Part shown: positions 1-64,000 of the stretch, piece after piece | How positions within the stretch are numbered: position 1 is the stretch's first letter | Layout of the letters: each line of letters starts with the position of its first letter | Sequence record: OR992645.1 | Reading direction: 5' to 3' (one strand) | DNA length: 64,000 nt | Source of the DNA: Escherichia phage EI-SP-GF | Program-made: the position numbers and the translations under genes | The notes under the pieces: generated by a model | What the model saw: only the letters and a program-made list of their open reading frames with translations | Told to the model about the DNA's origin: nothing | Databases searched by the model: none

Positions 1-630
1 TTTGACGATGGTCAGCTTAATATTACTGGCTATAACAAGTTCGGGGAGTGTCGCACTGGGGATCGTAACCCTATAAACTACCCGAGCGAGACGGCCTGGA
101 ATGTTGATCATGTGTGGAGAGCAGACCGTGCGTTTGTGATCCGGACTTTTGATAACCAGTTTTTCTACATCGGCTGCACTGCAGGTCTTATCGGATCCAC
201 TGCGGCAGGTGGTAACGATGTTTGCGTAAACGAGTGGACACCTCTTCCGGAACAGATTGTTAAAGGATTGCACCTTGACACCCACCCAGAGCGCCTTATT
301 GAGGTAATGGGAGGTATTAACAACACTGTCTGGGTTATTGCAGAGGCAGAAGGTACTGGCATACTGAACCTGTATGGGTCTGGTAACAACACCTACGGAT
401 CTTTACATGTAGATAAAAACCAGCATGCAACTCCTGTAAAGATTGGTGAAACATCAGAAAATCCTGAAACAGGCCCTTGGAAAAACCCAAGTATCAACTG
501 CGAGGTGCATGACAACTCTGTTATTTTCGGTGGGCCTAGAGGTTTTTGGATTGCTGGATACGACTTTCTGAGAAACAACAGTAGAAACGACCTTGTTTGG
601 CCCCTGCTCAGATTACTCGCAACGATTTGA
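1..630 (+). CDS. Structural (tail-fibre-like) protein, C-terminal fragment; 5' end outside window
   Basis: Frame 1 is open from base 1 to stop at 628-630; Gly/Asn/Thr-rich fibre-like composition; may be fused to next ORF by frameshift. Confidence 0.5.
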   Translation, partial: FDDGQLNITGYNKFGECRTGDRNPINYPSETAWNVDHVWRADRAFVIRTFDNQFFYIGCTAGLIGSTAAGGNDVCVNEWTPLPEQIVKGLHLDTHPERLIEVMGGINNTVWVIAEAEGTGILNLYGSGNNTYGSLHVDKNQHATPVKIGETSENPETGPWKNPSINCEVHDNSVIFGGPRGFWIAGYDFLRNNSRNDLVWPLLRLLATI

Positions 631-3600
631 AAGGCATTCCTGCAGATGAGGAGTGGAAAGGATTCATGTGTGGTCCGAACGGGGCGATAATTGCAACGCA
701 GAGGATGCACAAGCCTAATGATCAGCAACTTGTTAACGTATTCTACGGGCAAGATGTCTGGGGAGATGATACATGGCGTTCCTTAAATATTACCTACACC
801 CATGAAGTAATAATGGCTCGTGGGTACGGAACAAGTGGCATTTTCTTCAATAATGGTACTAAGCAGTATCGCGGATTCTCTCGCAACCTGTGCAACGATA
901 TTGGAGCACAATCTGCAAACAATAATCCTCGCGCCAATTTTATCCATTATCAAGCTCTTGCTACAGCCAAGTATGTTGAGCAACGACTGCCAGTTAGCTG
1001 GACAGAGAGTGTTTACTTCCAGGGTATTCATAGAGAAGGTTTTTTAGGGACCTTTACCGTTGTTAATGGCAAACTTTGGTGGTCAGGCATCCCAAGGGGA
1101 AGTTTTGCAGGATCTAATAACCTGTTTGGCGGCAGACTTAACAGCCAGGGGTTCACAGAGGTTCCTGAGAATTGGTATAAAAATGTCCCAGTAGATAGTT
1201 GGGATATTGATGATATTTTTGACGTTAACGGTGTTAGCAGTGTTAGCAATATTTACATCGGTGACACGGTCAAGATGAAATTGAAGCCTCAACCAGAGGG
1301 GGCCACGTTCATTATTGACAAGATTGAACTGGTAAATGCTGCAGGCACGGTTGTTACAGATGCAAATTACCAATTCTCCACCAACTGGAACCACGGCGGG
1401 GCCAACGAGGTTGTTGTTACTCAGTATAACAGAAATGTTAACAGACGCGGTCTGTACTCTGTAAAAATAACCTATCATGACAAGCATGGCACGGGCAGAA
1501 CTCACACAACAAGGACTTTGAACTGGAACACTATAGTTCCTGCGTATCCGTCTGATGGTAAATGGCACACTGTAGGCAGAAACAAACAGTTCCATGTTAA
1601 CGATACTGTGTACTTTGGGCTTAACGCTGCTCAGCCAGCTCCAGAAAGCGATACAGCGTATATGGTTCGGCTGCACAGGCAAGATGCTGGGTCTGTTACC
1701 TACGATGTGACCCAAGAGATCTACAATCAGAGACGCTCCACGTATGACAATATTGTGAAAACACAAGCCTTGTGGGAGTTCAACCCTAACGGCAAAGGTG
1801 GTAAAATGTTGCAGGTTAACGAGCAAAACGGAACATCGTTAACTGTCCACGAACACCCAGACCCTTGGCCTGACCCTGGTAAACCTAACTCAGGTGCTCG
1901 CACACTGCAAGTTGTCAGTCATGATGTAGGCTATTTTGGGATACGTTGGGAGGCCACAGTAAAATATGCCGATGGGACAACAAACAACATAGGGATTACG
2001 CTTGGTGGCACTAGTGAGAGTAACTCGCTGAAAATTGCCTACACTCCTAGAGGTATCTCTATTGACAACATGGATATAGTCCGTAACGGTTACGGAGATG
2101 TAAACATCAAAGTTACTCTTGGTGAGCATCTTGGCGGAGAAAGGATCATTATGTATGCCTTTGATCATGACCCTCGAACCAACGGAACTTATGCAAATCA
2201 GGCCTGGAGTTACCTGATAAGTGCACCTGAGCCGAATACTAAAGAATTCTACTACGGTATGAAGCGAGATGTGTGCAAGAAAACAGGAACACACGACTGG
2301 ATTGCTATCTGTGTTAAAGATGAGAGAACAGCTTGGGATGAGCCTGTTAACCGCTGGTTCATAGGTATTCCCACCAGAAGTGATAAATACGTTGAAGAAT
2401 ATATTGTATGTATGGGCGGCACCAACCTCAACATGTGTTGGAACGAGGACGCAAACAAATATTCTGATTATGACTATATGAGGGACTACTCTTGTAATCA
2501 ATGGTTCAACCAATCCGGGTATGCTAATAGACAGTCAAGGGTAAACCCTGCAATCTTCACAGATACGCAGGTTTTCTTGACAAAACAGGCCAACGAGGTT
2601 CAGACCTTCAAGAACAACTATGATCCTAACAAGTGGTTCTACAACTGTTCCGGAGCAATATTCTGGGGGCCTGGTGAACTGCCTGATAGTGGTTCTTGCT
2701 TCGAGGCTGCAACCTATGGCAGTGACTATATTATGGGGCAGGTCAAGAAGTACAAGATGATTCCAGGACCTGAAACTTTAGGTAATGCTGTTGACCCGTA
2801 CATAAATTTCGCAGCTATACATGCTAATATGGATGGAGAGAGATATCCGTTTGTTGTTCCGTTAACTTGGGGGTACAAACGTGTCGTGATGATTATTAAA
2901 TGCGATCTGATCGGGAAGCAAGTTCTTGCAGAAAATGGAACATCCACACACCCTTTTGAAGTTGCTCTGCACTACCAGTTTGCAGACTCACCATATGCAG
3001 GGGATAAAAGAATATCCGACACAGACTCTAAGCGCTGTAAGAAAGTTTTACTTGGAGCCGGGTGGTGGTGGTACGAGTTTGATTTGACAGATAAGTTCAC
3101 AGATGATACCAAAACTCTCACAGGTATCCGTCTGGACCTTGGTGAGAACATGCATAAAAGTGTTTGTGATGGTACCTACGGTGACCCTACGGTATATCTA
3201 AAGTATGTTTCTCTTGAGCATCGCGAAGAGGATGTTTACGGTCCAAAACTGAGATTGTTTGGCGCATGGATTGCCAAAGACAGAGTAGGTATGGGTAAGA
3301 AGGTGAGAGGCTTCTTGATAGATGTAGGGACAGAGGACATGCTGGTTAATGCAGTATGGCCTGAATTACCCGGAACTCAGTGGAACAACTCTGCCAAATC
3401 TATAAACTGGTACAATATTCACAGAGCTATGTGGACCACTAACTGCTACTTGTGGAGAGAGCTTAACGATCAGGCCTTTGGCTTTAGTAACGGCAGAAGG
3501 ATGGCGATCATTTGCTGGACAACATTGCAAAGATGTTATGACCATGACTATGAGATTGGTGGTAGGGCATGGAAAGATATCAGGGACAGAGTTATATACA

Positions 3601-5477
3601 ATTTTGCAGACGATAATGGTGGCGGGGCATATAACTTTGGCACAAGCCGACTTATCCATTTGAACGGATCCTCAGCCTACAAGAAAGAGGGTTACTCTGG
3701 GTCTATGATTGAGTGGGGTCTGGTGAAAGATGCTCGCGTATTGATGGGTCAACAACTTGCTGCTGCAATAGGACCTAGCGCAGTGCAGTCGGTTAAACCA
3801 GCGTGGTTCGATATCCCAATATGGTCATCTGGAACACCAGGAACTGCGGCAATTAACCCTACCACCGGAGATTTGGAAATCTCTTGGGAGGACTTAAAGC
3901 AGGTCGGTGGCTGGGATAAGACTGGGTACCAGGTGCAATGGTGGAGATCTGACGGATCGTTAGCGGCTGATGAGTTTGTTAAGGACAATTTCTACACCAT
4001 GTCCTCTGCAAAAGCACAACAATTGTTTGGTCAGGCCACCCCGTCAACGATCACTATGTCCATGTGCTGTAAAGACAACAGGACGGGAGCTCTGGGACCA
4101 AGGGTTGCTAAAGTTTTCTCAGGTATTAAATGGAATCTCCCTGTTCAAAGTGTTTCATGGAAGCAAATAGGTGATAACAAGCTGCTGGTTACTCCTGCCT
4201 GTCAGTTCAACGCAACTCTTAACGTTGATCCTGCTGTTGCGGCAAACTCAGCTAAAGCTTCTGACTTCTCTGTGTCTAACACTGCTATGGCAGATGTGAG
4301 GAAGATTGACACACTGAACGCCAGAATTACCTGTAAAAACACTTATGGCACATTCCAGATCATCAACAACTTCACAGATGCTGATTCTAAGGTAGTAAGG
4401 ACAGCAAGCCAGACTATGCAGTTGGGCACTCTGGCATACTCTGCCCTGATCACTGAACAATCTCCTACTCTTCAGGGTGGGGGTGTTGGTAAGTTGATCA
4501 CAACACCTGTGTGGAAGCCAAATGAGTGGGTTGTGTTTGATTTGACTGTAGACTTCTCCAGTGACAATAACTGGACATGGGTAAGGAATTGCTTGCCACA
4601 GTTGATGGGCGGTCCAAATTCCGTTAGTGATAGCCACGACTCTACCGATCCGAGCGTGTTCCAGGTGGGGAAAACTCACCCAGAGACTGGGGAAACGTTG
4701 CCTGACAGGAAGTATGCTTTAGTTTGCATCTCCAACGGCAAGGCAGATATAACCTTCTCGGGGATACACTCGTATAACGGCACTTACAACTTCTCTAAAA
4801 AGTACAGCCTCAAGGCAGGTAACATTATAGACGAAGTTGGTCCGTTATATAACCCAGGTAACGGTATTGGGATTGTAACTGGTATTCTTCCTATGCAGGA
4901 GCCTTCTATAACCCCAGCCAACGTGCCTGGTATCAGAAAAACTTGGGAAAGTAGCAATACCAATATTGCAACAGTGGATGCTACCACAGGACTGGTAACA
5001 TTTAAGGCTACCGGGAATGTCACCATAAGGTTTGTAGTTACAGATGATGCAGGCCGCAAAACGTCTTCAACATCGTTTACTGTCAAACAGATGGCACCTC
5101 AGTGGTTTATTTGGGAAGGAAATCCTCTTGACGGGGCTTACCCTAGACCTGCAGGAACGTCTAATATGAGGGTCTTTACCGGTCCAGTCATGGACAATCC
5201 AACCACAACCACCAACCCTGCATTTTTTGGTGCTTACATACCTGAAATTATTGGCCTACCAAGGAACCAAATACAATTGCTTTTCGGGGCAGGCGTTGAT
5301 GGTCTAGCCACTTTCGGGTACAGTGACAACATTGATGCAGCCAGAAGCTCGGGTTGGATTGGATTTAAGTTCCAGTGGAACCCTGGTGGTAGAACATTAG
5401 GTCTTGCAAGTGTAGGTGTTATGCTGCCTGGCAACCAGCAATACCATCTCGAAGCTTATACAAACTTCCCTAGTTAA
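597..5477 (+). CDS. Large tail fibre / host-recognition structural protein (about 1600 aa) with C-terminal Big_2-like Ig domain
   Basis: 4.9 kb ORF; Ig-like segment ...TWESSNTNIATVDATTGLVTFKATGNVTIRFVVTDDAGR...; start uncertain (frame open from 585, TTG 597, first ATG 666); followed by strong terminator. Confidence 0.75.
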   Translation: MAPAQITRNDLKGIPADEEWKGFMCGPNGAIIATQRMHKPNDQQLVNVFYGQDVWGDDTWRSLNITYTHEVIMARGYGTSGIFFNNGTKQYRGFSRNLCNDIGAQSANNNPRANFIHYQALATAKYVEQRLPVSWTESVYFQGIHREGFLGTFTVVNGKLWWSGIPRGSFAGSNNLFGGRLNSQGFTEVPENWYKNVPVDSWDIDDIFDVNGVSSVSNIYIGDTVKMKLKPQPEGATFIIDKIELVNAAGTVVTDANYQFSTNWNHGGANEVVVTQYNRNVNRRGLYSVKITYHDKHGTGRTHTTRTLNWNTIVPAYPSDGKWHTVGRNKQFHVNDTVYFGLNAAQPAPESDTAYMVRLHRQDAGSVTYDVTQEIYNQRRSTYDNIVKTQALWEFNPNGKGGKMLQVNEQNGTSLTVHEHPDPWPDPGKPNSGARTLQVVSHDVGYFGIRWEATVKYADGTTNNIGITLGGTSESNSLKIAYTPRGISIDNMDIVRNGYGDVNIKVTLGEHLGGERIIMYAFDHDPRTNGTYANQAWSYLISAPEPNTKEFYYGMKRDVCKKTGTHDWIAICVKDERTAWDEPVNRWFIGIPTRSDKYVEEYIVCMGGTNLNMCWNEDANKYSDYDYMRDYSCNQWFNQSGYANRQSRVNPAIFTDTQVFLTKQANEVQTFKNNYDPNKWFYNCSGAIFWGPGELPDSGSCFEAATYGSDYIMGQVKKYKMIPGPETLGNAVDPYINFAAIHANMDGERYPFVVPLTWGYKRVVMIIKCDLIGKQVLAENGTSTHPFEVALHYQFADSPYAGDKRISDTDSKRCKKVLLGAGWWWYEFDLTDKFTDDTKTLTGIRLDLGENMHKSVCDGTYGDPTVYLKYVSLEHREEDVYGPKLRLFGAWIAKDRVGMGKKVRGFLIDVGTEDMLVNAVWPELPGTQWNNSAKSINWYNIHRAMWTTNCYLWRELNDQAFGFSNGRRMAIICWTTLQRCYDHDYEIGGRAWKDIRDRVIYNFADDNGGGAYNFGTSRLIHLNGSSAYKKEGYSGSMIEWGLVKDARVLMGQQLAAAIGPSAVQSVKPAWFDIPIWSSGTPGTAAINPTTGDLEISWEDLKQVGGWDKTGYQVQWWRSDGSLAADEFVKDNFYTMSSAKAQQLFGQATPSTITMSMCCKDNRTGALGPRVAKVFSGIKWNLPVQSVSWKQIGDNKLLVTPACQFNATLNVDPAVAANSAKASDFSVSNTAMADVRKIDTLNARITCKNTYGTFQIINNFTDADSKVVRTASQTMQLGTLAYSALITEQSPTLQGGGVGKLITTPVWKPNEWVVFDLTVDFSSDNNWTWVRNCLPQLMGGPNSVSDSHDSTDPSVFQVGKTHPETGETLPDRKYALVCISNGKADITFSGIHSYNGTYNFSKKYSLKAGNIIDEVGPLYNPGNGIGIVTGILPMQEPSITPANVPGIRKTWESSNTNIATVDATTGLVTFKATGNVTIRFVVTDDAGRKTSSTSFTVKQMAPQWFIWEGNPLDGAYPRPAGTSNMRVFTGPVMDNPTTTTNPAFFGAYIPEIIGLPRNQIQLLFGAGVDGLATFGYSDNIDAARSSGWIGFKFQWNPGGRTLGLASVGVMLPGNQQYHLEAYTNFPS

Positions 5478-5490
5478 CAGGAGACAAATA

Positions 5491-5519
5491 AAAAGGGGCC
5501 AAACGGCCCCTTTCTTTTT
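5491..5519. terminator. Rho-independent terminator, bidirectional
   Basis: GGGGCC-aaac-GGCCCC hairpin flanked by A-run 5' and TTTCTTTTT 3'; lies between convergent genes. Confidence 0.8.
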
Positions 5520-5523
5520 ATAG

Positions 5524-5724
5524 TTAGTAATACTCCCAACATGCCCCATCTTCAGACGGCTTGACTCGCTTACCCTTGTGGTCCACATAAGTGTAACCGC
5601 AACCTTCGCAGATAACAGGTGCCGCATAACCTTCCTTCCACTGATCTTCTGTGATCAGTCCTTCCAGATCTCTGCAGTCAAAACCAAACAACTCTTCAGA
5701 ACAATTTTTGCAAAAATCAGCCAT
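5524..5724 (-). CDS. Small zinc-ribbon protein
   Basis: 66 aa, CxxC...CxxC (FCKNCSEE...ICEGCGY). Confidence 0.6.
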   Translation of the reverse strand: MADFCKNCSEELFGFDCRDLEGLITEDQWKEGYAAPVICEGCGYTYVDHKGKRVKPSEDGACWEYY

Positions 5725-5727
5725 TTC

Positions 5728-6210
5728 TCAGTCCTCGCATTTAACAAATTTTTCTACAGATCCACCAAGCACAGCTTGTTGTTTGATGGCACTTTCTTCA
5801 TCATAGTGGATAGACTTATGTTCCGTACCTCCGAACTTACCTGTGTGGAAGGTGTGCACCCAAATCTCTTTGGGAAGGGATTTATTCTCTTCTTCCACCA
5901 ATTCCCACATACCCCACAAGTGATCTGTGATATCTTTGATGAAATATCCCTCGCCGAGGTTTGTATTCACACTATAGGCCGATTCGTGATCTCCGTGAAT
6001 ATAACGGAAGGCAGTATACTCTTTCCCTGGCGTGAAGTGGGTATCCATCAGTATAGCTGTTAGAGAATTAGGGTCTCGAAAGCCCAAGAACTTTAGTTTA
6101 ACAATTTCGACGTTCACACTTGCAAGATTATCCATGACAATCTCCTCTGCTTGGTTGATGAGATAATCATATATAAATCTGGTGTTGATGTCAAGCTTAA
6201 TTTTAAGCAA
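5728..6210 (-). CDS. Hypothetical protein (possible phosphoesterase-like, IHGDHES motif)
   Basis: 160 aa ORF tightly packed with neighbours; motif resemblance only. Confidence 0.55.
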   Translation of the reverse strand: MLKIKLDINTRFIYDYLINQAEEIVMDNLASVNVEIVKLKFLGFRDPNSLTAILMDTHFTPGKEYTAFRYIHGDHESAYSVNTNLGEGYFIKDITDHLWGMWELVEEENKSLPKEIWVHTFHTGKFGGTEHKSIHYDEESAIKQQAVLGGSVEKFVKCED

Positions 6211-6298
6211 TTTGAGAGGGTATTTTATTTAGAGAGGTAATCACACAGAGGTAGGCAGTTTATGAAGGCACAGGCCTCGTTTGAGGCCTTAAAACAGA

Positions 6299-6679
6299 TT
6301 ATGACGATTTGACGTAGCGCTCTGACAAAGCTGGGAAGCCAAAAGCAGCACCTACACTACCGTACGCTATCCACCATTGAAGTTCATCGTGACACCATTT
6401 TCCGATCAGAAAGGTGCTGGGGTAGCGAGTCAGTATTTTGGCATAAGCTTTAGGGTCTGCATCCTCTGGGATAATGATGCTTGGAACATCTTTGTTATGA
6501 CCACAGCAGCAGTTTAGAGTTTTCAATCCTGCCGCCCATAGACTCATGATAGGTTTAGCCATGCACTTATCAAGGCACACACGTTTTTTGCCGTCACGGA
6601 GCTTTTTAGGCACATCAACGATAACATTTGGATGCTTGGCACCTTTCACTTTCCAATTATAAGATTTACACTTGCACAT
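6299..6679 (-). CDS. Cys-rich hypothetical protein
   Basis: 126 aa ORF; CKCK...CCCGHN cysteine cluster. Confidence 0.55.
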   Translation of the reverse strand: MCKCKSYNWKVKGAKHPNVIVDVPKKLRDGKKRVCLDKCMAKPIMSLWAAGLKTLNCCCGHNKDVPSIIIPEDADPKAYAKILTRYPSTFLIGKWCHDELQWWIAYGSVGAAFGFPALSERYVKSS

Positions 6680-6710
6680 TTAGTCAGTCTCCATCTAGAA
6701 AGCCATACTT

Positions 6711-6880
6711 TACTTAAAGTCTTTGTCACCTATTACGATTGCACGAATCCACTCATTGTGATGCTCAATGGATGTAAGGTGTAACATAATGCAGTGATTG
6801 TCATTACCGAACACGGCTCGATAAGCCTTAGCAGCACCATGATATAACTTCCACATCACGTAATGGTATCTTCGTTTCAT
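6711..6880 (-). CDS. Small hypothetical protein (56 aa)
   Basis: ATG at 6880 immediately abutting stop of upstream gene; not in ORF track (below 60 aa). Confidence 0.3.
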
Positions 6881-7356
6881 GGTTCTTTCTCCGGTTCAGG
6901 ATCTGGGTAATCTTCAATAATAAAGGGCCATCCGTTACGCTTAGCGTCAGACTTATACTCAATCTCCTTCATTGCAAACTCTAACTGATTCTTAGCCGGA
7001 ATGCAAGCTGGAGAGTCATCAACCCAGATGTCTGGGTAGATATCAAACTGCGCCAGATAAGCGGCCTTCTGAACGCCTCCAGTATAAAACACTCCAACAT
7101 CGAGCTCCTTGCGCCAGTATTCGATGTCCACGTTGTCTTGAGTGATGAATCGGGAAGTCACAAGATAGACTGTCCACCCTTCCTTCTTCAGGTCCTTAAT
7201 AAGGCGGGAGAAGATGAAAGGGCTCGCATTAAACGTTCCATCAAAGTCAATAGCAATGATGTGTGTGCCGTGACGAGTCTCATATGGATTACTCGTGGTG
7301 AGATTGCTGTAGTTAAAAGGTACTTCTTCTCCGCAGTAGCTGTAGTCCATATTCAC
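6877..7356 (-). CDS. HAD-superfamily phosphatase (nucleotidase-like)
   Basis: Motif I IAIDFDGT (DxDGT) near N-terminus, later VDDSP; 159 aa. Confidence 0.7.
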   Translation of the reverse strand: MNMDYSYCGEEVPFNYSNLTTSNPYETRHGTHIIAIDFDGTFNASPFIFSRLIKDLKKEGWTVYLVTSRFITQDNVDIEYWRKELDVGVFYTGGVQKAAYLAQFDIYPDIWVDDSPACIPAKNQLEFAMKEIEYKSDAKRNGWPFIIEDYPDPEPEKEP

Positions 7357-7628
7357 ACCTTCTCGTTGATAAATTTACGGGCGGTTTGGTGAGTTGTTTC
7401 TGCTGTCTTCAGAATGATATTAATTTTATTGTCAAGATCATTCATCTCAGCAGTTAATTCAGGAATCTCTCCAGCATGCATGGTGAAATCATACATAGAC
7501 ATACCCAGGATCTCATTGATGCGGCGGTTGCATTCTGCAGCACGCTGGTTCATTTTCCAAGCTAACACCAAAGCCTCCTGCGTAGCCTCCAGTGCAAAGT
7601 CTAATACGTCAGCTTCTTCTTTCGTCAT
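7353..7628 (-). CDS. Hypothetical protein
   Basis: 91 aa ORF, 4 nt overlap with downstream gene. Confidence 0.55.
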   Translation of the reverse strand: MTKEEADVLDFALEATQEALVLAWKMNQRAAECNRRINEILGMSMYDFTMHAGEIPELTAEMNDLDNKINIILKTAETTHQTARKFINEKV

Positions 7629-7684
7629 CTCAGTCTCTCTTGTTGTATTGTTGATAGGTGTATGAATGCTTTATAACTCACCTT

Positions 7685-8251
7685 TTATTCAAACTGCAAT
7701 AGCAAATCCACTACCGCGCTAGGTCTGTCAACAAATTCCCCAGGCCCACATGCCCACAGAGGGTATCCGTCTACATACCGCCAAATCCAACCTGCAGTGT
7801 GGAGTTCTAGCAGGGCAGTACCGTCTTTACTGTCAACCACTCTTTCCCACAGTGTTGGGCAGCGAAGCTTGAGGATCGGATCCCCTCCCTTATACCCATC
7901 CATGTAGATACCCATCGCAAAGTTTAACATCATCTTTTTGTGCACTGACCTCTTACTGAGGGTGCTCATCACTTCCTCTTTGTGAATGTTTGTAAGCTTC
8001 TCCTTGGCTACCCGCAGATCGTTGCAGCCATTGTTCAGAAGATCTTCCAGACACTTGATCCGAAGGTCGTGAATATCTTTGTCGTGCACCGTTGGTACAG
8101 GGTCGTAGCGATAGAGCACCGTTGATACAAGGTTGCTCGGGTGTGGGTCTGACAGCAACCCATAACCCCAATACTCCTCTGTATCTGAAAGGACAAGACA
8201 CCCAATGTCTCTGTCAAGCTTTCCTGTGTTGTAAGCCACATTGACCGCCAT
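7685..8251 (-). CDS. Hypothetical protein
   Basis: 188 aa ORF in co-directional array. Confidence 0.6.
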   Translation of the reverse strand: MAVNVAYNTGKLDRDIGCLVLSDTEEYWGYGLLSDPHPSNLVSTVLYRYDPVPTVHDKDIHDLRIKCLEDLLNNGCNDLRVAKEKLTNIHKEEVMSTLSKRSVHKKMMLNFAMGIYMDGYKGGDPILKLRCPTLWERVVDSKDGTALLELHTAGWIWRYVDGYPLWACGPGEFVDRPSAVVDLLLQFE

Positions 8252-8253
8252 GA

Positions 8254-8499
8254 TTATAGCTCCACTAGCAAAGTGCTCTCAAAATGCCTCTCATGCAGAC
8301 CGTTATAAGGAACCACTTCCACAACACCGTCGCGGATGTATGGAGCCATCATGGTGACATAATCACCGAACGGGTTGACATTATCACTAACCACGACCAC
8401 ATGCTGGCCCTCCTTGGCAGAGTGCCAGATAGATCTGCACTTCATCATGTGTTCGAGAGCGCCAGGTAAAATCTTGTTACGTTCTTTACGGGTCTTCAT
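8254..8499 (-). CDS. Hypothetical protein
   Basis: 81 aa ORF, tight spacing. Confidence 0.5.
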   Translation of the reverse strand: MKTRKERNKILPGALEHMMKCRSIWHSAKEGQHVVVVSDNVNPFGDYVTMMAPYIRDGVVEVVPYNGLHERHFESTLLVEL

Positions 8500-8945
8500 A
8501 ACAGATATAGCTCCTTATGAAAGTGGGCTTTCAATTTCTCACCGAGAAACTTCTTGATACCTTCCTCTAAAGTGTTTTCGATGTAGTCCAACTTAACTGC
8601 TTCGATGGACATATCATAGATCGCCAGCTCTAAGCTGTCAAGTCCCATCATAGCATGAACCATAAGATTTTCATCTTCAGATACATTCAGGGGACTTCCT
8701 ATAACATCTGGAGGTAGAATAGTTTCCCAATTATTCTGGGCGGTAGATCTCCCGCCATCCACCTTACGTCTCAGCTCGAATGTATTCTTAGTGTAGAACA
8801 CTTCATAAGAAACGATACGACTGTCACTCTCATAATGGACGAAGTTCAAGTAGGAGCCCAGCCGTAGTCGGCAAACTTCTACCCCAAACCATTGTTTCTT
8901 ATAAGAATTCAGGCTAATGCTGTCGCATTCACGTTTGCTCAACAC
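8496..8945 (-). CDS. Hypothetical protein
   Basis: 149 aa ORF, overlapping stop/start with neighbour. Confidence 0.6.
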   Translation of the reverse strand: MLSKRECDSISLNSYKKQWFGVEVCRLRLGSYLNFVHYESDSRIVSYEVFYTKNTFELRRKVDGGRSTAQNNWETILPPDVIGSPLNVSEDENLMVHAMMGLDSLELAIYDMSIEAVKLDYIENTLEEGIKKFLGEKLKAHFHKELYLL

Positions 8946-8961
8946 GGCTCTCTCCTTCTTG

Positions 8962-9195
8962 TTAATCTTCGTAAATAATGATTTCTGCTTTAGGTTTTCG
9001 TGCTTTCAGGTCCAGCTCTATCCAGTGCACCATCGCTGTTTCAAGAAAAACAGCCTGGATGCATCCGTCTTCAGCGTGCCCTACCAGCATAACAAGATCT
9101 TCACATTCATCATCTGCATCACGGACATACAAGATCTCTCCAGATTCAAAGTCTTTCACAACCTGATTGCTGGATAATTTACGAATTTTTGCCAT
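8962..9195 (-). CDS. Hypothetical acidic protein
   Basis: 77 aa ORF. Confidence 0.5.
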   Translation of the reverse strand: MAKIRKLSSNQVVKDFESGEILYVRDADDECEDLVMLVGHAEDGCIQAVFLETAMVHWIELDLKARKPKAEIIIYED

Positions 9196-9196
9196 A

Positions 9197-9460
9197 TCAG
9201 AAACCCTCTAAAAAGCTCTTGTAGAAAATAATCTCAGTATCCACACCAGTCACGATCTTGTCGTTCCTGATTTCATCTGTAAGATAGGTGTCAAAACGCA
9301 GCACCTGTGTGGTATTGTCACACATCCACTCGGCTGTGACCATGGCAAAAATCTTGGCATCTTCATTATCTGGTGTGAATGTTACCACCTCACCGCATTT
9401 AAACTTTTCGATAGGTTGCGTGTTAGCTTTTGGTTCTGCAATGGTGATTTTTGTAGTCAT
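9197..9460 (-). CDS. Hypothetical protein
   Basis: 87 aa ORF. Confidence 0.5.
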   Translation of the reverse strand: MTTKITIAEPKANTQPIEKFKCGEVVTFTPDNEDAKIFAMVTAEWMCDNTTQVLRFDTYLTDEIRNDKIVTGVDTEIIFYKSFLEGF

Positions 9461-9717
9461 TACTCTTCCTCCATAGTTTCACCAAATACTTCGATACGAG
9501 CGTCAAGCTCTGTTGCTTTCAGCTCCCCGACAAAATCTTTCAGTTCTTTCTCGTCAAGATCGTATGCCCACACACAAGATGAGCATGCAGATTTCACGAT
9601 TAGCAGTGTAGATACACGGCCTGACTCTGTAATCATGCTCACAATGGTTCCTACAGGGAACGTGTTGATAGCTTTTTTAACTGGGCGTTCAGCTTTAATT
9701 ACTACCTCTGTTGCCAT
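9460..9717 (-). CDS. Hypothetical protein
   Basis: ATG at 9717 preceded by AGAGAGGA RBS (track start 9726 lacks RBS). Confidence 0.5.
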   Translation of the reverse strand: MATEVVIKAERPVKKAINTFPVGTIVSMITESGRVSTLLIVKSACSSCVWAYDLDEKELKDFVGELKATELDARIEVFGETMEEE

Positions 9718-9732
9718 AAATACCATCCTCTC

Positions 9733-11214
9733 TTACTTAGCATACTCGATTAATTCCACAGTTTTCCCAAAGCTCGGGATATAATTTTTATTATACCCTT
9801 CAGTGAGAACCCATAAAGTATCGTACTTTTTCCACTTGTTGTCAACAGCCTTTTGTTCAAAGTTATGCTCAAAGTAGAGGTCGGTAAGGACGATGACATC
9901 TTTTGCATTCGGTATGTTAGCATCCAGATACTCGAACACGCAGGCGGCTGTTGTGCCCCATGTTGAGTGGACCTCATAGTTGATCATCTCATCGATGTTA
10001 CCGCGAGTGTATACTTTAACCTCTCCAACCTCGGTTGACCAACAGAACATCGTAACCTTAAACTCTTTATACAAATTGCACAACCCGGTGATCTCATTGA
10101 ACATTTTCTTTAAAGTTCTTTGCGAGATCGATCCAGAAACGTCCAAAGCCACTACAATATCTATGGTGTTTTCCGGATTACGACCAGGAACAATAATGTG
10201 TTGATTCTTGTTTATAGCTCTAACTTTTCGCATTGTGGTGGTCAAAGACCCAGATCGGCGACCAGGTTTTCTGTAGGTTAGCTCGGCCTTTCGTTTAGAC
10301 AACATACGTTGCTTAATAATATCTATATAGTTGATTACAGGCTTGCCTCTGTTTTTGACAAACTCGCGCACCGCCTCAGGGCAACGACCTCCTGAAGCTT
10401 GCATTGCTGCTTCCAACATGTCACCAGAGTCCTGCATGGCCTGATCTTTATCAGATTGACTGATTACTGGTTGCGGCTGATCATACCCCATAGCCTTTCC
10501 AAGATCATCACTAGTGCCACCGTTCCCGCTCATGTGATCATCGGTTTGTCGTTTATCTCCTTGGGAGTTCTCGCCTTTACCATTCTTACTTTTACCGCTA
10601 TTCTGATCTCTTTGTTTATCAAGAACTGCATAGACGTTCTCAGCAATCCATCCATGAAACTTCATGTCGCAGTAGCAATTAGCTAAGAAGCCAAAAGGCT
10701 TACCTTTTACGAACTCAGTGCTTTTCCCCTTCGGGAAGAAAACACAAGGAGGCTTGCTAAAGTCAACCACAAGACCTGTGTTGATAACGTGATCACAAGC
10801 AATATTGAACAGTTCCGGCTCAAAGCTTTTACCACGGACCAGATGATCACAGATAATATGCCCCACCTCATGTGACAGAAGGAAGGCCACCTCTTTCACA
10901 GATTTTGGGGAATAGAAAACCTCAGCCATCTCAAACTGCTTGTCAGTCAGAGATGCTTTAAGAATGGTTTTACGCTCATCTGCCAACCCCATAATGAACT
11001 CAGGGCTGTAGTAGATGCGTTTATGGTCTGTTGCCATAGTGGAGCACCATGTGTGGTTTTCTACGAACTGCAACCCTGACAACAGTGTGCCATAAAACGG
11101 CAGCTTTTCAAGAAGGTACATGCGAGCGGCCTGCAGCATTCGCAAGGCATCATCTTTTTGTGCGGTAATGATTTCTGAACTTCTGCTATCCATTAAAACT
11201 CCAGAAGGGGCCAT
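9733..11214 (-). CDS. Fused putative zinc metallopeptidase / von Willebrand A-like domain protein (DUF2201-type)
   Basis: HExxH (LLSHEVGHIICDH) in N-terminal half; MIDAS-like DxSxS (IVVALDVSGSIS) in C-terminal half; Gly/Ser/Asp-rich linker. Confidence 0.75.
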   Translation of the reverse strand: MAPSGVLMDSRSSEIITAQKDDALRMLQAARMYLLEKLPFYGTLLSGLQFVENHTWCSTMATDHKRIYYSPEFIMGLADERKTILKASLTDKQFEMAEVFYSPKSVKEVAFLLSHEVGHIICDHLVRGKSFEPELFNIACDHVINTGLVVDFSKPPCVFFPKGKSTEFVKGKPFGFLANCYCDMKFHGWIAENVYAVLDKQRDQNSGKSKNGKGENSQGDKRQTDDHMSGNGGTSDDLGKAMGYDQPQPVISQSDKDQAMQDSGDMLEAAMQASGGRCPEAVREFVKNRGKPVINYIDIIKQRMLSKRKAELTYRKPGRRSGSLTTTMRKVRAINKNQHIIVPGRNPENTIDIVVALDVSGSISQRTLKKMFNEITGLCNLYKEFKVTMFCWSTEVGEVKVYTRGNIDEMINYEVHSTWGTTAACVFEYLDANIPNAKDVIVLTDLYFEHNFEQKAVDNKWKKYDTLWVLTEGYNKNYIPSFGKTVELIEYAK

Positions 11215-11226
11215 TGGCCCCTGTCA

Positions 11227-12216
11227 TTATTTAACGTGCTTGAAAATACCAGCCAACTCGGTCATTGTCATGCGAGTGGTCTTCATAAGGTCTGTCATAG
11301 CCTTCTCCATGATTGGAGATACTACCATGAAGTTACCTTTGGTGAAACCTTTGTTCCAGTCGGTAACTAATAGGGGTTTAAGTCCGGCACCGAGACGTTC
11401 ACCAGTTAAAGCACAACATTTTCGAATGTATGTGCTCTTAAACTGGCTGAATGACAGATCAACTTTCATACCTGCATCGTAGAACGTCTGGCAATAGAAA
11501 GTGTAAGCTTTGGCAATCTCAACATCGTCAGGCAGTGCAGGAACCTCTTCTGTAAGCTCTTCTTCGACCCCTTGAGGCTCTTTTTCCTCTTCGTAAGCCT
11601 GTTGCGTCATCTCTTCAATCTCCTCTACTACAGGCTCGTTTACAATGTCAGAAATGTGCTTGTTGGCTCCACGATTAGCCATGAAGTTTTTAAAATCCTG
11701 CATTGGTGACATATCTTCCTCCCATTCTTCGTCAAAGAGTGCTAGTTTATCCTCTTCCGTTCCATATTGCAAGATGAAATCTTCAAAAGTGTAATCACCT
11801 TTCAATTTCTCCATACGCTCTTCGCTCAGGTGGAGCATCATCTGCTGGACAATTTTTCGATCAGTTTTATCTTTAATCAGGACTGCGGTCTTTTTATCTA
11901 CCAGACAATCCTTTAGAGAGTTGCATCTCAATCCCACCACACAACAGTTATCAACCGCATAAGGACCTTCATCATCTATCCGCTCTAGAGATGGGTAGAA
12001 AGGATTTCCCAGTCCGTTTTCATCTGTGTGCATGTCGAAAGGTATAAGGGTATAGTCGCATACCCCCTCTCCTAAAAGTTTTTTACCAAATAGGAGATAT
12101 TCTTCCCATGACAGGTTGAACTCTATATCTCGTTTCCGTGCATTATTCTGTTTGCGTCTGTATTTTTTGAGCAAGCGCTCTAACTCTTCTGGTGTATAAT
12201 ATTTTTCAAGATTCAT
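11227..12216 (-). CDS. HNH_3-like endonuclease-family protein with acidic C-terminal half
   Basis: SLERIDDEGPYAVDNCCVVGLRCNSLK resembles the RID..GY..DN...N..K motif; start moved to ATG 12216 because a minus-strand promoter (12249-12277) lies inside the longer ORF. Confidence 0.5.
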   Translation of the reverse strand: MNLEKYYTPEELERLLKKYRRKQNNARKRDIEFNLSWEEYLLFGKKLLGEGVCDYTLIPFDMHTDENGLGNPFYPSLERIDDEGPYAVDNCCVVGLRCNSLKDCLVDKKTAVLIKDKTDRKIVQQMMLHLSEERMEKLKGDYTFEDFILQYGTEEDKLALFDEEWEEDMSPMQDFKNFMANRGANKHISDIVNEPVVEEIEEMTQQAYEEEKEPQGVEEELTEEVPALPDDVEIAKAYTFYCQTFYDAGMKVDLSFSQFKSTYIRKCCALTGERLGAGLKPLLVTDWNKGFTKGNFMVVSPIMEKAMTDLMKTTRMTMTELAGIFKHVK

Positions 12217-12248
12217 GAGTTGTCTCTTGTTCTCTGTGGGTGGAGAAA

Positions 12249-12277
12249 TCTTACCAAGCGCCTGGGGAGATGTCAAC
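12249..12277 (-). promoter_or_regulatory. Sigma70-like promoter (TTGACA-17-TAAGAT), minus strand
   Basis: Reverse complement of 12249-12277 reads TTGACA, 17 nt, TAAGAT; divergent from plus-strand promoter. Confidence 0.5.
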
Positions 12278-12289
12278 CTCAAAAACGTG

Positions 12290-12318
12290 TTGACTTTACT
12301 CTAAATCTCCGATATAGT
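12290..12318 (+). promoter_or_regulatory. Sigma70-like promoter (TTGACT-17-TATAGT) for the plus-strand replication block
   Basis: TTGACT 12290-12295, 17 nt spacer, TATAGT 12313-12318; AGGAG RBS and ATG at 12359 follow. Confidence 0.65.
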
Positions 12319-12358
12319 GCACCCATTCGAAAGAAAACTAACATAGGAGCACTTATTC

Positions 12359-13258
12359 ATGGCAAATCTTAACAGTTTTAGCACCAGGTGGCAACAGGAT
12401 ATAACAACCAATCTTTCAGCTGGAGATATCCTTTCTGCAATTTACGAGGCTTTGGATGATAAAGCTACTTCAAGATCGGTTTGTACTAATCCGCTAATTC
12501 CTATGGTGATGAAGGTAATTGAGCGGAGGTTGGTATCTGGGTCCGATAAGTGGACATACCTTGATAATGGAGGGCATACTTACTCCAACGGATATGTTGA
12601 TATAAAAGTGGAATACGCAGTATCATACCGCCGGAGCGGTTCTGTAACTTTCAACTTCTCTGGAGGTTTCCGATCTCTGGCAACTTCACCTTTTGTTTCC
12701 TCAGAGGAGAAGTATGAGCTGCCATTTCTTTGGATGATGGCTAACGCGACAGGAAAAACCCCCGTTAGCATCCGAGTAAAATACAACTACAACGGATCTA
12801 GTAAGATCTATGCCGAGAGTGTCTCAGCAAGTTTTTATTTTGTGATGGGGGATGGAATCCTCAAACATATAAAGATGTGCGATATGCATGATGTTATAAA
12901 TGAAGTGACTGATAAGAATGTCCTAGTGAAAGACCTCAATAATTTTTATACACCTGGAGACTATTACGTCAACCGCCCACTGTGCATCTTTAATGCCGCA
13001 CACCCTTTAGGTGAGTATTTGATCGCCAATAGCGATATTGCCAATAATCGCTTCGAGGTAGCAAGAGTACAGAATGAGGTGTTGACATCTTGCAAGAGCG
13101 GTGATAAGTTTACCGAAGAAGAGATGGGTGTTTTAGAGATGATGGGATATAAGTGTAGCCTTTGGGTAGATGAGGTGTTTAATGACGGCATCTATGGACA
13201 GGATATTTACCCACTAAAGAAGTATACTGATTCCAGTTTAATTTACGCGGAGATTTGA
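12359..13258 (+). CDS. Hypothetical protein
   Basis: 299 aa ORF with AGGAG RBS, first gene after promoter. Confidence 0.7.
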   Translation: MANLNSFSTRWQQDITTNLSAGDILSAIYEALDDKATSRSVCTNPLIPMVMKVIERRLVSGSDKWTYLDNGGHTYSNGYVDIKVEYAVSYRRSGSVTFNFSGGFRSLATSPFVSSEEKYELPFLWMMANATGKTPVSIRVKYNYNGSSKIYAESVSASFYFVMGDGILKHIKMCDMHDVINEVTDKNVLVKDLNNFYTPGDYYVNRPLCIFNAAHPLGEYLIANSDIANNRFEVARVQNEVLTSCKSGDKFTEEEMGVLEMMGYKCSLWVDEVFNDGIYGQDIYPLKKYTDSSLIYAEI

Positions 13259-13260
13259 CT

Positions 13261-13533
13261 ATGATGAAGTCATGTGGTAGTGTATATTATGTTGGTGAGA
13301 ATGTTCAGGCAGATAGTGTGTGGAAATCCATTAAGTCCACCACCGATGATGCCTTCTTGAGCGGGTTATGTTTCCCCAATCCTGGGGACATTCTCCCTCA
13401 CCCTGGGGATTTTGTTGTCAACAAGACAGACGGTTATACCGTGTGCCTGATGGTTGAAAAAATCTTTTTAGACACTAGACACAATCACCGTCTTGTGCTA
13501 AAATTTCAAGAATGTAAAATGACAGTTGCCTAA
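13261..13533 (+). CDS. Hypothetical protein
   Basis: ATG 13261 with GGAG RBS (track start 13255 is TTG). Confidence 0.5.
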   Translation: MMKSCGSVYYVGENVQADSVWKSIKSTTDDAFLSGLCFPNPGDILPHPGDFVVNKTDGYTVCLMVEKIFLDTRHNHRLVLKFQECKMTVA

Positions 13534-13545
13534 GGAGGCCTATCA

Positions 13546-13902
13546 ATGTCTAAAGTTACTTATCGTGCAGCTATTTACTGCAATGAGCAACCAATCAATA
13601 GTGATGGTCACTGCTTTTTTAAAGAAAATCAGTTGGGCTGTATTGCCCTCCCTGATGAAGGGGAAGGTTATATGATTGCATTGACAGGGTTTGAGCCTGA
13701 AGCCTTGGAAGCCAATCTGGACTACCTAGTAGAGAAGGGTGCTGCAGACTTGGTTGCCAATGGCCTCTCCATAAGCCTTGAAGAAGTGGAGCGCTTCATG
13801 GGCAATTACCGTGTAGTGCGTGAGTTCACTATCGAGGTGGAAACTCCAGAGTGGGGTAGCACTGAAACTAATGCTGAAGAAAAAGAAGAGGGGGTAGAAT
13901 AA
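13546..13902 (+). CDS. Hypothetical acidic protein
   Basis: AGGAGG RBS; 118 aa. Confidence 0.6.
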   Translation: MSKVTYRAAIYCNEQPINSDGHCFFKENQLGCIALPDEGEGYMIALTGFEPEALEANLDYLVEKGAADLVANGLSISLEEVERFMGNYRVVREFTIEVETPEWGSTETNAEEKEEGVE

Positions 13903-14159
13903 TGAAAGTGCAGATCTTGACTAATGCCGAGAAGATGTTTATCGAAGATACGCCTTTTGAAACTGGTGAGCTACAGTTTGTATATTTTGTTGACTTAGAT
14001 AAGGTTTTTCCTGCGCTGAATCTGGGTTTGGAGAAAGTACCTTATAAAACTCTATGCCAGGTTGTCCGTGCCTTAGCAGCAGATGGAGAGTTCCACACCC
14101 TTGAAGATATCCAGACCTATGGGTATCTTGAACTGCAACGAGAAGAAGAGGTAGACTGA
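13902..14159 (+). CDS. Hypothetical protein
   Basis: TAATG overlap with upstream gene; GGGGG RBS. Confidence 0.55.
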   Translation: MKVQILTNAEKMFIEDTPFETGELQFVYFVDLDKVFPALNLGLEKVPYKTLCQVVRALAADGEFHTLEDIQTYGYLELQREEEVD

Positions 14160-14161
14160 TA

Positions 14162-14542
14162 ATGGCCCAGTGGAAGACAACAGTTGACCTTCATGATCAG
14201 TGGTTAGGACGCATAACTGAAGACGGGAAACTGGTAGAGTGGGACAACAAGCATGTTAGCGAGTTGGCAAGTATTGTGGCTGGCAAGTTACGCTCCAAGT
14301 TCCCTGAACAACTGGATCCTGATAATTCAAAGTTCGATCCTGAGTTGGAGGATGTTGTATACTACTTCGATACCGTGGATGACTACGATGCGTGGCTTGC
14401 AGCACGGAATCTTTACCCGCAAGGCTCTGCTATGCGCCAGATGGAAGAAGATTATCCTCCGTGTGAGCAATTCAATAGCGCAATGACTTGCCTCTATGAT
14501 TGGGCAGATAAGAACCTTGTCTGGATTCGAACTGCATTCTAG
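14162..14542 (+). CDS. Hypothetical protein
   Basis: 126 aa ORF with GAGG RBS. Confidence 0.6.
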   Translation: MAQWKTTVDLHDQWLGRITEDGKLVEWDNKHVSELASIVAGKLRSKFPEQLDPDNSKFDPELEDVVYYFDTVDDYDAWLAARNLYPQGSAMRQMEEDYPPCEQFNSAMTCLYDWADKNLVWIRTAF

Positions 14543-14545
14543 TAG

Positions 14546-14851
14546 GTGGTGGCAGGGATGCCGCTTAGAAGAGTAATAAACATGTTATACCAGAAACACG
14601 AACTTTGTGCAGAAAAAGAGTTAAATTTTGACAAAGTTATCCACAGATATTGTTACGGGAAAACCGGAAGATACCTAAAAAGGTGGACTCCAGCATTCTT
14701 TCACCCCAGCAGGAGACTAAGCCCTGAAGAAGCAACAGCAGAAAGGGTTGCATACAACTGGGAAGTTGTGTACGATATTGACAGATCCGATGTGACATCT
14801 GTTTTGGAAAACTTTGAAAACACTTACACACAAGTAGAGGACTTTTACTAA
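14546..14851 (+). CDS. Hypothetical protein
   Basis: 101 aa ORF; start ambiguous (GTG 14546 or ATG 14558). Confidence 0.5.
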   Translation: MVAGMPLRRVINMLYQKHELCAEKELNFDKVIHRYCYGKTGRYLKRWTPAFFHPSRRLSPEEATAERVAYNWEVVYDIDRSDVTSVLENFENTYTQVEDFY

Positions 14852-16035
14852 TGTCAAGAAACGTATTTGAAAGTGGTCAAATCACTGTCCGTGAGTTGCC
14901 AGCTATTATTCAGTTTGCCCAGCGTCATAACCGATCTGTCCTGATTTTAGGACCAATGGGCGTGGGTAAGAGCCAGGTGATGAAGCAGATTGCCGATAAT
15001 ATGTTCGGTGAGCGAGATGACAACCTGGTTGACGTGCGACTGTCAGATAAAGATCCTGCCGACTTATCTGGGCTACCTATCCCTGTAGAAGCGGATGGAA
15101 CTACACGTACAGTGTTTGCAATTCCAGAATTTTGGCCTTCGGATCCGGACTGGAGCGGAATTATCTTTCTGGATGAGCTTACTCATGCAGATAATTACCT
15201 GCAAAAGGTTGCAATGCAGATTATGCTCGACCACAAGTGCGGCACCTATGCATTCCCTAAAGGCTCTGTTTTTGTGGCTGCGGGTAACCGTTCTACAGAT
15301 GGTGCGGTTCTTTCGGCGCTCGAAGCTCCTCTGGCTAACCGCTTTATCATTGTAGAGGTTACAAGCAATGCAGAGGTGTTTATTGAGGACTACGCATTCC
15401 TTAATGGGGTGCATTCCTCTGTAATTGGATATCTGAAAAGAGTTCCATCAGCTATCGATAATTATGAGGCTATGGCTGAGATTAATTGTCCATCTTTTGC
15501 CACACCGCGATCTTGGGTTGCTGCATCTGATATCTTGCACGATTTTGACAGCGGTATTATTTCTGACGCTATGGCCCGTGTTCTTCTGCAAGGTGCTATT
15601 GGTCACACTGCAGCGGTAGAGATCTGGACCTACCACACCAAGAAACGCAACTTACCGGAAATCGGTCGGATTATGGCAGGTGGTTGCAAAGAATACGTAG
15701 GTCCTAAGCAGCCAGACATCTTGTGGATTCTTGGATCTGAAGGTTGTATCGCTATTCGTAATATGATGGAAAATGCAAGTATCTCTGACGAAGATCTTGT
15801 CAGCTGCGTGGCAAACTTCCTCGATTTCCTTTGGGAAAACTTCAAGGACGAGAACCGAGATTTTGTATTCTCAGTCTTTATGGCGATGATGAAACCTAAC
15901 GCCTTAGGAAATGCCTTGCTTATCGGTAAAGGGCGTGACAAGATCGTTGCTCAACTGATCAAAGCGTACCCAAACCTGATGAAGATTGTAAAAGAGTTTG
16001 GTGAAGAGTTTAGCGCCATTTTAGCTAAAGCTTGA
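14851..16035 (+). CDS. MoxR-like AAA+ ATPase (AAA_5 type)
   Basis: Walker A GPMGVGKS, Walker B IIFLDELTHA, sensor AAGNRS; 394 aa. Confidence 0.8.
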   Translation: MSRNVFESGQITVRELPAIIQFAQRHNRSVLILGPMGVGKSQVMKQIADNMFGERDDNLVDVRLSDKDPADLSGLPIPVEADGTTRTVFAIPEFWPSDPDWSGIIFLDELTHADNYLQKVAMQIMLDHKCGTYAFPKGSVFVAAGNRSTDGAVLSALEAPLANRFIIVEVTSNAEVFIEDYAFLNGVHSSVIGYLKRVPSAIDNYEAMAEINCPSFATPRSWVAASDILHDFDSGIISDAMARVLLQGAIGHTAAVEIWTYHTKKRNLPEIGRIMAGGCKEYVGPKQPDILWILGSEGCIAIRNMMENASISDEDLVSCVANFLDFLWENFKDENRDFVFSVFMAMMKPNALGNALLIGKGRDKIVAQLIKAYPNLMKIVKEFGEEFSAILAKA

Positions 16036-16044
16036 GGAGGTTGT

Positions 16045-16425
16045 ATGGCTAAAGTAGGTAAGCGGGGAAACTACTTGGTGGTATTGACCGAGGAGCCGGA
16101 GAAGGAGTACGAATGCAGCTCCACTTGTGTGATCGATATCCGAGAAAAAGATGTGGATGAAATCTGGTTTAAAATACTGGACGCTTGCGACAGCAGTGAC
16201 TATTTCTTCATCTATGTCAACGATAAAGCTGGGTTCTTCCATGACGATGGGGAATTACCGTATGAAATTTATGAACTTGTAGAGGCTTGCCATCGTGGAG
16301 ATGCGGAGTTGTTTGGTCTACGGCTGAAAAGCGGTAAATTCTTCTATCAAGATGAATGCATGAATCTTCACAACTTCGTAGAGGGGACTTGCAACGATGG
16401 AGAGATTTTGGCACACTACGATTAA
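16045..16425 (+). CDS. Hypothetical protein
   Basis: GAGGAGG RBS; 126 aa; followed by terminator. Confidence 0.6.
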   Translation: MAKVGKRGNYLVVLTEEPEKEYECSSTCVIDIREKDVDEIWFKILDACDSSDYFFIYVNDKAGFFHDDGELPYEIYELVEACHRGDAELFGLRLKSGKFFYQDECMNLHNFVEGTCNDGEILAHYD

Positions 16426-16437
16426 TTTCTAAGACAC

Positions 16438-16467
16438 ACCCCCGCTTCGGCGGGGATTTTCTATTTG
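16438..16467 (+). terminator. Rho-independent terminator
   Basis: CCCCGC-ttcg-GCGGGG hairpin followed by ATTTTCTATTT. Confidence 0.65.
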
Positions 16468-16475
16468 GAGCTATT

Positions 16476-16976
16476 GTGAAAATTAAAATCTTTGCTATTA
16501 TTTTGAGCGCATTTTTATCGCTGCCTGTTGTTGCAGCACCAAAACAAAAAGTATATCACACTTGCAAGCCGTCGGATACTAAGGAAAACATTCTAGCATG
16601 CAATATCTACAGGGAGGCTAGAGGGGATGGCACGATGGGTATGCTGGCATCCGGATTTGCCACACTAAACAGGAAATCCCACCCCAAATACCCAGACACT
16701 ATAAGAAAGATTGTCTACCAACCTAACCAGTTTTCGTGGACAAACCACGGCAAAACTTTTAAGGTGACAGAAAAAGATTCATGGGATCACGCTAAAAGTC
16801 TTGCAAAGATGCTTCTAAAGGTCTATAATAACAACCATGTTGCATACATGGCTATGGATATAACAGGTGGAGCAACACACTACCATACAACAAAAGTACG
16901 ACCGAAATGGGCAAAAAAGATGCAGAGGACAGCTCAATTCGGGAGTCATATCTACTACAAGGAGCGCAATAAATGA
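16476..16976 (+). CDS. Secreted cell-wall hydrolase, SleB-like (Hydrolase_2 family)
   Basis: GTG start after GGAG RBS; N-terminal signal peptide VKIKIFAIILSAFLSLPVVAAP; NIYREARGDGTMGMLASGFATLNR resembles the SleB catalytic region; the track start 16356 would read through the terminator. Confidence 0.65.
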   Translation: MKIKIFAIILSAFLSLPVVAAPKQKVYHTCKPSDTKENILACNIYREARGDGTMGMLASGFATLNRKSHPKYPDTIRKIVYQPNQFSWTNHGKTFKVTEKDSWDHAKSLAKMLLKVYNNNHVAYMAMDITGGATHYHTTKVRPKWAKKMQRTAQFGSHIYYKERNK

Positions 16977-18955
16977 TTGTAAACAGCAATGAAACTAAAG
17001 CGGTGCTAACTGGGAATATGGAGGTAACCCGGGGATCAATTTCTCTGAACAAAGAGACTTTTGGGCTAATCATCAAAGGGATTTATGAAGATAAGGTACT
17101 GGCAAGCTGCCGTGAACCGATCTTCAATGCTGTGGACTCCCATGTTGAGTCTGGACGGGGTGATGTTCCGATCATCATTCACTCTCCTACAGACCTTGAA
17201 CCATACTTCTTTGTGCAGGACGTTGGATTAGGCATGTCAGAAGAGATGGTCCGCAACACCTTCATGAACCTCGGAGAGTCAACCAAGCGCAACAGCAACG
17301 CTCTGGTAGGCAATAAAGGTGTTGGTTCAAAGGCCCCGTTCAGTATGGTGGACACTTTCGATGTAATCAGTGTGCACAACGGTGTGGAAAGCACATACCT
17401 ATTGTTCTTAGACCAGGGTATCCCAAATGTCACCAAGATCCGTGAGCGGAAGACTGAAGAGCACAATGGGGTAAAAGTTCAGTTTCATGTTAAGAAAGAG
17501 CATGTTCTGAAATATCGTACCGCTATTGCATCATGCCTGCGCTATGCAAAATTTCCGTTCACTGTCACCGATCCGATGACGAGCAAGATGCTGGAGGGGG
17601 ACAAAGTAGAGGCGCAGTATCGCTACGAGAAAGATGGTTGGAAAATGACTATCCTGAAAGGTTATACCAGCTCTGATGAGAGCCGTGTTGTGATGGGTCA
17701 CCAACCTTACCGCTCTAAGTTCCTGGAGACATTGACCGATTACCCTGCAATCTGCGTGGAAATTCCTATTGGGGATTGCAATATTAACCCTGGGCGTGAA
17801 TGGACCATAGAGGGCCATGACGACGGTGGATTCCAGGATCGCCTGGAGGCCTTTGTCAAAGAAGGTATACGTCTTCGCGGGGCAGAAGTTGTTGCAGAAC
17901 TGGAGACGGCAAAAACCTCCGCAGAAGCACGTGAAATGATGAAGAATAGTGGGGTGTTCGGACACATCTTCGGTAAAAACTTTATGTGGAACCGTTGGGA
18001 AGAAACAGGACTTGGAGACTTAGGCGATTGTGAAATTTTCGCTGGCGGCTTAAATAAAGGCCGCATAGGCTATGCTCGTTATGGAAAGTCAGAGTTCTTA
18101 CGGGGAGTCTATTTAGTATTTAACGACGGAGACGGCAAATATAACCGAAATAAGTGTAACTACTTAAGCGAGATCACCGGACGCAACGTTTTCTATTGCC
18201 GTAACACGGATCTGGTGGAAGAGTTTAAAGAAGCGGCACACCACCCGTTCTTTGCAGATACGGTCAAATTGTTATCAGAGCTCCCTCGCCGACCTGTCAA
18301 GAAAGGTGAAACAAAAACTCGTTATGAGCCAGGCTATTGGGTTAAAAAACTTGAGAAGGATGGTTACTTCCGCCGTGAACGTATTACTAAGGCAGAGTTC
18401 CGGAAGATTAAACACTGCATCCCTTATGAGGGTGATATCCAACGTGGAAGTTGTTGGCTGGGGCAGATGAGTAACATCTACCAGCAAGATTATGACCGTG
18501 TACGTGCGGCACTTCAGATTCCTGAAGGTGAAGATCTGTATCTGGTATCTGAATCTCGTCTGCTTTGGACTGATCCTGATTGCCAGTATGTTACAGAGAA
18601 GAATGTGGAGCACCTGTTGAAAGAGGATGCTTGGAAATTCTTACTGACCCGTGCAGCAAATGAGACTTCTTATGACAGCCTGTATAGACAATTAGGGAAA
18701 ATTATTCCCATGCAAGATTTTGGAAATTATCGGCCACATTTCCACAAGTGGGAAGGTAACACCACGTGGAAGCACAGTGAGCTAAATCATCGTGCCAAAA
18801 TCTTAATCGCCAACCGAGTTAAATGCGGGAAGGCCTATATTGCAAGATTGGAAAAGAAATACCCACTTTTGAAGCATGTAGGCTTGAAATATTGGGACAC
18901 CCCTGCTATGATTGAATACCGTGAGCTGATTGATACAAAGAATAACACCAAATAA
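16973..18955 (+). CDS. rIIA: rIIA-like protein with N-terminal GHKL ATPase fold
   Basis: GHKL N-box EPIFNAVDSH, G1 box VQDVGLGMS, G2 box GNKGVGSKA; 660 aa, similar in size and position to phage rIIA. Confidence 0.65.
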   Translation: MIVNSNETKAVLTGNMEVTRGSISLNKETFGLIIKGIYEDKVLASCREPIFNAVDSHVESGRGDVPIIIHSPTDLEPYFFVQDVGLGMSEEMVRNTFMNLGESTKRNSNALVGNKGVGSKAPFSMVDTFDVISVHNGVESTYLLFLDQGIPNVTKIRERKTEEHNGVKVQFHVKKEHVLKYRTAIASCLRYAKFPFTVTDPMTSKMLEGDKVEAQYRYEKDGWKMTILKGYTSSDESRVVMGHQPYRSKFLETLTDYPAICVEIPIGDCNINPGREWTIEGHDDGGFQDRLEAFVKEGIRLRGAEVVAELETAKTSAEAREMMKNSGVFGHIFGKNFMWNRWEETGLGDLGDCEIFAGGLNKGRIGYARYGKSEFLRGVYLVFNDGDGKYNRNKCNYLSEITGRNVFYCRNTDLVEEFKEAAHHPFFADTVKLLSELPRRPVKKGETKTRYEPGYWVKKLEKDGYFRRERITKAEFRKIKHCIPYEGDIQRGSCWLGQMSNIYQQDYDRVRAALQIPEGEDLYLVSESRLLWTDPDCQYVTEKNVEHLLKEDAWKFLLTRAANETSYDSLYRQLGKIIPMQDFGNYRPHFHKWEGNTTWKHSELNHRAKILIANRVKCGKAYIARLEKKYPLLKHVGLKYWDTPAMIEYRELIDTKNNTK

Positions 18956-18965
18956 GGAGACAGTT

Positions 18966-20171
18966 ATGATTTTCATCTACGAACACTTCAAAACTCGTAA
19001 AGAAGCACGCGACCGCCGTGCAGAACTTGAGAAGAAGGGTTTCACATGTGCCATTGAGAAAGGTGACACAACCTGGACACTGGCAGTTGGTGCCCCAGAG
19101 TTGTTCGATCCTGACCGTGACAGCGTCTGCTACACCCGTGAGGATTTTGAAACCCGCGAAGAGGCCCGTTTATTTCGATACGGTCTGGAAGATAACGGTA
19201 AGTACGCTATGATCTTAGATTTAGGCGAAGGTTCCGTTAAACGTTGGGGCGTGGTATACCCACTGTGTGTTGTTCACGGTGTGGGGTTCACTGGGGTAGC
19301 AATCAAGTCAGAAGAACCTTTAGTAGAAGTCAAAGATCCGGTGCTGGAGGTGGTGAGCAGTGTGTCTCAGCAACAGACTCGAAGCATCGAGCCTTTGGTG
19401 GTTATTTGCGGGGAACTCCTCCAGATCACCTGCAACGAAGGCATTTTTGAAATTCGCCGCAGTGAAAGTGAGGAAGTTTACCAGAAAGTCTTCGACCATA
19501 TCTCTGTTCAGGAATATGACGAGGCAATTGGTGAAATCCTTGTCTGGCTGGAACGCAAGAATGAGTTCACCACACTTGCAGACAACCTGATCATGAAAGA
19601 TGGTAAGCTCTACTACTACGGTGTAGAGATGCGATCCACCATTGCAAAGAAAATTGAGAAAGATTATGCAGACGGAACACTGGATGACCGCTATGTGAAA
19701 TTCCTCGTTCGCCTGCTACGCAATCCTTCTGCAAAATCTGTAAACATGCTCTACGATTTTATGCAGGCAAACGACATTCAGATTGCAGAAGATGGTCGAA
19801 TCATTTGCTACAAAGGGGTTCAGTTTAACGGCGACAAGTGGGTGGATTGGCACAGTGGTAAAGTCCCACAATACCAGGGGGCTTTTGTATCCATGCCTCG
19901 TAACTTTGTAGAGGATGATCCGGAAGCTGCATGCTCTTATGGCCTGCACTGTGCCAGCAAAGAGTATGCAAAGAGCTACGGAACTGTGATGACGGTTATG
20001 GTTGACCCTGCCGATGTAGTTAGTGTACCTTACCAACACAACAGCGCCAAGTGTCGTGCATGCCGCTACGAAATCGTAGTAGCTCCAGAATCACGCAAAG
20101 ATGGCGACCCAATTGAGTACGTGGTTGACCGCGACGGTAATACTATCGACATTATCTACGAGGAGGCGTAA
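18966..20171 (+). CDS. Hypothetical protein, possibly rIIB-like (by position only)
   Basis: 401 aa ORF directly after rIIA-like gene, AAGGAGA RBS; no motif recognised. Confidence 0.55.
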   Translation: MIFIYEHFKTRKEARDRRAELEKKGFTCAIEKGDTTWTLAVGAPELFDPDRDSVCYTREDFETREEARLFRYGLEDNGKYAMILDLGEGSVKRWGVVYPLCVVHGVGFTGVAIKSEEPLVEVKDPVLEVVSSVSQQQTRSIEPLVVICGELLQITCNEGIFEIRRSESEEVYQKVFDHISVQEYDEAIGEILVWLERKNEFTTLADNLIMKDGKLYYYGVEMRSTIAKKIEKDYADGTLDDRYVKFLVRLLRNPSAKSVNMLYDFMQANDIQIAEDGRIICYKGVQFNGDKWVDWHSGKVPQYQGAFVSMPRNFVEDDPEAACSYGLHCASKEYAKSYGTVMTVMVDPADVVSVPYQHNSAKCRACRYEIVVAPESRKDGDPIEYVVDRDGNTIDIIYEEA

Positions 20172-21541
20172 TGGAAAAAGGGCAGTACGATGTAGGCACA
20201 GATGCTGCCCTTGTTGCAATCATGAGTGGTGAGAATGTCTTCGTAAGTGGACCTGGTGGAACCGGGAAGACATATCTTATCAACATGATCCAGTCCATGT
20301 ATGGAGACTCTTGCATAACGGTTGCCCCGACAGGGGTAGCCGCTTTAAACGTTAATGGAGCAACAGCGCACCGAACTTTCGATCTTGCCGCAGGTGTGAG
20401 CATGGAGTCAGACTGGACAGCAATAAGGGCAAAAACAGCAAAGCCTCTGAAAAGCAAGGCATTTACCATCCTAATTATCGATGAAATTTCTATGATCCGT
20501 GCTGACAAGTTCATAGAGATGGATAGAAAACTCCGCTTTCTTCGGAAAAATGACAAACCTTTCGGGGGCATTCAGGTGTTATTGTTTGGAGATTTCTACC
20601 AAGCACCTCCGGTTGTCTCTTCTATGGAGAAGGAAGCCTACTTCAACTTCTACCACACAGATCTGTGTTGCTATACAGAGTCTTGGGAGGATCTTAATCT
20701 TCACAATATAGCTTTAGTAGACCAGTTCCGTCAGGAATCTGTTCGCTTCGCCACAATGTTGAACTGTGTTCGTGAAGGTCGTCGCATAAAAGAGGTTGTA
20801 GCAGAGCTTAACACTCGTTGCTATCATGGTGGTGTCCCAACCGATGCCTTGACCATCTGTGCCACCAATAAGCAAGCAGAAGAGGTGAACAGACGTTTCT
20901 ATGATGCCATCAAGGCCCCAGAGAAGACCTACATTGGTAAAATGAAAGGTAAGTTCCCCTCCACACTACCTGTGGAGCAGGAAATGAGGCTGAAGATAGG
21001 GATGAAGGTTATGATAACCTCAAACGATGTTGACCCGACACACAAAGTTCCGTACTATGTCAACGGGACACGCGCCACAGTGGTAAAATTCAAGACCAAG
21101 TCTGTGGTGGTTGAGCTGGAAGACGGGACACAGGTTGAAATCGAGCCGAGATTGTGGGAGAATAACGAGTACAAACCTTCCCAGAGGTACAATATTGCCG
21201 AAAGGAAGATGGAGAAGTTCATAGAGAGGGTTGTGATCGGGTCTTATGAGCAACTTCCTTTGAAATCTGGGTACGCAGTAACATCGCATAAAAGTCAAGG
21301 ACTTACGTTAGATTGTTACAACCTAGACCTCGGAAAGAACGGAGCTTTCTCTCCCGGAATGACGTATGTTGCCTTGAGTCGGGTTAAGACGATACAAGGA
21401 ATAAACTTGTTGCGTCCATTAAGAGAGGTGGATATTATTGTTGACCCGAGAGTCGTAGAGTTTTATAATACAACTTTCCCTGGCTTAGACGAGAAAGTCA
21501 GGAAAGATTTTGAAACTAGAGCAGAAAAGGGGGACGTATGA
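20171..21541 (+). CDS. dda: SF1 DNA helicase, Dda/Pif1/RecD-like
   Basis: Walker A GPGGTGKT, motif TVAPTGVAA, Walker B LIIDEISM, later VTSHKSQG. Confidence 0.8.
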   Translation: MEKGQYDVGTDAALVAIMSGENVFVSGPGGTGKTYLINMIQSMYGDSCITVAPTGVAALNVNGATAHRTFDLAAGVSMESDWTAIRAKTAKPLKSKAFTILIIDEISMIRADKFIEMDRKLRFLRKNDKPFGGIQVLLFGDFYQAPPVVSSMEKEAYFNFYHTDLCCYTESWEDLNLHNIALVDQFRQESVRFATMLNCVREGRRIKEVVAELNTRCYHGGVPTDALTICATNKQAEEVNRRFYDAIKAPEKTYIGKMKGKFPSTLPVEQEMRLKIGMKVMITSNDVDPTHKVPYYVNGTRATVVKFKTKSVVVELEDGTQVEIEPRLWENNEYKPSQRYNIAERKMEKFIERVVIGSYEQLPLKSGYAVTSHKSQGLTLDCYNLDLGKNGAFSPGMTYVALSRVKTIQGINLLRPLREVDIIVDPRVVEFYNTTFPGLDEKVRKDFETRAEKGDV

Positions 21542-21879
21542 GTTTGTGGAGAAATATAGTTAACTACGTGTGCGGTAATCCAAATCCTGAAGAGAAGGAT
21601 GTTGTGATTCACGATTTTACTAAAAGATCTCGTGAAAAAGACCTCCTGCTAACAAAGGTGATCGATAAAGACCCTGCAGTAGGAGATTGGGCAGGTTTTG
21701 CGTTTACATCTGACAAATACACCTTTAACAAAGGTGACTACCTTGTTGTGGATTTTAACGAAGACATCGAGGGTGCTGAACCTTACTATCAGACCCTTAT
21801 CGTTGCAGAGTGTGTTGAGCTCTCTGCAAACATGCACAGTTTGATTCTTTTTGAGCTTGACTCTGAAGACCTTCAGTAG
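21538..21879 (+). CDS. Hypothetical protein
   Basis: 113 aa ORF, overlapping start/stop, GGGGG RBS. Confidence 0.55.
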   Translation: MSLWRNIVNYVCGNPNPEEKDVVIHDFTKRSREKDLLLTKVIDKDPAVGDWAGFAFTSDKYTFNKGDYLVVDFNEDIEGAEPYYQTLIVAECVELSANMHSLILFELDSEDLQ

Positions 21880-21939
21880 TAAGATGTGAGTCTAAAGGGG
21901 AGGCACTCCTCCCCACAAAAACTAAGGAAGCACTAAACG

Positions 21940-22242
21940 ATGAAACGTTATAAACCATACACTTTTGAAATCGATTTCGAACTTGACGATATGTTTACTG
22001 TGGAAGCTCAGGCAGTTGTCCAGTTGCCAGACCCGGAGTGCCGTGATTCTGATGTTGACTATTACGGATTTAGACAAATTACCGATGTGCATGTTTACCA
22101 CAACGGTGAAGAGGTGAACTTCCACCAACTGCCAAACGATATGCGCCACTCAATTTACAAACGTGCAGCCCGTGAACTAGAGTCCTATCTGGATGCAGCG
22201 ACGACAGCAGCTGCGTTTGCGGAAGAAGTAGGAGGTTTCTGA
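21940..22242 (+). CDS. Hypothetical protein
   Basis: AAGGAAG RBS; 100 aa. Confidence 0.55.
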   Translation: MKRYKPYTFEIDFELDDMFTVEAQAVVQLPDPECRDSDVDYYGFRQITDVHVYHNGEEVNFHQLPNDMRHSIYKRAARELESYLDAATTAAAFAEEVGGF

Positions 22243-22637
22243 TGATTACAGGTGTGAAGATTATCCAATACCACTTAACCAAATTGGAGGATGCTGAAAA
22301 AGAGCTTGCAGAAGTTCTGAATAGTGGATATACTTTGCTATCATGCGCCTGCTCAGACACCTACGCTGTGTGGACACTTATCCGGAAGGAAGAGCCTGCG
22401 GGGATCTTGGTGCCAAACCCTAAGATCATTAGTGAGGTGGATGACTACGCTCAGGACGGCCTTCCAGAAGGCTGGGAAGTATGGGAAGGTGGTGAAAACC
22501 CTGCGCCAGGTAAGTGGGTAAAATACAAACTACGTAGCGGTGCACAGCACGCTGGATACTCTGATAACCTGGACTGGAGTCATTCTTCACCGGAATCATT
22601 GGTAAGTGCATATGATATCATAGCTTTTAAGGAATAA
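22242..22637 (+). CDS. Hypothetical protein
   Basis: AGGAGG RBS; 131 aa. Confidence 0.55.
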   Translation: MITGVKIIQYHLTKLEDAEKELAEVLNSGYTLLSCACSDTYAVWTLIRKEEPAGILVPNPKIISEVDDYAQDGLPEGWEVWEGGENPAPGKWVKYKLRSGAQHAGYSDNLDWSHSSPESLVSAYDIIAFKE

Positions 22638-22649
22638 GGAGAAGGCGGT

Positions 22650-23132
22650 ATGTCAGATTTTATGTGGAAAGTGGGTTATGCCTCTCCTGAAATGTGCGAG
22701 GCTTGCTTTGTAAAAATAGGCCGCGAGGATATTGACAAAGTAATCTTTAAGTTTCGTGATGTATCTGTGATCGGCAACCGAGTGCTTAAGCACTTAAAGA
22801 ATCTGAAGCTCACCAAAAAGAAGTTCTTCGGACTTTTCGAAGAGAAAGTTGATGCTTGGACCCATTGCATTCAGGAAGCTAAATCTCACTACAGTGCTAT
22901 CGTTACCCCAGAACGGGTAGCCAAGATGGAAGGATTCATCAACAGCACAGAGTTTGAGTGCCTAAAGGCTGCCCTTGATAGCTATCCAAAGTGCCTCAAA
23001 CACCTTGACAAGTATGTAGAAAAGGATGGTGAAATGTATCTCACTCTGGACGCATACTATGAGATGCAAGAAATTTTAAATTTAGATTTGACATTGGTAT
23101 CCACCGAGTATACAATAGGTATCCGGGTTTAA
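22650..23132 (+). CDS. Hypothetical protein
   Basis: AAGGAGAAGG RBS; 160 aa; followed by terminator. Confidence 0.6.
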   Translation: MSDFMWKVGYASPEMCEACFVKIGREDIDKVIFKFRDVSVIGNRVLKHLKNLKLTKKKFFGLFEEKVDAWTHCIQEAKSHYSAIVTPERVAKMEGFINSTEFECLKAALDSYPKCLKHLDKYVEKDGEMYLTLDAYYEMQEILNLDLTLVSTEYTIGIRV

Positions 23133-23138
23133 CACTAG

Positions 23139-23166
23139 GCCCTGCCCGAAAGGGTGGGGCTTTTTG
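23139..23166 (+). terminator. Rho-independent terminator (hairpin identical to the one at 33948)
   Basis: GCCCTGCCC-gaaa-GGGTGGGGC hairpin with two G-U pairs, then TTTTTG. Confidence 0.7.
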
Positions 23167-23183
23167 CATTAGGAGACAGCAAA

Positions 23184-23948
23184 TTGAAATTTATCTACAA
23201 AGACCACTACCACAAAGGTGTTGTGTGGAGTCTATTTGACGGGTCTGGTGGTGCAGTTATTGACTGGGCAAAAGCTGGGTACCTGTGCCTGTGCTTTAAT
23301 GCAGAAGGTGCTGACCACGGTAGTTATGCAGAGGTGATAACCGATCATCCCAATATTCACTATGTGGATTATTGGATTGACCCATGGTTCCCTCAGGAAA
23401 CTTTTTGCATGTACCCAGCTCCAGACTTTATTCTTGCATTTCCTCCGTGCACGCATTTAGCGGTGTCGGGTGCTGCACATTTTAAGAAAAAGCTGGCTAA
23501 GGACCCCCTGATCCAAATTAATGCTGTAAAGGATGCTCGGGTTGCGGAAGAGCTGGGAGAGATTTACGATTGCCCGTGGCATGTAGAGAATCCTGTTGGT
23601 GTTATGTCCACACTGTGGCGCAAACCTGATTACCGTTTTCATCCTTCTGACTATGGCGGGTATTTACCGGAGGATGATGTAAACCCCTGGTTTCCTGAAT
23701 TTATAGCTCCACGTGATGCCTATCCAAAAATAACTTGCGGCTGGATAGGTAATGGATTTATAATCCCGGCCACAAAACCTGTCCCGCAAATAGTTGACGC
23801 GGTTAGCGGGTATTCCATGCAACACGCCAAGCTGGGTGGAAAGAGTGCAAGAACGAAGATGATCCGAAGCCTCACACCACGTGGCTGGGCAAAAGCCGTA
23901 TTCTTAGCAAATGAGCCTGTAGTAAGGAGCAGAATTAATGGGAAGTAA
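23184..23948 (+). CDS. DNA cytosine-5 methyltransferase-like protein (compact)
   Basis: Motif I LFDGSGG, motif IV PPCTHLAVSG, motif VI ENPVGV; start taken as TTG 23184 after AGGAGA RBS because the longer ORF begins inside the terminator. Confidence 0.6.
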   Translation: MKFIYKDHYHKGVVWSLFDGSGGAVIDWAKAGYLCLCFNAEGADHGSYAEVITDHPNIHYVDYWIDPWFPQETFCMYPAPDFILAFPPCTHLAVSGAAHFKKKLAKDPLIQINAVKDARVAEELGEIYDCPWHVENPVGVMSTLWRKPDYRFHPSDYGGYLPEDDVNPWFPEFIAPRDAYPKITCGWIGNGFIIPATKPVPQIVDAVSGYSMQHAKLGGKSARTKMIRSLTPRGWAKAVFLANEPVVRSRINGK

Positions 23949-26016
23949 ATTTATGGCATCTGCATACAACCGTTTCGGTGAGCCAAACCCGAAAGCAACT
24001 AAGTATAAAAGTGGGGGAAGTGTGAAACGAGACTATCGTGATGAAAAAGAAGTTGAAACTGTAGAGACTGTTTTAGAAAATACTAAAATTGTCCCTGTTC
24101 CACAACAAAATATCGGACTGATGGCTGCACAGTATTTCGGTGTACGATCATCCCTATCCCAAGAGGATGGTGTAACTGTTACTGCCACCTACTTCCCGTA
24201 TTATGACCGCTACGGTAATCTATCTGGCTTTAAAAAGCGTGACTGGACAATCCCTAAAGAGCAAAGGGGCCATTTCTCAGTTGTTGGCATAGTAAAAGCC
24301 AACTCCCAGATGTTTGGTCAAAAGCTGTGTGCATCTTCCAACAACCGTAAGCAGATTAACGTTTGTGAGGGAGAAGGTGATGTTATTGCAGCATGGCAGG
24401 CTGCATATCAGGTGCAAGTAAAAGGAATTCTCACCAATGCTAAAGCCCCAGCGAAGGTGGAGCAGTGGGCTAAAGAGGTCCAGGATGGGATCGATGCAGT
24501 TATCAACGGCGGCGATCTTGCAGGAAAACCCTGCCTACCTTTTGTTGGAATTAACTGCGGGTGTGCAAACGCAGTAGACACTTTTGCGAACAATGAGAAA
24601 TTTATCCGTAGCTACGGAACAGTAGTCCTTGCAATGGACAACGATGCAGCTAACGAGGTAGAGAAGCAAAAACACGTTATCAAAGGTGTTGAAGCCACAC
24701 ATAATATCGCGGCATTTTTGATGGCTGATAACGTTTACCACGTGGAATACCCCAGTGAGGTAAACGACCCTGACGGTGTAAAAGATATCCGTGACATGCT
24801 GAAGGCTAAAAAGCTGGAAGATATTGTCAACATGTTCCGTCACCCAGTCAAATATGTGCCTGATGCTGTATCTGATTTAGAAGACTTCTCCATTGAATCT
24901 CTTCGTAAGAAGACTTCTAATGGCGTAGATATCAGCGCGGAGTTCCCTAAATTGCAGAAGATGCTGAAAGGACTTCACAAAGGCACCTTGATGATGCTGA
25001 CAGGCCCATCTGGCGGTGGTAAAACAACTGTAGCCAAGAAACTAGAACACTGCATTGCAAAATACTTGATGGATCCTACATGCCCTAAAGCCGATGATTA
25101 TGAAGAGGATGATCGCCTGTGTCTGATTCACCTTGAAGAGGACCCTGAGGAAGCAATTAACTCTCTATACGCCAACCAGTTGGGGTTTGATGTTAAAGAG
25201 TTTGTTGAAGACCCTAGTCAGTTCCTGACTGATCAGGAGCATGCTGAGATTCACCAATCTTGGGCCAAGGCTGGAAAAATCAAAGTGTTCAAGCATTTTG
25301 GGTCTATTCCTGTAGATGAGTTGATCACTAAGCTTAAACAAATGGTGTGTCTGTATCACTGCCGTTATATTGTGCTGGATCACCTATCCATGGTAATTTC
25401 AGGGCTTAATGTTAAGGATGAGCGAAAAGAGCTGGACATGGCTATGACCCAACTAGCCGCGTTCTGTAAGCAGTTTAATGTATTTATCTTGGTGATCGCT
25501 CACCTGAAACGCACAGAGATTGTGCCTCCAAAGGACAAGGATGGGAATCCGTTACCTTTCTGGTATCCTGTACGAAAAGAGAACCTTCGAGGTAGTGCCG
25601 GATTGGAGCAACTTAGCTGGGTAGTTGTTGGGGTGGAGGCAGAAGAGATGGTGGATCGTTCCCGTGGACGTGTCCGACTGGTAGGTCTTAAAAACCGCCC
25701 AGCAAAAACGTTAGGCATTGCGGATACCTTAGTTATGGATCCTCACACAGGTAAGTTCCATGATGCCAGCAATTGGTACTGGGACAAAGAAATGCAGATG
25801 TTCACAGACGGCGAAGGCGGGGAGGTTGTTTGGAGACCTCAAGCTATGTTTGAGGATCAAGAGCACGCAGTTGTAGAAACACCTGTAGGTAGGGTTGTGG
25901 CTGATAAGGTTGTAACTCCTACTGTTAACCCTGTTGACACACAAGAAGACCTTCCGTATGATGATCCGTCCTCTGACCCTGTTCCCGGTTTTGAAGACGA
26001 TGAAACACCTTTTTAA
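23938..26016 (+). CDS. Bifunctional DNA primase/helicase (TOPRIM primase plus DnaB-like helicase, T7 gp4-like layout)
   Basis: TOPRIM motifs VCEGEGDVIAAW and VVLAMDNDAAN; helicase Walker A GPSGGGKTT and IVLDHLSM; 692 aa. Confidence 0.8.
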   Translation: MGSKFMASAYNRFGEPNPKATKYKSGGSVKRDYRDEKEVETVETVLENTKIVPVPQQNIGLMAAQYFGVRSSLSQEDGVTVTATYFPYYDRYGNLSGFKKRDWTIPKEQRGHFSVVGIVKANSQMFGQKLCASSNNRKQINVCEGEGDVIAAWQAAYQVQVKGILTNAKAPAKVEQWAKEVQDGIDAVINGGDLAGKPCLPFVGINCGCANAVDTFANNEKFIRSYGTVVLAMDNDAANEVEKQKHVIKGVEATHNIAAFLMADNVYHVEYPSEVNDPDGVKDIRDMLKAKKLEDIVNMFRHPVKYVPDAVSDLEDFSIESLRKKTSNGVDISAEFPKLQKMLKGLHKGTLMMLTGPSGGGKTTVAKKLEHCIAKYLMDPTCPKADDYEEDDRLCLIHLEEDPEEAINSLYANQLGFDVKEFVEDPSQFLTDQEHAEIHQSWAKAGKIKVFKHFGSIPVDELITKLKQMVCLYHCRYIVLDHLSMVISGLNVKDERKELDMAMTQLAAFCKQFNVFILVIAHLKRTEIVPPKDKDGNPLPFWYPVRKENLRGSAGLEQLSWVVVGVEAEEMVDRSRGRVRLVGLKNRPAKTLGIADTLVMDPHTGKFHDASNWYWDKEMQMFTDGEGGEVVWRPQAMFEDQEHAVVETPVGRVVADKVVTPTVNPVDTQEDLPYDDPSSDPVPGFEDDETPF

Positions 26017-26074
26017 TGTTTAACCAAGAGTGGGAGGGGTAGTACAACCGCCTCCCCTTTAAGGAGAACTGTAT

Positions 26075-28852
26075 ATGAGTATGTGGTCTTTCGACCTGGA
26101 GGCCTCTGGTTTACTAGAAGACCTAGATCTTTATTATCACTGCGGCTTGTTTAAAGAGCTGAATAAGAACCGTTTTATGCTGTTCCTTCCTCTAAATGAC
26201 CGCACACACTACTCTGAAGAGGATATAGAGAAGGCTAAGAACTTTATTCTGGCAAAGAAAACTCTTTATAAAGATTTTGAAGTTCGCATAGCAGATTTTT
26301 CAGAGTTGGAAGGTTGGCTTACAGGCAATTCTGACTGGTCACCCACAGCTTTGAACTGCCACAACTGCTACAGCTACGACTTTATGCTGATGGAGAGATT
26401 GTCCGGTATTCATTTTGATATGTTCCGTGACCCTAAGTGTATGGGGACTATCAACGACCACCAGGTTAATCTGTTTGATACGTTGGCGATGAGCCGAATC
26501 TTGTGGCCTGATCGCCCTTTACCAAAAGGTTGTCCGGACTCTGTATTCAACCCGGTTACTAAGAAAATGCAGCCTGTTGGTCCTCACGGACTTATGGCAT
26601 GGGGCTACGCCCTTGGTAACCAGAAAGTTCAAATTGATGACTGGCGCGATCTTCCGTTGTGGAAGTATGTGGATCGTGTATTCGAGGACGTTATCATCCA
26701 GGAGCTGCTCTGGAAAGAGCTGGTAGCGGAATCAAAAGGTGTATTCTACGGCAAATCTGACATGCAGAACTTTATGTACGATCCAGCCAAAGAGAAGCCG
26801 AAAGGGTTCAAGAAGATCACCTGGAAGAACGCATTACGTCGAGGCATGCTGCAGCACTTCCTGATGGAGCTGCAGGCCCGTCAGGGTGTATACTTCGACA
26901 TAGATGGAGCTATTGCTTTACGTGACCGTTGCGATGCGTGGATGAAAGAAATAGCTGATCGTGTTGAACCACAACTGCCTTTAAAAGAGCTGTCAATGTC
27001 TCAGCGGCCCAAGTTCCCTGAAAAGCCGTTTAACCAAGACGGGACAATCTCTAATAATGGTTGGAAATGGTTAAAAGATAAGCTTGGCTATCCTGTAGAC
27101 ATGAGCGCTTTAGAGTTCAAAGCCCCGCCTAAGAGAGCATTTACCTCTACAGGGGATGTCAGCAAGATGGGGATAAAATGGTGTGAAGAGATGGGCTGCA
27201 AAGACCCCGATAAGATGGCTGATTTCTTGAGAGGCTATATTAAGGGCACTTCCACACCACACCCTTTGCCTAAAGAGCTGATGGATCAGGCAATAAGTGA
27301 TCTACAGCAGAAGCGAATGCCGGACTGCAAGATACCTATGAAAATCAGCAATCAGGACGACATTAAGCGGTATCTGATCAGCGCTGGCTGGCTCCCGACA
27401 ATGTGGAGAACTAAGGATGTAACTAAAGACAGCAAGAAGAAAGCTCTACCTGATGCAGATGTTGATGCACGAGTATATGCTTATATGGACGAGCTTTTAG
27501 AGTCAGAGTATTGTGACCTAATTATCAACTTCTGGAACAAAACTGATGCTAAGTTCCAGACAACCGTGCACAAGTTCCGAAGCTTTCCTAACTCCGAAAG
27601 GATTAAAAAGGAAGTGTTCGGGAAAATACGTAGAAAAGCCAGGGCACTTATTACTTCTCCGCAACTGAAAGATACGTTTGGACACCTGTGTCCGAATCTT
27701 GAAAAATTGAACGGAGAGATGGCTAAAGATATCGTCTTGTGGTTATCATTGCGAAACCGCAGATCGGTCCTTGACCCAATCAAGGAGGATAAGGTTGATA
27801 CTGGTCTTCTTAATCACCCACGTTTGAAGATTGACCATAAGCTTCCTGCTAAAAGTTCTGGGCTAACAAACACTTCCAGACAGAAACACAGTATTTGTGC
27901 AAACATGCCTAAACCATCTCCTAAAGTGGTTATGGGTAAAGAGATGCGTAGTCTATGGGGTGTTCCTCCTGGATACTTTCAGATCGGTATTGACGGGTCC
28001 AACTTAGAGCAGCTTATCGGGGCTTGGGGTGCCTTTGAGTTCGACAACGGCCTGTATTATGATGTTGTAAGTAACGGAGACGCACACCAAAACAATGCTG
28101 AGGCATATACAAAAGTAGCAGGCAGAGAGGTGTCCCGTAACGACGGTAAACCTATCACGTATGGTGTTATGTACGGGGCACAAAAAGATAAAGTTGCAGA
28201 TATGCTGGACATCTCTCCAGAGTTGGGGCAAAGGGTAATAGATGCACTTTGGGATGCCAACCCCGGTCTTAAGGGGCGCAAAGAGGATCTGGAGAAATTC
28301 TGGGAAGCAACAGGTAAGAAGTTTATCTACTCTTTTGACGGTCATGCTATTTGGACACGCTCTAAACACTCTTTGCTTAATGCATATCAGCAAAATGGCG
28401 GTGCATCACTGTGTGACCTAGTTGGGATACTCATGCACCACCAGATGGTGAAGCGTGGATGGTATGATGAGGGTGTTCGTCGTATTATCTATTACCATGA
28501 CGAATATCAGCTTCAAGTGCCTGACACACCTAAGTATAAAACCGTATACACCTTCGACACAATTGAAGAGCTGGAAACATTTAAAGCCCAACAAGAGGCT
28601 AAACTTCATGTGTTCGACGGTCATAAGTACAAAAAGGCACGCAAAGATGAGGACGGAAACGAAGTGGTTGACAAGGATGGAAATACGGTATACGATCCTA
28701 TCTTGAACGATGACGGAAAGCTTGAACTTATCTGGAGCCCTGTGGGCGAAATGGTGGTGCATTGCTTCTGGCAGGCTTCTAAAATGATGGGCGTTCCGTT
28801 CCAGATCACAGGTGAATACTTGTGCGGTCGTAACTGGGGCGATTGTCACTAA
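26075..28852 (+). CDS. DNA polymerase, family A, with 3'-5' exonuclease motif
   Basis: Exo motif FDLEASGL at N-terminus; motif B RNDGKPITYGVMYGA; motif C YYHDEYQLQV; 925 aa. Confidence 0.85.
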   Translation: MSMWSFDLEASGLLEDLDLYYHCGLFKELNKNRFMLFLPLNDRTHYSEEDIEKAKNFILAKKTLYKDFEVRIADFSELEGWLTGNSDWSPTALNCHNCYSYDFMLMERLSGIHFDMFRDPKCMGTINDHQVNLFDTLAMSRILWPDRPLPKGCPDSVFNPVTKKMQPVGPHGLMAWGYALGNQKVQIDDWRDLPLWKYVDRVFEDVIIQELLWKELVAESKGVFYGKSDMQNFMYDPAKEKPKGFKKITWKNALRRGMLQHFLMELQARQGVYFDIDGAIALRDRCDAWMKEIADRVEPQLPLKELSMSQRPKFPEKPFNQDGTISNNGWKWLKDKLGYPVDMSALEFKAPPKRAFTSTGDVSKMGIKWCEEMGCKDPDKMADFLRGYIKGTSTPHPLPKELMDQAISDLQQKRMPDCKIPMKISNQDDIKRYLISAGWLPTMWRTKDVTKDSKKKALPDADVDARVYAYMDELLESEYCDLIINFWNKTDAKFQTTVHKFRSFPNSERIKKEVFGKIRRKARALITSPQLKDTFGHLCPNLEKLNGEMAKDIVLWLSLRNRRSVLDPIKEDKVDTGLLNHPRLKIDHKLPAKSSGLTNTSRQKHSICANMPKPSPKVVMGKEMRSLWGVPPGYFQIGIDGSNLEQLIGAWGAFEFDNGLYYDVVSNGDAHQNNAEAYTKVAGREVSRNDGKPITYGVMYGAQKDKVADMLDISPELGQRVIDALWDANPGLKGRKEDLEKFWEATGKKFIYSFDGHAIWTRSKHSLLNAYQQNGGASLCDLVGILMHHQMVKRGWYDEGVRRIIYYHDEYQLQVPDTPKYKTVYTFDTIEELETFKAQQEAKLHVFDGHKYKKARKDEDGNEVVDKDGNTVYDPILNDDGKLELIWSPVGEMVVHCFWQASKMMGVPFQITGEYLCGRNWGDCH

Positions 28853-28903
28853 TGTAAACTATCAACACACGGAAGTGTTGTTAGACAAAGAGAGGAGACT
28901 TTT

Positions 28904-29188
28904 ATGGTAGTAGAACCAACAAAAACATTTACCTCCATGACTATCCCTGTCATTATGCAGGTAGAATGCGTTCAGGTGTCCCAAGTATGGCCCGGTACTA
29001 AAATTCCAACAGGACCTGATTTCTTTCAGGTTGGCAAAGTGTACAATGTCTGGAAGGCACCAGATTGTTATCCTTTCATTAAAGATGACCGTGGAATGCT
29101 GTGGTATCTTGGAAATGATTTGACACTGCACCTTGGGAATGCTATTATTGCAGTATTCAGACTTAACAAGAAGGAGACTGATCAATGA
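28904..29188 (+). CDS. Small hypothetical protein, paralogue A of a tandem triplet
   Basis: GAGGAG RBS; shares pattern FF.VGKVY.V...IKDDRG..WY with next two genes. Confidence 0.6.
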   Translation: MVVEPTKTFTSMTIPVIMQVECVQVSQVWPGTKIPTGPDFFQVGKVYNVWKAPDCYPFIKDDRGMLWYLGNDLTLHLGNAIIAVFRLNKKETDQ

Positions 29189-29412
29189 CGACTTTGGTTA
29201 AAGCTACCTTTGTAGAAGAAAAGATGACAGACCTGTCATTCTTTAAAGAAGGAAAGACCTACGAGGTTTATTACGATAAAGCTCGTGCAAATAAAATGAT
29301 TAAAGACGAGGAGGGTATCTCCTGGTATATCTCCCATCTGGCAAATGGTGAGTATCATATCTATGGAACCACCCTACTTGCCAAGTTTGTAGCTGTTGAA
29401 GAGGATCTATGA
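29185..29412 (+). CDS. Small hypothetical protein, paralogue B
   Basis: AAGGAG RBS; FFKEGKTYEVYY...IKDEEGISWY. Confidence 0.6.
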   Translation: MTTLVKATFVEEKMTDLSFFKEGKTYEVYYDKARANKMIKDEEGISWYISHLANGEYHIYGTTLLAKFVAVEEDL

Positions 29413-29603
29413 AAGTAAAGTATCTGGCTGAAGGTATGAGTAGGTATTTTACCCTTGGAGAAGAATATTGGCCCTTTACAAGTAACGGCGATGTCTACGT
29501 GAAAGATAATTTCGGTACGCCGTGGTTTTTACACTCTAACGGGTTAGGATATTCTATTTATCGCAGTGCAATGAGTAACACAACCCTTGCAGAGTTTGTA
29601 TAG
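29409..29603 (+). CDS. Small hypothetical protein, paralogue C
   Basis: YFTLGEEYWPF...VKDNFGTPWF; 64 aa. Confidence 0.55.
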   Translation: MKVKYLAEGMSRYFTLGEEYWPFTSNGDVYVKDNFGTPWFLHSNGLGYSIYRSAMSNTTLAEFV

Positions 29604-29613
29604 AGGAGGTAGA

Positions 29614-29985
29614 ATGTTAGTAAAAGGTACCCACACAGTCAAACAGCGTATTGAAGTTGAGATTGATGATTGTGAGCTGAAGCATATTCTACGGTCATGC
29701 TCTAACGTTTTGCTCCTTAGTATTCTCCAGGAGCGAGCGGAGAACGAGTTCTTAAATGCACTGGCAGGCCACCCTGGCGACTTCTGTGTGCGTAAACGTG
29801 GAAATAACAAGCCTTGGCTATGGGAAATTGATGCCAGTTGGGATTACCACAAAAATGAAGGCATAGACGAACCTATCCGAGAGCTAACCGAAAATGAGGT
29901 TCAGATGTATGAAGATGTTTGCCAATGGGCAAAAAGTCAACAGACCTATCTCGATCCCTGGTGGATGATTGAAAATAGTCGTTGA
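29614..29985 (+). CDS. Hypothetical protein
   Basis: ATG 29614 after AGGAGG RBS. Confidence 0.55.
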   Translation: MLVKGTHTVKQRIEVEIDDCELKHILRSCSNVLLLSILQERAENEFLNALAGHPGDFCVRKRGNNKPWLWEIDASWDYHKNEGIDEPIRELTENEVQMYEDVCQWAKSQQTYLDPWWMIENSR

Positions 29986-30010
29986 CAAGAAGTAAGATTA
30001 GATATAAGAT
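29982..30010 (+). promoter_or_regulatory. Sigma70-like promoter (TTGACA-17-TAAGAT)
   Basis: TTGACA 29982-29987; GAGGAG RBS and ATG 30062 downstream. Confidence 0.55.
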
Positions 30011-30061
30011 GCTCCACACAAATAGGGAGTTGATTTTTAAACAATTGAGGAGACTGCTAAA

Positions 30062-30316
30062 ATGAAAATTACTTTGAAGCCAGAATGCGTTGCAAATGAC
30101 CGAGCTTTTAAAGATTGCACACTCGGTGCAATTTATGAAGCAGAGTTTTGTGAGAACCCTCTGGTAAAAGCCCTTCTGGAAGAAGGAACCTGTTTATCAC
30201 AAGAAGAACTTGATGAGTTGGAAAACTCGGCCCAGTGTCTTACCTTTAAAGATGATGAAGGGGATTCTGTCTGGTGCACTGTTAACGAAGTAGTTTTTGT
30301 AAAACCTGAGCATTAA
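30062..30316 (+). CDS. Small hypothetical protein, paralogue 1 of a tandem pair
   Basis: KPECVANDRAFKDCT...FKDDEGDSVWCT matches the next gene. Confidence 0.6.
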   Translation: MKITLKPECVANDRAFKDCTLGAIYEAEFCENPLVKALLEEGTCLSQEELDELENSAQCLTFKDDEGDSVWCTVNEVVFVKPEH

Positions 30317-30319
30317 TAC

Positions 30320-30348
30320 TTGACAATAGAGATGGGGTCTAATATAAT
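30320..30348 (+). promoter_or_regulatory. Sigma70 consensus promoter (TTGACA-17-TATAAT)
   Basis: TTGACA 30320-30325, 17 nt spacer, TATAAT 30343-30348. Confidence 0.7.
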
Positions 30349-30379
30349 GGCCCTATCAAAACGAAAGGAGACCACAGCA

Positions 30380-30652
30380 ATGACCAAACAATATCAACGA
30401 ATTAAAGCCAAGGTTAAGCCAGACTATCTGGAGAAGGACTCTGCTTTTCGGGACTGCACAGCAGACAAAATTTACACAGGGGCCGTCCTGCTAAACGATG
30501 AATTTGAAGTGGATGTGCTAGGTAAGGAGGCTACTATCAAGGATGACCAGGGAGATTATGTTTGTTGCACCACCAGAGAGCTGGAGGTATTAGAATACTT
30601 CGGTGAAATCTTCACCTCTCTTGATGATTACTTAGATGACGAGGAAGCGTGA
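30380..30652 (+). CDS. Small hypothetical protein, paralogue 2
   Basis: ATG 30380 after AAGGAG RBS downstream of promoter; KPDYLEKDSAFRDCT...IKDDQGDYVCCT. Confidence 0.6.
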   Translation: MTKQYQRIKAKVKPDYLEKDSAFRDCTADKIYTGAVLLNDEFEVDVLGKEATIKDDQGDYVCCTTRELEVLEYFGEIFTSLDDYLDDEEA

Positions 30653-31053
30653 TGAAAAACATTTGGGATATTAATATCTTTGAAGCCTCTGAGCTTGACG
30701 GTGCCGATGGAGTTATTATAGTCTCTGATGGAAAGGCAACATTGACCTCTGGACTGACCTATGAGGACACTACCTACGCACTGGGAGATCTTGCCTTGTT
30801 GAAATCCACAGGTGACTCTCTGGAAGAACGTCTGCAAGGATTTGCCTTTAAAGAAGGCACAAGCACCACACTGATGTGCACTACACGCACTGTTCAGTTG
30901 GGCAACGGAGTCTATATGGTCATTGCAGTGTGCCCCAAATTCAGCAACATCAATAAAGATGATGCTGACGCTGTCAACGACGTGGTTGTCCTCTTCGTTG
31001 GTGACGCTATGGCAGATCTGATGAATGCAGGAGAAGCAGCAAATGAAGACTGA
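30649..31053 (+). CDS. Hypothetical protein
   Basis: 134 aa ORF, overlapping start. Confidence 0.55.
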   Translation: MMKNIWDINIFEASELDGADGVIIVSDGKATLTSGLTYEDTTYALGDLALLKSTGDSLEERLQGFAFKEGTSTTLMCTTRTVQLGNGVYMVIAVCPKFSNINKDDADAVNDVVVLFVGDAMADLMNAGEAANED

Positions 31054-31345
31054 AAACATAAACCCAACAGGGTTCTTGAAAGTATACCGTGAACTGCTGT
31101 ATACTACAGAGGACAGTGTTCTAGAGTATCCAGAATACCTTTTGCTGTATAAGTATCTACAGGAAGCTGGTGAAAATCTACCAGTTAGTGCAGAAGGCGG
31201 TCCGAACTGGATATACAGCGCATGGAGAAAGGTTGACATTCTCCCAGATCCAGGAAAAGATATGGTAGTTTGGCAGCTTATCAACAACATCGGGATTCCA
31301 ATCTTTGATGAAGCTGTTAAAATCTATTTTGAACTTGACGATTAA
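31043..31345 (+). CDS. Hypothetical protein
   Basis: ATG 31043 after AGGAGAAG RBS. Confidence 0.5.
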   Translation: MKTENINPTGFLKVYRELLYTTEDSVLEYPEYLLLYKYLQEAGENLPVSAEGGPNWIYSAWRKVDILPDPGKDMVVWQLINNIGIPIFDEAVKIYFELDD

Positions 31346-31362
31346 TATCAGGAGACCTTAAG

Positions 31363-31608
31363 ATGGCTGAAGTAGTTGCTCGCGCAGGACAGAAAGTACG
31401 TTGTGTTGAAGTAGGTTTTGGTGGCAAAGGGTGTCAAAACTTGACTCAAGGTAAGGAATACACTGTTGTTTCTGGTGGTGGTGACGAAAGTATTGTGTTC
31501 GATGACCATATTCTGGATGTTGAAAACTTTGAAATAATTGACGATGATGGTGATCCGATCACCTGCCTGCTGAACGGGAGTTGGGGCACTTTCGAAGTAA
31601 TTGGCTAA
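31363..31608 (+). CDS. Hypothetical protein
   Basis: AGGAGA RBS; 81 aa. Confidence 0.55.
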   Translation: MAEVVARAGQKVRCVEVGFGGKGCQNLTQGKEYTVVSGGGDESIVFDDHILDVENFEIIDDDGDPITCLLNGSWGTFEVIG

Positions 31609-31645
31609 TAAATAGCTGTTGTAATTTACAGAAGGAGATGCTAAA

Positions 31646-32056
31646 ATGGTGTCTCCTTTATGTTGTTCAAATAAAATCGGAGATTCCACAATGGAACAAA
31701 TGAACGATCAAGCGTCGGTTGCGATGAACGAGCAAGAACAACCTCAAGAATTTTTCTTAGGGTTAAGCAAAGATCAAGTGTCTCTTCTGCTGGTACTTTC
31801 TTCTTTTATGGGAAGACTTCAGGAGCTCACACAACAACCAGAGGCTGAACAGTTATTTCAGGCTCTGCGCGAAGAAGAAAAATATCGTCGTTTGGATTAT
31901 GCCTTAGGTTGGGTAGCTCAGCAACGAGATATGCTAATGGCCCTTTCTGGGACGACAAGTTTTGCAATGGGCCTGTTGGCTCAAGTGCAGGACAAATTAA
32001 TTCAAGCAGGGTTTGCACACACAGCAAACACCAACGAAGAACAAGGAGACAAATAA
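31646..32056 (+). CDS. Hypothetical Gln-rich protein
   Basis: GAAGGAGA RBS; 136 aa. Confidence 0.5.
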   Translation: MVSPLCCSNKIGDSTMEQMNDQASVAMNEQEQPQEFFLGLSKDQVSLLLVLSSFMGRLQELTQQPEAEQLFQALREEEKYRRLDYALGWVAQQRDMLMALSGTTSFAMGLLAQVQDKLIQAGFAHTANTNEEQGDK

Positions 32057-33327
32057 TGAGCGTTATTCAACAATTTGCCAACCCGATGAATCCGCGTGAA
32101 ACTGTTTTACTGGCTCACGGTATGATTAAACGTGTCAGCATCAAGCCCATTAAAGGTGCTGATCCTACAACAGGTATTAAAACCACTGTGTGGCAAGGTA
32201 AGAAAATTGAATCCAGCCACACCATCTCTTTACTGATTTCTGAACTGGACTCCTCTGATAACCTGCTCCAAGGTGGTGAAGAAGTTTGGATCAGTATGGG
32301 TGATAAACTGCTTAAGCATGGTCATCAAGACTCCGTCTCTGTTAAAATTGACGACAAGTGGGAAACCGTAACGCCAGGATGGATCGTAAATATCCCTTTG
32401 AAGGCAAACGAGCATAACGGCAAGACCTACTACAAAGGCTCACTGGCTAAAATGGTTAAGTTGGGGGCAGGAGAGGCTCCAGCAGCGCCACAGCAACAAA
32501 AACAGCAACAAGGCACACAATCACAAGGCCAGAAGCAGAAACCTCAGCAGAATGCCAATCAGGACGTTTTACGCATCTATGGTGATGTGACTCAGATTGT
32601 TGGCAACGTGGTTACTGTCAATGATCACAAGATTGGTGAAGGTGCTATGGTTGTCACGGATGAGCAGCTTAAAGACCTGGTGGTAGGTGGTCGTGTTGCA
32701 GCCATTGTTGACAAAGACACCGGAAACATTATCAGTGGTTTCAAAGCCTACCCACCTAAGGCAGAGAACGGTACACAAGGTTCTGGTGGTAAGCGTAAAT
32801 CCTCTTACGACCCCATCGGTGTAGAGACAGGGCACAGTATCAATGCATTGCAGATCATCCTGGATCGCGGGTTTAAGATTGACAGCCCTTTAGATGTGGC
32901 TAAAACACTGCACGTGGTCACCATCGAGCTTAAGAAAGAGTACGCTCAAGCCACTAACCGAACTGAAGATGAAGTAGGTGCCAGTGTTGGTAATGCGGTA
33001 TTGAACGCTTGTCGCCGTATTGACAAGAAAACGAAAGTTGATGATTTTGCAGTAGCAATTACTGCAGAGGCAAAAGATGTCTTGACTAATCTTGCTGAAC
33101 CGTTGTATGATTGGATCAAGAACGGTGCTGGAGCCACTGACCATCAAGAGCCTCAAGCTGCCAAACAGGAAGCCGCCCCACAGCAAAACACTGTAGACGC
33201 TCCTCCTGTAGATGATGCGGAAGACGACCCGATGGATCAGAATCCGGCACAGTACGACTTCTGTGATGACATACCTTTCGCTCCGGTAGGTCTGCAATAT
33301 GGTAAAAGTAGAATCTACGCATTGTAA
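32056..33327 (+). CDS. Putative ssDNA-binding protein with SSB-like acidic DDIPF motif near C-terminus
   Basis: ATG 32056 after AAGGAGA RBS; Q-rich linker; acidic tail [23 protein letters not shown] followed by 16 more residues; OB fold not verified. Confidence 0.6.
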
Positions 33328-33922
33328 GAGGTGCATCAAGTGCGGAGAGGTGAAAAACCTCTCCGAGTTCTACAAACATCCAAAGATGGCTGACGGTCAT
33401 CTTAATAAGTGCAAAGAGTGCTGTAAGAAGGCCAGCAGAGAGGCTGACCAGTTTTCCCACAACTCTTCGGAAAAAGGTGTAATACGCGTGCTGTACAAGT
33501 CTCAAAAGTGCAACAGCAAGCAAAGAGGTCACCCTCCTCCGACTTACACCAAAAAAGAGTTTAAGGAGTGGCTATACCTAAACGGTTACAAAGAGTTGTA
33601 TGATCAGTGGGTAGCCAGCGGATACGACAAAAGGAAAAAGCCTTCTTGTGACAGGATAGATGATTTCAAAGGGTACTCTTTTGATAATATCCGTTTAACG
33701 ACTTGGGGAGAAAATAAAGATAAGCAGACGGAGGATATTCTGTTGCATAGAAGCACCAGCGGTAGACGGTGTAAAAATGTAAGGAGGCTGGACATGAATG
33801 GCAACGTTCTTAAAGAATGGGTATCCCACAATTCTTGCCGAAGAGAAACAGGGATATGTGTTGATTACTACATTCATGAAAAAATTCCAGCTCCCGATGG
33901 ATACCTCTATGAATACTTCTAA
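33299..33922 (+). CDS. HNH_3-like homing endonuclease with zinc ribbon
   Basis: CxxC...CxxC zinc-ribbon-like N-terminus; [27 protein letters not shown]; overlaps 3' end of SSB-like gene by 29 nt. Confidence 0.55.
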
Positions 33923-33947
33923 CATTTAGTTAACATAGCCCTGCCCG

Positions 33948-33976
33948 AAAGGGTGGGGCATTTTTGTATAAGGAGA
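33948..33976 (+). terminator. Rho-independent terminator (same hairpin as 23139)
   Basis: GCCCTGCCC-gaaa-GGGTGGGGC followed by ATTTTTG. Confidence 0.7.
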
Positions 33977-33983
33977 TCTAAAA

Positions 33984-34400
33984 ATGACATTAGAAGATAT
34001 CATTGTTAAACCTGAGAACTATGACCGATACAACCTGTCAACTCAATCTGTAGACCTTGGATGCGCCACGGTCAGTGCGTGGCTGGTTAACGGAAAAGAG
34101 CTGGATAAATGCTTAGAAGCTCACATGTCTATTAACAAGTTTCTGGATGAAAATACTCACTGGCTGGAAGGTGCAGGTGTATACGCTTCGTGGCTAGAGA
34201 GTATGGGATTTGACTACCAATCTGAAGAGGGGTGGTGGAGCTATCTGGCTATCTGTCCAGAGACATTGCAATGCTTCATGAAATATTCTGAAGATTTGGA
34301 GTACCGGGCGGTGGTTGACAGTGCTATTGCTCGTTATAGCCGTAAACCTTTTTCCCACGACATTAAAACTGTGGAAGAATTTGTTGAAGTTTTCTGTTGA
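33984..34400 (+). CDS. Hypothetical protein
   Basis: AAGGAGA RBS; 138 aa. Confidence 0.6.
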   Translation: MTLEDIIVKPENYDRYNLSTQSVDLGCATVSAWLVNGKELDKCLEAHMSINKFLDENTHWLEGAGVYASWLESMGFDYQSEEGWWSYLAICPETLQCFMKYSEDLEYRAVVDSAIARYSRKPFSHDIKTVEEFVEVFC

Positions 34401-34426
34401 CACAGGTTGTAAGGTGTGCAATTATA
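34397..34426 (+). promoter_or_regulatory. Possible sigma70-like promoter (TTGACA-18-ATTATA)
   Basis: TTGACA 34397-34402 with A/T-rich -10 candidate. Confidence 0.4.
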
Positions 34427-34496
34427 ACCTTGTTGAGCTGGAGGATGTGATGAACGAAGAAAACTGGGATGTATAACTAACAGGAGGCCACTGCCC

Positions 34497-34694
34497 ATGA
34501 TTTATCGAATCCGTGTGAGAGAAGATGCACCAGGTTGTTACTTTGACTGGCGTGGGTGGTGGTTTCTCCACCCAATGGATGGACTCACAGATAGAATGCT
34601 AGATGCTGCCCTTTACACAGATACTGACATAGAGTATAATCTTTACTTGAAGGATGGTATCGATAACGGCCTGTTTGAAGCAATTCCTGCGTAA
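34497..34694 (+). CDS. Hypothetical protein
   Basis: AGGAGG RBS; 65 aa. Confidence 0.5.
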   Translation: MIYRIRVREDAPGCYFDWRGWWFLHPMDGLTDRMLDAALYTDTDIEYNLYLKDGIDNGLFEAIPA

Positions 34695-34759
34695 GAGAAT
34701 GTGATCGCCATGTTTTATGATCTTCCTGTAGCACCACCTATTGATCCTGGAGAACTACG

Positions 34760-35185
34760 ATGATTTATGAAATGCCAAAACTGATTCGTGACGATGCACG
34801 AAACGCCCACACCTTTATTATGGGCAAGCGCATGGATATTATTTGCCACAAAGACTTCTGGGAAGGAAGCTACTTCACAGAATATTTTGGAAAAATGGAT
34901 GATGGCCTACTGATCCAGTTTTACACCGATGCGGAAAACAACATTAGTTGGGAGTTCGAGACCGAAGATATCCATAAACTTTTCACCTTCCTCGACATTA
35001 AGGTTAAGGCCAAGTTTGAAGAAGGTGAGTGCGACGATTGTGGATTTTATGAGGTAACAGATTTCTATCTTCCGAGCGGTAAAAACCTTTACTATGAAAG
35101 CCACTTCGGTAACTCCAATATGCCACAGTGCTGGACTGAGTTTTTTGAAATTGTGGAAGAGGAGCTGGAATATCGTGATTATTGA
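34760..35185 (+). CDS. Hypothetical protein
   Basis: GGAGAA RBS; 141 aa. Confidence 0.6.
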   Translation: MIYEMPKLIRDDARNAHTFIMGKRMDIICHKDFWEGSYFTEYFGKMDDGLLIQFYTDAENNISWEFETEDIHKLFTFLDIKVKAKFEEGECDDCGFYEVTDFYLPSGKNLYYESHFGNSNMPQCWTEFFEIVEEELEYRDY

Positions 35186-35633
35186 TACTGTAGAGGGAGA
35201 TTTAATCTCCCTTTTTAAGAGCGGTGCTGGTCACCTGATCCACGGTTGTAACTGCTTCCACACAATGGGTAAGGGTGTAGCAAAACAGATTGCCCGTGAG
35301 TTCCCTCAAGCATTGGAAGCTGATAAAATGACTATGCACGGTTGCCTAAGCAAACTGGGCGCGTTCTCCCGCTGGGAGCACTTATCTCCGATAGGTATTG
35401 TCTACGGAATAAATCTGTATACTCAGTTCTACCCAGGGCCTAATGCTGAATATTTCTCAATACTGAAAGGCTTTGAGCGAGTCAATGAAGTATTTGAGGG
35501 GTCGATTTTACCATTCTACATCCCTAAGATCGGGTGCGGCATAGGCGGTTTGAAGTGGGAACATGTAGAGGACATTATTAACCTTGCCACTTTTGATATA
35601 GATATTATAGTGGTGGAGTACAAAGGGTGTTGA
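35175..35633 (+). CDS. Macro domain protein, DarG/Poa1p-like ADP-ribosyl hydrolase family
   Basis: GDLISLFKSGAGHLIHGCNCFHTMGKGVAKQIAREFP and IPKIGCGIGGLKWEHVEDII match the DarG-type macro signature from memory; start GTG 35175 uncertain (in-frame ATG 35094 would overlap upstream gene). Confidence 0.7.
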   Translation: MIIDTVEGDLISLFKSGAGHLIHGCNCFHTMGKGVAKQIAREFPQALEADKMTMHGCLSKLGAFSRWEHLSPIGIVYGINLYTQFYPGPNAEYFSILKGFERVNEVFEGSILPFYIPKIGCGIGGLKWEHVEDIINLATFDIDIIVVEYKGC

Positions 35634-35658
35634 CAGCTATATTTTAAGGTGGTATAGT
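35630..35658 (+). promoter_or_regulatory. Sigma70-like promoter (TTGACA-17-TATAGT)
   Basis: TTGACA 35630-35635, TATAGT 35653-35658; GGGGAG RBS and ATG 35688 follow. Confidence 0.65.
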
Positions 35659-35687
35659 CACCACAACGATTAAGACAGGGGAGCACT

Positions 35688-35882
35688 ATGGAGACTAAAA
35701 TCCTAATTCTAGCTGTGATAGATACAACAGAAGGAGCCATGTTTGAATCTGCAGGAGGGTATTTCTACCTGCCCTATGGAAAAAGAACTTCCGAGCCGAG
35801 TAAAGATTCAATCCTCAAAGTGTTCCCGTGTGCTTTCTGGCTGGAGATTCTGGTAGAAGATTGCAGAGGACTAGGGAGATAA
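35688..35882 (+). CDS. Hypothetical protein
   Basis: 64 aa ORF downstream of promoter. Confidence 0.55.
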   Translation: METKILILAVIDTTEGAMFESAGGYFYLPYGKRTSEPSKDSILKVFPCAFWLEILVEDCRGLGR

Positions 35883-35884
35883 TT

Positions 35885-36079
35885 ATGAGAAACAAGAAAG
35901 AGCTTTACTCTGGTGAGTGGATAAACGATCAACAGGTAGGAGAGGTAACCTGCTTCCGGTGCTTTACTCGGTACAATCTTAAAACTGCACCAAAAAGTGT
36001 TCCAAAGACTGATGGTTATTACATAAAAGAACCCCATTGCCCGAAGTGTAAATGCCGATTATACTGGAGTAACCTGTAA
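35885..36079 (+). CDS. Small zinc-ribbon protein
   Basis: ATG 35885 after GGGAG RBS; CFRCF...CPKCKC. Confidence 0.5.
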   Translation: MRNKKELYSGEWINDQQVGEVTCFRCFTRYNLKTAPKSVPKTDGYYIKEPHCPKCKCRLYWSNL

Positions 36080-36083
36080 AAGG

Positions 36084-36111
36084 TTGACATCTGAAAACTG
36101 CAGTATATAAT
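36084..36111 (+). promoter_or_regulatory. Sigma70 consensus promoter (TTGACA-16-TATAAT)
   Basis: TTGACA 36084-36089, TATAAT 36106-36111. Confidence 0.65.
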
Positions 36112-36142
36112 ACAAACATAGACTAGCAGAGAGGGATAAATT

Positions 36143-36334
36143 ATGGTAATTTTTAATCGAGACGGTATCATAGTTAGACAGCACCCATTCCTTGAATACT
36201 ATCAAGTTGAGCAATGGTGTTACGGGGATTGCAGTCATTCCTATGGGCAAAGTTGGGGATATCGCACAGTTTTTGAATCAACAGACATTGATAAAGTAAA
36301 ACAGAAAGTTTTAGAACTTCTTAACAACAAGTGA
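36143..36334 (+). CDS. Hypothetical protein
   Basis: GAGAGGGA RBS; 63 aa. Confidence 0.5.
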   Translation: MVIFNRDGIIVRQHPFLEYYQVEQWCYGDCSHSYGQSWGYRTVFESTDIDKVKQKVLELLNNK

Positions 36335-36344
36335 GTATCGTACC

Positions 36345-36677
36345 ATGGTAACATTAGAAAGACGTAAAGCTATCGCCGCCACACTGGCAGACATTTTTTG
36401 GGATTGTAATTTAAAATCTACCCGAAATTGTGGCGCATCTGTAGATGTATTATTCCCACGGCCTACTATTGTTGCAATGGGCAACCTGCTCGATGTGGTA
36501 TATGGAGCATGGGACAAGGAAGGTGGATTCTATATCTGGCAACCTGACTACGGGACTTGGAAAGAGGTTAGTGGTTCTACGGACTTCACCCCTGCAGTGG
36601 CTAAAATGGATGGCTGGAAAATCTATGTCGGTAACGACATGGAACTGAAAGGCGAAATTGTTTACTGGTTACCTTAA
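36345..36677 (+). CDS. Hypothetical protein
   Basis: 110 aa ORF. Confidence 0.55.
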   Translation: MVTLERRKAIAATLADIFWDCNLKSTRNCGASVDVLFPRPTIVAMGNLLDVVYGAWDKEGGFYIWQPDYGTWKEVSGSTDFTPAVAKMDGWKIYVGNDMELKGEIVYWLP

Positions 36678-36697
36678 GAAAGTGCAGGAGATAAAGT

Positions 36698-36943
36698 ATG
36701 AACAAAGGGTGGACATTTGTAGACGGCGTTAAAAACATGCCTCTCGGAAAGTATATTGTAGCCATGGCAGATGAGAATGGCAAGGTGGATTTCGGAGTTT
36801 GCGAGATTGTTCTTGCAGGATCTGGTGACTATGCCCACAAAACTGGGATAATTAACGGTCATTTCTACTTTGATTACAACCCTGTCGTGGCGTATATGGC
36901 TATGCCAGAGTTAGAGCTCCCAAAGGAGGGTGCAGATGTTTAA
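36698..36943 (+). CDS. Hypothetical protein
   Basis: AGGAGA RBS; 81 aa. Confidence 0.55.
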   Translation: MNKGWTFVDGVKNMPLGKYIVAMADENGKVDFGVCEIVLAGSGDYAHKTGIINGHFYFDYNPVVAYMAMPELELPKEGADV

Positions 36944-37133
36944 GCTTAAATCTGCATGGAACATTGCTGTGGGTGATGAGATCCGCATTCCGGGTGGGAA
37001 GACCGTTATGAAGATATCCCGTATTGAATACGAAGGAGACCGTGTATTCCACATCTTTGCAGAAGATGGTCGGGAAATTTATGTACAAGCAGGCTCTCAC
37101 ATCTATATCCGTAAGAAAGGGGATGACAAATGA
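36930..37133 (+). CDS. Hypothetical protein
   Basis: AAGGAGGG RBS; 67 aa. Confidence 0.55.
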   Translation: MQMFKLKSAWNIAVGDEIRIPGGKTVMKISRIEYEGDRVFHIFAEDGREIYVQAGSHIYIRKKGDDK

Positions 37134-37459
37134 CAGAGATCATTATTTCAACTGCAGGGTATGTATTCCTGACAATCATTGCTCTGACCATTTTGGTGGC
37201 GGTATATGGATTTGTTATTCTACCTATTCTTGAGACAATTAGTTTGTGTCGGTGTTGGAGAAAGGCTTACGGTCCACAGCCGTGGAGGGACTGGCCCCAC
37301 CTGGTTCGCATAGCGTTCTCTTATGCTTATGATCACGCCAGCAGTGCATGCATAACAGGGTATCACGCTCACAATTGGAACTGGGAAGGGTTGGGTAGAT
37401 GGAATGTTATAAAGACCATACCTCTACGTATGCACAAGCCTAAAAACAAAGACAATTGA
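37130..37459 (+). CDS. Membrane protein (one N-terminal TM helix)
   Basis: Hydrophobic stretch AGYVFLTIIALTILVAVYGFVILPIL; AAGGGG RBS. Confidence 0.55.
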   Translation: MTEIIISTAGYVFLTIIALTILVAVYGFVILPILETISLCRCWRKAYGPQPWRDWPHLVRIAFSYAYDHASSACITGYHAHNWNWEGLGRWNVIKTIPLRMHKPKNKDN

Positions 37460-37480
37460 TACTTGAAAATCCCTGGCACA

Positions 37481-37530
37481 TCAAGTATAAGGAGGATTTC
37501 TAAAATGGATTTCCTCCTTTTGATATTTTA
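37481..37530 (+). terminator. Hairpin plus T-rich tract; candidate terminator closing the replication block
   Basis: AAGGAGG...CCTCCTT inverted repeat followed by TTGATATTTTA. Confidence 0.4.
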
Positions 37531-37770
37531 CCTAGCCGGATATTTTAAAATTCTTAGAAAATCAGAAAATGGATCGAAAACTAAAATGGATTTTTCAAGA
37601 CAGGCGCGATAAGATGTGCTGCTCATTCTATCGTTCGCACCGTACTTTAAGTTACTATTCCAGATTTTCCGCACATACCCTCACCCTTCTACCAGAACTT
37701 TCCCAGCTTACCTTTGACCTTTTATAACAATAAGCCCATTATTCTCAGTAGGTTTTGATACATCTCTCTC

Positions 37771-37858
37771 AGTACTCGATCTGTTTTTCGTTTCAAAGAT
37801 TGAATTTTCTGAAAATTTTTCTCGATAAATTTCTTAGTACTCGATCTGTTTTTCGTTT
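37771..37858. repeat. Direct repeats (23 bp AGTACTCGATCTGTTTTTCGTTT x2, plus degenerate third copy) in non-coding region
   Basis: Identical 23-mers at 37771-37793 and 37836-37858; related CGATTTTTCGTTTTCGG at about 37915. Confidence 0.7.
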
Positions 37859-38060
37859 TCTGAATCAGATTTTCTGGAAATCGTTCCGGAGCTCGACCTG
37901 AAATTTTTGGGGACGAAATCGATTTTTCGTTTTCGGAAATGGATTTTTAAAATTTGTATATGGAAATATTTAAGGAGGTATTATTTTATATAGAATTGTC
38001 ACGGTAGGTAATTAGCATGCTAACTAAATTTATGAAATGCGAAAAGTTCTCATTTAGAAT

Positions 38061-38260
38061 TTTGAATGATAATCATTCTCGTTTGCAGAATAACGGGCAC
38101 CCCCGGTGATTGTCTCCCGGCCCCTGTTGCCCCGGCTTGTTATTATAGTATCACACAGGACAAAGAAAGCAAGGATTTTTTGCATAAATTTTTAAATGAT
38201 AATGATAACCGTTCTCATTTTATGCAGCGCCCATCCCCGGTGGTTGTCTCCCCCGTCACC
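38061..38260. repeat. Duplicated roughly 65 bp GC-rich element
   Basis: Two copies sharing AATGATAAT...TTCTC.TTT...CCCCGGTG.TTGTCTCCC, at about 38061-38130 and 38190-38260. Confidence 0.55.
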
Positions 38261-38719
38261 GGTGCCTGCCGTCCTTTCGATAGGTATATTGTGCCACCTG
38301 TCGGGGCCGCTGTCAACACTTTTCAAAAAAAAAATTCTAACCTGATGCGCTAACCGTTGCAACCTGGCGGGGCCAGCCTGACCAGGTAGGAGAGAGTGAA
38401 AGCTTGCAAACCTGGTAGGCCTATGCTACAGGGCAGGTAACAATTGAAGAGGAGGTACAAAAATGAAAGGTAATTTGATCCCCTGGAAATGTAGCGATTA
38501 ATGACGCTGAGGCTATCGCCCTGGTTGAAAAGGCTATGGCGGGAGCGTTGGAACATAAAGAAGAGTACGAAAAAATGATGGTTAACCTGGTAGGGGCGGC
38601 GGCTGGAGAATTCTGCCCAAAAAATAATTCTAACTAATGGTTGACAGCTCGGATAGTTCTGTTATTCTTATCCTTGCAAGGTGAACAACACCACACTAAT
38701 TAACAGAGAGGATAAAATC

Positions 38720-38917
38720 ATGAACGCCTACGGAATTAAAGTACGTCGCAACACTTGCCAGGCCGTCACCGATCAAATGATTTGCCAGGTGGACGTAACC
38801 ATCAACAACGGGCAAGGCCTTTATAAATTCCGTCGCGGTCAGAGCTATACCCGGCAACAGCTTAATCGTTGCGCCCTGACAAAAGGCCAGATCAACCACT
38901 GGTTTAATAAAAAATAA
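38720..38917 (+). CDS. Small hypothetical protein
   Basis: ATG 38720 after GAGAGGATAAAATC RBS. Confidence 0.55.
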   Translation: MNAYGIKVRRNTCQAVTDQMICQVDVTINNGQGLYKFRRGQSYTRQQLNRCALTKGQINHWFNKK

Positions 38918-38920
38918 GTA

Positions 38921-38949
38921 TTGACATACAGTCCGACACCAAATACACT
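38921..38949 (+). promoter_or_regulatory. Sigma70-like promoter (TTGACA-17-TACACT)
   Basis: TTGACA 38921-38926; AAGAGGATAAAATC RBS and ATG 38982 downstream. Confidence 0.55.
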
Positions 38950-38981
38950 AAAAGCACAAAAGACACTAAGAGGATAAAATC

Positions 38982-39380
38982 ATGAAAACCACTACCTTTA
39001 ATTTTGATAATGCGGACTTTTCTTTTTCTGATGTCAAGAACTGCCGCCGTGATCGTGGATTTTACAAGGCTTATAATCTGGTGGGCCTGGACGATGACAA
39101 TAATTTGCACGAAGTAGCTGAGATCCGGTATTATGCCGCCGCCAGCGGGAACACTCAATACTGCGTTTTTTGGATTCACGACAACAAGAACAATAAGTAC
39201 GGTTATACTGGCGGGAAGGCGAGCGGTCACGGTTACGATAAAGCTAATGCAGCACTTGAGAGCGCATTAAATGCTATGGGGATCACTGCCAACGGCTGGA
39301 TCTATGAAGAAGAGTTTTTGTCGGCACTTGCTAACCACCTGGGCTATAAAAAGCACATTGTAACATGCGCCCACGAATAA
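38982..39380 (+). CDS. Hypothetical protein
   Basis: 132 aa ORF with strong RBS. Confidence 0.6.
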   Translation: MKTTTFNFDNADFSFSDVKNCRRDRGFYKAYNLVGLDDDNNLHEVAEIRYYAAASGNTQYCVFWIHDNKNNKYGYTGGKASGHGYDKANAALESALNAMGITANGWIYEEEFLSALANHLGYKKHIVTCAHE

Positions 39381-39387
39381 AAAATTA

Positions 39388-39416
39388 TTGACACGCTGCA
39401 AAATTAAAGTAAACTA
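39388..39416 (+). promoter_or_regulatory. Promoter (TTGACA-N13-TAAAGTAAACT type) with 5' UTR hairpin
   Basis: TTGACA 39388-39393; same TAAAGTAAACT block as in the 44 bp repeat; hairpin GGCGGGAATGTTTCCCGCC follows. Confidence 0.55.
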
Positions 39417-39463
39417 GGCACAAAAGGCGGGAATGTTTCCCGCCAACACAAAGGAAAAAGATC

Positions 39464-39859
39464 ATGAATAAGAACGTACGCCGCATCATGAACGAACTGG
39501 CAAACGATGAAAAAATTATTGATATGCATTTGGTCAACATTTGCCGCCGTTGTGTAACATATAACAACCGCGCCGCAAAAGCGCGTGAGATGAACGCAAA
39601 AGGCACCTTAAAGCCCTTTCAGGTGGTTGTAAAATCTATAACTAATGCAGCAGGCCAGGCGCATGACCACAACAACGAGAGCACTAATATTGATCCGTCT
39701 TACGTAATGAAACGGATCCGGACTTGCAAGAATAAAGATCAGGTGTATAACGTCATAGATTGGCTGGACTCCATGGGCGATGTTGTTTATAATAGGTTTT
39801 CTGCAGCTATCGAGATCCAGCTTGACAGACTGGACGGGAAAGTACTGAAAACTTACTAA
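39464..39859 (+). CDS. Hypothetical protein
   Basis: 131 aa ORF; GGAAAAAG RBS. Confidence 0.6.
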   Translation: MNKNVRRIMNELANDEKIIDMHLVNICRRCVTYNNRAAKAREMNAKGTLKPFQVVVKSITNAAGQAHDHNNESTNIDPSYVMKRIRTCKNKDQVYNVIDWLDSMGDVVYNRFSAAIEIQLDRLDGKVLKTY

Positions 39860-39861
39860 GT

Positions 39862-39906
39862 TTATTTTTAGATGGCCTTGACTCCAGGGCCATCAATAAA
39901 GTAAAC
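39862..39906 (+). repeat. Conserved 44 bp element, copy 1 (TTATTTTTAGATGGCCTTGACTCCAGGGCCATCAATAAAGTAAA)
   Basis: Identical in three copies; contains ATGGCC/GGCCAT inverted repeat and TTGACT...TAAACT promoter-like spacing. Confidence 0.8.
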
Positions 39907-39938
39907 TAATCCCAGTTAAGCTAAAAGGGGGCTTAAAG

Positions 39939-40058
39939 ATGAGCACTACACGCCAGCACACAAAGGTAACTATTATCGTTTGCATCATTGGTTATATCCT
40001 GGCGCAAATGTTGATGGGTAGCGCCAACAGTGTCGCAAAATTTTTCTTAAACTTTTAA
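39939..40058 (+). CDS. Putative small membrane peptide (39 aa)
   Basis: GGGGG RBS then ATG directly after the 44 bp element; hydrophobic core VTIIVCIIGYILAQMLMG. Confidence 0.3.
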   Translation: MSTTRQHTKVTIIVCIIGYILAQMLMGSANSVAKFFLNF

Positions 40059-40086
40059 TTGACAAGCTAACTTAGATCAGTATACT
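40059..40086 (+). promoter_or_regulatory. Sigma70-like promoter (TTGACA-16-TATACT)
   Basis: TTGACA 40059-40064, TATACT 40081-40086; hairpin CGGGAAAACTTCCCAG then AAGGAGA RBS. Confidence 0.6.
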
Positions 40087-40136
40087 AAACACATCAACGG
40101 GAAAACTTCCCAGAACACACAAAAGGAGAAAACACC

Positions 40137-40478
40137 ATGACTACTATGACCGCCGCAGAAAAAGCTATTCAGATCGCTGCCCTGAAAAAACAGATCGCAG
40201 ACCTTGAGAATAAGATCGATAACTTTGAAATCGACGAGGACAAGTACGACGAAAACTATGATGAATGGTTAGACGAGATCTACGGCGAAATTATGATCGG
40301 AAACATTTCTTTTCTTCCGTCGCGTATCCTCAAGGAGCTAGATCCTATCGCTTACCGCTGCGGATTTAGCGACTACATCGACAGCCTGGATATTGAGGAC
40401 GATGAAGAATACCAGGAATTACAGACAGAGTTGGAAGAAGCAAAAGAAGAGCTTGCGGAGCTGGAAGAAAACGAGTAA
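40137..40478 (+). CDS. Highly acidic coiled-coil protein
   Basis: 113 aa, Asp/Glu-rich (EDDEEYQELQTELEEAKEELAELEENE). Confidence 0.6.
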   Translation: MTTMTAAEKAIQIAALKKQIADLENKIDNFEIDEDKYDENYDEWLDEIYGEIMIGNISFLPSRILKELDPIAYRCGFSDYIDSLDIEDDEEYQELQTELEEAKEELAELEENE

Positions 40479-40480
40479 GA

Positions 40481-40525
40481 TTATTTTTAGATGGCCTTGA
40501 CTCCAGGGCCATCAATAAAGTAAAC
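40481..40525 (+). repeat. Conserved 44 bp element, copy 2
   Basis: Identical to 39862-39906. Confidence 0.8.
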
Positions 40526-40567
40526 TTTATACTGTTAACACTGAACTAATGCATAGGAGTTAAAACC

Positions 40568-40813
40568 ATGGCAGCACTAATCACTAAATATTACGCCCCT
40601 ACCAACACCAAAAGCGCCCGTATCATGGTAAAAGGCTTCGGACGTAAAAAGGTTTACACCTGGGATTATTCCCTAGACATGGAAGACAACTACACCAACG
40701 CGATGACTGATTTTATTAATGAACTAAATAAGCAGATCTTAACCAATTATAAGGTGACCGACATCGCCTATGTTGGGGAAGGTGGGATCTGTTTTGTCGG
40801 TATTGTCAAATAA
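40568..40813 (+). CDS. Hypothetical protein
   Basis: AGGAGTT RBS; 81 aa. Confidence 0.55.
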   Translation: MAALITKYYAPTNTKSARIMVKGFGRKKVYTWDYSLDMEDNYTNAMTDFINELNKQILTNYKVTDIAYVGEGGICFVGIVK

Positions 40814-40825
40814 ACTGTTTTTTCG

Positions 40826-40849
40826 GTGGCCCTGGTGGCAGGGCCATCT
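40826..40849 (+). terminator. GC hairpin (TGGCCCTG-gtgg-CAGGGCCA), candidate terminator or processing site
   Basis: 8 bp stem after stop of upstream gene; T-rich tract upstream rather than downstream, so function uncertain. Confidence 0.35.
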
Positions 40850-40888
40850 ATAAAGATAGTTTATTAACACCATGAAAGGAGAAAGTAC

Positions 40889-41242
40889 ATGATCAGCGGG
40901 GCTAGTTTTATTATTGGCGCTATTGCTACAGCTTTAATTGTAAACAAGATCCAGGATAAAAAGGAAAGAGGAAGTACCGCCCTTGCAGAATATCCATTTT
41001 GGACATTCAACGATAACGAAGATTATATTATAAAGTATAAAAATAAAGAAGGTTACCAAGTAACACCGCGACCGATCCCGGCTTACAAGATGCAGGAAAC
41101 ACTATACCGCTTGGAGGCAGGGGGCGCAAAAATTGTGGACTTTTGGGGATACGATCACACAGATCAGGAAGTTATAAAGCGCCGTATCCGGGCTATTCAG
41201 GCCAATATTGAAGTTAGCAAGGGGGGAATATATGAAGATTAA
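40889..41242 (+). CDS. Membrane-anchored hypothetical protein
   Basis: N-terminal hydrophobic MISGASFIIGAIATALIV; AAGGAGAAAG RBS. Confidence 0.55.
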   Translation: MISGASFIIGAIATALIVNKIQDKKERGSTALAEYPFWTFNDNEDYIIKYKNKEGYQVTPRPIPAYKMQETLYRLEAGGAKIVDFWGYDHTDQEVIKRRIRAIQANIEVSKGGIYED

Positions 41243-41429
41243 TTTTGAGAAAATTGTAAAGCGATCTCATGATTCCGAAGAGCTGCCGGAACGCCGCCAG
41301 CGTAACAATAAACTGAATAAGCCAAAAAGATTTGGGAAGATCTGGCGGAATCATTATGATCGTAAATTGCCGGGCCTCCTTTTGGAACGTGAACGGCAGG
41401 CGGAACGATACCGCCACAAAGGCAACTAA
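41232..41429 (+). CDS. Small basic protein
   Basis: ATG 41232 after GGGGGG RBS; Arg/Lys-rich. Confidence 0.45.
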   Translation: MKINFEKIVKRSHDSEELPERRQRNNKLNKPKRFGKIWRNHYDRKLPGLLLERERQAERYRHKGN

Positions 41430-41436
41430 CAACCAA

Positions 41437-41466
41437 CGCCCCGCCATCGTGCGGGGCTTTTTATTT
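41437..41466 (+). terminator. Rho-independent terminator
   Basis: GCCCCGC-catcgt-GCGGGGC then TTTTTATTT. Confidence 0.7.
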
Positions 41467-41587
41467 CTACCCTACAAATAGCGCCCCTGGTTGGCCCCAC
41501 AACGCCCTAAAAGCCCCCTACCCATGCAATCCCCTTTCTTAACCTGAAAACATCGTCAAAGGCTGTTTTAAAGCGTTAAAAATATTG

Positions 41588-41615
41588 TTGACATCTAAAA
41601 TATTCTAGATATACT
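41588..41615 (+). promoter_or_regulatory. Sigma70-like promoter (TTGACA-16-TATACT)
   Basis: TTGACA 41588-41593, TATACT 41610-41615. Confidence 0.6.
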
Positions 41616-41650
41616 AATCACATCAAAGCGAGAAGTAAGGAGTAAACGCC

Positions 41651-41911
41651 ATGCGTAAATTGAAAAATTTTGATAAAGTCGATGTTGTCCTAAATAATTT
41701 TTACTACTGCAATAACAAGGCCGTTTGGTGGCGTGATAGTTCCACCGATAAAGTCAAGGCGCGCTTTCTCCAGGGGCACTGGCAAGGCCGCCCAGTGATT
41801 AAAATCATGGGGCAATTGGTAGCGTTTAAAAATTGCCGCCGTGTTGATGACGTTGAAGAGATTTTAAACATTTTGCGCCACAATAATTTAAAAAATAGTG
41901 TTGACAAGTAA
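41651..41911 (+). CDS. Hypothetical protein
   Basis: TAAGGAGT RBS; 86 aa. Confidence 0.55.
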   Translation: MRKLKNFDKVDVVLNNFYYCNNKAVWWRDSSTDKVKARFLQGHWQGRPVIKIMGQLVAFKNCRRVDDVEEILNILRHNNLKNSVDK

Positions 41912-41928
41912 ATCTCAATAAGTATACT
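41901..41928 (+). promoter_or_regulatory. Sigma70-like promoter (TTGACA-16-TATACT) with 5' UTR hairpin
   Basis: TTGACA 41901-41906, TATACT 41923-41928, hairpin GGCGGGAAAACTTCCCGCC. Confidence 0.6.
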
Positions 41929-41985
41929 TAAACACACAGGCGGGAAAACTTCCCGCCACCAACAAAGAAAATAGGAGAAAATATC

Positions 41986-42609
41986 ATGACTACCGTTAAC
42001 ATTACCACAGGTTACAATTTAGCTTTCGACGTGCTGACCGACGAACAAAAAGAAAAAGCCGTGGAAATGGTCCGCGAAAGAGAAGAACACAGCGGGGATA
42101 ACTTTTTTGCAGAAAGTGTAATTGAGTACTATAAAGAATATGTTTTTCCAGAGTACGGCCTTGAAGATACCGATGTACATTGGTCAGGCTTTTGGTGCCA
42201 GGGTGACGGCGCGTCAATCAGTGCGGAAAACGTGGATTTAGAAAAATTCTTGCGTAAAGTCAAGTCTCTGACTAAATTCCGCTCAATTCGTCACTTGTTC
42301 GGCACAATGCACGATGGCGAGTTATCCGCAAGTGTTGAGCGTGATCCATATAGCCGCTATAGTCACGAAAACACTGTAAACGGGTACATCGATACTACAT
42401 GGCTAGACCTGACCACCAAGCAAGAAAACAAAGTGGAAGATCTGGAAGAGCTGATCACCGAGACGGTACGGGAGTTATCCCGCAAGGTTTACGTAGACCT
42501 GGAGGAGGCCTATCTAGAACAGTTCACTACCGAAAACCTGATCGGCCTTATTGAGGCCAATGATTGGCGGTTTGATGTCGATGAACACGGTGAGATGACT
42601 TTTTCATAA
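41986..42609 (+). CDS. Acidic hypothetical protein (207 aa)
   Basis: ATAGGAGAAAA RBS; no motif recognised. Confidence 0.65.
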   Translation: MTTVNITTGYNLAFDVLTDEQKEKAVEMVREREEHSGDNFFAESVIEYYKEYVFPEYGLEDTDVHWSGFWCQGDGASISAENVDLEKFLRKVKSLTKFRSIRHLFGTMHDGELSASVERDPYSRYSHENTVNGYIDTTWLDLTTKQENKVEDLEELITETVRELSRKVYVDLEEAYLEQFTTENLIGLIEANDWRFDVDEHGEMTFS

Positions 42610-42698
42610 ATAAAGTGTTGCAATAACCTAAAAACCTGCTATATTAAAACTCAAGGGGCAAGACGTTTGCCCCCACACAAAACAAAGAGGTAAACATT

Positions 42699-43079
42699 AT
42701 GAAAAACACTACTAAAGCTATTGACACCGTTATGTTTAACCTGGTTACCTTTCGCGAGGATATGAAAGATCTTCCACGTGAAACAGTGTGCGATCACATT
42801 GAAAACTATCGCAAACTAATCAAAGAGTTGCCTTTAAAACGTGATCAGTATGCGGCTAACGCCATGCTTAATGCCATGATCAAAAAGATGATCCAGTGTG
42901 ATTTAACTTTGGCCTATGACTATGCTGGTGGTCGTTTTGCAGTATACAATCAGCCCGTGCCCGGTATGGGCACCACCGAAGAATTGCACGCGCTCAATCT
43001 AAAACAAGACGTGTGGGATAGTATGCCCCGCGTGGTGGTGTGGGCAGAAAGCGGAAAGATTTACGGCGATAATTTTTAA
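42699..43079 (+). CDS. Hypothetical protein
   Basis: AAGAGGTAAACA RBS preceded by hairpin GGGGCAAGACGTTTGCCCCC. Confidence 0.6.
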   Translation: MKNTTKAIDTVMFNLVTFREDMKDLPRETVCDHIENYRKLIKELPLKRDQYAANAMLNAMIKKMIQCDLTLAYDYAGGRFAVYNQPVPGMGTTEELHALNLKQDVWDSMPRVVVWAESGKIYGDNF

Positions 43080-43143
43080 TCAGGTAACAGGCGGCATATT
43101 TGCCGCCTTATTGTTAAACAGAACTGCAAAAGAGGTACATAGA

Positions 43144-43515
43144 ATGGAATTTATTATTTTGGCTGTATTGGTTGCCTTGTTTAACGCCTGGATCGCTGGC
43201 AAGATGGGCAGATCCGCCTTTTTATGGTTTATTATATCTATTTTCCTGGGGGTGGTTGCAACTATTGTATTGGTTATCCTTGCAATTGTTGACAAGGGGA
43301 ATAATAGAAAGGGTAAAGTATTTTCAGACCTGTACGACGCTCAAACGTTTGTCAACGCCTATTATAGTGATCTTCCAGTCTCCCTACGCTGCAGCCTGGC
43401 ACAACAGGTTTTTGATGAGGCTAAAACCAGAGATCAAGCCCATGAGATATGTTTAACTGAGGCGGATCGCCTATTTGAGAGGAATAGAAAATATGTGGGC
43501 CAACCGTTTAAATAA
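43144..43515 (+). CDS. Membrane protein (two predicted TM helices)
   Basis: ATG 43144 after AAGAGG RBS and hairpin GGCGGCATATTTGCCGCC; hydrophobic N-terminus. Confidence 0.55.
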   Translation: MEFIILAVLVALFNAWIAGKMGRSAFLWFIISIFLGVVATIVLVILAIVDKGNNRKGKVFSDLYDAQTFVNAYYSDLPVSLRCSLAQQVFDEAKTRDQAHEICLTEADRLFERNRKYVGQPFK

Positions 43516-43738
43516 TGCCACGTTAATTAATTCCTTTAGTGAAGATTTGAAGCCAGCCGCCTGGCGTGACGGATTCAATAACGAACGCTTTATTTTCAGG
43601 CCTGATCTTGAGGAATTTTATAACAATGGATCGAACAACAGCGGAGATAATTTTTCTTGTGGTGTGTGTCGTGATAGGACTCCTGGGGGCCATTGTAGAT
43701 CGCGTCACTACTACCGGGAGGAAAGGGGGAGACGATGA
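43493..43738 (+). CDS. Hypothetical protein (uncertain; competing small TM ORFs in other frames)
   Basis: ATG 43493 after GAGAGGAA RBS; alternative 43626-43751 encodes a TM peptide. Confidence 0.25.
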   Translation: MWANRLNNATLINSFSEDLKPAAWRDGFNNERFIFRPDLEEFYNNGSNNSGDNFSCGVCRDRTPGGHCRSRHYYREERGRR

Positions 43739-43855
43739 CAACCAAGGATAAGCCATGCACCGATAAGGTGCGCCGCGTTATGGTATGGCTTGAGATTATC
43801 GCCCTTGAAATATTGCTAGGCGTAGGGATGTACTTTATCGCTGTAAGTAACTAGG
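43736..43855 (+). CDS. Putative small membrane peptide (39 aa)
   Basis: AGGGGGAG RBS; hydrophobic WLEIIALEILLGVGMYFIAV; followed by terminator. Confidence 0.3.
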
Positions 43856-43857
43856 AA

Positions 43858-43890
43858 CGGCCCCCGATCATGGGGGCCTATCTTTTTAAA
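43858..43890 (+). terminator. Rho-independent terminator
   Basis: GGCCCCC-gatcat-GGGGGCC then TATCTTTTT. Confidence 0.7.
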
Positions 43891-43993
43891 AAATTTTTCT
43901 TCCGTGGTGTTGCAATCCGGTCCGGAATGTGGATAATAACAATCAACGGGGAGCTAATCCTCACCACCACAAAAACCAGAAAGGAGAAACAAA

Positions 43994-44194
43994 ATGAGCA
44001 ACAATATCCGCGTTATTAACTTCAAAAAAGAAGAAAAAATTGCCGTGCTGATTGACGGTCAAGAAATCTTCAAGGGCGACTATGAAGATCATCAAACGGC
44101 GATTAGTATCACTCGCGTGATTGGTTACCATAATTTTTACCCCCAAGGAGCTGAGGCAGCGGTTAAACGAATCAAAGAGATTGTAGGCCTGTAA
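43994..44194 (+). CDS. Hypothetical protein
   Basis: AAGGAGAAACA RBS; 66 aa. Confidence 0.55.
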   Translation: MSNNIRVINFKKEEKIAVLIDGQEIFKGDYEDHQTAISITRVIGYHNFYPQGAEAAVKRIKEIVGL

Positions 44195-44197
44195 AAT

Positions 44198-44242
44198 TTA
44201 TTTTTAGATGGCCTTGACTCCAGGGCCATCAATAAAGTAAAT
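44198..44242 (+). repeat. Conserved 44 bp element, copy 3
   Basis: Identical core to 39862 and 40481, ending GTAAAT instead of GTAAAC. Confidence 0.8.
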
Positions 44243-44287
44243 TTAAACCCTGTTAAAATACCACGCAGTTAACAAGGAGTGATAGAC

Positions 44288-44587
44288 ATGTTTATCCAGG
44301 CTAATAATCTTTATTTCTTTGATGGTCAGATCGTAGATGGTGTGGAAGTGGAGATCACTGGGTGCCCTGGCGGTCAGGCTATGACTTTTCGGAATAATGC
44401 CTTTGATGATTCTCATATCGTTATGAGAATGGAAGTTACGAAGCTGGATGACAAGAAAACACTCATTGACTATTCTGTGAAAGATCATCCAGACTACCAC
44501 ATGATCTATGGTGATTTGTGCATTGTTGACCGTGACAAGGTGAGCGGCATTGTGATCGCTATTGTGAACGATGTTTTCTCAAACTAA
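44288..44587 (+). CDS. Hypothetical protein
   Basis: ATG 44288 after AAGGAG RBS. Confidence 0.55.
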   Translation: MFIQANNLYFFDGQIVDGVEVEITGCPGGQAMTFRNNAFDDSHIVMRMEVTKLDDKKTLIDYSVKDHPDYHMIYGDLCIVDRDKVSGIVIAIVNDVFSN

Positions 44588-44604
44588 TTTCAACAGGTGA
44601 TTTT

Positions 44605-44955
44605 ATGAAAGTTAAATTATATTACCTTAATGAGCTTAACCCCCTTGCCCAGGTCCGCGCCCTAGCTAATACCTTGATTTGTGAGAAATCTGTATATTGT
44701 GTTGAGCTTAACGCCATGCGTGAACGTCTCAAAGGTGGTTACTTTAACATCCATGCTGCAATCAACGGCCTGAATATGGAATTTATCCGTTTACGTAACA
44801 GCCGCCGGAATCTGGCAAGAATGGAACAAGATCCGGCCCACCTTCGTAAGCTGGTTATTGAAAATCATCTGATGTTTAATGCCGAGGGTGATTATTACCA
44901 TTTTCACCGCAAACGCTGGTACCGTGGCGGCAATACAGGCAAGAATGCAAAATAA
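44605..44955 (+). CDS. Hypothetical protein
   Basis: 116 aa ORF. Confidence 0.55.
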   Translation: MKVKLYYLNELNPLAQVRALANTLICEKSVYCVELNAMRERLKGGYFNIHAAINGLNMEFIRLRNSRRNLARMEQDPAHLRKLVIENHLMFNAEGDYYHFHRKRWYRGGNTGKNAK

Positions 44956-45157
44956 GGCCCCAGGCAGGGCCTACAGCGACCTAAACACTAGCAGGCTATG
45001 CAATCGCATAGCCTTTATTGTTTTGACGTTACAACGGCCCTAAGGCGCTTAAAAAATTTTTAAAGAAGTACTTGCATCATTCCCGACAATATGGATAATA
45101 AGAGTTGTCGAGGGGGGAGGCCCCCAATCATTGACCAGATAGATAGGAGTTAAAATC

Positions 45158-45442
45158 ATGGCTATTGTTACCGCTGGCGATGTAGTAGAAATGGAAGCAA
45201 AATACTTAAAAGCGGGTATGCATATCCTACGGAATGATCAAGAGTTATTATTAACGATGGTTGACTATAATCCCGGCCAGGATTATCCAAGCATCGACTA
45301 CTTTTTTGAGTATGTTAATGAAGAGTTGAAAGAGGATGAGGCCTACTGCGGTGAGTTCTGCAACTTCTTTTGTCCTGATGAGGTTGTAAAGGTTATTTAT
45401 CAACCTGGCGTAGCTTTCCCGCTGCACGCTATCAATAAATAA
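45158..45442 (+). CDS. Hypothetical protein
   Basis: TAGGAGTT RBS; 94 aa. Confidence 0.55.
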   Translation: MAIVTAGDVVEMEAKYLKAGMHILRNDQELLLTMVDYNPGQDYPSIDYFFEYVNEELKEDEAYCGEFCNFFCPDEVVKVIYQPGVAFPLHAINK

Positions 45443-45506
45443 ACCTGGCGGGGCCGAAAAGGCCCCTACAGCATAAAATTATGAAAATAAAGAGAGGTAA
45501 ATCATC

Positions 45507-45740
45507 ATGATGGAACAAATTAAACGCACCGAGGCTATTAATGGCAATGTGATCTATTTTGTTAGCAATAACGAGAAAGGCGTACCATATGCAGCGGTAA
45601 TAGTACAGCCTGACGGTGATTATTGGTTTACTGTATACGGATCTTATTCTTTCGGGCGTCCGGTGCATGATAGAATTTTGAAAGTAGCGAACCCTACCGG
45701 GAAGAATATCACAGCAGAAAAATTTTTTGAAAATAGTTGA
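45507..45740 (+). CDS. Hypothetical protein
   Basis: AGAGAGG RBS; 77 aa. Confidence 0.5.
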   Translation: MMEQIKRTEAINGNVIYFVSNNEKGVPYAAVIVQPDGDYWFTVYGSYSFGRPVHDRILKVANPTGKNITAEKFFENS

Positions 45741-45764
45741 CATGACCATATAAAACTGTAATAT
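45737..45764 (+). promoter_or_regulatory. Sigma70-like promoter (TTGACA-16-TAATAT)
   Basis: TTGACA 45737-45742, TAATAT 45759-45764. Confidence 0.55.
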
Positions 45765-45815
45765 ATAAATCAAAGGGAGCAACAAGCCCCACCAACCACA
45801 AAGAGGATAAAAATC

Positions 45816-45995
45816 ATGGCTATTATTGCAAAGACCGAGATCGTAGGCTTAGATTCTATTCTCCTCGCATATGAGGAAGCTATAGAAATGTATGTGGTTT
45901 CCTATGGTGAGTATATCCGTGAATATGAATCTATTGATCTAGCTTTTGAATGTTATATTCGCCAGGTTAATAAAGCGTACGATGATTATCGTTAA
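45816..45995 (+). CDS. Small hypothetical protein (59 aa)
   Basis: AAGAGGATAAAAATC RBS; below ORF-track cutoff. Confidence 0.4.
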   Translation: MAIIAKTEIVGLDSILLAYEEAIEMYVVSYGEYIREYESIDLAFECYIRQVNKAYDDYR

Positions 45996-46087
45996 AATAG
46001 TTTGACAACAAACAACCATCTAACAAAGCATAATACATAAGGTGGTAGAATGATCCGCCACCCCGGAACAAAGAAGAGGTAAACACC

Positions 46088-46333
46088 ATGAAAAGCAATA
46101 AAGGTTATAACGGTTACAAAAACAAAACTCATTGGAATGTAAGCCTTTGGATTAATAACGATGAGTCATTGTACCGGTTGGCCCAAGGCTTTATTAACGC
46201 TAATGCTAATCGTAATGATGCGGCGCGGGATATGATGCTTTTTCTGGAGCTAACCGGACAAGATAAGACCCCGGACGGCTTCAAGTACAGCACTACGGCG
46301 ATCCGTGCCGCGATGGTTGGAATGAAACACTAA
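46088..46333 (+). CDS. Hypothetical protein
   Basis: AGAAGAGGTAAACACC RBS after hairpin GGTGGTAGAATGATCCGCCACC. Confidence 0.55.
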   Translation: MKSNKGYNGYKNKTHWNVSLWINNDESLYRLAQGFINANANRNDAARDMMLFLELTGQDKTPDGFKYSTTAIRAAMVGMKH

Positions 46334-46524
46334 AAGCACATAGCCGCCTTACCCTGGGGCTGTGGTAGCGGCCCCATGAATAAGGTTACTAACAGAAGAG
46401 AATAAACACCATGAAACAGAAATTAATCGATGCAGTGATCTTGATTATTGCCCTGGGTATTGGCCTGATTGCAACCATGTCTAATATGATCTTGTCTTCC
46501 AACGGTATCGGGTGAGGTTGGCAA

Positions 46525-46740
46525 ATGATCACTAACAAAACTGGCAAAACAGAATTTTTACGCAACTTACAGATCGGCAAGCCTGAGATCTGGTACTGCA
46601 CTAAAACACCGCGTGACGAAATGAAAGACTTCACCGCCACGCTGCAACGGGTAAAGATATCTATCACGCAGAAAAAGGCCTTACTAGTGGTGGAAGGGGA
46701 AATCCCCCAAACCGTTGTTATAGTTGAGCGTACAGCATAG
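46525..46740 (+). CDS. Hypothetical protein
   Basis: 71 aa ORF; GGTGAGG RBS. Confidence 0.5.
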   Translation: MITNKTGKTEFLRNLQIGKPEIWYCTKTPRDEMKDFTATLQRVKISITQKKALLVVEGEIPQTVVIVERTA

Positions 46741-46831
46741 TTTAATTTATACCGATACCCGAAAATTAACCAACAAATCATAAACAGGCGGTTACCGCCG
46801 CCTTAAACGTAGCAGAAAGAGGATAGACACA

Positions 46832-47122
46832 ATGAAAAAGATGATCGCAGTGGTTGCCCTGGTTGTTGGACTTAGTGCGCCTGCAATGGCTAATGAGCTG
46901 GCAAAAGAGGTTAATCTAACGGATATTCATGCCGTCAATCGAATCGGGGTTACTTATCGCTTATGCCTTGCCACTAAAACTTTTAATGACGGTACAACAG
47001 AGTACTACGGATTCGAGGGTATCCGGTGCGGTGAACTTGCTCGCGACCTTAAGGAAGATCCAGACCTGGAAGATTTGCCGATGACGGTAAACGGTAAAGC
47101 TTACGTAAACCGCCAACAATAA
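46832..47122 (+). CDS. Secreted/periplasmic small protein
   Basis: Signal peptide MKKMIAVVALVVGLSAPAMA; AAGAGGATAGACAC RBS. Confidence 0.6.
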   Translation: MKKMIAVVALVVGLSAPAMANELAKEVNLTDIHAVNRIGVTYRLCLATKTFNDGTTEYYGFEGIRCGELARDLKEDPDLEDLPMTVNGKAYVNRQQ

Positions 47123-47138
47123 GTAAGGGCGATGTAAA

Positions 47139-47330
47139 ATGAATACTGAACAAGTTAGAAAGGTATTGGCGGTACTGCGTTATCATAATCATAAAAAGGT
47201 GATAGACGATCCTGATTATGTAGATTCAAGCCTGGAAGAGGACACGCTACAAGCTATAGGCCATATGCAAGAATTGCTTAAACGCATGACAGAGAAAAAC
47301 CGACCGGACTACATAGGGGGTAAAATATGA
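47139..47330 (+). CDS. Hypothetical protein
   Basis: 63 aa ORF. Confidence 0.45.
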   Translation: MNTEQVRKVLAVLRYHNHKKVIDDPDYVDSSLEEDTLQAIGHMQELLKRMTEKNRPDYIGGKI

Positions 47331-47638
47331 TCGCTATTACGCCAACCGTTTTAGATTGGTATCGGCAACGCATAGCGCCTCCACTGGCTATCTTCAAAGA
47401 TGCGGAAGCAAAACAACGCCGGATCTCAATACATGAGATCATCAACCTTAACGCTGGAGGCACACCATACCGCCCAGGACCTGGCCGTGAGATGGACAAT
47501 ACATTGGCGATCCTGAAGATACGCCGTAAACGGTCCTCCCTTACGCTGGATTCATTACACACAATGCAGTCTCCGTTCCAGGTGACTGGGAAACGGATCG
47601 CCAGGTCCTGGACAAAGGCCAATGACCGGACCGTATAA
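47327..47638 (+). CDS. Hypothetical protein
   Basis: GGGGG RBS; 103 aa. Confidence 0.5.
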   Translation: MIAITPTVLDWYRQRIAPPLAIFKDAEAKQRRISIHEIINLNAGGTPYRPGPGREMDNTLAILKIRRKRSSLTLDSLHTMQSPFQVTGKRIARSWTKANDRTV

Positions 47639-47772
47639 ATAAAAGTGTTTTGGTACTGATTTTGGGGTTGACTTGTTCGGCCCCTTTTGCTATTCTTATT
47701 AAACGGGCGGCACTTGGGAACAGGTGGAGACAATCACCGGGCCTGCCTGTCATATAAGAACTATAAAAACCG

Positions 47773-47801
47773 TTGACATCTGCCATGGGGTGGGGTAACA
47801 T
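47773..47801 (+). promoter_or_regulatory. Sigma70-like promoter (TTGACA-17-TAACAT)
   Basis: TTGACA 47773-47778; AGAGAGGAAAACAC RBS downstream. Confidence 0.5.
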
Positions 47802-47855
47802 TTATCTTGAAGGGGCAAAGGTGCCCACACAACAACCAGAAGAGAGGAAAACACT

Positions 47856-48128
47856 ATGTCAAGCTGGATTAATCAAGAAGTCGAATCACGTTTTAATGCT
47901 ATTTGGGATCTCATCGAAAAAGAAGACGGCACATCAAGCCCCTACCTCAACAATTTGGAATTCCATTTTGTGGAAGCGATGAACGCAGAACATGATCACG
48001 AAGGTGGTGCGGACGAGTTCGCTAAAGGGTATGGCTTCAACAATGCCAACGAAATGATCGAGGCGGTTGTACTCCAGGCTGAGGAAGATTATCAATTAAA
48101 AACGCTTGAATTCTGCCGCCGTAAGTAA
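47856..48128 (+). CDS. Hypothetical acidic protein
   Basis: 90 aa ORF with strong RBS. Confidence 0.55.
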   Translation: MSSWINQEVESRFNAIWDLIEKEDGTSSPYLNNLEFHFVEAMNAEHDHEGGADEFAKGYGFNNANEMIEAVVLQAEEDYQLKTLEFCRRK

Positions 48129-48188
48129 TAAGATAATGACACGGGCCGGGAGGCCCACTAATCAGAACCGCACAAAGAGGTAAACATC

Positions 48189-48452
48189 ATGAAACGTCTT
48201 GATCAGCTTAAACTAGTTCAGTACATGGCCTACAAAATTCTTGAAGTCCAAAAAGGTAGCAAAAAAGAGGTTTGCGAGAAAGCGTACAAGATCTTTACTC
48301 GTAAAAAAGACGATTGGATGTTGCGCCAGACTAAAAAGGCTGACATCTTGGGGTACCTGGAAGAAGAGATCCGACTTGAAGAGCAAGAAGAGATCCGCCG
48401 TAGTGAGGCAGATTATCAGGCAGCCTGGGAAAGCTGGATGAATAACAAATAA
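48189..48452 (+). CDS. Hypothetical protein
   Basis: AAGAGGTAAACATC RBS; 87 aa. Confidence 0.55.
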   Translation: MKRLDQLKLVQYMAYKILEVQKGSKKEVCEKAYKIFTRKKDDWMLRQTKKADILGYLEEEIRLEEQEEIRRSEADYQAAWESWMNNK

Positions 48453-48519
48453 TACAACAGGTTGCATGGTCAGGGGCGATAAAGCCCCTTGATCACATAA
48501 AAAATTATGCTATCCCTTG

Positions 48520-48548
48520 TTGACAGGGATCGGCAGTTTTGCTATATT
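48520..48548 (+). promoter_or_regulatory. Sigma70-like promoter (TTGACA-17-TATATT)
   Basis: TTGACA 48520-48525, TATATT 48543-48548. Confidence 0.6.
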
Positions 48549-48597
48549 CTTTTTTGAAGGGAAGTTGTAAGAAAATTAACTAAGAGGTAAAAACACC

Positions 48598-49017
48598 ATG
48601 AACATTAAATCTGATAATCCGGCATATAGCTTTGATAACGCTTTTTGTCACGGTCCGGCGGCGAAAGGATTCGAAATCGATGGTAAACTAGTTATTGTCA
48701 ATGTTGACGGGGAAGAGGTTGCAGTATATCCGGTGGCAGACGTTAAAAGCCGTCTACAATGCCGCATCGATGTTACCGCCTACCAGCTTGATCCGGTCCG
48801 GGTAGTTGCCCTGGTCCTGGAAGAAGAAATTAAAGCAATGCACCACAGCAACAAGTTTATTGGTGACGCTCAAGATAATATGAAGGTGTGCCGCCATAAA
48901 GTTAATGAAGTGCTTAAAGAATATGGCTTTAAAGATCTGATGATCAAACGTGAGGAAAAATTCCGCTACCGTAACGACCTGGCAAATCGGATTTTTGAAA
49001 TATACGAATCATTATAA
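48598..49017 (+). CDS. Hypothetical protein; last gene of plus-strand array
   Basis: AAGAGGTAAAAACACC RBS; 139 aa; followed by terminator. Confidence 0.6.
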   Translation: MNIKSDNPAYSFDNAFCHGPAAKGFEIDGKLVIVNVDGEEVAVYPVADVKSRLQCRIDVTAYQLDPVRVVALVLEEEIKAMHHSNKFIGDAQDNMKVCRHKVNEVLKEYGFKDLMIKREEKFRYRNDLANRIFEIYESL

Positions 49018-49036
49018 TTTCTTAACTGAATTATCA

Positions 49037-49063
49037 AGGGGCTTAAAGGCCCCTTTCTTTTTG
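49037..49063 (+). terminator. Rho-independent terminator
   Basis: GGGGC-ttaaag-GCCCC then TTTCTTTTT. Confidence 0.7.
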
Positions 49064-49670
49064 TCTGCTCTTCTCCTACCATAAACGGCCCTACCTGGCA
49101 AGTGGAATAATTGACTAGCCATCAATCCCACACACTGTACAAATATACATGGAAAATAACTATTGCATAATCTTTCATTGTGTGGTAGCAAGGCCATTTT
49201 TACCCGTTTTCTCTCCCAAAAGTGCACGTAATGCAGCTATTGCACAAATTTTAACCTGATGCATATCTCCAATATCTTGTCAACAACTAAAAATCTTTAT
49301 AAGTCATACACTTACACAGCATCGAAAGCGTGTTCTACGCGAAAAATCGAGTATAACTATAGCCGCCAGATCTCAGAATTCACGTACGCACGCCATTCTA
49401 TAGCCTGCAAAGTATTTATTCCAACCACAGAATAACGGAATAGTCAATACCTGCATAAAATAATTATTCGTGTAAACTGCATAACATAAATCAGCTCAGG
49501 TGTCAACATTTTTCGTAAACAGTCCGAAATTATCACGATGAGTTATCATAAACAGAGAAATCTTTAGTCGTCTAATGTTTACTGTACATTACTATACTGA
49601 CTGGAATCATTAGATGACTAAGAAAAAGATAAGAAATAATTAATAATGTAATTGTTTTACCTGTAACAAT

Positions 49671-49849
49671 AAGGCAACTATGCAAACGAATGGCATGGCG
49701 CGACGGAGTCGCGACATAATATAAAAGCAGTAACCATCACCCCCGTGATGGTTTTTCTGCAATCTATTATTCAGATCATAGTTGCCTTGTATTTAGTTAA
49801 TCATGACATAACAAGCAAGGCAACTGTAGATCTTCTAATAGTTGCCCTG
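49671..49849. repeat. Inverted repeats of AAGGCAACT / AGTTGCC(T/C)T (four half-sites) plus CGCGAC-gga-GTCGCG palindrome
   Basis: AAGGCAACT at 49671 and 49816; ATAGTTGCC at 49777 and 49838; GC palindrome at about 49698-49715. Confidence 0.65.
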
Positions 49850-49879
49850 CTTTTATATTATGTCATAGATTATTAACTT

Positions 49880-50110
49880 ATTAACTGTCAGCTTGTTGGC
49901 TGTTAGCTTGTCAATTGTTATCTTGTTAATTGTTTTCATGCAAACGAATGTCATGGCTTATCATCTCTGTGTAAACAGTTTGGGCGTAAACTATTCAGGC
50001 GTAAACAGTCTATGAGTAAACAGTGAGATATGGAATAGTAACAGCCGTTATTGTGTCATATTGTGCTGCAGTGCGTTATGTTGTGCCATATTGTGTCACT
50101 ATTATGTCAG
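49880..50110. repeat. Three short tandem-repeat families in non-coding DNA (CTTGTT-type, GTAAACAGT x4-5, ATATTGTG x3)
   Basis: GTAAACAGT copies between about 49971 and 50035; TTGTTAGCTTGT-like units 49885-49935; ATATTGTG units 50058-50095. Confidence 0.65.
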
Positions 50111-51557
50111 ACAAGTTTTTCCTCTCTTTGTCAAGTGCTGCATGAAAAATTTACAAACTGGTATGGTAGCATTTTTGCGGCCCTGTTTACATTCAGTTGT
50201 GTATGTATAACCCTTGTTGTGTGGGCGTTTAGACGTCTGGACGGTCAGAAGTCCGCAGGTTAATATCTAATCTATTGGCTGCTGACTATATCCCACACAA
50301 ATAGTAAGAAATATAATTGTTATATGCGTAAACAGTAACCCATGTTATCAATCCCTGTATGTATCGCCAGTGGTGCGCATAATGGGTATTATGTTAAATT
50401 GCCCGTAATGATAACCATTCTCACAATGATAGGTATTCTCATTCACTCCCACAAGATAGATTGCAAATGTTGTGCCACTGTGTGAACGGCCTGGCCTATT
50501 AATTTGCCTCACTGCCTCGATATTTGAGAATTATTATAAAAATGAGAAGTATTCCCATTCCGTCCGCCTGGCAGCACTCCAGTCGCTACCGGCTCCTGAC
50601 AGGGCAGCACTCCTGTAGGACAAGCACAAAATCGGGGCATAACTGCCTGTTCAGATATTTCTGGCTAACTCTTCAGGCCTGTGTGGGAAAAGCCAACCTC
50701 TCCGGCGGCGGGGAGGGGTCAATTAAAAAATTTAGGTGGTGTATGAAGCGCTCTTCAGGCAAGGTGTGTATTATGGGATGAAACCCTCTTCAGGTGATGA
50801 TATTTGTGGGTGTGATATTTGCTGGAAAGCCAGATATGACGGGACTCCCGGCGGGGCAGGGGTAGTACAGGCAGGGAAAATGTGAGGATGTGGTGGGAGT
50901 AAATTGATCAGGCAGGTAGGATATGGAATATGTTACAAGTATGTTAAATATGGAGGCAGGATATTTGTAAGATTTGTGTGTAAAATCAAAGACTTAAGTG
51001 GTGTTGTGGTATTTTCTATAAATAATTCAAGTTTAATAGGTAATATTTGTCTCTATCCGCTTTGTGTGGTAAACAGATTCTAATTGAATTGGTTTACAAG
51101 TGTATATAAAGTATACAAATTAAAGATATAAGAAACCCCCCTCCCCCTTCGGCTACCATTCACCTTTTCCTCTGACTGGTACTTAAACACTTATTCAGAC
51201 TCTTCAGGTTATCACCCATATACTATATGGCAGTGACTGGTGTCCTCCGGCCCCTCTTTCGTCACCCGTCCGCTTCGCCATGCTAATGCCATAGCTAAAG
51301 GTTCGGTTGTTCACCCTGTTCACTCAGGTGTATCTCCATACCCCTTCAAACCGAAGAGAACAGAAAACCCGAATTACTCGGTAAAAGAAAAGAGAAGAAC
51401 TTAATTTTATCAGGATAGGCAAGAATGTCAAGGGATGACTGCTCACTAAACAAGCAAACAGTCATGTGTGGTAGGTAAGTGATTGTGGTGGTGGAAAATT
51501 TAGTTGAAAGATGTGTTATAGTGCTTCCAGCACTTTAGCCGGGCGGCTAATTGTGTG

Positions 51558-51773
51558 TCAGTCCAGCGGTTCATCCTCCACTTCACTGAAATCAATGTTC
51601 AGGGTCTCTTCCCAACCATCGATCTCAGCACAAGAGTGAAGTTCTTTAGGGTTTACTCCCAAAGCCTCAGCAACAGAGTCTATATTTAACACCTCTGGCA
51701 GGTATGATTCATCGAATTCAAGGTAAATCAGGCCACGAGTGTTGTCAGCTCCACCAAATATTTCTATCTTCAT
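51558..51773 (-). CDS. Small acidic hypothetical protein
   Basis: 71 aa ORF, last gene of minus-strand array. Confidence 0.5.
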   Translation of the reverse strand: MKIEIFGGADNTRGLIYLEFDESYLPEVLNIDSVAEALGVNPKELHSCAEIDGWEETLNIDFSEVEDEPLD

Positions 51774-51894
51774 GAAATCTCCTCTGGAAATGAGAGTGTG
51801 AACAGGGTTTTATACGTCCCAATGCACAGGAATTATGCACGTTTGCCTCTTCAGGCCATGCTTTAGCATGAGGAACCTGTGTGGGCTCGGTGCT

Positions 51895-52233
51895 TCATAG
51901 TCTACCACCTCTGAACTCTTCGTGCTCAGGCATAATAGAGAACCAGATATCTACGATGTCCTCCCACGTCAGGTCATCAGCCTCAGGATCTACCTGGAGC
52001 GAAGATGGAGAATCTTCAGAATCGAAGTTTTCCTCTTTCACTGGCTCAGCCAATGGACATATGGTCACTCCTTCAGATGTCTCTTCAGATGCATGTGTGT
52101 TGATCATGTTCCACCCGTGAGTATTCCGGCAACAGCCGCTATGGACGTAATGATCATCAGGATCACCACTAAAACTTCGGACAATGTTCTCATTGTGTAT
52201 TCCATATTCTCCAAACTGTGTGGATACTATCAC
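51895..52233 (-). CDS. Acidic hypothetical protein (start uncertain)
   Basis: Minus-strand promoter 52224-52252 overlaps the annotated start; true start probably at an internal Met. Confidence 0.4.
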   Translation of the reverse strand: MIVSTQFGEYGIHNENIVRSFSGDPDDHYVHSGCCRNTHGWNMINTHASEETSEGVTICPLAEPVKEENFDSEDSPSSLQVDPEADDLTWEDIVDIWFSIMPEHEEFRGGRL

Positions 52234-52252
52234 TGTAGCGGTAATGTGTCAA
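52224..52252 (-). promoter_or_regulatory. Sigma70-like promoter (TTGACA-17-TAGTAT), minus strand
   Basis: Reverse complement reads TTGACA, 17 nt, TAGTAT. Confidence 0.5.
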
Positions 52253-52417
52253 CAGAAACGCCGCGAGGGTTTGGTTAAAATCCGAGCGTATGGTGATTTG
52301 GGTCAAAACGGACGTGCGTTCTCGCTACGCTCGAAATAGAGAGTTGTTTGTAGGAAGCTCTTAAACGCTTTGTAATGAGATTAACTACCCAAGGTATGCA
52401 ATCGTGCACCAGATAAA

Positions 52418-52445
52418 GAAAAGGACGCCACAGAGCGTCCTAGGT
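52418..52445 (-). terminator. Rho-independent terminator, minus strand
   Basis: GGACGC-tctgtg-GCGTCC followed on the minus strand by TTTTCTTTAT. Confidence 0.65.
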
Positions 52446-52465
52446 GTCTTAAATTTGATGTTTTG

Positions 52466-52777
52466 CTATACCCATGAGGGCTTATCAAGGTTGGAGTAGC
52501 TGAAAGGTGTCAAAAGGTGACTGTCAAAATCTCTCAAACTATCCAGATCTTTTTCCTCGTCCTGACACCATCTGTGCCTACATTTATTGTTGTAGTGCAT
52601 AGAATGCATAGCGTTCTGCAACTTAACAGGCACAAGCGATTCAGGAGTAGATAGTATTGTTGGGTATGCCAGGACTATCTCAAACAATGGAAACACATCG
52701 AAACTGAAGTTTGTTTCTGCAGAGGTTGATGGCATGTAGGAGTATTTAGCCGCCTTTGTAGACATAATCCACCTCAC
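52466..52777 (-). CDS. Hypothetical protein
   Basis: 103 aa ORF. Confidence 0.5.
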   Translation of the reverse strand: MRWIMSTKAAKYSYMPSTSAETNFSFDVFPLFEIVLAYPTILSTPESLVPVKLQNAMHSMHYNNKCRHRWCQDEEKDLDSLRDFDSHLLTPFSYSNLDKPSWV

Positions 52778-53106
52778 ACAGGTTTGATAATACCTTCACC
52801 GAATAACTCTTCGTATCTAATCTTGTCCGGATCCCACTCCTGGATAATTTCGAAGATAATATCCAACCCTGGGATAATCACTTCTCCAGTGTCAAGCTTA
52901 GCAAGAACAAAACCGGAAGGTTGAATGGTTTCCCAGTTACGGCGATCAGAATAAAATACTTCGAAAATATCACCAACCTCAATCCGTTTCTGTTGCTCAA
53001 GATGCTCAAGGTTCTCTTTCATACGGATGCAGCGGATTTTTCGTGCAGGCCATAGACCACCTGCATCACGTTCATTCAATTCTTTTACAGTGATCGGCAT
53101 ACCCAT
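52774..53106 (-). CDS. Hypothetical protein
   Basis: 110 aa ORF. Confidence 0.55.
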   Translation of the reverse strand: MGMPITVKELNERDAGGLWPARKIRCIRMKENLEHLEQQKRIEVGDIFEVFYSDRRNWETIQPSGFVLAKLDTGEVIIPGLDIIFEIIQEWDPDKIRYEELFGEGIIKPV

Positions 53107-53127
53107 CTCAAATCTCCTTCATAGGTA

Positions 53128-53150
53128 GTAAAAAGAGGGGCTTGGGCCCC
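53128..53150 (-). terminator. Rho-independent terminator, minus strand
   Basis: AGAGGGGC-ttgg-GCCCCTCT with TTTTTAC on the minus strand. Confidence 0.65.
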
Positions 53151-53159
53151 TCTTTGTCA

Positions 53160-53465
53160 TTATTCTACAGAGCGTTTGAACAGAATGTCTGCCTCAGACA
53201 TGTGCTCAACCTCTTCTTCGATTTTAGCTCGACGTTTTTCAGCCTCATAGCGAATATCGAACTCGGTAGCCACCAGAGATTTGATGAATTTAGGAGAATA
53301 CAGGTGATCCTGCTTCTCAACGAGAATGATATCCTTAATGGCATCTTTCAGATCTTTAATCTGAAGTTGGAGTTCCACCAGTTCTTCGATTGTTTTGCGG
53401 AGGCGATCACGCTCTGCAGTGTCAGAAGGAAGAGAGGTGAACAGTTCAACTTTAGATTTAGCCAT
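53160..53465 (-). CDS. Coiled-coil hypothetical protein
   Basis: 101 aa, heptad-like charged repeats. Confidence 0.55.
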   Translation of the reverse strand: MAKSKVELFTSLPSDTAERDRLRKTIEELVELQLQIKDLKDAIKDIILVEKQDHLYSPKFIKSLVATEFDIRYEAEKRRAKIEEEVEHMSEADILFKRSVE

Positions 53466-53493
53466 AGTAAGAGTCTCCTTATGTTGTTTTAAA

Positions 53494-53745
53494 TTAACGT
53501 TCTACAAAAATACCGTTCAGTTCAATAACCAGGAATTTCTGGTCTTCACTATCGTCTCGTGCCAGCACCTCACAGACGTATCGGTCATCTCCATCATCAT
53601 CGCAGTCAAATACAAGACTGAGGACTTTATCATGATAAACCTTCGCCACTACCGCCTCGTAAGTATTGCCGATTGTGAATCCAAGATAATCTCCAATGCA
53701 TTTGACAACAACATGATCGCCAGCATTCAAGTCAATCTTCGTCAT
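53494..53745 (-). CDS. Hypothetical protein
   Basis: ATG 53745 after AAGGAG RBS (the longer track ORF lacks an RBS). Confidence 0.55.
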   Translation of the reverse strand: MTKIDLNAGDHVVVKCIGDYLGFTIGNTYEAVVAKVYHDKVLSLVFDCDDDGDDRYVCEVLARDDSEDQKFLVIELNGIFVER

Positions 53746-53900
53746 TACTGCGCTCCTTGGGTAATAATACTGTATGTAAAACTTTAACCAGAGATGTGAA
53801 TAACGCCCCAAAACACACCGATAGCGCTAAAACAGACAAGGCCATCATTAAAGCTTCAGTAAAATCAGTCACTCCTCACCTCTTGTTAGTCACTATACTG

Positions 53901-54164
53901 TCATTTATCCTTGCCGTCAAGAACTTTTTTAAATCTTTCAGGTATATCGCCTGTTCTTAGATAGCTCATGACCTCACAAGGTTCCCATTTGAATTTCTTG
54001 CAAAGCAGGGCGGCTGAGATTGTTTCATTGCGAAAAGAAAGGATATTAATATCCCATTCTGAGAACCCCAACTTCCGAAGGGTAGCTACAGAAATCCTCA
54101 CCGCAACCCAGCAGCAAAAACATGCAACAAACGCCACTGCTATAACCCACATCAGGATGTTCAT
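53901..54164 (-). CDS. Small membrane protein
   Basis: N-terminal TM MNILMWVIAVAFVACFCCWVAV. Confidence 0.5.
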   Translation of the reverse strand: MNILMWVIAVAFVACFCCWVAVRISVATLRKLGFSEWDINILSFRNETISAALLCKKFKWEPCEVMSYLRTGDIPERFKKVLDGKDK

Positions 54165-54253
54165 ACAAGCACCTCACTGAAATACAAGACACAGTGTTAA
54201 GGTTGCAGACCAGCAAATAATTAACAGTGCCGTTGCAACCTTGGCAAGATTTA

Positions 54254-54541
54254 TCATAGTGCCTCTAAGATTTCATACCCTTCGGGTCGGAATACAAGCC
54301 ACTCCGTGGATCCGTTTGGTCGATACGCTTTATACAGAACAACCTGATCTCGGCACATGCACATAGCTACATAGTTTTCATCCACACCTGCAGCCTGCAT
54401 TGCATCTTCTTCTCCGGTAACTGCTTTGCTTACAACCTCCTTAGTAGGCAGGTGTGCGATCAGCTCGTCACCATCATTAATTCCAAAATGGCTGAGTTCT
54501 CCACTGGTATCTTTAATCTTGATCTTAACCAAATCCTTCAT
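54254..54541 (-). CDS. Small acidic protein
   Basis: 95 aa; MK..KIKIKD start and acidic EGYEILEAL end, like neighbours. Confidence 0.55.
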   Translation of the reverse strand: MKDLVKIKIKDTSGELSHFGINDGDELIAHLPTKEVVSKAVTGEEDAMQAAGVDENYVAMCMCRDQVVLYKAYRPNGSTEWLVFRPEGYEILEAL

Positions 54542-54870
54542 TAGTCTTCCCCCAAGTTCAAAGGTCCTAAGATTTCATATGCCAGATTAGAAGTTACCAG
54601 GGGATCTTCTGCATCTTTAGTATTATACCACCCGTGAATAACCAGAGTCCCACTTTGCTTCATGTCTAACTGGAACTGTTCTGCCGTTTCCTCATCCATC
54701 TCCAAGATCTCCATGAGGTATTTGATGTTAGGAAGGTATGCAGCTGTTACAGTCCCCTCTACCAGGCCTTCAGGCCAACCTACATCCGGATGACAAGTAG
54801 GGACCAGAGAGGTCAGCTTGATAGTGTATGCTTTTTCTGCACGAGCCTTCAGTAACGGATCAATTTTCAT
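54541..54870 (-). CDS. Small acidic protein
   Basis: 109 aa ORF. Confidence 0.55.
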   Translation of the reverse strand: MKIDPLLKARAEKAYTIKLTSLVPTCHPDVGWPEGLVEGTVTAAYLPNIKYLMEILEMDEETAEQFQLDMKQSGTLVIHGWYNTKDAEDPLVTSNLAYEILGPLNLGED

Positions 54871-55220
54871 TATTCTTCCTCCTCTTCGGTGCCTGCTTCC
54901 AGTAGTAAGTTAAGAACATCTTCAGCAGAAGGTTCGTAGAACTCTTGGCCTTCGTTGTCGATGATACGATAGTCATCACCACGAATAATTAGAGGATCGT
55001 CATCAAAACCTTCAAGACCTTTAACAACGACAACACGGTCGATTGCCATCATTGTAAGAACTTTATCAACATCTTCCTCTGCTACACCATACTGCAGCAG
55101 AATGTCTTTGGTAGGAGGGACAGCATCCACCACAACACCGTTACCAAAACCTTCCGGAAGTTTAGCTAAAATATCTTCCGGAACCACATTCATATCAAAA
55201 CCTGTGATCTCTACTTTCAT
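54870..55220 (-). CDS. Small acidic protein with poly-Glu tail
   Basis: 116 aa; ends EAGTEEEEE. Confidence 0.55.
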   Translation of the reverse strand: MKVEITGFDMNVVPEDILAKLPEGFGNGVVVDAVPPTKDILLQYGVAEEDVDKVLTMMAIDRVVVVKGLEGFDDDPLIIRGDDYRIIDNEGQEFYEPSAEDVLNLLLEAGTEEEEE

Positions 55221-55481
55221 TTACAGAACCTCTTCGTCAACTACTTCATAAAAATGGCTTGGGATTGCAATGGCGTTCTCGCCTTCACCTAAGAACACTG
55301 TCCCACTAACGATTAACATTAGAAGAACGTCTGCGATACCTTCCTCTGGGACGTTGCCAAAACCTTTAATCAGCTCGTAGGTTGGAAGATTTACCTCTAA
55401 GATGTCACCATCCTTAGAACGGAAATCAACACCGTCCTGAATCTCTGCCGTTTCAAGGTTTTTCAATTTAATCTTCATCAA
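55221..55481 (-). CDS. Small acidic protein
   Basis: 86 aa; MMKIKLKNLE...YEVVDEEVL. Confidence 0.55.
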   Translation of the reverse strand: MMKIKLKNLETAEIQDGVDFRSKDGDILEVNLPTYELIKGFGNVPEEGIADVLLMLIVSGTVFLGEGENAIAIPSHFYEVVDEEVL

Positions 55482-55557
55482 TCAGTCTCCTGTCTTGTTA
55501 AGATGAAGGTATTATTGCACACAGGGTTGGTGTTGTCAACACCTGTGTGTCATAAAA

Positions 55558-55953
55558 TTACTGAAACAGTGCAGATAAATTACCTTCTGGTGGGAACTTA
55601 TCTGCCAGGAATGGGGTTAGAACAGTGGCCTTCTGAAGATCAGGGGTCCACTCATTGTTCAGAACATCCCAGTAGTACGCAATGTTGCTGTGTGGGTGAC
55701 GCATTACGAACTTTTTCCCTTCGTAGCCATCTGAAACCTCTACAGAAGAAATAACAACAGAATCTTCAAGGGTTTCTTCATAGAAAGATCCGCCTTCAAA
55801 TTTCCAACGAGATGCAAGAGCCCCTGCCTTGAACGCTGCAGATAACGGACTGTCGGCAAGAACATACATTTCTTGCACTCTGTCGCTGCGATCTTTGCTT
55901 CTTACGTTGTATACAGTATCTGAGCTATACTCAACACGGTATAGGCTTACCAT
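55558..55953 (-). CDS. Hypothetical protein, paralogue of 57760-58158
   Basis: Shares KKFVMRHPHSNIAYYWDVLNNEWTP with the other copy. Confidence 0.6.
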   Translation of the reverse strand: MVSLYRVEYSSDTVYNVRSKDRSDRVQEMYVLADSPLSAAFKAGALASRWKFEGGSFYEETLEDSVVISSVEVSDGYEGKKFVMRHPHSNIAYYWDVLNNEWTPDLQKATVLTPFLADKFPPEGNLSALFQ

Positions 55954-56312
55954 TACCGCACCTCCTCAATAACTTCCACATCTGAACCTACCACAAATGC
56001 AAAAGGACAGGTTTCATGAAAGATATCCGGATCGCCGCCAAGCTTGCTAACAATCTCTCCACCACTAATAAACACAAGCTCACCGATATTCATCAGATTG
56101 CTGAAATAGTACCCATAATGATTAAAGAATGCAGCAGGATCAGGTAGACTAGTAGCCTCAAGCACTACATCAGTTGAGGTTACTTTCTTATCATAACCTC
56201 TCGCCTTTTGAGATGCAAGATCTGCAGAATCCTCAGGAGACCGGAGATGCACAGGGATTGTTTCACCAATAAAGCGTACTTTCATATTATCACCCAACAA
56301 CCATAGCTTCAA
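55953..56312 (-). CDS. Hypothetical protein
   Basis: 119 aa ORF; internal alternative start MKVRF. Confidence 0.5.
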   Translation of the reverse strand: MKLWLLGDNMKVRFIGETIPVHLRSPEDSADLASQKARGYDKKVTSTDVVLEATSLPDPAAFFNHYGYYFSNLMNIGELVFISGGEIVSKLGGDPDIFHETCPFAFVVGSDVEVIEEVR

Positions 56313-56553
56313 AAGGAGTCATGAACGAATAAACGGCATCATCATCTGCTTCAGGGAATGCTCCCAAAGACTTCATGTCTGAGCCCTTGACAAATACAAG
56401 GTTTTGATCAAAGGCTTCTTGGGGGTCAATCCGATACATATTTCGTAGAATATCGCTTACCTCCTCATCAAGAGGTGAGTATGCTGTGCACGTTTTTCCG
56501 ATCAAGCTTTGAGAATCAGGGTATCCACCTGAAGTTTTAAAATAAACAATCAT
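56290..56553 (-). CDS. Small protein related to the DLIAAGA family
   Basis: VFVKGSDMKSLGAFPE resembles VMVKGKDLLAAGAES. Confidence 0.5.
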   Translation of the reverse strand: MIVYFKTSGGYPDSQSLIGKTCTAYSPLDEEVSDILRNMYRIDPQEAFDQNLVFVKGSDMKSLGAFPEADDDAVYSFMTPFEAMVVG

Positions 56554-56644
56554 ATAGTATCACCTCTGGTAAGAGATTGGGATTCCTTTCCCACAAATAA
56601 TTACAAACCTTCCTTATCGAGGAAGCATGCTAATCCGAGCAGGA

Positions 56645-56914
56645 TTATTCCTCTACAATCTCATACACATCAGGAGTTACAATCAACTCTTCTCCGTTAC
56701 CCGGTGCAACAAACACCACCAAGCCTTCAGGTGTGTGCTTTTTAGCCATCTCGATAACATCTTCTCGCAGAGCTGGCTCCATCAGATCAAAGCCTTCACC
56801 CAGGGCATCACGAACCACCTTCATATAGTCCACTGGTTGTGCTTCAACAATCATGCCTTCAACCAGTCCACAGTTTTTGTCTGCCAGCTCAGTTTTGAAT
56901 AATTTAATTTTCAT
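56645..56914 (-). CDS. Small acidic protein
   Basis: 89 aa; MKIKLFK...YEIVEE. Confidence 0.55.
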   Translation of the reverse strand: MKIKLFKTELADKNCGLVEGMIVEAQPVDYMKVVRDALGEGFDLMEPALREDVIEMAKKHTPEGLVVFVAPGNGEELIVTPDVYEIVEE

Positions 56915-57051
56915 TTAGAGGTCTCCTCAATTATTTGATATTAATAGCCGTAACCTAACACATTAACTACAACTGCGATTGCAAACATAATTTCAAAGCA
57001 TGCAATCTCTACATTTGGGACTAATTTCTTAATCATGCCCATTGTAGCACC

Positions 57052-57369
57052 TCATTCTCCAAAGTCAATCTTTACTTTGCCTTTCCCCTTACCTTTCTTT
57101 CCACCACATTTAGCCAACTGACGTGCTGCAACATCTACCATACGGTCAGTTGCCTCGTAAGCATCACTGCCTTTAGCTTTGGCAATAACTTCTTTTCCGG
57201 AAGTGTCAAAAATGAACGCCATAACTTCCTGGTGATCATTTTCAACTTTTACACTCACACGTGCATAGTTGGCAGAGGGGTGCAAACGCTCCAGCTTAGA
57301 CATTTTGTGGGAAATGAAAGACACCATACCTTCAGTGATTTCTACGTTGCCAGTGATTTCAATTTGCAT
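57052..57369 (-). CDS. hpf: Ribosome hibernation promoting factor homologue (HPF/RaiA/YfiA family)
   Basis: MQIEITGNVEITEGM...KLERL...VSVKVE...GKEVIAKAKGSDAYEATDRMVDVAARQLAK aligns along its length with the E. coli HPF sequence as recalled; Lys/Gly-rich tail. Confidence 0.8.
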   Translation of the reverse strand: MQIEITGNVEITEGMVSFISHKMSKLERLHPSANYARVSVKVENDHQEVMAFIFDTSGKEVIAKAKGSDAYEATDRMVDVAARQLAKCGGKKGKGKGKVKIDFGE

Positions 57370-57416
57370 AACGTGTTCCTTTTAAAGAAGAGGGAACCAA
57401 ACCCTCTTTGAAAACA

Positions 57417-57445
57417 ATGATACTAAATCTGAAGCGTTGTGTCAA
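57417..57445 (-). promoter_or_regulatory. Sigma70-like promoter (TTGACA-17-TATCAT), minus strand, driving the HPF gene
   Basis: Reverse complement reads TTGACA, 17 nt, TATCAT; followed by hairpin AGAGGG-tttggtt-CCCTCT and AAAGGAAC RBS. Confidence 0.6.
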
Positions 57446-57451
57446 CAGTTT

Positions 57452-57742
57452 TTACAGCTTGTCGTCGATAGTTTTTAAAATATCCACAGCAAGATCTGCC
57501 ATTTTTCGAACATACTCTGCAAACTCAACAGGATCCTTGATCAAAGAATTCACAGGGTCGTACCCTAGAGCGTTCAAAATGGCTGCAGCATCTACAACCT
57601 TCTCATCATTTGCGAAGATCTCTCCATCAAACTTGTAGGTCCATTTTGAGTCAATCTTGGCAGAGAAGGATTGGTCAACGCTTGTTACACCATCCTTTTT
57701 AAACTCTCCGGTGTTATCAGTGTCCAGAACTAAATCCATCAT
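57452..57742 (-). CDS. Hypothetical protein
   Basis: 96 aa ORF. Confidence 0.55.
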   Translation of the reverse strand: MMDLVLDTDNTGEFKKDGVTSVDQSFSAKIDSKWTYKFDGEIFANDEKVVDAAAILNALGYDPVNSLIKDPVEFAEYVRKMADLAVDILKTIDDKL

Positions 57743-57759
57743 GTTAGTACCTCACTGTT

Positions 57760-58158
57760 TCAGTCTAGCTTTTCTTCAACAACCCCATAACTTGGGGCAG
57801 AGTCAAGAGCTTTCTGGTTTAAAAGTGGCGTAGCAGAATCTGCAAACGGTGTCCAAGTTTTTGTTCTGGCATTCCAGTAATGCTTCACTCTGGAATCTGG
57901 ATGCACTATAACAAAAACTTTTTCACTTGTCAACACATTAATTTCTTCTACACCCTTGCTGATAATTTCTCCGTCATAGCCACCAATCTGGTATCCTTCG
58001 TACCAGGTTCTTGCATATGCATAGCCAGCCTGCCAGCATGCAGCCTCCTCCGAGGTGGAGACTACGTAGAAGTCTTTCTCAAATTCTGGGATACGCCCTT
58101 GCTTTACGCTCCAAGACCCGCGAATTTTCATTGTAACTTTGAACAGTTTATTTTTCAC
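57760..58158 (-). CDS. Hypothetical protein, paralogue of 55558-55953
   Basis: KVFVIVHPDSRVKHYWNARTKTWTP. Confidence 0.6.
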   Translation of the reverse strand: MKNKLFKVTMKIRGSWSVKQGRIPEFEKDFYVVSTSEEAACWQAGYAYARTWYEGYQIGGYDGEIISKGVEEINVLTSEKVFVIVHPDSRVKHYWNARTKTWTPFADSATPLLNQKALDSAPSYGVVEEKLD

Positions 58159-58170
58159 AACGGTTACCCC

Positions 58171-58425
58171 TCACAGCTCTACAATCTCTGCATCTGACCC
58201 TGCCCCAAAGGCATAATAGGATTCTTCCCCGAAATAATATTCCGGTGCACCAGCAGCGATCAGGTCTGATCCCAAGATAAACACCACGTTGTGGCCTACA
58301 TAACTGTGATGTTGCCGCACAGGATCATCCCACGGCAACCCTTCAAAGTATACCGCAGGAACGACCTTTCCATTCAGGAAGGATTGTCCCAAGTAGACGT
58401 TAGAATCAAGAATTTTAACCTTCAT
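58171..58425 (-). CDS. Small protein, DLIAAGA family member
   Basis: MKVKILDSNVYLGQ...GSDLIAAGAPE. Confidence 0.6.
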   Translation of the reverse strand: MKVKILDSNVYLGQSFLNGKVVPAVYFEGLPWDDPVRQHHSYVGHNVVFILGSDLIAAGAPEYYFGEESYYAFGAGSDAEIVEL

Positions 58426-58642
58426 TCTCGTCCTCCACTATCTCTACATCCTCACCAAGGGCAAAGTTGTAGGTCCACTGACTGTCAAAGCAGTCCTGAG
58501 ATGCACCAGCGGCAATAAGATCTGCACCTTTTATTTTTAAAAGGTCAGGATAATCTTCGTTAGGGATAGCGGTAAACACTTTCCCCACTAAGGGCTCCTG
58601 ACCAATATAGAAGCTTGAATCTAAAACTTTAACTTTCATCAA
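58415..58642 (-). CDS. Small protein, DLIAAGA family member
   Basis: MMKVKVLDSSFYIGQ...GADLIAAGASQ. Confidence 0.6.
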   Translation of the reverse strand: MMKVKVLDSSFYIGQEPLVGKVFTAIPNEDYPDLLKIKGADLIAAGASQDCFDSQWTYNFALGEDVEIVEDENEG

Positions 58643-58926
58643 CGGTCTCCCTCAGGCGGTTGTGGGACGTAAACACTGTTACGAATATCGTCAGCAGTGT
58701 AGTAATAAGTGGTTCCAACCCTATCTCGGGCTGCAATGTACTCTGCTATACCAATAAGTGCCATTGATTTGGTGGCGTATCTTCCCAACTCGTTAGCTCC
58801 CCAGTAGAATTTAGACCAGTAGGGAATAAGACCGAACAAATATACCTTTTGACGAACTTCCCAGTAAGTGCCTTTTCCGACAAGTTTAAACTCTACTTCA
58901 CTACTGTTAATCTTTTTCATTATCAA
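58639..58926 (-). CDS. Hypothetical protein
   Basis: 95 aa ORF. Confidence 0.55.
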   Translation of the reverse strand: MIMKKINSSEVEFKLVGKGTYWEVRQKVYLFGLIPYWSKFYWGANELGRYATKSMALIGIAEYIAARDRVGTTYYYTADDIRNSVYVPQPPEGDR

Positions 58927-59219
58927 TCTCCCTCTACCGTGGTCGGATTGTCAGTAAGAAATTGAGCATTGGCTGGAGGCACGCCTGACATTTTCCACAC
59001 AACCATAAGTTTGTAACCAGGCACTCTATTAAGTGCAGATCGAGTAGAGTTTGTGCACGTATACTTTCGCTTTCCAAACCCGTTCTCCATCATAATCCAG
59101 TACCCAGTATCTTTGTCACCAGGTATCGGTAGACCACCTTCATCAACCCACTGAATGGACCACGGCACGATGGCTACAGCTTTATATTTAAACTTTTTAA
59201 ACCACTCAAAAAGTTTCAT
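58923..59219 (-). CDS. Hypothetical protein
   Basis: 98 aa ORF. Confidence 0.55.
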   Translation of the reverse strand: MKLFEWFKKFKYKAVAIVPWSIQWVDEGGLPIPGDKDTGYWIMMENGFGKRKYTCTNSTRSALNRVPGYKLMVVWKMSGVPPANAQFLTDNPTTVEGD

Positions 59220-59519
59220 AATTCAGCCTCGCATAGACATAATCACTATAAACAGGCAAATAATGAATCCGAATGCCACGCCACCCATAAACGTTAATAT
59301 TGATGCGACCATAATCAATCAGCCTCGTTTGGCAGCTCTTCCATTTTTACATACCGGAAAGTGTTGCCGTAATAGTTGATCCATGACATCAGCTCACTTT
59401 CTTGCTCTTCCTCTGGGATGGACTCTCGAACGCTGACAAGTTTTAAGAAAACCCAATCACAATCCACCCCCCATCCTACCAGACAGACAATAGTGCTTCA
59501 TAAAACCCTCCCGCCTGGT

Positions 59520-59714
59520 TTAGAATATTGCTTCTTCCATTGCACCTGAGAGCAACAAAGAGGTAATCTGGCTAACATTCATCTCAGACTCCACTTCCTC
59601 TCCTTTGAAAGGTTCGCGGCAGAATAGGACTGTTTCAGGATTTTTACTTCGAACAATATAATACAAATCATTCAAAGTGTTGTAGTAATAAGTGTTAAAA
59701 TGTAAGTTTTTCAT
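59520..59714 (-). CDS. Hypothetical protein
   Basis: 64 aa ORF. Confidence 0.45.
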   Translation of the reverse strand: MKNLHFNTYYYNTLNDLYYIVRSKNPETVLFCREPFKGEEVESEMNVSQITSLLLSGAMEEAIF

Positions 59715-59998
59715 TTTCTAGTCCCCTTTTTAGATTTTTGTGCAGAAACGCTTTCTGCAATACGAGACAGGCGTTCTTCTGAAGCTTTACCTACCCCAGG
59801 TTTCTTGAGCGGATTATCTTTATGACCGCAATCCAATTGGATGCTAGATACATCCCCAACCTTGTAAGTCAATTCTAGCAAAAGGTTGTCGTCCTTGTCA
59901 AATGTTTTTACGATAAATTTTTTATCGTCCTCCTTAACTTCATATCTAGTACCTGCAGTATACAGCATGGTGCCATCAGCGTAGGATATCCAGATCAT
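59711..59998 (-). CDS. Hypothetical protein
   Basis: 95 aa ORF. Confidence 0.55.
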   Translation of the reverse strand: MIWISYADGTMLYTAGTRYEVKEDDKKFIVKTFDKDDNLLLELTYKVGDVSSIQLDCGHKDNPLKKPGVGKASEERLSRIAESVSAQKSKKGTRK

Positions 59999-60342
59999 TG
60001 CACCTCCTTCTGCTGCAACAGCATCAACTCTTTGTTGGAAATCTTTACTGCTGTCTTTATTGTCCCATCTTCACGGAACCACGACCAGAATTCTACAGTA
60101 TCACCACTATCAAGCAAGGCATGACCATGGTAAAAATCTTTGTCCTTAGACAGTTTCTCATCTATATCTGCATCGACACATTCGTGATCCATAGCATTCT
60201 GCCTGAATGCATCGGTTATGCCAATGCACGCCTTACTCTCAAGGCTGGTATACCCAATATCTTTTAATTCAGTTTCCCAAGTCCAGTATCCTACAAAAGC
60301 TACAACAGCCACCCACATTAATATCGATTTAATCTTTGACAT
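59995..60342 (-). CDS. Secreted or membrane-anchored hypothetical protein
   Basis: N-terminal hydrophobic MSKIKSILMWVAVVAFVGYWTW. Confidence 0.55.
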   Translation of the reverse strand: MSKIKSILMWVAVVAFVGYWTWETELKDIGYTSLESKACIGITDAFRQNAMDHECVDADIDEKLSKDKDFYHGHALLDSGDTVEFWSWFREDGTIKTAVKISNKELMLLQQKEVQ

Positions 60343-60402
60343 TCTCTCTACCTCTTTCTTAGTTTATTTAGTTATGGCACATCCTTTGTGCCATAATGCA
60401 CA

Positions 60403-60864
60403 TTACTTAAACAACAGTTCAAAATAGTGCAAAATTAACAGAAGTTGAATTACGCCTAGCACAACTGCAAGTATGTTGATCTTAGAATCAAAAAACTTCT
60501 TAACTTTTACCCTAAAAGGCTCCTTAATGTCCTTTACGATCCTATTTATAGATGATTTCATATCCCTGATTACCATCCTAAACATTAGAGACGGATCTTC
60601 CTTCTCTGTAACGGAATCGAAAACATACTCTCTTCGGTCATAAGGACCTCCAGATCTGCGTATTAACCTCTCCACAGATACCTCGTACGACACACCTGTA
60701 ACGTAATCATCTATGACAAGTAGTGACGGGTCTTTATCGTCCAAAGGTATCAAAGTTATCTTTCCAGATTTTGTTAAAATTTCTCCTTTTTCAAGCAGTG
60801 TGTACCAATGCTCTCTACCAAGGTTGTTGAGGCACGTTTTTACATATTTAACAAACATCGTCAC
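60403..60864 (-). CDS. Hypothetical protein with C-terminal TM helix
   Basis: 153 aa; C-terminal NILAVVLGVIQLLLILHYF. Confidence 0.6.
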   Translation of the reverse strand: MTMFVKYVKTCLNNLGREHWYTLLEKGEILTKSGKITLIPLDDKDPSLLVIDDYVTGVSYEVSVERLIRRSGGPYDRREYVFDSVTEKEDPSLMFRMVIRDMKSSINRIVKDIKEPFRVKVKKFFDSKINILAVVLGVIQLLLILHYFELLFK

Positions 60865-61046
60865 CCCTCATCGCACGTCTGATATAGCCATTCTATGAAA
60901 TCTTGATACCACTCTCCCTCTGAGCGCTCCGTAGGCCAATAATCTTCCCCCTCTCTTGCATTAAAATCTGAGTATTCAACTTTCCACTCCTTTACCAGCT
61001 CGTGGAGAAGGTTTTCAGCCTGTTCTAAGGATTTATTTTTTGTCAT
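60861..61046 (-). CDS. Small hypothetical protein
   Basis: ATG 61046 after AAGGGG RBS. Confidence 0.45.
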   Translation of the reverse strand: MTKNKSLEQAENLLHELVKEWKVEYSDFNAREGEDYWPTERSEGEWYQDFIEWLYQTCDEG

Positions 61047-61129
61047 TACTGTCCCCTTTTTCAATATAATTATACATCAGCGCCGCGCCACCTAAAATGG
61101 CTACCAGCAGTAATACCCCAGAGAGCATT

Positions 61130-61282
61130 TCAATAAACATGGCTTGAAACATTAGAAGGCCCCCCTAATTTCACGCACCATTTTAAATACATATTCTTTT
61201 CCCATAAAGGTGCCCGGCTAAGATCTGCGTAGAATGCAATCTCTTTAAGAACAGTATAAACAGTTTTAGGTGCGGTATCCAT
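61130..61282 (-). CDS. Small hypothetical protein (50 aa)
   Basis: ATG 61282 after AAGGAGAAAAAGGAGAG RBS. Confidence 0.35.
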   Translation of the reverse strand: MDTAPKTVYTVLKEIAFYADLSRAPLWEKNMYLKWCVKLGGPSNVSSHVY

Positions 61283-61502
61283 CCCTACTCTCCTTTTTCT
61301 CCTTACGGATATTCTTGCGGTAATCAACTAGGCACATTATTACGATGAAGATAACAACAGGCCAAAAGGGCGCAGCAGTGATGATGGTGATAAAATCATC
61401 AAACTTCACCCTTCGGGTAGACACGATGCATATACCTGCCAAGATTACTGCTGTTATAACAGCTACTACCAGGTAACCTATCAGCACAGCATCTATACTC
61501 AT
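61266..61502 (-). CDS. Small membrane protein (two TM helices)
   Basis: LIGYLVVAVITAVILAGICIV and AAPFWPVVIFIVIMCLV hydrophobic segments. Confidence 0.5.
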   Translation of the reverse strand: MSIDAVLIGYLVVAVITAVILAGICIVSTRRVKFDDFITIITAAPFWPVVIFIVIMCLVDYRKNIRKEKKESRDGYRT

Positions 61503-61520
61503 TGGCTCCTCCTTTGTAGG

Positions 61521-62066
61521 TTAAATTGTACACTGCAGGTGGTTGCCGAGGGTGTCAAGAAAATTATCCCGTTCTTTCTCAGAGTTTTCATGGGTGTAGC
61601 TGAAAAACATATCTAGAATAACCTTATTGATATATTCCAGCTCCTCTGTGTTCAGGTACTTAGCAGGATCTACAATGACATCCCAAATATCATACAAACC
61701 GCACTCATGATACCCCCAACGCCACTCAACTGTCAAACTGAGCGGCAAATCTTTACCATCACAAACAACCTTCCATCTGCAGATGTTGGTATCTGGACGT
61801 ACCTGTGCACGGTATACCTGTACAAAATCCAATTTGAATTTGAGGTACTCGTCATACAATTTAAGTACAAAACTCTCGATTTGTGGAGACACTTTTGCAG
61901 CAAACTGTGCGTATTTGTACTTGCACTGGATGATCTTTCTGCGTTTTGCAGTTAAATTTTTTGCAGCCAGTTGTTCTTCAGTGTACCTCCACCTACGATC
62001 AACAAACGCAACAGGGTCTTTGTCCCCATAGAGGTCTTCCCAGTTAATCAGAAGCATACCTGTCAC
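61521..62066 (-). CDS. Hypothetical protein
   Basis: 181 aa ORF. Confidence 0.6.
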   Translation of the reverse strand: MTGMLLINWEDLYGDKDPVAFVDRRWRYTEEQLAAKNLTAKRRKIIQCKYKYAQFAAKVSPQIESFVLKLYDEYLKFKLDFVQVYRAQVRPDTNICRWKVVCDGKDLPLSLTVEWRWGYHECGLYDIWDVIVDPAKYLNTEELEYINKVILDMFFSYTHENSEKERDNFLDTLGNHLQCTI

Positions 62067-62296
62067 TCCTCCACAACTTCAAGGCCTTTGCCGCCTCGTT
62101 CTGGTAGATTACTTAAAGACAGGTAATACGTATAGTCAGGAGAGATCCTGCCAGACTCTGCACCTGCAGCTAGTAAATCTTTTCCCTTAACCATGACAAC
62201 ATTATCGTTTGCAGATAGCCGTTTTGCTTCCACAATTTTACCAACGCAGTCAACCAAGGAAGGGTACCCTAAATCTGTAAGAAATTTAACTTTCAT
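62063..62296 (-). CDS. Small protein, DLIAAGA family member
   Basis: MKVKFLTDLGYPS...GKDLLAAGAES...LEVVEE. Confidence 0.6.
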   Translation of the reverse strand: MKVKFLTDLGYPSLVDCVGKIVEAKRLSANDNVVMVKGKDLLAAGAESGRISPDYTYYLSLSNLPERGGKGLEVVEE

Positions 62297-62335
62297 GCTA
62301 CCTCCTGCTTTTACCGTCCCTGGTAAGATAAATTA

Positions 62336-62734
62336 TTACTGAACAGATCGCGGAGCTGGGAAGGATAACTCTTCTAAAGAGAAGATTTCATTTCCCACAA
62401 TCCATGTTGCCGGATCATCCGGGTTGACTGGATAGATAATCATCACCTCGTCCGTGTTACATACTCGCTTTTTACCTGTGGAGTTATCAGCAACTAGCAT
62501 GCGAGGCTCTTCAGAGATACACAAGTATCCACCACGTCCAACTGTCCCTTCTACAGGATCCTGGCCTTTTATCACGATGAATATCTTCTCTCCTGCGGTG
62601 ATATTACCTTGCACACTCACCGTTTGACCAACCTTGGATGTGCCAATCTTAGTGACTTCGAACATTACATCACGGATAACTGTTGCATAGTTACCAGAGA
62701 CTTTCTTACCTTCTTCAGTAATCTCAATCTTCAT
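62336..62734 (-). CDS. Hypothetical protein
   Basis: 132 aa ORF. Confidence 0.6.
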   Translation of the reverse strand: MKIEITEEGKKVSGNYATVIRDVMFEVTKIGTSKVGQTVSVQGNITAGEKIFIVIKGQDPVEGTVGRGGYLCISEEPRMLVADNSTGKKRVCNTDEVMIIYPVNPDDPATWIVGNEIFSLEELSFPAPRSVQ

Positions 62735-62970
62735 AATTTAGGCTCCTTAAATGAATCTATATAGTCAATTAAATCCCAAGCATCTCTATGGCCTGTCAGA
62801 GGGTATACTTCTCCAAGAGGGATCATAGCAATAAGCCTATCAAAAACCCAATCTGGACGCAACATTTTATGATGATATTCCCACTCACCTTCCACAGATT
62901 TTTTCTGAGTGATCAGAATCTCTGTGTAGTGTTTTGTCTGTCTTGAGTAGATTGAAAATGACTTATACAT
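62731..62970 (-). CDS. Hypothetical protein
   Basis: ATG 62970 after AGAGGGGGG RBS (track start is TTG). Confidence 0.5.
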   Translation of the reverse strand: MYKSFSIYSRQTKHYTEILITQKKSVEGEWEYHHKMLRPDWVFDRLIAMIPLGEVYPLTGHRDAWDLIDYIDSFKEPKL

Positions 62971-63006
62971 AGATGACCCCCCTCTTGTTGAAAACAAAAT
63001 ACACTA

Positions 63007-63291
63007 CTACCAGGTCACTGTCAAGTAGGCAACTGTGTTATTTTTCTCCGGGGAGATGCCAACAACATCCACCTGCAGACCTCCTGCCCTCAAATCCCCA
63101 ACGATGTGTGGGAAGTAGTCTGAGAGGTGTGATGGAAGATTTATCGAAAATCCGCATCCCAGAAAGCCTGCTAACGCCTTATTTTGTATCTCCCCTACAA
63201 TCGCATCATAAATGGAGTTAAGCTCGTCAGGGAGAGTTACAGGACGTTTTAGCGCTAACTGGTGCAACTTGTCCTTAGCACTCATTTTCAT
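63007..63291 (-). CDS. Hypothetical protein
   Basis: ATG 63291 after GGAGG RBS; overlaps stop of upstream methyltransferase. Confidence 0.5.
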   Translation of the reverse strand: MKMSAKDKLHQLALKRPVTLPDELNSIYDAIVGEIQNKALAGFLGCGFSINLPSHLSDYFPHIVGDLRAGGLQVDVVGISPEKNNTVAYLTVTW

Positions 63292-63821
63292 TTCAAGTCT
63301 GCCTCCGGAGGTGCCAACCACATAAATGGTGGTAGGTCTAAACGGTTCTTCTTGTCCCACACAAAATATGCATATGCTTGCCCGTCAGTTCTGCCATTCG
63401 ATTGGAATGATGGACGCTTAGATATTGTGATCACAGTGGTAGGGGCATTATCAAGCCACCATTCAAATCTGGCCTTGCTTTCCAGAAAATTAAGACGCAA
63501 AAGCATAATAACTACGTCGGCATCTTTCAACGCCTTGTCCACAAACTCACGAGCCAGGCTGTACGGCGGGTTGGTGATAATACAGTCAACATGGTTGTAT
63601 TCTGTATTCAGATAGTCAACACCTTCTTGGATTTCTCCCCATGCAGATCCTAACGGCATACGGGAGTAGAACACACCTGAGGCGCTATTCCTGCAAGGCT
63701 CCAAATAGGTCCAATCTTCTGGGAACGGAATGAGGTCATACAACCCTTCTGCACACCACTCTGGTGTCACATATTCATCATAGGCGTTACGTTGTTCGTC
63801 AGGTTTTCTAGCACAAGTCAT
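63288..63821 (-). CDS. DNA N6-adenine methyltransferase, small phage Dam-like type
   Basis: Catalytic IITNPPY motif; 177 aa. Confidence 0.75.
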   Translation of the reverse strand: MTCARKPDEQRNAYDEYVTPEWCAEGLYDLIPFPEDWTYLEPCRNSASGVFYSRMPLGSAWGEIQEGVDYLNTEYNHVDCIITNPPYSLAREFVDKALKDADVVIMLLRLNFLESKARFEWWLDNAPTTVITISKRPSFQSNGRTDGQAYAYFVWDKKNRLDLPPFMWLAPPEADLK

Positions 63822-63837
63822 GCAAATCTCCAGATCA

Positions 63838-63861
63838 TAAAAGCCCTCCGAAGAGGGCTTT
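63838..63861 (-). terminator. Hairpin (AAAGCCCTC-cgaa-GAGGGCTTT), candidate terminator
   Basis: 9 bp stem; short T-run on the minus strand. Confidence 0.45.
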
Positions 63862-63872
63862 AAGATTAATGT

Positions 63873-64000
63873 TTAAGCTTCTTCGATAATTCCTGCGCCC
63901 AGGATTTTTTCATTGAGCTCTTTTGCTGTTTTAATAATATTGTCCACCAGACGCTTGCGGGTCTTATCTTTAACCTGAACTTCTTCACCTCCGTTCAGGG
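63873..64000 (-). CDS. C-terminal fragment of a protein whose 5' end lies outside the window
   Basis: Minus-strand frame open from window edge, ending ...LVDNIIKTAKELNEKILGAGIIEEA*. Confidence 0.4.
   Translation of the reverse strand, partial: LNGGEEVQVKDKTRKRLVDNIIKTAKELNEKILGAGIIEEA

Follow-up and report, generated by a model that had tools for sequence, protein, structure and literature searches.

A MoxR-class AAA+ ATPase and a protein that fuses a zincin-like peptidase to a vWA domain, together a conserved phage module, are encoded on opposite strands in Escherichia phage EI-SP-GF, and comparison of gene orders traces this arrangement to a single old inversion, which spanned a two-way promoter. 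The analysed stretch of 64,000 nt (OR992645.1, hereafter the window) represents a Vequintavirus (rV5-like) genome, in which the start codons of the ATPase (14851, plus strand) and the vWA-peptidase (11193, minus strand) are 3.66 kb apart, or 3637 bp if measured from the upstream limit of the open frame (14851–11214). The module itself is known, and the split is a real but modest variation in its gene order, otherwise an ordinary case of inversion around a bidirectional promoter. We consider it probable that the two genes are separated halves of this module, parted by a single inversion, still served by a shared control region and engaged in remodelling and cleavage of the MoxR/vWA type.

The vWA-peptidase gene (486 aa, 9733..11193, minus strand) encodes a DUF2201_N zincin-like domain followed by a C-terminal vWA/MIDAS domain (DUF2201). 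In the Pfam scan of the open frame 9733–11214, both domains (the PF13203 and PF09967 pair, in the order peptidase, vWA) were above the gathering threshold: DUF2201_N with E 1.8e-28 and 100.4 bits against a cut-off of 23.2, and the vWA-like DUF2201 with E 3.5e-11 and 43.7 bits against 26.4. Although the frame is open up to 11214, the ATG at 11193 is probably the true start, as it has a GGAG Shine–Dalgarno sequence 5 nt upstream and agrees with the 486-aa annotation in phage EmilHeitz. Counted from this ATG, the HExxHxxxxH motif (HEVGHIICDH, aa 108–117, codons 10843..10872) is predicted to bind zinc and form the catalytic site, and residues His108, Glu109, His112, His117, and Asp134 are invariant in 34 homologues down to 21% identity. 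The same homologues retain a complete MIDAS on the vWA fold, namely, Asp351, Ser353, and Ser355 of the DxSxS motif (DVSGS, aa 351–355, codons 10129..10143) and, downstream of it, Thr414 (9952–9954) and Asp438 (9880–9882). The fusion of an HExxH peptidase with a vWA domain, proposed in an earlier note on this DNA, is therefore confirmed. In the AlphaFold model (pLDDT 83), the fold of the C-terminal domain matches BatB, integrin I domains, the vWA domain of NorD, and BchD. Profile comparison relates the N-terminal domain weakly to M48 and selecase zincins; the fold search gave no confident solved structural relative for it, since all strong matches were to the vWA half, and the literature search found no characterised DUF2201 vWA-metallopeptidase. 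Compared with N4-like phages, the peptidase domain of the Vequintavirinae has an extra insertion of ~45 aa before HExxH.

The ATPase gene (394 aa, 14851..16035, plus strand) had been labelled as a MoxR-type AAA_5 ATPase. Its assignment to the MoxR class is supported by homology to AAA_3/AAA_5 proteins and by the fold, but the direct AAA_5 match did not hold: the protein is below every Pfam and NCBIfam threshold, with AAA_5 (PF07728) scoring 16.7 bits against a cut-off of 22, AAA_3 (PF07726) unreported in the Pfam scan, and NCBIfam matches only at the P-loop level. AAA_3, AAA_5, and sometimes bpMoxR domains are found in homologues with 31–38% identity and 70–92% coverage of the query; one such homologue (P0047, 35% identity, E 2.8e-45) exceeds the gathering cut-offs of all three, with 31.7 against 27 for AAA_3 and 26.9 against 22 for AAA_5. 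The Walker A (GPMGVGKS, aa 34–41, codons 14950–14973) and Walker B (IIFLDE, aa 104–109, codons 15160–15177) motifs, sensor-1 Asn146 (codon at 15286), and Arg147, Arg164, and Arg220 are invariant in 38 homologues. The best match of the family profile among PDB sequences is midasin, and in the Foldseek search of the AlphaFold model (pLDDT 82) against PDB the top 16 matches are NorQ and CbbQ2 (E 5e-7 to 1e-5). The ATPase has a helical C-terminal extension; its model shows a β-hairpin within helix 2 (aa 76–89) and another, short one ahead of sensor 1 (aa 129–135), and both modelled hairpins are as expected for the helix-2-insert clade.

Judged from sequence, the two genes form a conserved phage module of the N4 gp24/gp25 type. 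The two proteins were found in 739 and 820 of 50,697 phage records, with nearly identical genus distributions. The normal adjacency and shared direction of the pair, as stated in the earlier note, are borne out: in 74 other loci, from phage, metagenomic, and bacterial sequences, the ATPase gene immediately precedes the vWA-peptidase gene in the same orientation, the two being less than 300 bp apart in 71 loci and ~0.5 kb apart in three, and wherever a locus of this survey extends over 1.5 kb further downstream, the DUF2201 partner is present. EI-SP-GF, with the genes on opposite strands, lacks this order. Two uncultured relatives (L102 and L106) show just one of the two genes within 5–9 kb; hence, tight linkage is not obligatory, and one partner has possibly been lost in these lineages.

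Several known systems can be compared with the pair. According to tblastn and the notes in the record of the N4-like phage YH6 (“N4 gp24-like” and “N4 gp25-like”), the same two protein families are represented in Schitoviridae by N4 gp24 (AAA ATPase) and gp25 (vWFA), whose function is listed as unknown (PMC2784036); in YH6 and other N4-like phages the genes are co-directional and 0–0.5 kb apart, whereas in EI-SP-GF their strands differ and 3.6 kb separates them. The “chaperone–cochaperone” pair of group 2.2 jumbo phages (Iyer, Anantharaman, Krishnan, Burroughs, and Aravind, 2021, Viruses 13:63; PMC7824862) has an identical architecture, a MoxR ATPase and a vWA protein with an N-terminal metallopeptidase, but it is described there as adjacent genes, with no mention of the 136-kb rV5-like phages or of a split order. 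The homologues in PBECO4-like and RaK2-like jumbo phages are 25–28% identical to the EI-SP-GF proteins, and the PBECO4 pair is co-directional and adjacent. Chromosomal pairs of AAA_5 and DUF2201_N/DUF2201 genes in bacteria (e.g., Sulfurivermis fontis; 21–31% identity) show the ancestral phage order and orientation, the ATPase preceding the vWA-peptidase on two bacterial chromosomes. The best structural matches of the ATPase come from NorQ–NorD and CbbQ–CbbO, and the vWA domain, too, has a match in NorD; in contrast to the phage protein, however, NorD and CbbO lack a peptidase domain and act on respiratory or carbon-fixing enzymes, and sequence identity is 17–20%.

The split order was found in three genera, Vequintavirus, Seunavirus, and Avunavirus, and in uncultured phages close to them; within Vequintavirus it is a fixed trait, seen in more than 110 records. 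It is unusual for the family, as the earlier note had it, but not peculiar to EI-SP-GF. Signed gene orders of SSBI34 and phiTE were compared with those of Av-05, SSE121, and EI-SP-GF, and synteny with the Certrevirus-like phages reveals a single inversion of a promoter-bearing segment having one breakpoint between the two genes. Sequence divergence follows the same division, as ATPase identity to EI-SP-GF is at least 48% in the split lineages and at most 43% in the co-directional Vequintavirinae-like ones. The inversion would have occurred in the ancestor shared by the three genera; the inverted segment, about 4–5 kb long, would have comprised the Srd-like gene, the bidirectional promoter, and the genes from the HD gene to the ATPase, with one breakpoint falling exactly between the ATPase and vWA-peptidase genes. 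The vWA-peptidase gene would thereby have come to lie immediately downstream of the Srd-like gene, served by the second promoter of the pair. The ATPase gene, having moved together with the bidirectional promoter, would still be driven from its original promoter over an unchanged distance. All complete split-lineage genomes examined retain both genes with their catalytic residues.

The genes of the pair lie on either side of the 142-bp spacer 12217–12358, where a divergent promoter had been proposed. Indeed, two back-to-back sigma70-like sites are found there, leftward at 12248..12276 on the minus strand (TTGACA, 17-nt spacer, TG-TAAGAT) and rightward at 12290..12318 on the plus strand (TTGACT, 17-nt spacer, TATAGT), each agreeing with the consensus in 10 of 12 positions; these calls are consensus matches, and the number of such matches in the 8-kb region, 20 against 15.8 ± 3.8 in shuffled sequence, is not above expectation. 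The −35 hexamers are 13 bp apart and invariant in six Vequintavirus genomes, where identity of the spacer to that of EI-SP-GF ranges from ~81% to 92%. Equivalents of the leftward promoter are present in Av-05, SSE121, and SSBI34, and the back-to-back pair in SSBI34; moreover, bidirectional promoters between rV5 genes 10 and 11 have already been reported, with gp11 described as a Srd homologue (PMC3606486). In EI-SP-GF, the sign of the GC skew flips at ~12 kb.

The leftward unit starts with the Srd-like “anti-sigma factor” gene (329 aa, 11227..12216, minus strand, ATG at 12216), identified by matches to the PHROG Srd and sigma70-decoy families and by the EmilHeitz annotation, and the vWA-peptidase gene follows directly as the second one. 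The rightward unit contains six genes (299, 92, 118, 85, 126, and 101 aa; 12359..14851, plus strand) upstream of the ATPase, which is thus the seventh; the 101-aa gene shares one base with the ATPase start. All six belong to conserved PHROGs, of which phrog_13164 (the 101-aa protein) is labelled “ATPase” and the other five have no functional label, and the Pfam scan of these genes yielded no domains. A further gene of 126 aa (16045..16425, plus strand) is the last before a terminator-like hairpin, CCCCGCTTCGGCGGGG, followed by a T-rich tail (16440..16455, plus strand), which probably closes the promoter-proximal operon holding the ATPase. The ATPase and vWA-peptidase genes are each 1–2.5 kb from the shared sigma70-like control region. 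With the ATPase keeping its promoter and its partner placed behind the other promoter of the pair, one sigma70-type control region would thus drive two transcripts. The two genes lie on separate transcripts but most likely belong to the same temporal class, probably early: as each is at most 2.5 kb from one promoter region, co-timed expression is likelier than independent regulation. Hence, the idea of separately regulated components is not supported by this analysis, the inversion having carried the bidirectional promoter with it and left both genes near one control region.

By analogy with NorQ–NorD and CbbQ–CbbO, we infer that the ATPase hexamer grips the vWA domain of its partner; in NorQ–NorD, a vWA “finger” enters the hexamer pore and the target is bound at the MIDAS (PMC13036017). 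In the phage protein, the metal site of the MIDAS would likewise bind its target, through an acidic residue of the latter, and remodelling driven by ATP would then expose this target to cleavage by the fused zinc peptidase. The genomic context favours an intracellular target, either a host protein or a non-structural phage protein, rather than a virion protein, since the genes lie among early, replication, and host-takeover genes. This bears on the published proposal, made for the homologous jumbo-phage pairs by analogy with the MoxR/vWA pair required for tail growth of the Acidianus two-tailed virus (Iyer et al., 2021; PMC7824862), that such pairs assist virion assembly. For EI-SP-GF, the corresponding role of an assembly chaperone combined with a processing protease seems unlikely: while the PBECO4 pair directly follows genes annotated as virion structural proteins, the EI-SP-GF genes are outside the structural module, at sigma70-type promoters and among the Srd-like, rIIA/rIIB, helicase, and endolysin genes. 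Similarly, the YH6 pair is surrounded by replication genes (helicase, DNA polymerase, deaminase), in a region that belongs to the middle, replication class in N4. The virion paper on phiTE mentions neither protein, which is weak negative evidence. Another conceivable role is in metal insertion or enzyme activation instead of proteolysis, with the HExxH domain as a metal-handling or binding module. NorQD inserts iron, CobST and BchID insert metals, and CbbQO reactivates Rubisco. In its favour, the ATPase is closest to NorQ and CbbQ among solved structures, NorD and BchD are matches of the vWA domain, metalloenzymes such as ribonucleotide reductases are encoded by the phage (PMC3606486), and the bacterial pair adjoins a thioredoxin gene in two genomes, in one of them with a ferrochelatase gene also nearby. 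Nevertheless, we find this role very doubtful, as the HExxH glutamate, the general base of zincins, is invariant although simple metal binding does not need it, and the N-terminal domain strongly matches the Pfam “putative metallopeptidase” and, weakly, M48 and selecase.

Remodelling and cleavage by a co-expressed pair has also to be weighed against functional decoupling, that is, independent regulation of the genes after the split, at other times or in other amounts, with each protein perhaps acting alone or with new partners. The genes do belong to different transcription units, described in rV5 as “10-1-238-164” and “11-26” (PMC3606486), and stoichiometry can differ because the ATPase is the seventh and the vWA-peptidase the second gene of its unit. 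A perfect 7-bp GC-rich hairpin (11206..11222; AGGGGCC-AAT-GGCCCCT in the minus-strand reading) lies just 5′ of the vWA-peptidase gene, between the Srd-like stop and the ribosome-binding site, with a terminator-like score on the plus strand only; the two uncultured relatives have one gene without the other nearby; and the ATPase is more conserved within Vequintavirus, with at least 99% identity in 101 records compared with five for its partner. Still, decoupling appears quite unlikely, given that a single back-to-back promoter pair of the same type starts both units, that both genes and all their catalytic residues persist in every complete split-lineage genome examined, that divergence is roughly parallel in most lineages (50/45, 51/47, 36/35, 36/36, and 73/61% identity), and that the window contains no other vWA or MoxR gene as a new partner. 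A highly improbable reading holds that the inversion was not neutral and, by bringing the vWA-peptidase gene directly behind the Srd-like sigma-factor decoy, created a promoter-proximal host-takeover operon: Srd would capture host sigma70, sigmaS, or another host protein and pass it to the MIDAS/zincin protein, with the ATPase powering cleavage in trans. If so, the system would be a phage-encoded, ATP-driven, target-specific protease shutting down host transcription or defence.

The vWA–MoxR “ternary” conflict systems (Kaur, Burroughs, Iyer, and Aravind, 2020, eLife 9:e52696) also pair a MoxR ATPase with a vWA partner, in which the effector position can be taken by a peptidase, and the bpMoxR Pfam domain of some ATPase homologues is common ground with them. 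In contrast, the EI-SP-GF pair is phage-encoded and lies outside a host defence island; no third component (VMAP, FtsH, or beta-propeller) was seen near it, the eight neighbouring proteins being without a Pfam match, and PADLOC gave no relevant match.

Few uncharacterised modules of large lytic phages are shared as widely as the MoxR/vWA-peptidase pair, which is present in N4-like, rV5-like, and several jumbo-phage groups (~740–820 of the 50,697 phage records). The rV5-like phages include candidates for therapy and biocontrol and can grow on E. coli K-12, and thus offer a convenient system for finding the role of the module; the natural split makes it easier to manipulate the ATPase and vWA-peptidase genes separately. 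As the genes have stayed apart in three genera, cis-linkage and translational coupling are dispensable.

The arrangement of the vWA-peptidase gene (9733-11193, minus strand) and the putative MoxR-class AAA+ ATPase gene (14851-16035, plus strand) in the window is a lineage-specific gene-order variant of an already described phage module, explained by one inversion. The two proteins form a pair, and adjacency of their genes is the norm. Among 50,697 phage records searched by tblastn, the vWA-peptidase was found in 739 and the ATPase in 820, and the two co-occur, with nearly equal counts per genus: 216 and 215 for Escherichia, 104 and 108 for Pseudomonas, 95 and 103 for Vibrio, 62 and 68 for Klebsiella, 26 and 26 for Pectobacterium, 17 and 17 for both Cronobacter and Achromobacter. 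Profile HMMs of the two families were also run on 90 loci, of which 80 came from IMG/VR, retrieved by a degenerate pattern from the ATPase alignment (the DUF2201 alignment has no sufficiently conserved stretch), and ten had been collected earlier. The vWA-peptidase gene lies directly downstream of the ATPase gene, on the same strand and with a gap below 300 bp, in 71 of the 90 loci, and the gap is about 0.5 kb in three more, which bears out the expectation that the pair is normally adjacent and co-directional. Six loci have the window-like divergent arrangement. A partner is missing from ten loci, every one of which ends no more than about 1.1 kb from the ATPase gene, and none of the 90 has more than 1.5 kb of downstream DNA and lacks the partner. 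In phage phiTE, the gap of about 0.5 kb is occupied by an HNH homing-endonuclease gene.

Co-directional pairs are also present in two bacterial chromosomes, jumbo phage PBECO4, Aeromonas phage 2L372D, and N4-like phage YH6, where the record notes read "N4 gp24-like" and "N4 gp25-like"; looser ones, with gaps of 1.5-2.9 kb, occur in the retrieved locus L101 and in jumbo phage Deifobo.

The fusion of an HExxH peptidase and a vWA domain, proposed from the sequence in the earlier note, was confirmed. Pfam recognises in the ORF 9733-11214 (minus strand), whose two halves were also scanned separately, a putative metallopeptidase domain (DUF2201_N, E 1.8e-28) and a vWA-like one (DUF2201, E 3.5e-11), each with a score well over its curated threshold. 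The likely start is the ATG at 11193, with a GGAG motif 5 nt upstream, yielding the 486-aa product annotated in relatives. Across 34 aligned homologues, the most distant at 21% identity, the residues that never vary are His108, Glu109, His112, His117, Ala132, and Asp134 of the peptidase part, Asp351, Ser353, Ser355, Gly413, Thr414, Thr437, and Asp438 of the vWA part, and Gly476 near the C terminus; they include the zincin HExxHxxxxH and the complete MIDAS motif. In the AlphaFold model (mean pLDDT 83), a disordered Gly/Ser/Asp/Lys-rich linker (residues 202-228, pLDDT below 50) separates the peptidase from the remainder. We found no confident solved relative of the peptidase half, just weak profile matches to selecase MJ1213, BepA, HtpX, and M48. 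About 45 residues inserted ahead of HExxH (residues ~62-106) set the Vequintavirinae-type peptidase domain apart from the bacterial and N4-like members, which lack them. The homologous protein P0145 (819 aa), considered as a natural ATPase-vWA fusion, was rejected, as it carries only both DUF2201 domains and additional sequence.

For the ATPase (ORF 14851-16035, plus strand), the Walker A, Walker B, and sensor-1 residues are all invariant in the homologue alignment. The window protein alone passes no Pfam threshold, and NCBIfam and PDB sequence searches gave P-loop-level matches only, so that family assignment had to draw on homologue profiles and a structure model. Three independent lines, namely homologues, family profile, and AlphaFold model, place the predicted protein in the MoxR class. 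Homologues that align to 70-92% of the query at 31-38% identity (E ~1e-45 to 1e-42) carry AAA_3, AAA_5, and sometimes bpMoxR domains, and one of them (P0047), when rescanned, passed the gathering cut-offs; the best match of the family profile among PDB sequences is midasin; and the model (pLDDT 82) shows beta-hairpin inserts typical of the helix-2-insert clade, its top 16 PDB matches being NorQ and CbbQ2, both MoxR ATPases working with a vWA partner. Thus, of the initial description as a MoxR-type AAA_5 protein, the class stands and the AAA_5 label finds no direct confirmation (16.7 bits against a cut-off of 22).

The 6.3-kb region of the window has matches in 121 phage records, nearly all of them Escherichia rV5-like phages of the genus Vequintavirus, with best-match identities of 90-99%; 114 of the 121 have a single match spanning 80% or more of the query. 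The gene order is that of the annotated relatives EmilHeitz (bas49_0055 to 0063) and ECP26, hence the split arrangement is fixed across the whole genus and not special to this sequence. It is unusual, as had been claimed: among the loci examined, the divergent pair (six of 90) was confined to Vequintavirus, Seunavirus SSE121, Avunavirus Av-05, and uncultured lineages closely related to these.

The origin of the split was examined by comparison of signed gene orders. In the Certrevirus-like phage SSBI34, the order is -SleB -RNA ligase -phosphatase ... [-Srd-like / +HD hydrolase ... +ATPase] +vWA-peptidase; in Av-05, read on the other strand, it is -SleB -RNA ligase -phosphatase [-ATPase ... -HD / +Srd-like] +vWA-peptidase, and the genes shared with Av-05 have the same split arrangement in the window and SSE121. 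A single inversion of the bracketed segment, which holds the strand switch, converts one order into the other, and one breakpoint falls between the ATPase and its vWA-peptidase partner. Since all outgroups show the adjacent order, the inversion is the derived state. ATPase identity to the window is at least 48% in the split lineages and at most 43% in the co-directional Vequintavirinae-like ones, a gap in sequence similarity that would fit a single event. Inverted repeats at the breakpoints are limited to short, chance-level matches, as expected if the inversion is old. Two uncultured contigs, for which we looked for cultured relatives and found none, differ further: in L102 the ATPase gene lies in the rIIA arm, with neither partner nor strand switch within 7 kb, and in L106 the Srd-like gene is followed by the vWA-peptidase gene without a strand switch, with no ATPase gene in the 5.3 kb upstream or the 9.4 kb downstream. 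They suggest that further rearrangement has carried the two genes far from each other or that one partner was lost.

The strand switch of the window is a 142-bp spacer (12217-12358) containing two sigma70-like sites found as consensus matches, a rightward one at 12290-12318 (plus strand; TTGACT, 17 nt, TATAGT) and a leftward one at 12276 to 12248 (minus strand; TTGACA, 17 nt, TG-TAAGAT). Each matches 10 out of 12 positions and both are among the eight strongest matches of an 8-kb scan, in which the total promoter-like count is not above the shuffled expectation. The -35 hexamers of both sites are invariant in six Vequintavirus genomes, and bases between the leftward -10 and -35 vary. SSBI34 has an equivalent back-to-back promoter-like pair; Av-05 and SSE121 have one strong promoter-like site each, facing the Srd-like gene. 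Bidirectional promoters between rV5 genes 10 and 11 have already been reported, with separate transcription units for the arms and gp11 identified as a Srd homologue (Kropinski et al., 2013; PMC3606486). A strong terminator-like hairpin (16440-16455) probably closes the promoter-proximal rightward operon just past the ATPase and one more gene; the rV5 "late" motif TggTAaAAtA has no informative site near either gene of the pair.

As the inversion took the bidirectional promoter along, the ATPase remained under its own promoter, 2.5 kb away as before, and the vWA-peptidase would have become the second gene behind the sister promoter. Judged from the predicted signals, the two genes are now transcribed separately and have lost whatever coupling there was in translation or stoichiometry. 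The earlier note took the split to mean separately regulated components. Both genes still depend on the same predicted sigma70-type control region, hence the same timing is the simplest expectation, and that reading is weakened; the observation itself is confirmed, and its interpretation partly supported.

Between the Srd-like stop and the vWA-peptidase ribosome-binding site lies a hairpin (11206-11222) with a perfect, GC-rich 7-bp stem and a 3-nt loop; it has a terminator score on the antisense (plus) strand only, and may act in attenuation, RNA stability, or processing.

We found no characterised member of the MoxR/vWA-peptidase module in the literature, and nothing on the function of the rV5/Vequintavirinae MoxR or of N4-like von Willebrand domains; the function of N4 gp24 and gp25 is given as "unknown" (PMC2784036). 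The pair of MoxR and metallopeptidase-vWA has been described in group 2.2 jumbo phages, where, by analogy with the Acidianus two-tailed virus, a chaperone for virion assembly and processing was proposed (Iyer et al., 2021; PMC7824862). The best mechanistic template, by analogy, would be NorQ-NorD, in which a vWA "finger" goes into the hexamer pore and the partner is remodelled by ATP hydrolysis (PMC13036017); on this template we propose that the phage pair may perform ATP-driven, MIDAS-targeted proteolysis. In both the window and YH6, the pair sits among early, replication, and host-takeover genes, which makes us favour, with low confidence, a target inside the cell over a virion protein. A known defence system was rejected, as PADLOC gave no relevant match for the pair, and no third component of a "ternary system" was found among the neighbouring proteins by Pfam.

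In the gammaproteobacterial genomes (loci L005, L099, L100), the AAA_5 and DUF2201 pair directly follows thioredoxin and Hsp15-like S4 genes, and in Sulfurivermis fontis a ferrochelatase gene is also close to it; such neighbours might point to the bacterial module acting in stress or redox processes.

Several annotations call for comment. PHROGs 1314 and 3118, like many RefSeq phage records, call the vWA-peptidase and Srd-like proteins "HNH endonuclease" (window ORFs 9733-11214 and 11227-12216; also loci L007, L008, L091, L092); Pfam finds no HNH domain in either protein, and the label looks like a propagated mis-annotation. The label "putative alpha 1-3 fucosyltransferase," common for the 299-aa gene 12359-13258 (plus strand), appears unsupported, since neither Pfam nor NCBIfam gives any match. 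The small gene 14546-14851 (plus strand), directly upstream of the ATPase gene, has a one-base overlap with its start codon, which suggests translational coupling; its product (about 89 aa in the relatives' annotation) is labelled "ATPase" in PHROGs with no P-loop domain match, the label thus probably being borrowed from the neighbour. The longest ORF of the SleB-like cell-wall hydrolase (16356-16976, plus strand) would cross the hairpin 16440-16455; given the 501-bp gene of relatives, the gene probably begins at 16476, which leaves the hairpin intergenic.

Sixteen of the matching records (MG0656xx) carry the name "Campylobacter phage," with C. jejuni entered as the host in 15; the eight with identities among the matches listed are 91-95% identical to the E. 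coli rV5-like region, and the host attribution looks doubtful. Finally, the uncultured Vequintavirus-like contig L104 (1-1557, minus strand) encodes, downstream of rIIB, a PIF1-type helicase of 1174 aa that has Hint, intein-splicing, and LAGLIDADG domains and is thus an intein-containing helicase.

Follow-up and report, generated by a model that had tools for sequence, protein, structure and literature searches.

Organization of the Locus

The window analyzed here, a 64,000-nucleotide stretch of Escherichia phage EI-SP-GF (OR992645.1), belongs by genome comparison to a Vequintavirus, an rV5-like Escherichia coli myophage. Three small genes, A1, A2, and A3 (set A), lie directly 3′ of the primase-helicase and polymerase genes and are followed by a separate pair, B1 and B2 (set B; Table 1). 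All five open reading frames (ORFs) had been delimited in an earlier note made from the sequence of this DNA, and the ORF list contains each of them with the same boundaries. The same genes are annotated in other rV5-like genomes as hypothetical proteins, and a text search of the rV5 genome paper finds paralogues or duplications mentioned nowhere.

Table 1. Genes, candidate module copies, and promoter sites of the region (positions in the window).
Feature	Position	Strand	Length (aa)	rV5 counterpart	Family or sequence
A1	28904..29188	+	94	ORF224	phrog_12922
A2	29185..29412	+	75	ORF223	phrog_12623
A3	29409..29603	+	64	ORF222	phrog_12802
B1	30062..30316	+	84	ORF220	phrog_12544, cross-match to phrog_11936
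B2	30380..30652	+	90	ORF219	
C, probable further module copy with insertion	31363..31608	+	81	ORF216	phrog_4927
D, candidate dispersed module copy	53494..53745	-	83	ORF157	
Promoter-like site in 3′ end of A1	29120..29148	+			TTGACA-17-TATTAT, 11/12, extended -10 TG
Sigma70-type promoter of B1	29982..30010	+		annotated P220 in rV5 record	TTGACA-17-TAAGAT, 10/12
Consensus sigma70 promoter of B2	30320..30348	+			TTGACA-17-TATAAT, 12/12

The A genes are joined by ATGA overlaps, in which the stop codon of A1 meets the start codon of A2 (29185-29188) and the stop codon of A2 meets the start codon of A3 (29409-29412), so the three proteins are probably produced together. This translational coupling is a point absent from the earlier note. 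Ribosome-binding sites and coupled starts are present, and B2 is the ATG-30380 version within a longer TTG ORF, the 5′ part of which is occupied by the B2 promoter. The proteins range from neutral to strongly acidic (pI 4.2-6.5), and no nucleotide- or DNA-binding motifs were found in them. Both sets are probably small non-structural accessory proteins.

Each B gene had been assigned a promoter of its own, and both promoters were found and are conserved in the eight aligned genomes. Their TTGACA hexamers are invariant in 8/8 genomes and the spacer bases vary; the TAAGAT hexamer of B1 is likewise invariant in all eight, and the -10 hexamer of B2 is TATAAT in seven of the eight and TACAAT in JEP1. 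Judged from this pattern, the two look like real, conserved promoters. At the promoter-like site within A1, which lies 37 nt upstream of A2, both hexamers are also invariant and the spacer bases variable among the eight genomes.

Paralogy within Each Set

The earlier note read both sets as tandem paralogues on the strength of shared motifs, and pairwise and profile alignment bear this out, the similarity of A1-A2, A2-A3, and B1-B2 being significant by BLASTP, shuffling, and hhalign. In single BLASTP comparisons, the values are 3e-7 for A1-A2, 3e-4 for A2-A3, and 0.013 for A1-A3. Smith-Waterman alignment against 3000 shuffles yields z 10.7 for A1-A2 (0/3000), z 5.6 for A2-A3 (3/3000), and z 2.8 for A1-A3 (55/3000), the last being marginal when taken alone (P about 0.015). 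With profiles of orthologs, hhalign returns E 8e-6, 2e-4, and 6e-3 for the same three pairs, the controls being unrelated neighbouring genes at E of at least 0.03. The direct similarity of A1 and A3 is weak, and their connection runs through A2 and through an external module profile built without any A-family sequence. Against that profile, hhalign scores A1 at 92% probability (E 5e-7), A2 at 95% (E 6e-8), and A3 at 96% (E 1.6e-9), with unrelated controls at E 0.09-0.8. Since each of the three matches the external profile independently, the weak A1-A3 link is closed.

The B pair is joined more simply, with a BLASTP value of 6e-10 as a single comparison, z 13.3 (0/3000 shuffles), and hhalign E 3e-8 between ortholog profiles. 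Both motifs given in the earlier note hold overall and need small corrections: in set A, A3 has P at the V position and (I/V)KD is preceded by a gap of 8-10 residues, and in set B the opening reads KP...(A/E)(N/K)D, one residue more than had been written. The paralogues are only 20-33% identical, which indicates that the duplications are old, older than the radiation of the genus. B1 and B2 share a pI of 4.2, B1 carrying an inserted acidic segment and B2 an acidic C-terminal tail. An 18-nt repeat encoding AFKDCT recurs in the next gene (30844-30861) with different downstream spacing; it is probably a chance recurrence (B1-g7 hhalign E 0.028).

A Wider Phage Module Family

Set A consists of three single-domain copies of a β-barrel module of about 60 residues that is widespread in phages, a membership absent from the earlier note. 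Confidence in the identity and predicted fold proposed here is high. The module is an unnamed phage repeat (PHROGs 3523, 3249, 16833, 15694, and 4927) with the consensus G-x-x-[ILV]-x-C ... [FW][FW]TxGKxYxV ... [IV]xDDxGxxW ... FxV, and the A1 copy is extended at its N terminus and has a long β1-β2 loop. When the A genes were used as seed, an exhaustive HMMER profile search recovered the metagenomic multi-repeat proteins P0047-P0050, each with 2-5 matched module stretches. Proteins of Enterococcus, Lactobacillus-type, and Drexlerviridae phages contain the module as well. Module proteins include gp07 of Enterococcus phage AL2 and a 219-aa protein of Enterococcus phage vB_EhiS_268. The PHROG cross-links agree with this membership, as P0047 and P0048 match phrog_12802, the family of A3.

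The repeat-module proteins share their consensus with A1-A3 (family-profile matches at E 5e-7 to 2e-9), and their genes, like those of set A, lie in replication or early regions. They differ in carrying 2-6 repeats per chain, whereas set A has one gene per copy coupled by ATGA overlaps, and in their frequent fusion to DUF3310 or a coiled coil. Set A resembles a multi-repeat protein whose repeats have become separate chains.

General family databases are silent on these proteins. Pfam has no match for A1-A3 or B1, gives sub-threshold matches for B2 and C (DUF7127 at 0.033 and DUF7244 at 0.017), and assigns none of 18 module sequences to a shared family; an NCBIfam search returned nothing. Word-indexed protein searches with A2 and B2 found Vequintavirus orthologues only, distant relatives being reached by the exhaustive profile search. 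In tblastn against phages, A2 had no significant match beyond the genus; a weak, non-syntenic hit in Cronobacter phage CR9 (E 0.4) was dropped.

Further probable copies sit outside the coordinates covered by the earlier note and were missed there. In rV5, ORF116 is a fourth clear copy of the module. C matches the external module profile at 63% hhalign probability (E 7e-5) and the module HMM at E-values of only 0.004-0.04, and its family is matched by the multi-repeat P0048 at 2e-18. D reaches 58% (E 1e-4) against the same profile and 1.3e-3 and 1.8e-3 in shuffle tests (D-P48r3 and D-A2); its match to the module HMM is non-significant (0.03-0.15). In iterated HMM searches both stay below significance, and they are kept as candidates because of the hhalign and PHROG evidence. 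D also has its own promoter-like site (53920-53892).

Predicted Folds and Resemblance to Gp54

Structure prediction, one of the checks proposed in the earlier note, gave a confident fold. The set A model is a small single-domain six-stranded barrel with one prominent β1-β2 loop, as in Gp54 of Escherichia phage Bas11 (JohannLBurckhardt; PDB 9AXB), and set A is accordingly predicted to have a Gp54-type barrel with a long β1-β2 loop. Gp54 is an alternative trigger of CapRelSJ46, a fused toxin-antitoxin defence, and its barrel was published as a very rare, nearly unique topology (Zhang et al., Nature 2024, PMC11578894). Most of the Gp54 homologues tested did not activate CapRelSJ46, and the authors suggested that Gp54 may inhibit another defence (PMC11578894).

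Set A and Gp54 also share other features. Gp54 has 66 aa, compared with 64-94 aa in set A, both are mildly acidic, and in both cases the coding genes sit with other small early-type genes, close to genes for replication and methylases. By eye, the Gp54 motifs FKKG24 and GLTW43 match the invariant Gly and Trp of the module. However, Gp54 belongs to phrog_7421 and the A proteins to phrog_12922, phrog_12623, and phrog_12802, and the Gp54 family, as found by tblastn, is single-copy and confined to Drexlerviridae-type siphophages, whereas set A comprises three coupled copies in a myophage. The module HMM matches Gp54 at E 0.9, a profile of six Gp54 homologues matches the module and the A genes at E 0.025-0.5, the Gp54 sequence matches only phrog_7421 in a PHROG search, and a PDB profile search for a sequence link to Gp54 found nothing. 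The connection is one of predicted structure between families whose sequence profiles are unconnected (E 0.1-0.9), so that convergence on a small barrel might have produced it. The resemblance transfers little about function.

For B2, the model is a predicted SH3-like barrel of five strands, and B1 and B2 together would form a pair of strongly acidic SH3-like barrels. A PDB profile search with set B gave no match, and the comparison with known SH3-like and KOW barrels (the Ski2/Mtr4 KOW insertion, the InlB SH3-like domain, and the Sho1 SH3 domain) gives low, generic scores, with no sequence relation or common binding motif. Set B also differs from these barrels in the strong acidity of both proteins and in the acidic tail of B2.

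Conservation and Selection

Copy number was compared across related phages, as the earlier note had proposed, and proved fixed. The order and number of the A genes are identical in 8/8 aligned Vequintavirus genomes, 113 of 118 records contain nearly all of the 4-kb region (at least 80% coverage and at least 90% identity), and tblastn with B2 finds exactly two places per record in 115/115 records. Gene-wide dN/dS is 0.007 for A1, 0.17 for A2, 0.10 for A3, 0.11 for B1, and 0.09 for B2, with 0.03 for the polymerase; these values indicate purifying selection, A1 ranking with the most constrained of all the genes measured. In terms of amino-acid change (dN), A2 and A3 stand at about five times the polymerase and have mosaic alleles, and in one lineage A1 contains an in-frame duplication of 33 bp that is recent. 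Seunavirus, Mydovirus, and Certrevirus lack the block at the syntenic site and have no module copy there, the best match in these genera being L006 345-563 (E about 0.2). Its absence from sister genera at this position marks the block as accessory.

Alternative Explanations and a Proposed Role

On balance, the region is best explained as old, fixed tandem sets of paralogous accessory proteins placed after the polymerase, a reading that as a whole is more likely than not. The opposing view that the motifs are compositional accidents in spurious ORFs could appeal to the shortness of the proteins and to the marginal A1-A3 comparison. It is scarcely credible, and is refuted by the shuffle and profile statistics, the external-profile matches, and strong purifying selection in the annotated frames; the ribosome-binding sites, coupled starts, and confident fold prediction also speak against it. 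A single ancestral barrel behind A, B, C, and D, with six or more copies in the region, is improbable too. The motifs are alike by eye (xTxGKxY/DCTxxKIY followed by (I)xDDxGD), the A2 and B2 models start alike with β1, a short helix, and the remaining strands, C and D reach E of about 1e-4 against the module profile, and B1 has weak scores with C and with repeats of P0048 (P 6e-3 to 8e-3). However, against the external profile hhalign gives B1 and B2 only E 0.046 and 0.07, which does not improve on the best unrelated controls (about 0.09), their E-values against the module HMM are 1.5-2.4, and A-versus-B comparisons by hhalign and shuffling are at background. Because sequence does not join B to A and C, set B is treated as a separate family.

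The earlier note took local duplication and divergence as typical of genes under arms-race selection. In its full form, this would make the cluster one of anti-defence or decoy paralogues under diversifying selection, multiplied and diverged under pressure from host immunity, which is unlikely. It is consistent with the restriction of the block to Vequintavirus in a plastic region after the polymerase, the faster amino-acid change and mosaic alleles of A2 and A3, the A1 duplication, and a structural twin in Gp54 that is sensed by CapRelSJ46 and may inhibit another defence (PMC11578894). Neither copy-number turnover between close relatives nor a gene-wide dN/dS near or above 1 was found, however, and with constant gene number, constrained genes, and anciently diverged paralogues, arms-race selection is left unsupported at the level of whole genes. 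Somewhat less doubtful, yet still improbable, is that the barrels dock onto the replisome or onto nucleotide enzymes as adaptors or regulators, and not onto proteins of host immunity. Several module genes have replication or nucleotide-metabolism genes as neighbours, and some include a DUF3310 fusion, which favours such a role: set A directly follows the primase-helicase and polymerase genes, the ORF116 copy sits between nrdD and nrdG, the five-repeat P0048 is encoded between DnaB and Toprim genes, and in P0049, as in the 219-aa protein of Enterococcus phage 268, the module shares its chain with a gp1.7-like DUF3310. By eye, DUF3310 can be aligned to the C-terminal part of the T7 gp1.7 nucleotide kinase, and nucleotide kinase is also the annotation given to DUF3310-type PHROGs; the N-terminal part of T7 gp1.7 was considered as a further site of the module and does not contain it. 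Against this role, the block is missing from sister genera that have the same polymerase and primase, the proteins have a neutral to acidic pI and no nucleotide- or DNA-binding motifs, and the closeness of genes within phage early regions counts for little as evidence.

In the reading preferred here, that of fixed accessory paralogues, the A and B proteins are probably early or middle accessory proteins; their promoter sequences suggest that host RNA polymerase would express them together with the replication genes. They may act by binding other proteins; the pI range of 4.2-6.5 argues against nucleic-acid binding. The residues common to the paralogues (an aromatic pair, Gly, Tyr, Asp-Asp-x-Gly, and Trp) look like fold determinants, and most other positions differ, so that the paralogues would each have their own binding partner, from host or phage; this divergence of surfaces is read from sequence alignments rather than from residues mapped onto the models. 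Their role may lie in host takeover or counter-defence, and like Gp54 they would be dispensable in the laboratory. Protein binding in such a role is a possibility put forward tentatively.

A broader and more speculative proposal, considered unlikely, is that the Gp54 barrel is the tip of a large modular phage family comprising single genes, coupled arrays, and polypeptides of 2-6 repeats. Such a family would generally serve to inhibit or decoy host proteins, CapRel-type immune sensors among them, by binding to them, with each paralogue tuned to a different target and A1-A2-A3 acting as a split three-repeat protein or a hetero-oligomer.

Implications

At least four rV5 ORFs without informative annotation (ORF222-224 and ORF116) gain a tentative family and fold, and the analysis suggests that two public annotations are apparently wrong. 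The fixed copy number of both sets indicates that tandem paralogues in a phage early region do not necessarily turn over rapidly. Direct recognition by a bacterial immune sensor has been shown for few small phage proteins, and Gp54 is one of these. Should its fold be common to the rV5 A proteins and the repeat-module family, hundreds of natural variants would be available, several of which belong to a single tractable E. coli phage group that the BASEL collection includes, and these variants could show what the fold does, which defences sense it or are blocked by it, and why it has been multiplied.

Two Sets of Tandem Paralogues

Downstream of the DNA polymerase gene of Escherichia phage EI-SP-GF lie two sets of small genes, A1-A2-A3 and the acidic B1-B2, and all five ORFs claimed in an earlier note on this DNA are present at exactly the positions it gave. 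The window at 28000-32000 matches 118 phage records at 90-95% identity by megablast, nearly all of them Escherichia rV5-like myophages of the genus Vequintavirus according to their taxonomy, and in related genomes the five ORFs are labelled hypothetical proteins. About 16 GenBank MG0656xx "Campylobacter phage" records (host C. jejuni) share >90% identity with E. coli rV5-like phages over the same 28000-32000 stretch, and their host label looks doubtful. The window polymerase gene (26075-28852) is uninterrupted; in some relatives (FV3, PVP-SE1, and JEP1) the polymerase gene is split or followed by homing endonuclease genes of the HNH or LAGLIDADG type.

Set A genes overlap through ATGA stop/start sequences (A1/A2 at 29185-29188, A2/A3 at 29409-29412), each accompanied by an AGGAG-type ribosome-binding site, and appear to be translationally coupled.

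Features of the paralogous genes, their promoters, and further copies of the module (window positions unless stated)
Feature	Position (strand)	rV5 name	Description
A1	28904-29188 (+)	ORF224	
A2	29185-29412 (+)	ORF223	
A3	29409-29603 (+)	ORF222	
B1	30062-30316 (+)	ORF220	
B2	30380-30652 (+)	ORF219	
Promoter-like site inside A1 3′ end	29120-29148		TTGACA-17-TATTAT, extended -10 TG; 37 nt before A2
Promoter before B1	29982-30010	P220	TTGACA-17-TAAGAT; 10/12 match
Promoter before B2	30320-30348		TTGACA-17-TATAAT; 12/12 match
C	31363-31608 (+)	ORF216	Probable copy; small acidic ORF, module fit by eye
D	53494-53745 (-)	ORF157	Probable copy; small acidic ORF, module fit by eye; promoter-like site 53920-53892
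ORF116	rV5 DQ832317.1, 88106-88342	ORF116	Between nrdD and nrdG, just past the 3′ end of the window; HMM E 4e-9

Tandem paralogy, as the note proposed, is significant in both sets by pairwise BLASTP, shuffling, and profile alignment, with paralogues only 20-33% identical. Single-comparison BLASTP E-values are 3e-7 (A1-A2), 3e-4 (A2-A3), 0.013 (A1-A3), and 6e-10 (B1-B2), and Smith-Waterman z-scores against 3000 shuffles are 10.7, 5.6, 2.8, and 13.3, respectively. Among the window's 901 stop-to-stop ORFs, phmmer ranks paralogue partners first (E 1e-4 for A1-A2, 0.06-0.08 for A2-A3, 3e-8 for B1-B2). Alignment by hhalign of profiles from eight genomes gives 8e-6 (A1-A2), 2e-4 (A2-A3), 6e-3 (A1-A3), and 3e-8 (B1-B2), against E of at least 0.03 for unrelated neighbouring genes. 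The weak A1-A3 link is closed by an external family profile containing no set A sequence, since A1, A2, and A3 each match it (5e-7, 6e-8, and 1.6e-9). Sets A and B are joined to each other by none of hhalign, shuffles, or the external profile.

An 18-nt repeat coding AFK(D/E)(C/G)T, found in B1 (30104) and B2 (30443), recurs in the gene at 30649-31053 (30844-30861). Spacing to the later motifs differs there, and hhalign of B1 against this gene (g7) gives E 0.028; chance probably accounts for the recurrence, but a remnant of a third B copy is another possibility.

Set A in a Modular Phage Repeat Family

No curated family was found for set A in Pfam or NCBIfam, nor was one found for set B. In PHROGs, A1, A2, and A3 each have a separate family, with weak cross-matches to one another and to phrog_3249 and phrog_3523. 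Beyond orthologues, an exhaustive HMMER search of the A-family profile against 1.84 billion representatives found metagenomic proteins that match the profile in more than one stretch: P0047 (346 aa, four), P0048 (571 aa, five), P0049 (204 aa, two), and P0050 (179 aa, two). On inspection, their repeated unit spans 60-80 residues, and the module consensus is G-x-x-[ILV]-x-C, [FW][FW]TxGKxYxV, [IV]xDDxGxxW, and a final FxV strand. On a 53-kb phage contig, the P0048 gene is flanked by DnaB and Toprim genes; the P0049 gene lies on a phi29-like contig. By these profile matches, set A belongs to a modular phage repeat family.

Members of the Lactobacillus-phage type (100-120 aa) have a single N-terminal unit and a helical tail, and many Enterococcus phage proteins carry the module. 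Two clear units make up Enterococcus phage AL2 gp07 (L016, 2276-3085), together with a possible third SH3-like segment and a coiled coil at the C-terminus. Although its record labels it a cytidine deaminase, no deaminase domain matches it in Pfam at E <= 0.1. The same label is repeated in records of related Enterococcus phages. In vB_EhiS_268, a 219-aa protein fuses a module unit to DUF3310; by eye, this domain aligns with T7 gp1.7, a nucleotide kinase, over the C-terminal part of the latter. A unit-like motif is also seen by eye in the C-terminal half of pSf-1 gp20 and Bas11 gp48, where the HMM match is weak (E ~0.006-0.05).

A scan of the rV5 genome, covering everything except the structural-gene stretch 50001-59999, yields four significant copies (ORF224, ORF223, ORF222, and ORF116) and three candidates (C, D, and a stretch near ORF135). 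The annotation of ORF116 as "putative minor capsid protein" is probably wrong. Both C and D match the external module profile (hhalign E ~1e-4), and P0048 matches C's family, phrog_4927, at 2e-18; they are graded as probable further copies because their HMM E-values remain at 0.004-0.15, short of significance.

Comparison With Gp54

Gp54 of Escherichia phage Bas11 (66 aa; PDB 9AXB; sequence from MZ501085.1), a six-stranded barrel, is shown to activate the CapRelSJ46 defence, whose antitoxin domain it binds (PMC11578894). It is non-essential, its own function is stated as unknown, and it might inhibit another defence (PMC11578894). Its FKKG24 and GLTW43 align by eye with the invariant Gly and Trp of the module, a register also proposed by hhalign. 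Set A is predicted to share the Gp54-type fold, as the predicted model agrees, but no significant sequence or profile match places it in the Gp54 sequence family (module HMM E 0.9; six-member Gp54 profile E 0.025-0.5); a PDB profile search for the link gave no match. The Gp54 family appears limited to Drexlerviridae-type siphophages, with a single copy per genome.

Conservation, Promoters, and Evolution

Across seven other Vequintavirus genomes, orthologues are 84-100% identical in protein sequence and form a two-allele mosaic whose pattern varies by gene. Nei-Gojobori dN/dS is 0.007 (A1), 0.17 (A2), 0.10 (A3), 0.11 (B1), and 0.09 (B2); the polymerase gene, measured over its 3′ part, gives 0.03. 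The five ORFs are therefore expressed coding frames under purifying selection. The promoter-like site inside A1, whose hexamers are invariant in eight genomes while its spacer varies, may contribute to the very low value of A1.

Set A order and gene number are identical in all eight genomes, the 4-kb region is at least 80% covered in 113 of the 118 records, and B2 as a tblastn query hits 230 places across 115 records, two per listed record. Given this constancy and the low identity between paralogues, the duplications in both sets are old and fixed. The note had taken local duplication and divergence as typical of arms-race selection and called for copy numbers to be compared across related phages; these prove constant, and neither the copy-number turnover nor the relaxed dN/dS expected from an ongoing arms race is seen in the genomes compared, so that reading is not upheld. 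The A/B block was not found at the syntenic site in Seunavirus (GAP31 and PVP-SE1), Mydovirus (Seu621), or Certrevirus (F5M2A), in which other small genes follow the polymerase; it is therefore a genus-specific accessory block.

Within 28904-32056, each small gene has two allele classes (99-100% or 85.8% identical for the gene at 30649-31053; 96-97% or 84-89% for A2), and the region is a recombination mosaic, since genome groupings shift from gene to gene. In one lineage, rV5_ev168, A1 contains a 33-bp in-frame tandem duplication (L001, 4052-4117; two copies, 87% match); the repeated segment is KAPDCHPFIKE/KAPNCYPFIKD, and the protein becomes 105 aa long. The cluster representative P0043 has this duplication too, and it is missing from the window, rV5, and six other genomes.

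Each B gene does have its own promoter, as had been noted. All eight genomes keep both TTGACA hexamers and the B1 TAAGAT unchanged; as the B2 -10 hexamer, seven have TATAAT and JEP1 has TACAAT, and spacer bases vary. Such promoters are not special to the pair: sigma70-like sites (at least 10/12) occur every 1-2 kb throughout the window on the strand of the genes (minus at 6-12 kb, plus from 12 to 49 kb, and minus again at 51-63 kb), and the rV5 genome paper lists 33 of this kind (PMC3606486). Over the whole window, GC skew flips at the same borders as promoter and gene orientation.

Possible Roles and Partners

The set A and B products would be accessory proteins, made early or in the middle of infection, that work through protein-protein binding; a charge that ranges from neutral to strongly acidic speaks against binding to nucleic acids. 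In the alignments, residues common to the paralogues look like fold determinants and most other positions differ, a pattern that fits each paralogue binding a different partner. Several Gp54 residues that contact CapRel once the barrel opens (G24 and W43) match these common positions. Since the coupled array mirrors the multi-repeat proteins, the analogy suggests that A1, A2, and A3 act jointly.

The partners may be host proteins, bound for takeover or counter-defence, as the precedent of Gp54 and the block's accessory distribution would favour. They may instead be phage replication and nucleotide-metabolism enzymes, which is where the DUF3310 fusions and the genes found next to module copies point.

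A text search of the rV5 genome paper finds no mention of paralogues or duplications, and none of the searchable papers appears to have linked these rV5 genes with both the wider repeat module and the fold of Gp54. Rather than a new kind of system, the finding adds a new member to a kind that was recently described, and widens it.

Follow-up and report, generated by a model that had tools for sequence, protein, structure and literature searches.

A homing-endonuclease-type gene and a conserved peptide extension at the SSB-type tail of an rV5-like coliphage gene

Free-standing homing endonucleases are a known kind of gene, and the closest precedent for the locus described here is segG of phage T4 (PMC2988022). 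SegG is a free-standing GIY-YIG homing endonuclease encoded between genes 32 and 59, and it targets gene 32, which encodes the T4 SSB (PMC2988022). Both loci have a promoter-less, free-standing nuclease gene beside a phage SSB gene, patchily distributed among related phages. Further likenesses are co-transcription with neighboring genes and a mode of spread in which the allele without the nuclease is cut and its flanks are co-converted, both of which are predicted for the present locus. Unlike SegG, the nuclease described here is PacI-like by prediction, and its gene follows the SSB-like gene, to whose stop codon it is fused. It also alters the C-terminus of the SSB-like protein, and its clade recurs behind non-homologous genes whose products end in an IPF-type tail. 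What appears to be new is a motif-coding gene end as the target, together with a conserved SSB cap that is carried along and overprinted.

Two further systems serve as references. E. coli SSB ends in ...PPMDFDDDIPF-COOH, and the protein described here resembles it in an OB fold, a disordered acidic tail, and a D-D-I-P-F tip. It differs in having two beta domains plus a helical domain, in giving no sequence match to the bacterial-type SSB family PF00436, and in the position of its tip phenylalanine, which is not terminal. The SSB-tip pockets of DnaG, ExoI, RecO, chi, and PriA contact the carboxylate of the terminal phenylalanine (PMC5872125). Because this residue is internal in extended proteins, the carboxylate contact of the known pockets cannot form as described. 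The nuclease, in turn, is compared with PacI (PDB 3LDY/3M7K) and I-HmuI (1U3E), from which it differs as a 207-aa three-module protein encoded by a phage without a methylase partner and lacking a Pfam HNH match.

The window analyzed here is a 64,000-nucleotide stretch of Escherichia phage EI-SP-GF (OR992645.1). Its region 31600–34400 is 93–95% identical to rV5, JES2013, and ~115 further records, which places the phage among the rV5-like coliphages (Vequintavirus). The features of the locus, all on the plus strand, are as follows.

32056–33327, + strand: SSB-like gene, rV5 gp209 homologue, PHROG 4477, 423 aa
32056–32475, + strand: N-terminal beta domain, aa 1–140, likely an OB fold (predicted)
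32560–32760, + strand: second small beta domain, aa 169–235, 3' of a Q-rich disordered linker (structure model)
32803–33126, + strand: four-helix domain, aa 250–357 (pLDDT 86–95; non-specific helical matches only)
33139–33279, + strand: disordered acidic tail, aa 362–408 (pLDDT <50), with the SSB-type tip DDIPF at 33265–33279
33257–33279, + strand: left co-conversion tract, five substitutions relative to the empty-site allele (comparison with ECP32)
33280–33919, + strand: 640-nt insert, comprising the extension and the nuclease ORF through its last sense codon (alignments with ECP32, slur16, V18, and rV5)
33280–33327, + strand: 15-codon extension plus stop, a member of the A-P-[VI]-G-L-Q-[YF]-x7-8 type
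33299–33922, + strand: free-standing homing-endonuclease gene, rV5 gp208 homologue, 207 aa (nuclease assignment predicted)
33323–33421, + strand: N-terminal zinc-ribbon module, C12, C15 ... C38, C41 (conserved cysteines)
33635–33718, + strand: nuclease core motif, D118, R119, Y126, N130, and N139 (invariant or nearly so in 38 homologues)
33776–33919, + strand: C-terminal helix-rich, DNA-binding-like domain
33938–33969, + strand: strong intrinsic terminator, directly after the SSB-like gene in empty-site phages and after the nuclease gene here

The SSB-like protein and its overlap with the nuclease gene

The 423-aa protein carries DDIPF at residues 404–408, in an internal position, as the initial annotation had claimed, and translation of the window in all six frames gives no other [DE][DE]IPF. 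The tip is followed by 15 residues, APVGLQY and then GKSRIYAL, and a stop, one residue fewer than first counted. The tip phenylalanine is consequently not C-terminal in the window protein, and it is C-terminal in empty-site relatives. An AlphaFold2 model built with 43 homologues (mean pLDDT 74) divides the protein into four parts. It supports the N-terminal OB fold for which a structure prediction had been suggested, together with a disordered acidic tail. Disorder is predicted for the whole of residues 362–423, extension included, and the acidic tail itself (aa 362–408) contains 13 acidic residues and 1 basic residue among 47.

Profile comparisons point the same way at the tail. The family profile of the protein aligns its tip with the E. 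coli SSB C-terminus, and the match to PHROG 4477, a family annotated as function unknown, stops in the PHROG profile exactly at residue 408. Pfam, NCBIfam, and PDB sequence searches of the protein gave no match besides that of the tail to the E. coli SSB tip. In the model, the SSB-like features, namely an OB fold and a disordered acidic tail with an IPF tip, are present, and we regard the protein as an rV5-type OB-fold SSB-like protein with putative ssDNA binding. For annotation, the rV5 gp209 family can be named OB-fold SSB-like.

The extension runs into the start of the nuclease gene, as had been noted. The nuclease ATG at 33299 lies in the +1 frame within the extension's Q-Y-G codons, so that the 207-aa ORF and the end of the SSB-like gene overlap by 29 nt. 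A weak AGG is found 8 nt upstream of this ATG. An overlap of this kind might be read as a site of programmed frameshifting that yields an SSB–nuclease fusion, a reading with which the +1 frame and the conservation of the 29 nt in several phages are compatible. However, the nuclease frame of the window contains a TAG four codons upstream of the ATG, a conserved slippery site is absent, and the local RNA fold is unexceptional (z = -1.1), which together leave a fusion product exceedingly improbable. An RNA hairpin masking the nuclease ribosome-binding site was also considered and rejected, the fold of 33255–33345 being no better than that of shuffled sequences (z = -1.1).

Alleles at the insertion site in vequintaviruses

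The vequintavirus records fall into several alleles at this site. Approximately 65 of 116 have an empty site, counted as records that a 1001-nt query matches in its flanks alone (36% coverage), and their gene ends in DDDIPF-TAA followed by the terminator. ECP32 is an example, with the protein end ...AFDDDIPF-TAA and the terminator next; the DNA of empty sites of the ECP32 or FV3 type reads ...GATGATGACATACCTTTTTAACATC... Vequintavirus homologues at empty sites thus do end in DDIPF, the comparison that had been proposed. The class 1 allele, with the extension, the nuclease, and the junction seen in the window, is found in 31 records, rV5 included. The class 2 allele, of the slur16 type, is found in 18–25 records; here the SSB-like gene ends in ...EFDDSIPF-TGA, and a nuclease gene with a different 5' end starts 8 nt on. 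Decayed copies are present as well: in V18, the nuclease gene lacks its 5' part, and L065, a metagenomic relative, retains an intact extension but no more than a ~100-nt remnant of the nuclease gene.

In the lineage of this phage, the idea that an insertion remodeled the terminus holds, since the extension and the nuclease lie exactly between the native phenylalanine codon and its stop. The old stop TAA (33920–33922) now ends the nuclease ORF, and the final TTC-TAA of the nuclease may derive from the old SSB end, as judged by sequence. A separate suggestion, that the nuclease end YEYF-TAA is a diverged duplicate of the SSB tail, was dropped, because the sister nuclease ends in ...YQYADE-TAG and a longer resemblance is unconvincing.

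The left flank carries a mark of the event. Between the window and ECP32 there are 0 differences over the last ~480 nt of the gene body and then 5 substitutions in the final 23 nt (33257–33279), which change A to D and D to C, include 2 synonymous changes, and are identical to rV5. Around 480 identical nucleotides followed by a 23-nt substitution cluster and then the insert form a pattern that fits a homing event. The same pattern would be expected if a class 1 donor had served to repair a break near the gene end and co-conversion on the left had reached only a very short way. The D-to-C variant also occurs in an empty allele (L059), which may represent either a precise loss or a pre-existing variant; given this allele, part of the five-substitution tract may predate the insert or reflect precise loss.

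In a sister lineage whose protein is 75% identical, the left junction is the same and the right junction differs (L062 compared with the empty L064), and the L062 nuclease retains its own stop codon. Because the right junctions differ and the left junction is shared, the left junction, that is, the SSB tail, is the constant feature. The locus as a whole shows sequence features by which homing genes are recognized: presence and absence at one site, precise boundaries, a changed flank, and decaying copies.

We consider it highly likely that a homing-endonuclease cassette was copied between the phenylalanine codon and the stop of an rV5-type SSB-like gene and that the extension came from a donor of the extended type. 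The native end in the genus is the acidic tail ...DDDIPF-stop, and the cassette is promoter-less and free-standing. In the donor gene, the 15-residue APxGLQY extension would already have followed the SSB tip, and the nuclease start would have been overprinted on it in the +1 frame. Cleavage of the empty allele would take place near the DDDIPF-stop codons, and the recipient would then be repaired from the donor with the left crossover inside the short tail-coding homology. As the left crossover would fall within that homology, the extension and the nuclease would have arrived together. Consistent with this, no allele of Vequintavirus proper other than class 1, with its nuclease, carries the extension, which indicates arrival with the nuclease from an extended-type donor by a crossover in the shared tail-coding sequence. 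The SSB transcript, which would now terminate after the nuclease gene, is probably the source of nuclease expression, and translation of the nuclease may depend on the weak AGG or on coupling to translation of the SSB-like gene.

The nuclease and its relatives behind IPF tails

The initial annotation labeled the nuclease HNH_3-like, a label that does not hold: no Pfam family matches at E<=1, and the motif reads D118-R119-I-D, without the catalytic histidine of D-H-x-D. The arginine at the second position (R119) is invariant across the family, and Pfam and NCBIfam scans of the 207-aa protein gave nothing useful. The core motif aligns to the PacI sequence DRSDSFEGYSPQNARL. This similarity is marginal (E = 0.05), with D118, Y126, N130, and N139 as core residues, and on this basis we predict that the nuclease is PacI-like (beta-beta-alpha-metal). 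Because the canonical catalytic histidine is missing (DRID), the putative nuclease activity rests on the analogy with PacI, in which tyrosine acts as the catalytic base (PMC4081073). The ORF is thus predicted to encode a nuclease of a recognized homing-endonuclease catalytic superfamily, with three modules: an N-terminal zinc ribbon, a PacI-like core, and a C-terminal DNA-binding-like domain. The adjacent gene annotated as 'endonuclease VII' can accordingly be described as a putative mobile PacI-like nuclease.

A survey of IMG/VR seeded only on the nuclease core motif returned 45 loci. All 12 of the 12 relatives that are at least 46% identical lie 15–95 nt after, or overlap, a coding end of the [DE]..IPF type. 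The corresponding count is 0/29 among more distant relatives with enough upstream sequence and 4/600 among control ORFs. Separate look-ups by protein identity found nuclease homologues directly behind a Proteus RecT-YqaJ-SSB module (tail ...DWDDQEIPF*), a DEAD/ResIII helicase (...DISDEDIPF plus 23 aa), a Q-rich 170-aa protein (...DEIPFNEVQ*), a PF00436 SSB (...DDEIPHSS*), and, in a RecT module, an unannotated 171-aa protein with no Pfam hit (...GSGIPF*). The same look-ups yielded one distant homologue (38% identity) in an unrelated context. From these associations, the nuclease clade appears to be specific to the 3' ends of genes with an SSB-type IPF tail.

The zinc ribbon is shared more widely than the core. 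Canonical-HNH nucleases (HH...N...H) carry the same ribbon, C-x-K-C-G...EFYKH..MADGH.NKCK.C, and sit after SSB genes of the phi92, classical, and gp209 types in nieznany, Mt1B1_P17, morffagbaw, NINP13076, mEp554, and ECOO78. As one ribbon is common to two nuclease cores at the same site, it is the likely targeting module. Tails beside these nucleases are often changed (DDSIPF, IPFN, IPFS, IPHSS, IPFNEVQ, and a 23-aa addition), as expected if the cut and insertion site is at the stop codon. The clade therefore offers a testable case of homing endonucleases that apparently target the DNA for a short conserved peptide motif and not one gene. Targeting of this kind would permit the colonization of unrelated genes, including those for classical SSBs, OB proteins of the rV5 and phi92 types, and a helicase with an SSB-like tip. 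The literature searched contains no mention of the DDIPF or extension motifs in this connection or of a homing endonuclease at SSB tails.

A functional partnership, and not homing, might in principle account for the constant position beside SSB genes. The nuclease might not be selfish at all and could instead be the working partner of the SSB, for example in SSB-recruited degradation of host DNA or in recombination, and the adjacency, often within RecT-YqaJ-SSB or Erf-SSB modules, is what such a partner would show. Against this, the gene is present or absent among phages that are ~95% identical, and decayed copies occur. The junctions are abrupt and accompanied by the 23-nt substitution cluster, two different cores with one zinc-ribbon module occupy the same site, and more distant relatives lie in unrelated contexts. 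We regard a partnership as quite improbable and favor the homing of a cassette.

The extension as a conserved peptide

The extra residues had been taken as a possible by-product of the endonuclease insertion. This does not agree with their distribution, as the same 15-residue extension is found on many phage SSBs with no nuclease nearby. Its form is A-P-[VI]-[GT]-L-[QP]-[YF] directly after IPF, followed by 7–8 residues to give 14–16 in total, and the window protein fits. Where a nuclease gene overlaps the SSB end, the length and sequence type of the extension are constant (APIGLQYGRNFLHCF, ASVGLQYGKHRIYAL, and APIGLQYANHAIYVL). Where the nuclease is absent, the extension is followed by a terminator or an unrelated gene, as in PVP-SE1, phi92, PD06, and the Vibrio phages V039C and 1.243.O. 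The P22-like epsilon34 and ECP1, again without a nuclease, carry the variant APVTLPFPRHAIHAI. The extended-tip SSBs epsilon34 gp35, phi92 gp156, the PVP-SE1 gp40-region protein, and the Vibrio phage SSBs thus share with the window protein a 14–16-residue extension after IPF. They differ in that their extension is native and usually nuclease-free, whereas in Vequintavirus it belongs to the nuclease-bearing allele only. The prediction that an accidental extension should be missing from nuclease-free homologues therefore fails in part, since some of them carry it; the accompanying doubt about an OB fold is not borne out by the structure model.

One pair of phages indicates the order of events. 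The sequences of phi92, without a nuclease, and nieznany, with one, are identical through the TAA of the extension and divergent beyond it, and the first ~9 codons of the nieznany nuclease are the +1 reading of the extension. In the phi92/nieznany lineage, the extension came first and the nuclease body was joined to it later.

The extension is also widespread. At least 80% of the tip-plus-extension peptide is covered in 219 of the 654 phage records that carry the tip, and in 103 of 722 plasmid records, which are mostly non-mobilizable replicons of 40–100 kb and mostly of phage-plasmid size. A degenerate DNA pattern for the extension retrieved 42 IMG/VR loci and 8 of 185,579 species genomes, all from Gammaproteobacteria except one Parasphingorhabdus MAG. 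In 42 distinct nuclease-free coding sequences, the peptide is kept and synonymous sites are saturated (pS about 0.8), which again speaks against an accidental by-product; as the IMG/VR pattern fixes the first seven residues, pN there is biased low and this conservation is partly built in. Unbiased conservation evidence comes from the gp209 family, a set retrieved by the whole protein with the tail not used. Within it, 27 of the 68 complete homologues carry A/S-P/Y-V/I/A-G-L-Q-Y, relatives only 25–40% identical included, and the remaining 41 end at ...PF. A search with 45-aa fragments yielded nothing beyond short annotated SSB fragments (Enterobacterales and Vibrio) and is of no use as a census. 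The conservation of the peptide cannot be put down wholly to hitch-hiking with the nuclease. An independent function is probable for a peptide that is conserved in other settings, and the comparisons above indicate that the extension was imported as a conserved module and did not arise by accident.

The extension could still be a scar of read-through, neutral or slightly deleterious, by which the SSB tip is inactivated and which is tolerated because host SSB substitutes or because the phage does not need the tip contacts. In the known SSB-tip pockets, the bound group is the carboxylate of the last phenylalanine (PMC5872125), and idiosyncratic tails do occur beside related nucleases (IPFN*, IPFS*, IPFNEVQ*, IPHSS*, and IPF plus 23 aa), as a scar would predict. 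The window's extension, however, has a fixed length and sequence, its amino acid sequence is conserved in unrelated SSBs and unrelated hosts, and we consider a scar unlikely.

A second possibility is that selection acts on the extension, with the nuclease as its passenger and the phage gaining from an internal tip. The gain could lie in blocking host SSB partners or SSB-sensing defenses, in a new C-terminal partner, or in regulated proteolytic unmasking. This reading is compatible with the mobility mechanism given above and differs from it only in what maintains the allele. Several observations argue for it: the phage and plasmid counts, the saturated synonymous sites of the nuclease-free sequences, the presence of the peptide in distant gp209 relatives, and the retention of the extension in L065 after nuclease loss. 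In addition, the canonical PPMDFDDDIPF is intact upstream of the extension in hundreds of phage SSBs. On the other side, two thirds of the vequintavirus records are without the extension, and the second nuclease allele, of the slur16 type, was able to spread in its absence. In addition, disorder is predicted for the tail, and the low pN in IMG/VR is in part a product of the pattern. Selection on the extension is thus a serious possibility, to which we give somewhat less than even weight.

The cassette copied into the SSB-like gene remains our preferred account of the locus. Its extension might act as a shield, as a switch (clipping being one way), or as a new docking end. The other alternative in the initial annotation, an internal tail variant with its own role, may also apply. 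In a broader form, to which we again give somewhat less than even weight, the extension would be a phage-specific module that makes the SSB tip internal, rewires or blocks the host SSB interactome or evades SSB-sensing defenses, and has been moved between non-homologous SSB genes by a clade of PacI-like and HNH homing endonucleases that recognizes SSB-tail DNA and has its start codon overprinted on the extension. If true, this would apply to hundreds of phages of Gammaproteobacteria. The module is apparently undescribed, and no description of the APxGLQY extension was found in the literature searched.

The need for a free IPF-COOH in SSB–partner contacts is a view from E. coli. The type phage rV5 and 30 other isolates are viable with the supposedly obligatory C-terminal phenylalanine of the tip buried. 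With extended SSBs, it can be tested directly which contacts with the host interactome a phage SSB requires and if the cap serves as shield, switch, or new docking site.

A beta-clamp-binding motif and a ClpX-type C-terminal degron were both considered within the extension, and neither is claimed, the Q being replaced by P in the epsilon34 type. The last 7–8 residues of the extension are mostly hydrophobic or basic and end in I, L, F, or M.

An SSB-type tip on a helicase and altered tails beside related nucleases

Outside SSB-like genes, a homologue of the window nuclease lies 24 nt 3' of a DEAD/ResIII helicase gene on a 113-kb phage contig:

L078 1-1476, strand not given: DEAD/ResIII helicase
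L078 1501-2118, strand not given: homologue of the window nuclease

The helicase ends in ...AYDISDEDIPF followed by 23 more residues, and this tail with its adjoining nuclease indicates that the SSB-type tip is found on a helicase and has been colonised there too.

Changes are also frequent in SSB tails adjoining related nucleases, which terminate as DDEIPHSS, DDDIPFN, DEIPFNEVQ or DEIPFS (loci L084 920-1408, L089 628-1125, L080 913-1425, L095 and L098). At L098, the upstream ORF and the IPF tail are in different frames. In ECOO78, where a canonical-HNH nuclease follows the SSB gene, a PacI site lies within CCTTTTAATTAA at the stop, probably a coincidence.

Empty sites and other uses of the overprinted start

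Classical SSB ends carry the overprinted start at two loci, and two further loci are empty of the nuclease:

L013 4680-4760 and L014 591-670, strand not given: classical SSB ends, where the same-frame (+1) ATG opens another ORF
L059 3620-3780, strand not given: empty-site vequintavirus allele on a 136.7-kb ENA metagenome scaffold
L064 3245-3440, strand not given: empty intergenic region of the sister lineage, with a good sigma-70-like promoter (TTGACA ... TATATA)

At L013 and L014, the ORF encodes a non-nuclease protein of 97 aa beginning MEKAESTHYLNAPP..., whose first 8 residues are similar to the MVKVESTH of the window nuclease; here, the overprinted start serves a gene other than the nuclease. 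The L059 allele has the D-to-C variant of class 1 (the extension-plus-nuclease arrangement of the window) and lacks both extension and nuclease; it either arose by precise excision or is a precursor allele that was resistant. Within the sister lineage, L062 has the nuclease insertion in place of the sigma-70-like promoter seen in L064.

Flanking genes and database records

Two further ORFs flank this region in the window:

31646-32056, + strand: 136-aa ORF (PHROG 7310), overlapping the SSB-like start by one base (TAATG)
35094-35633, + strand: 179-aa ORF, whose counterpart in related phages bears the annotation macro-domain protein or Tk.4 phosphatase

In phi92 (gp157) and nieznany, and also in PVP-SE1 according to the phi92 annotation, the SSB-like gene is preceded at the position of the 136-aa ORF by a small ORF, and the pair may form a conserved two-gene module.

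Among the records found, the closest to the window is OR845159.1, a 4.6-kb GenBank fragment of Escherichia phage EC22.5-2 with 100% identity to window positions 33262-33400. Another 16-20 GenBank records (MG0656xx), labelled 'Campylobacter phage', match rV5-like phages of E. coli at ~94% identity over this region, and their host label looks doubtful.
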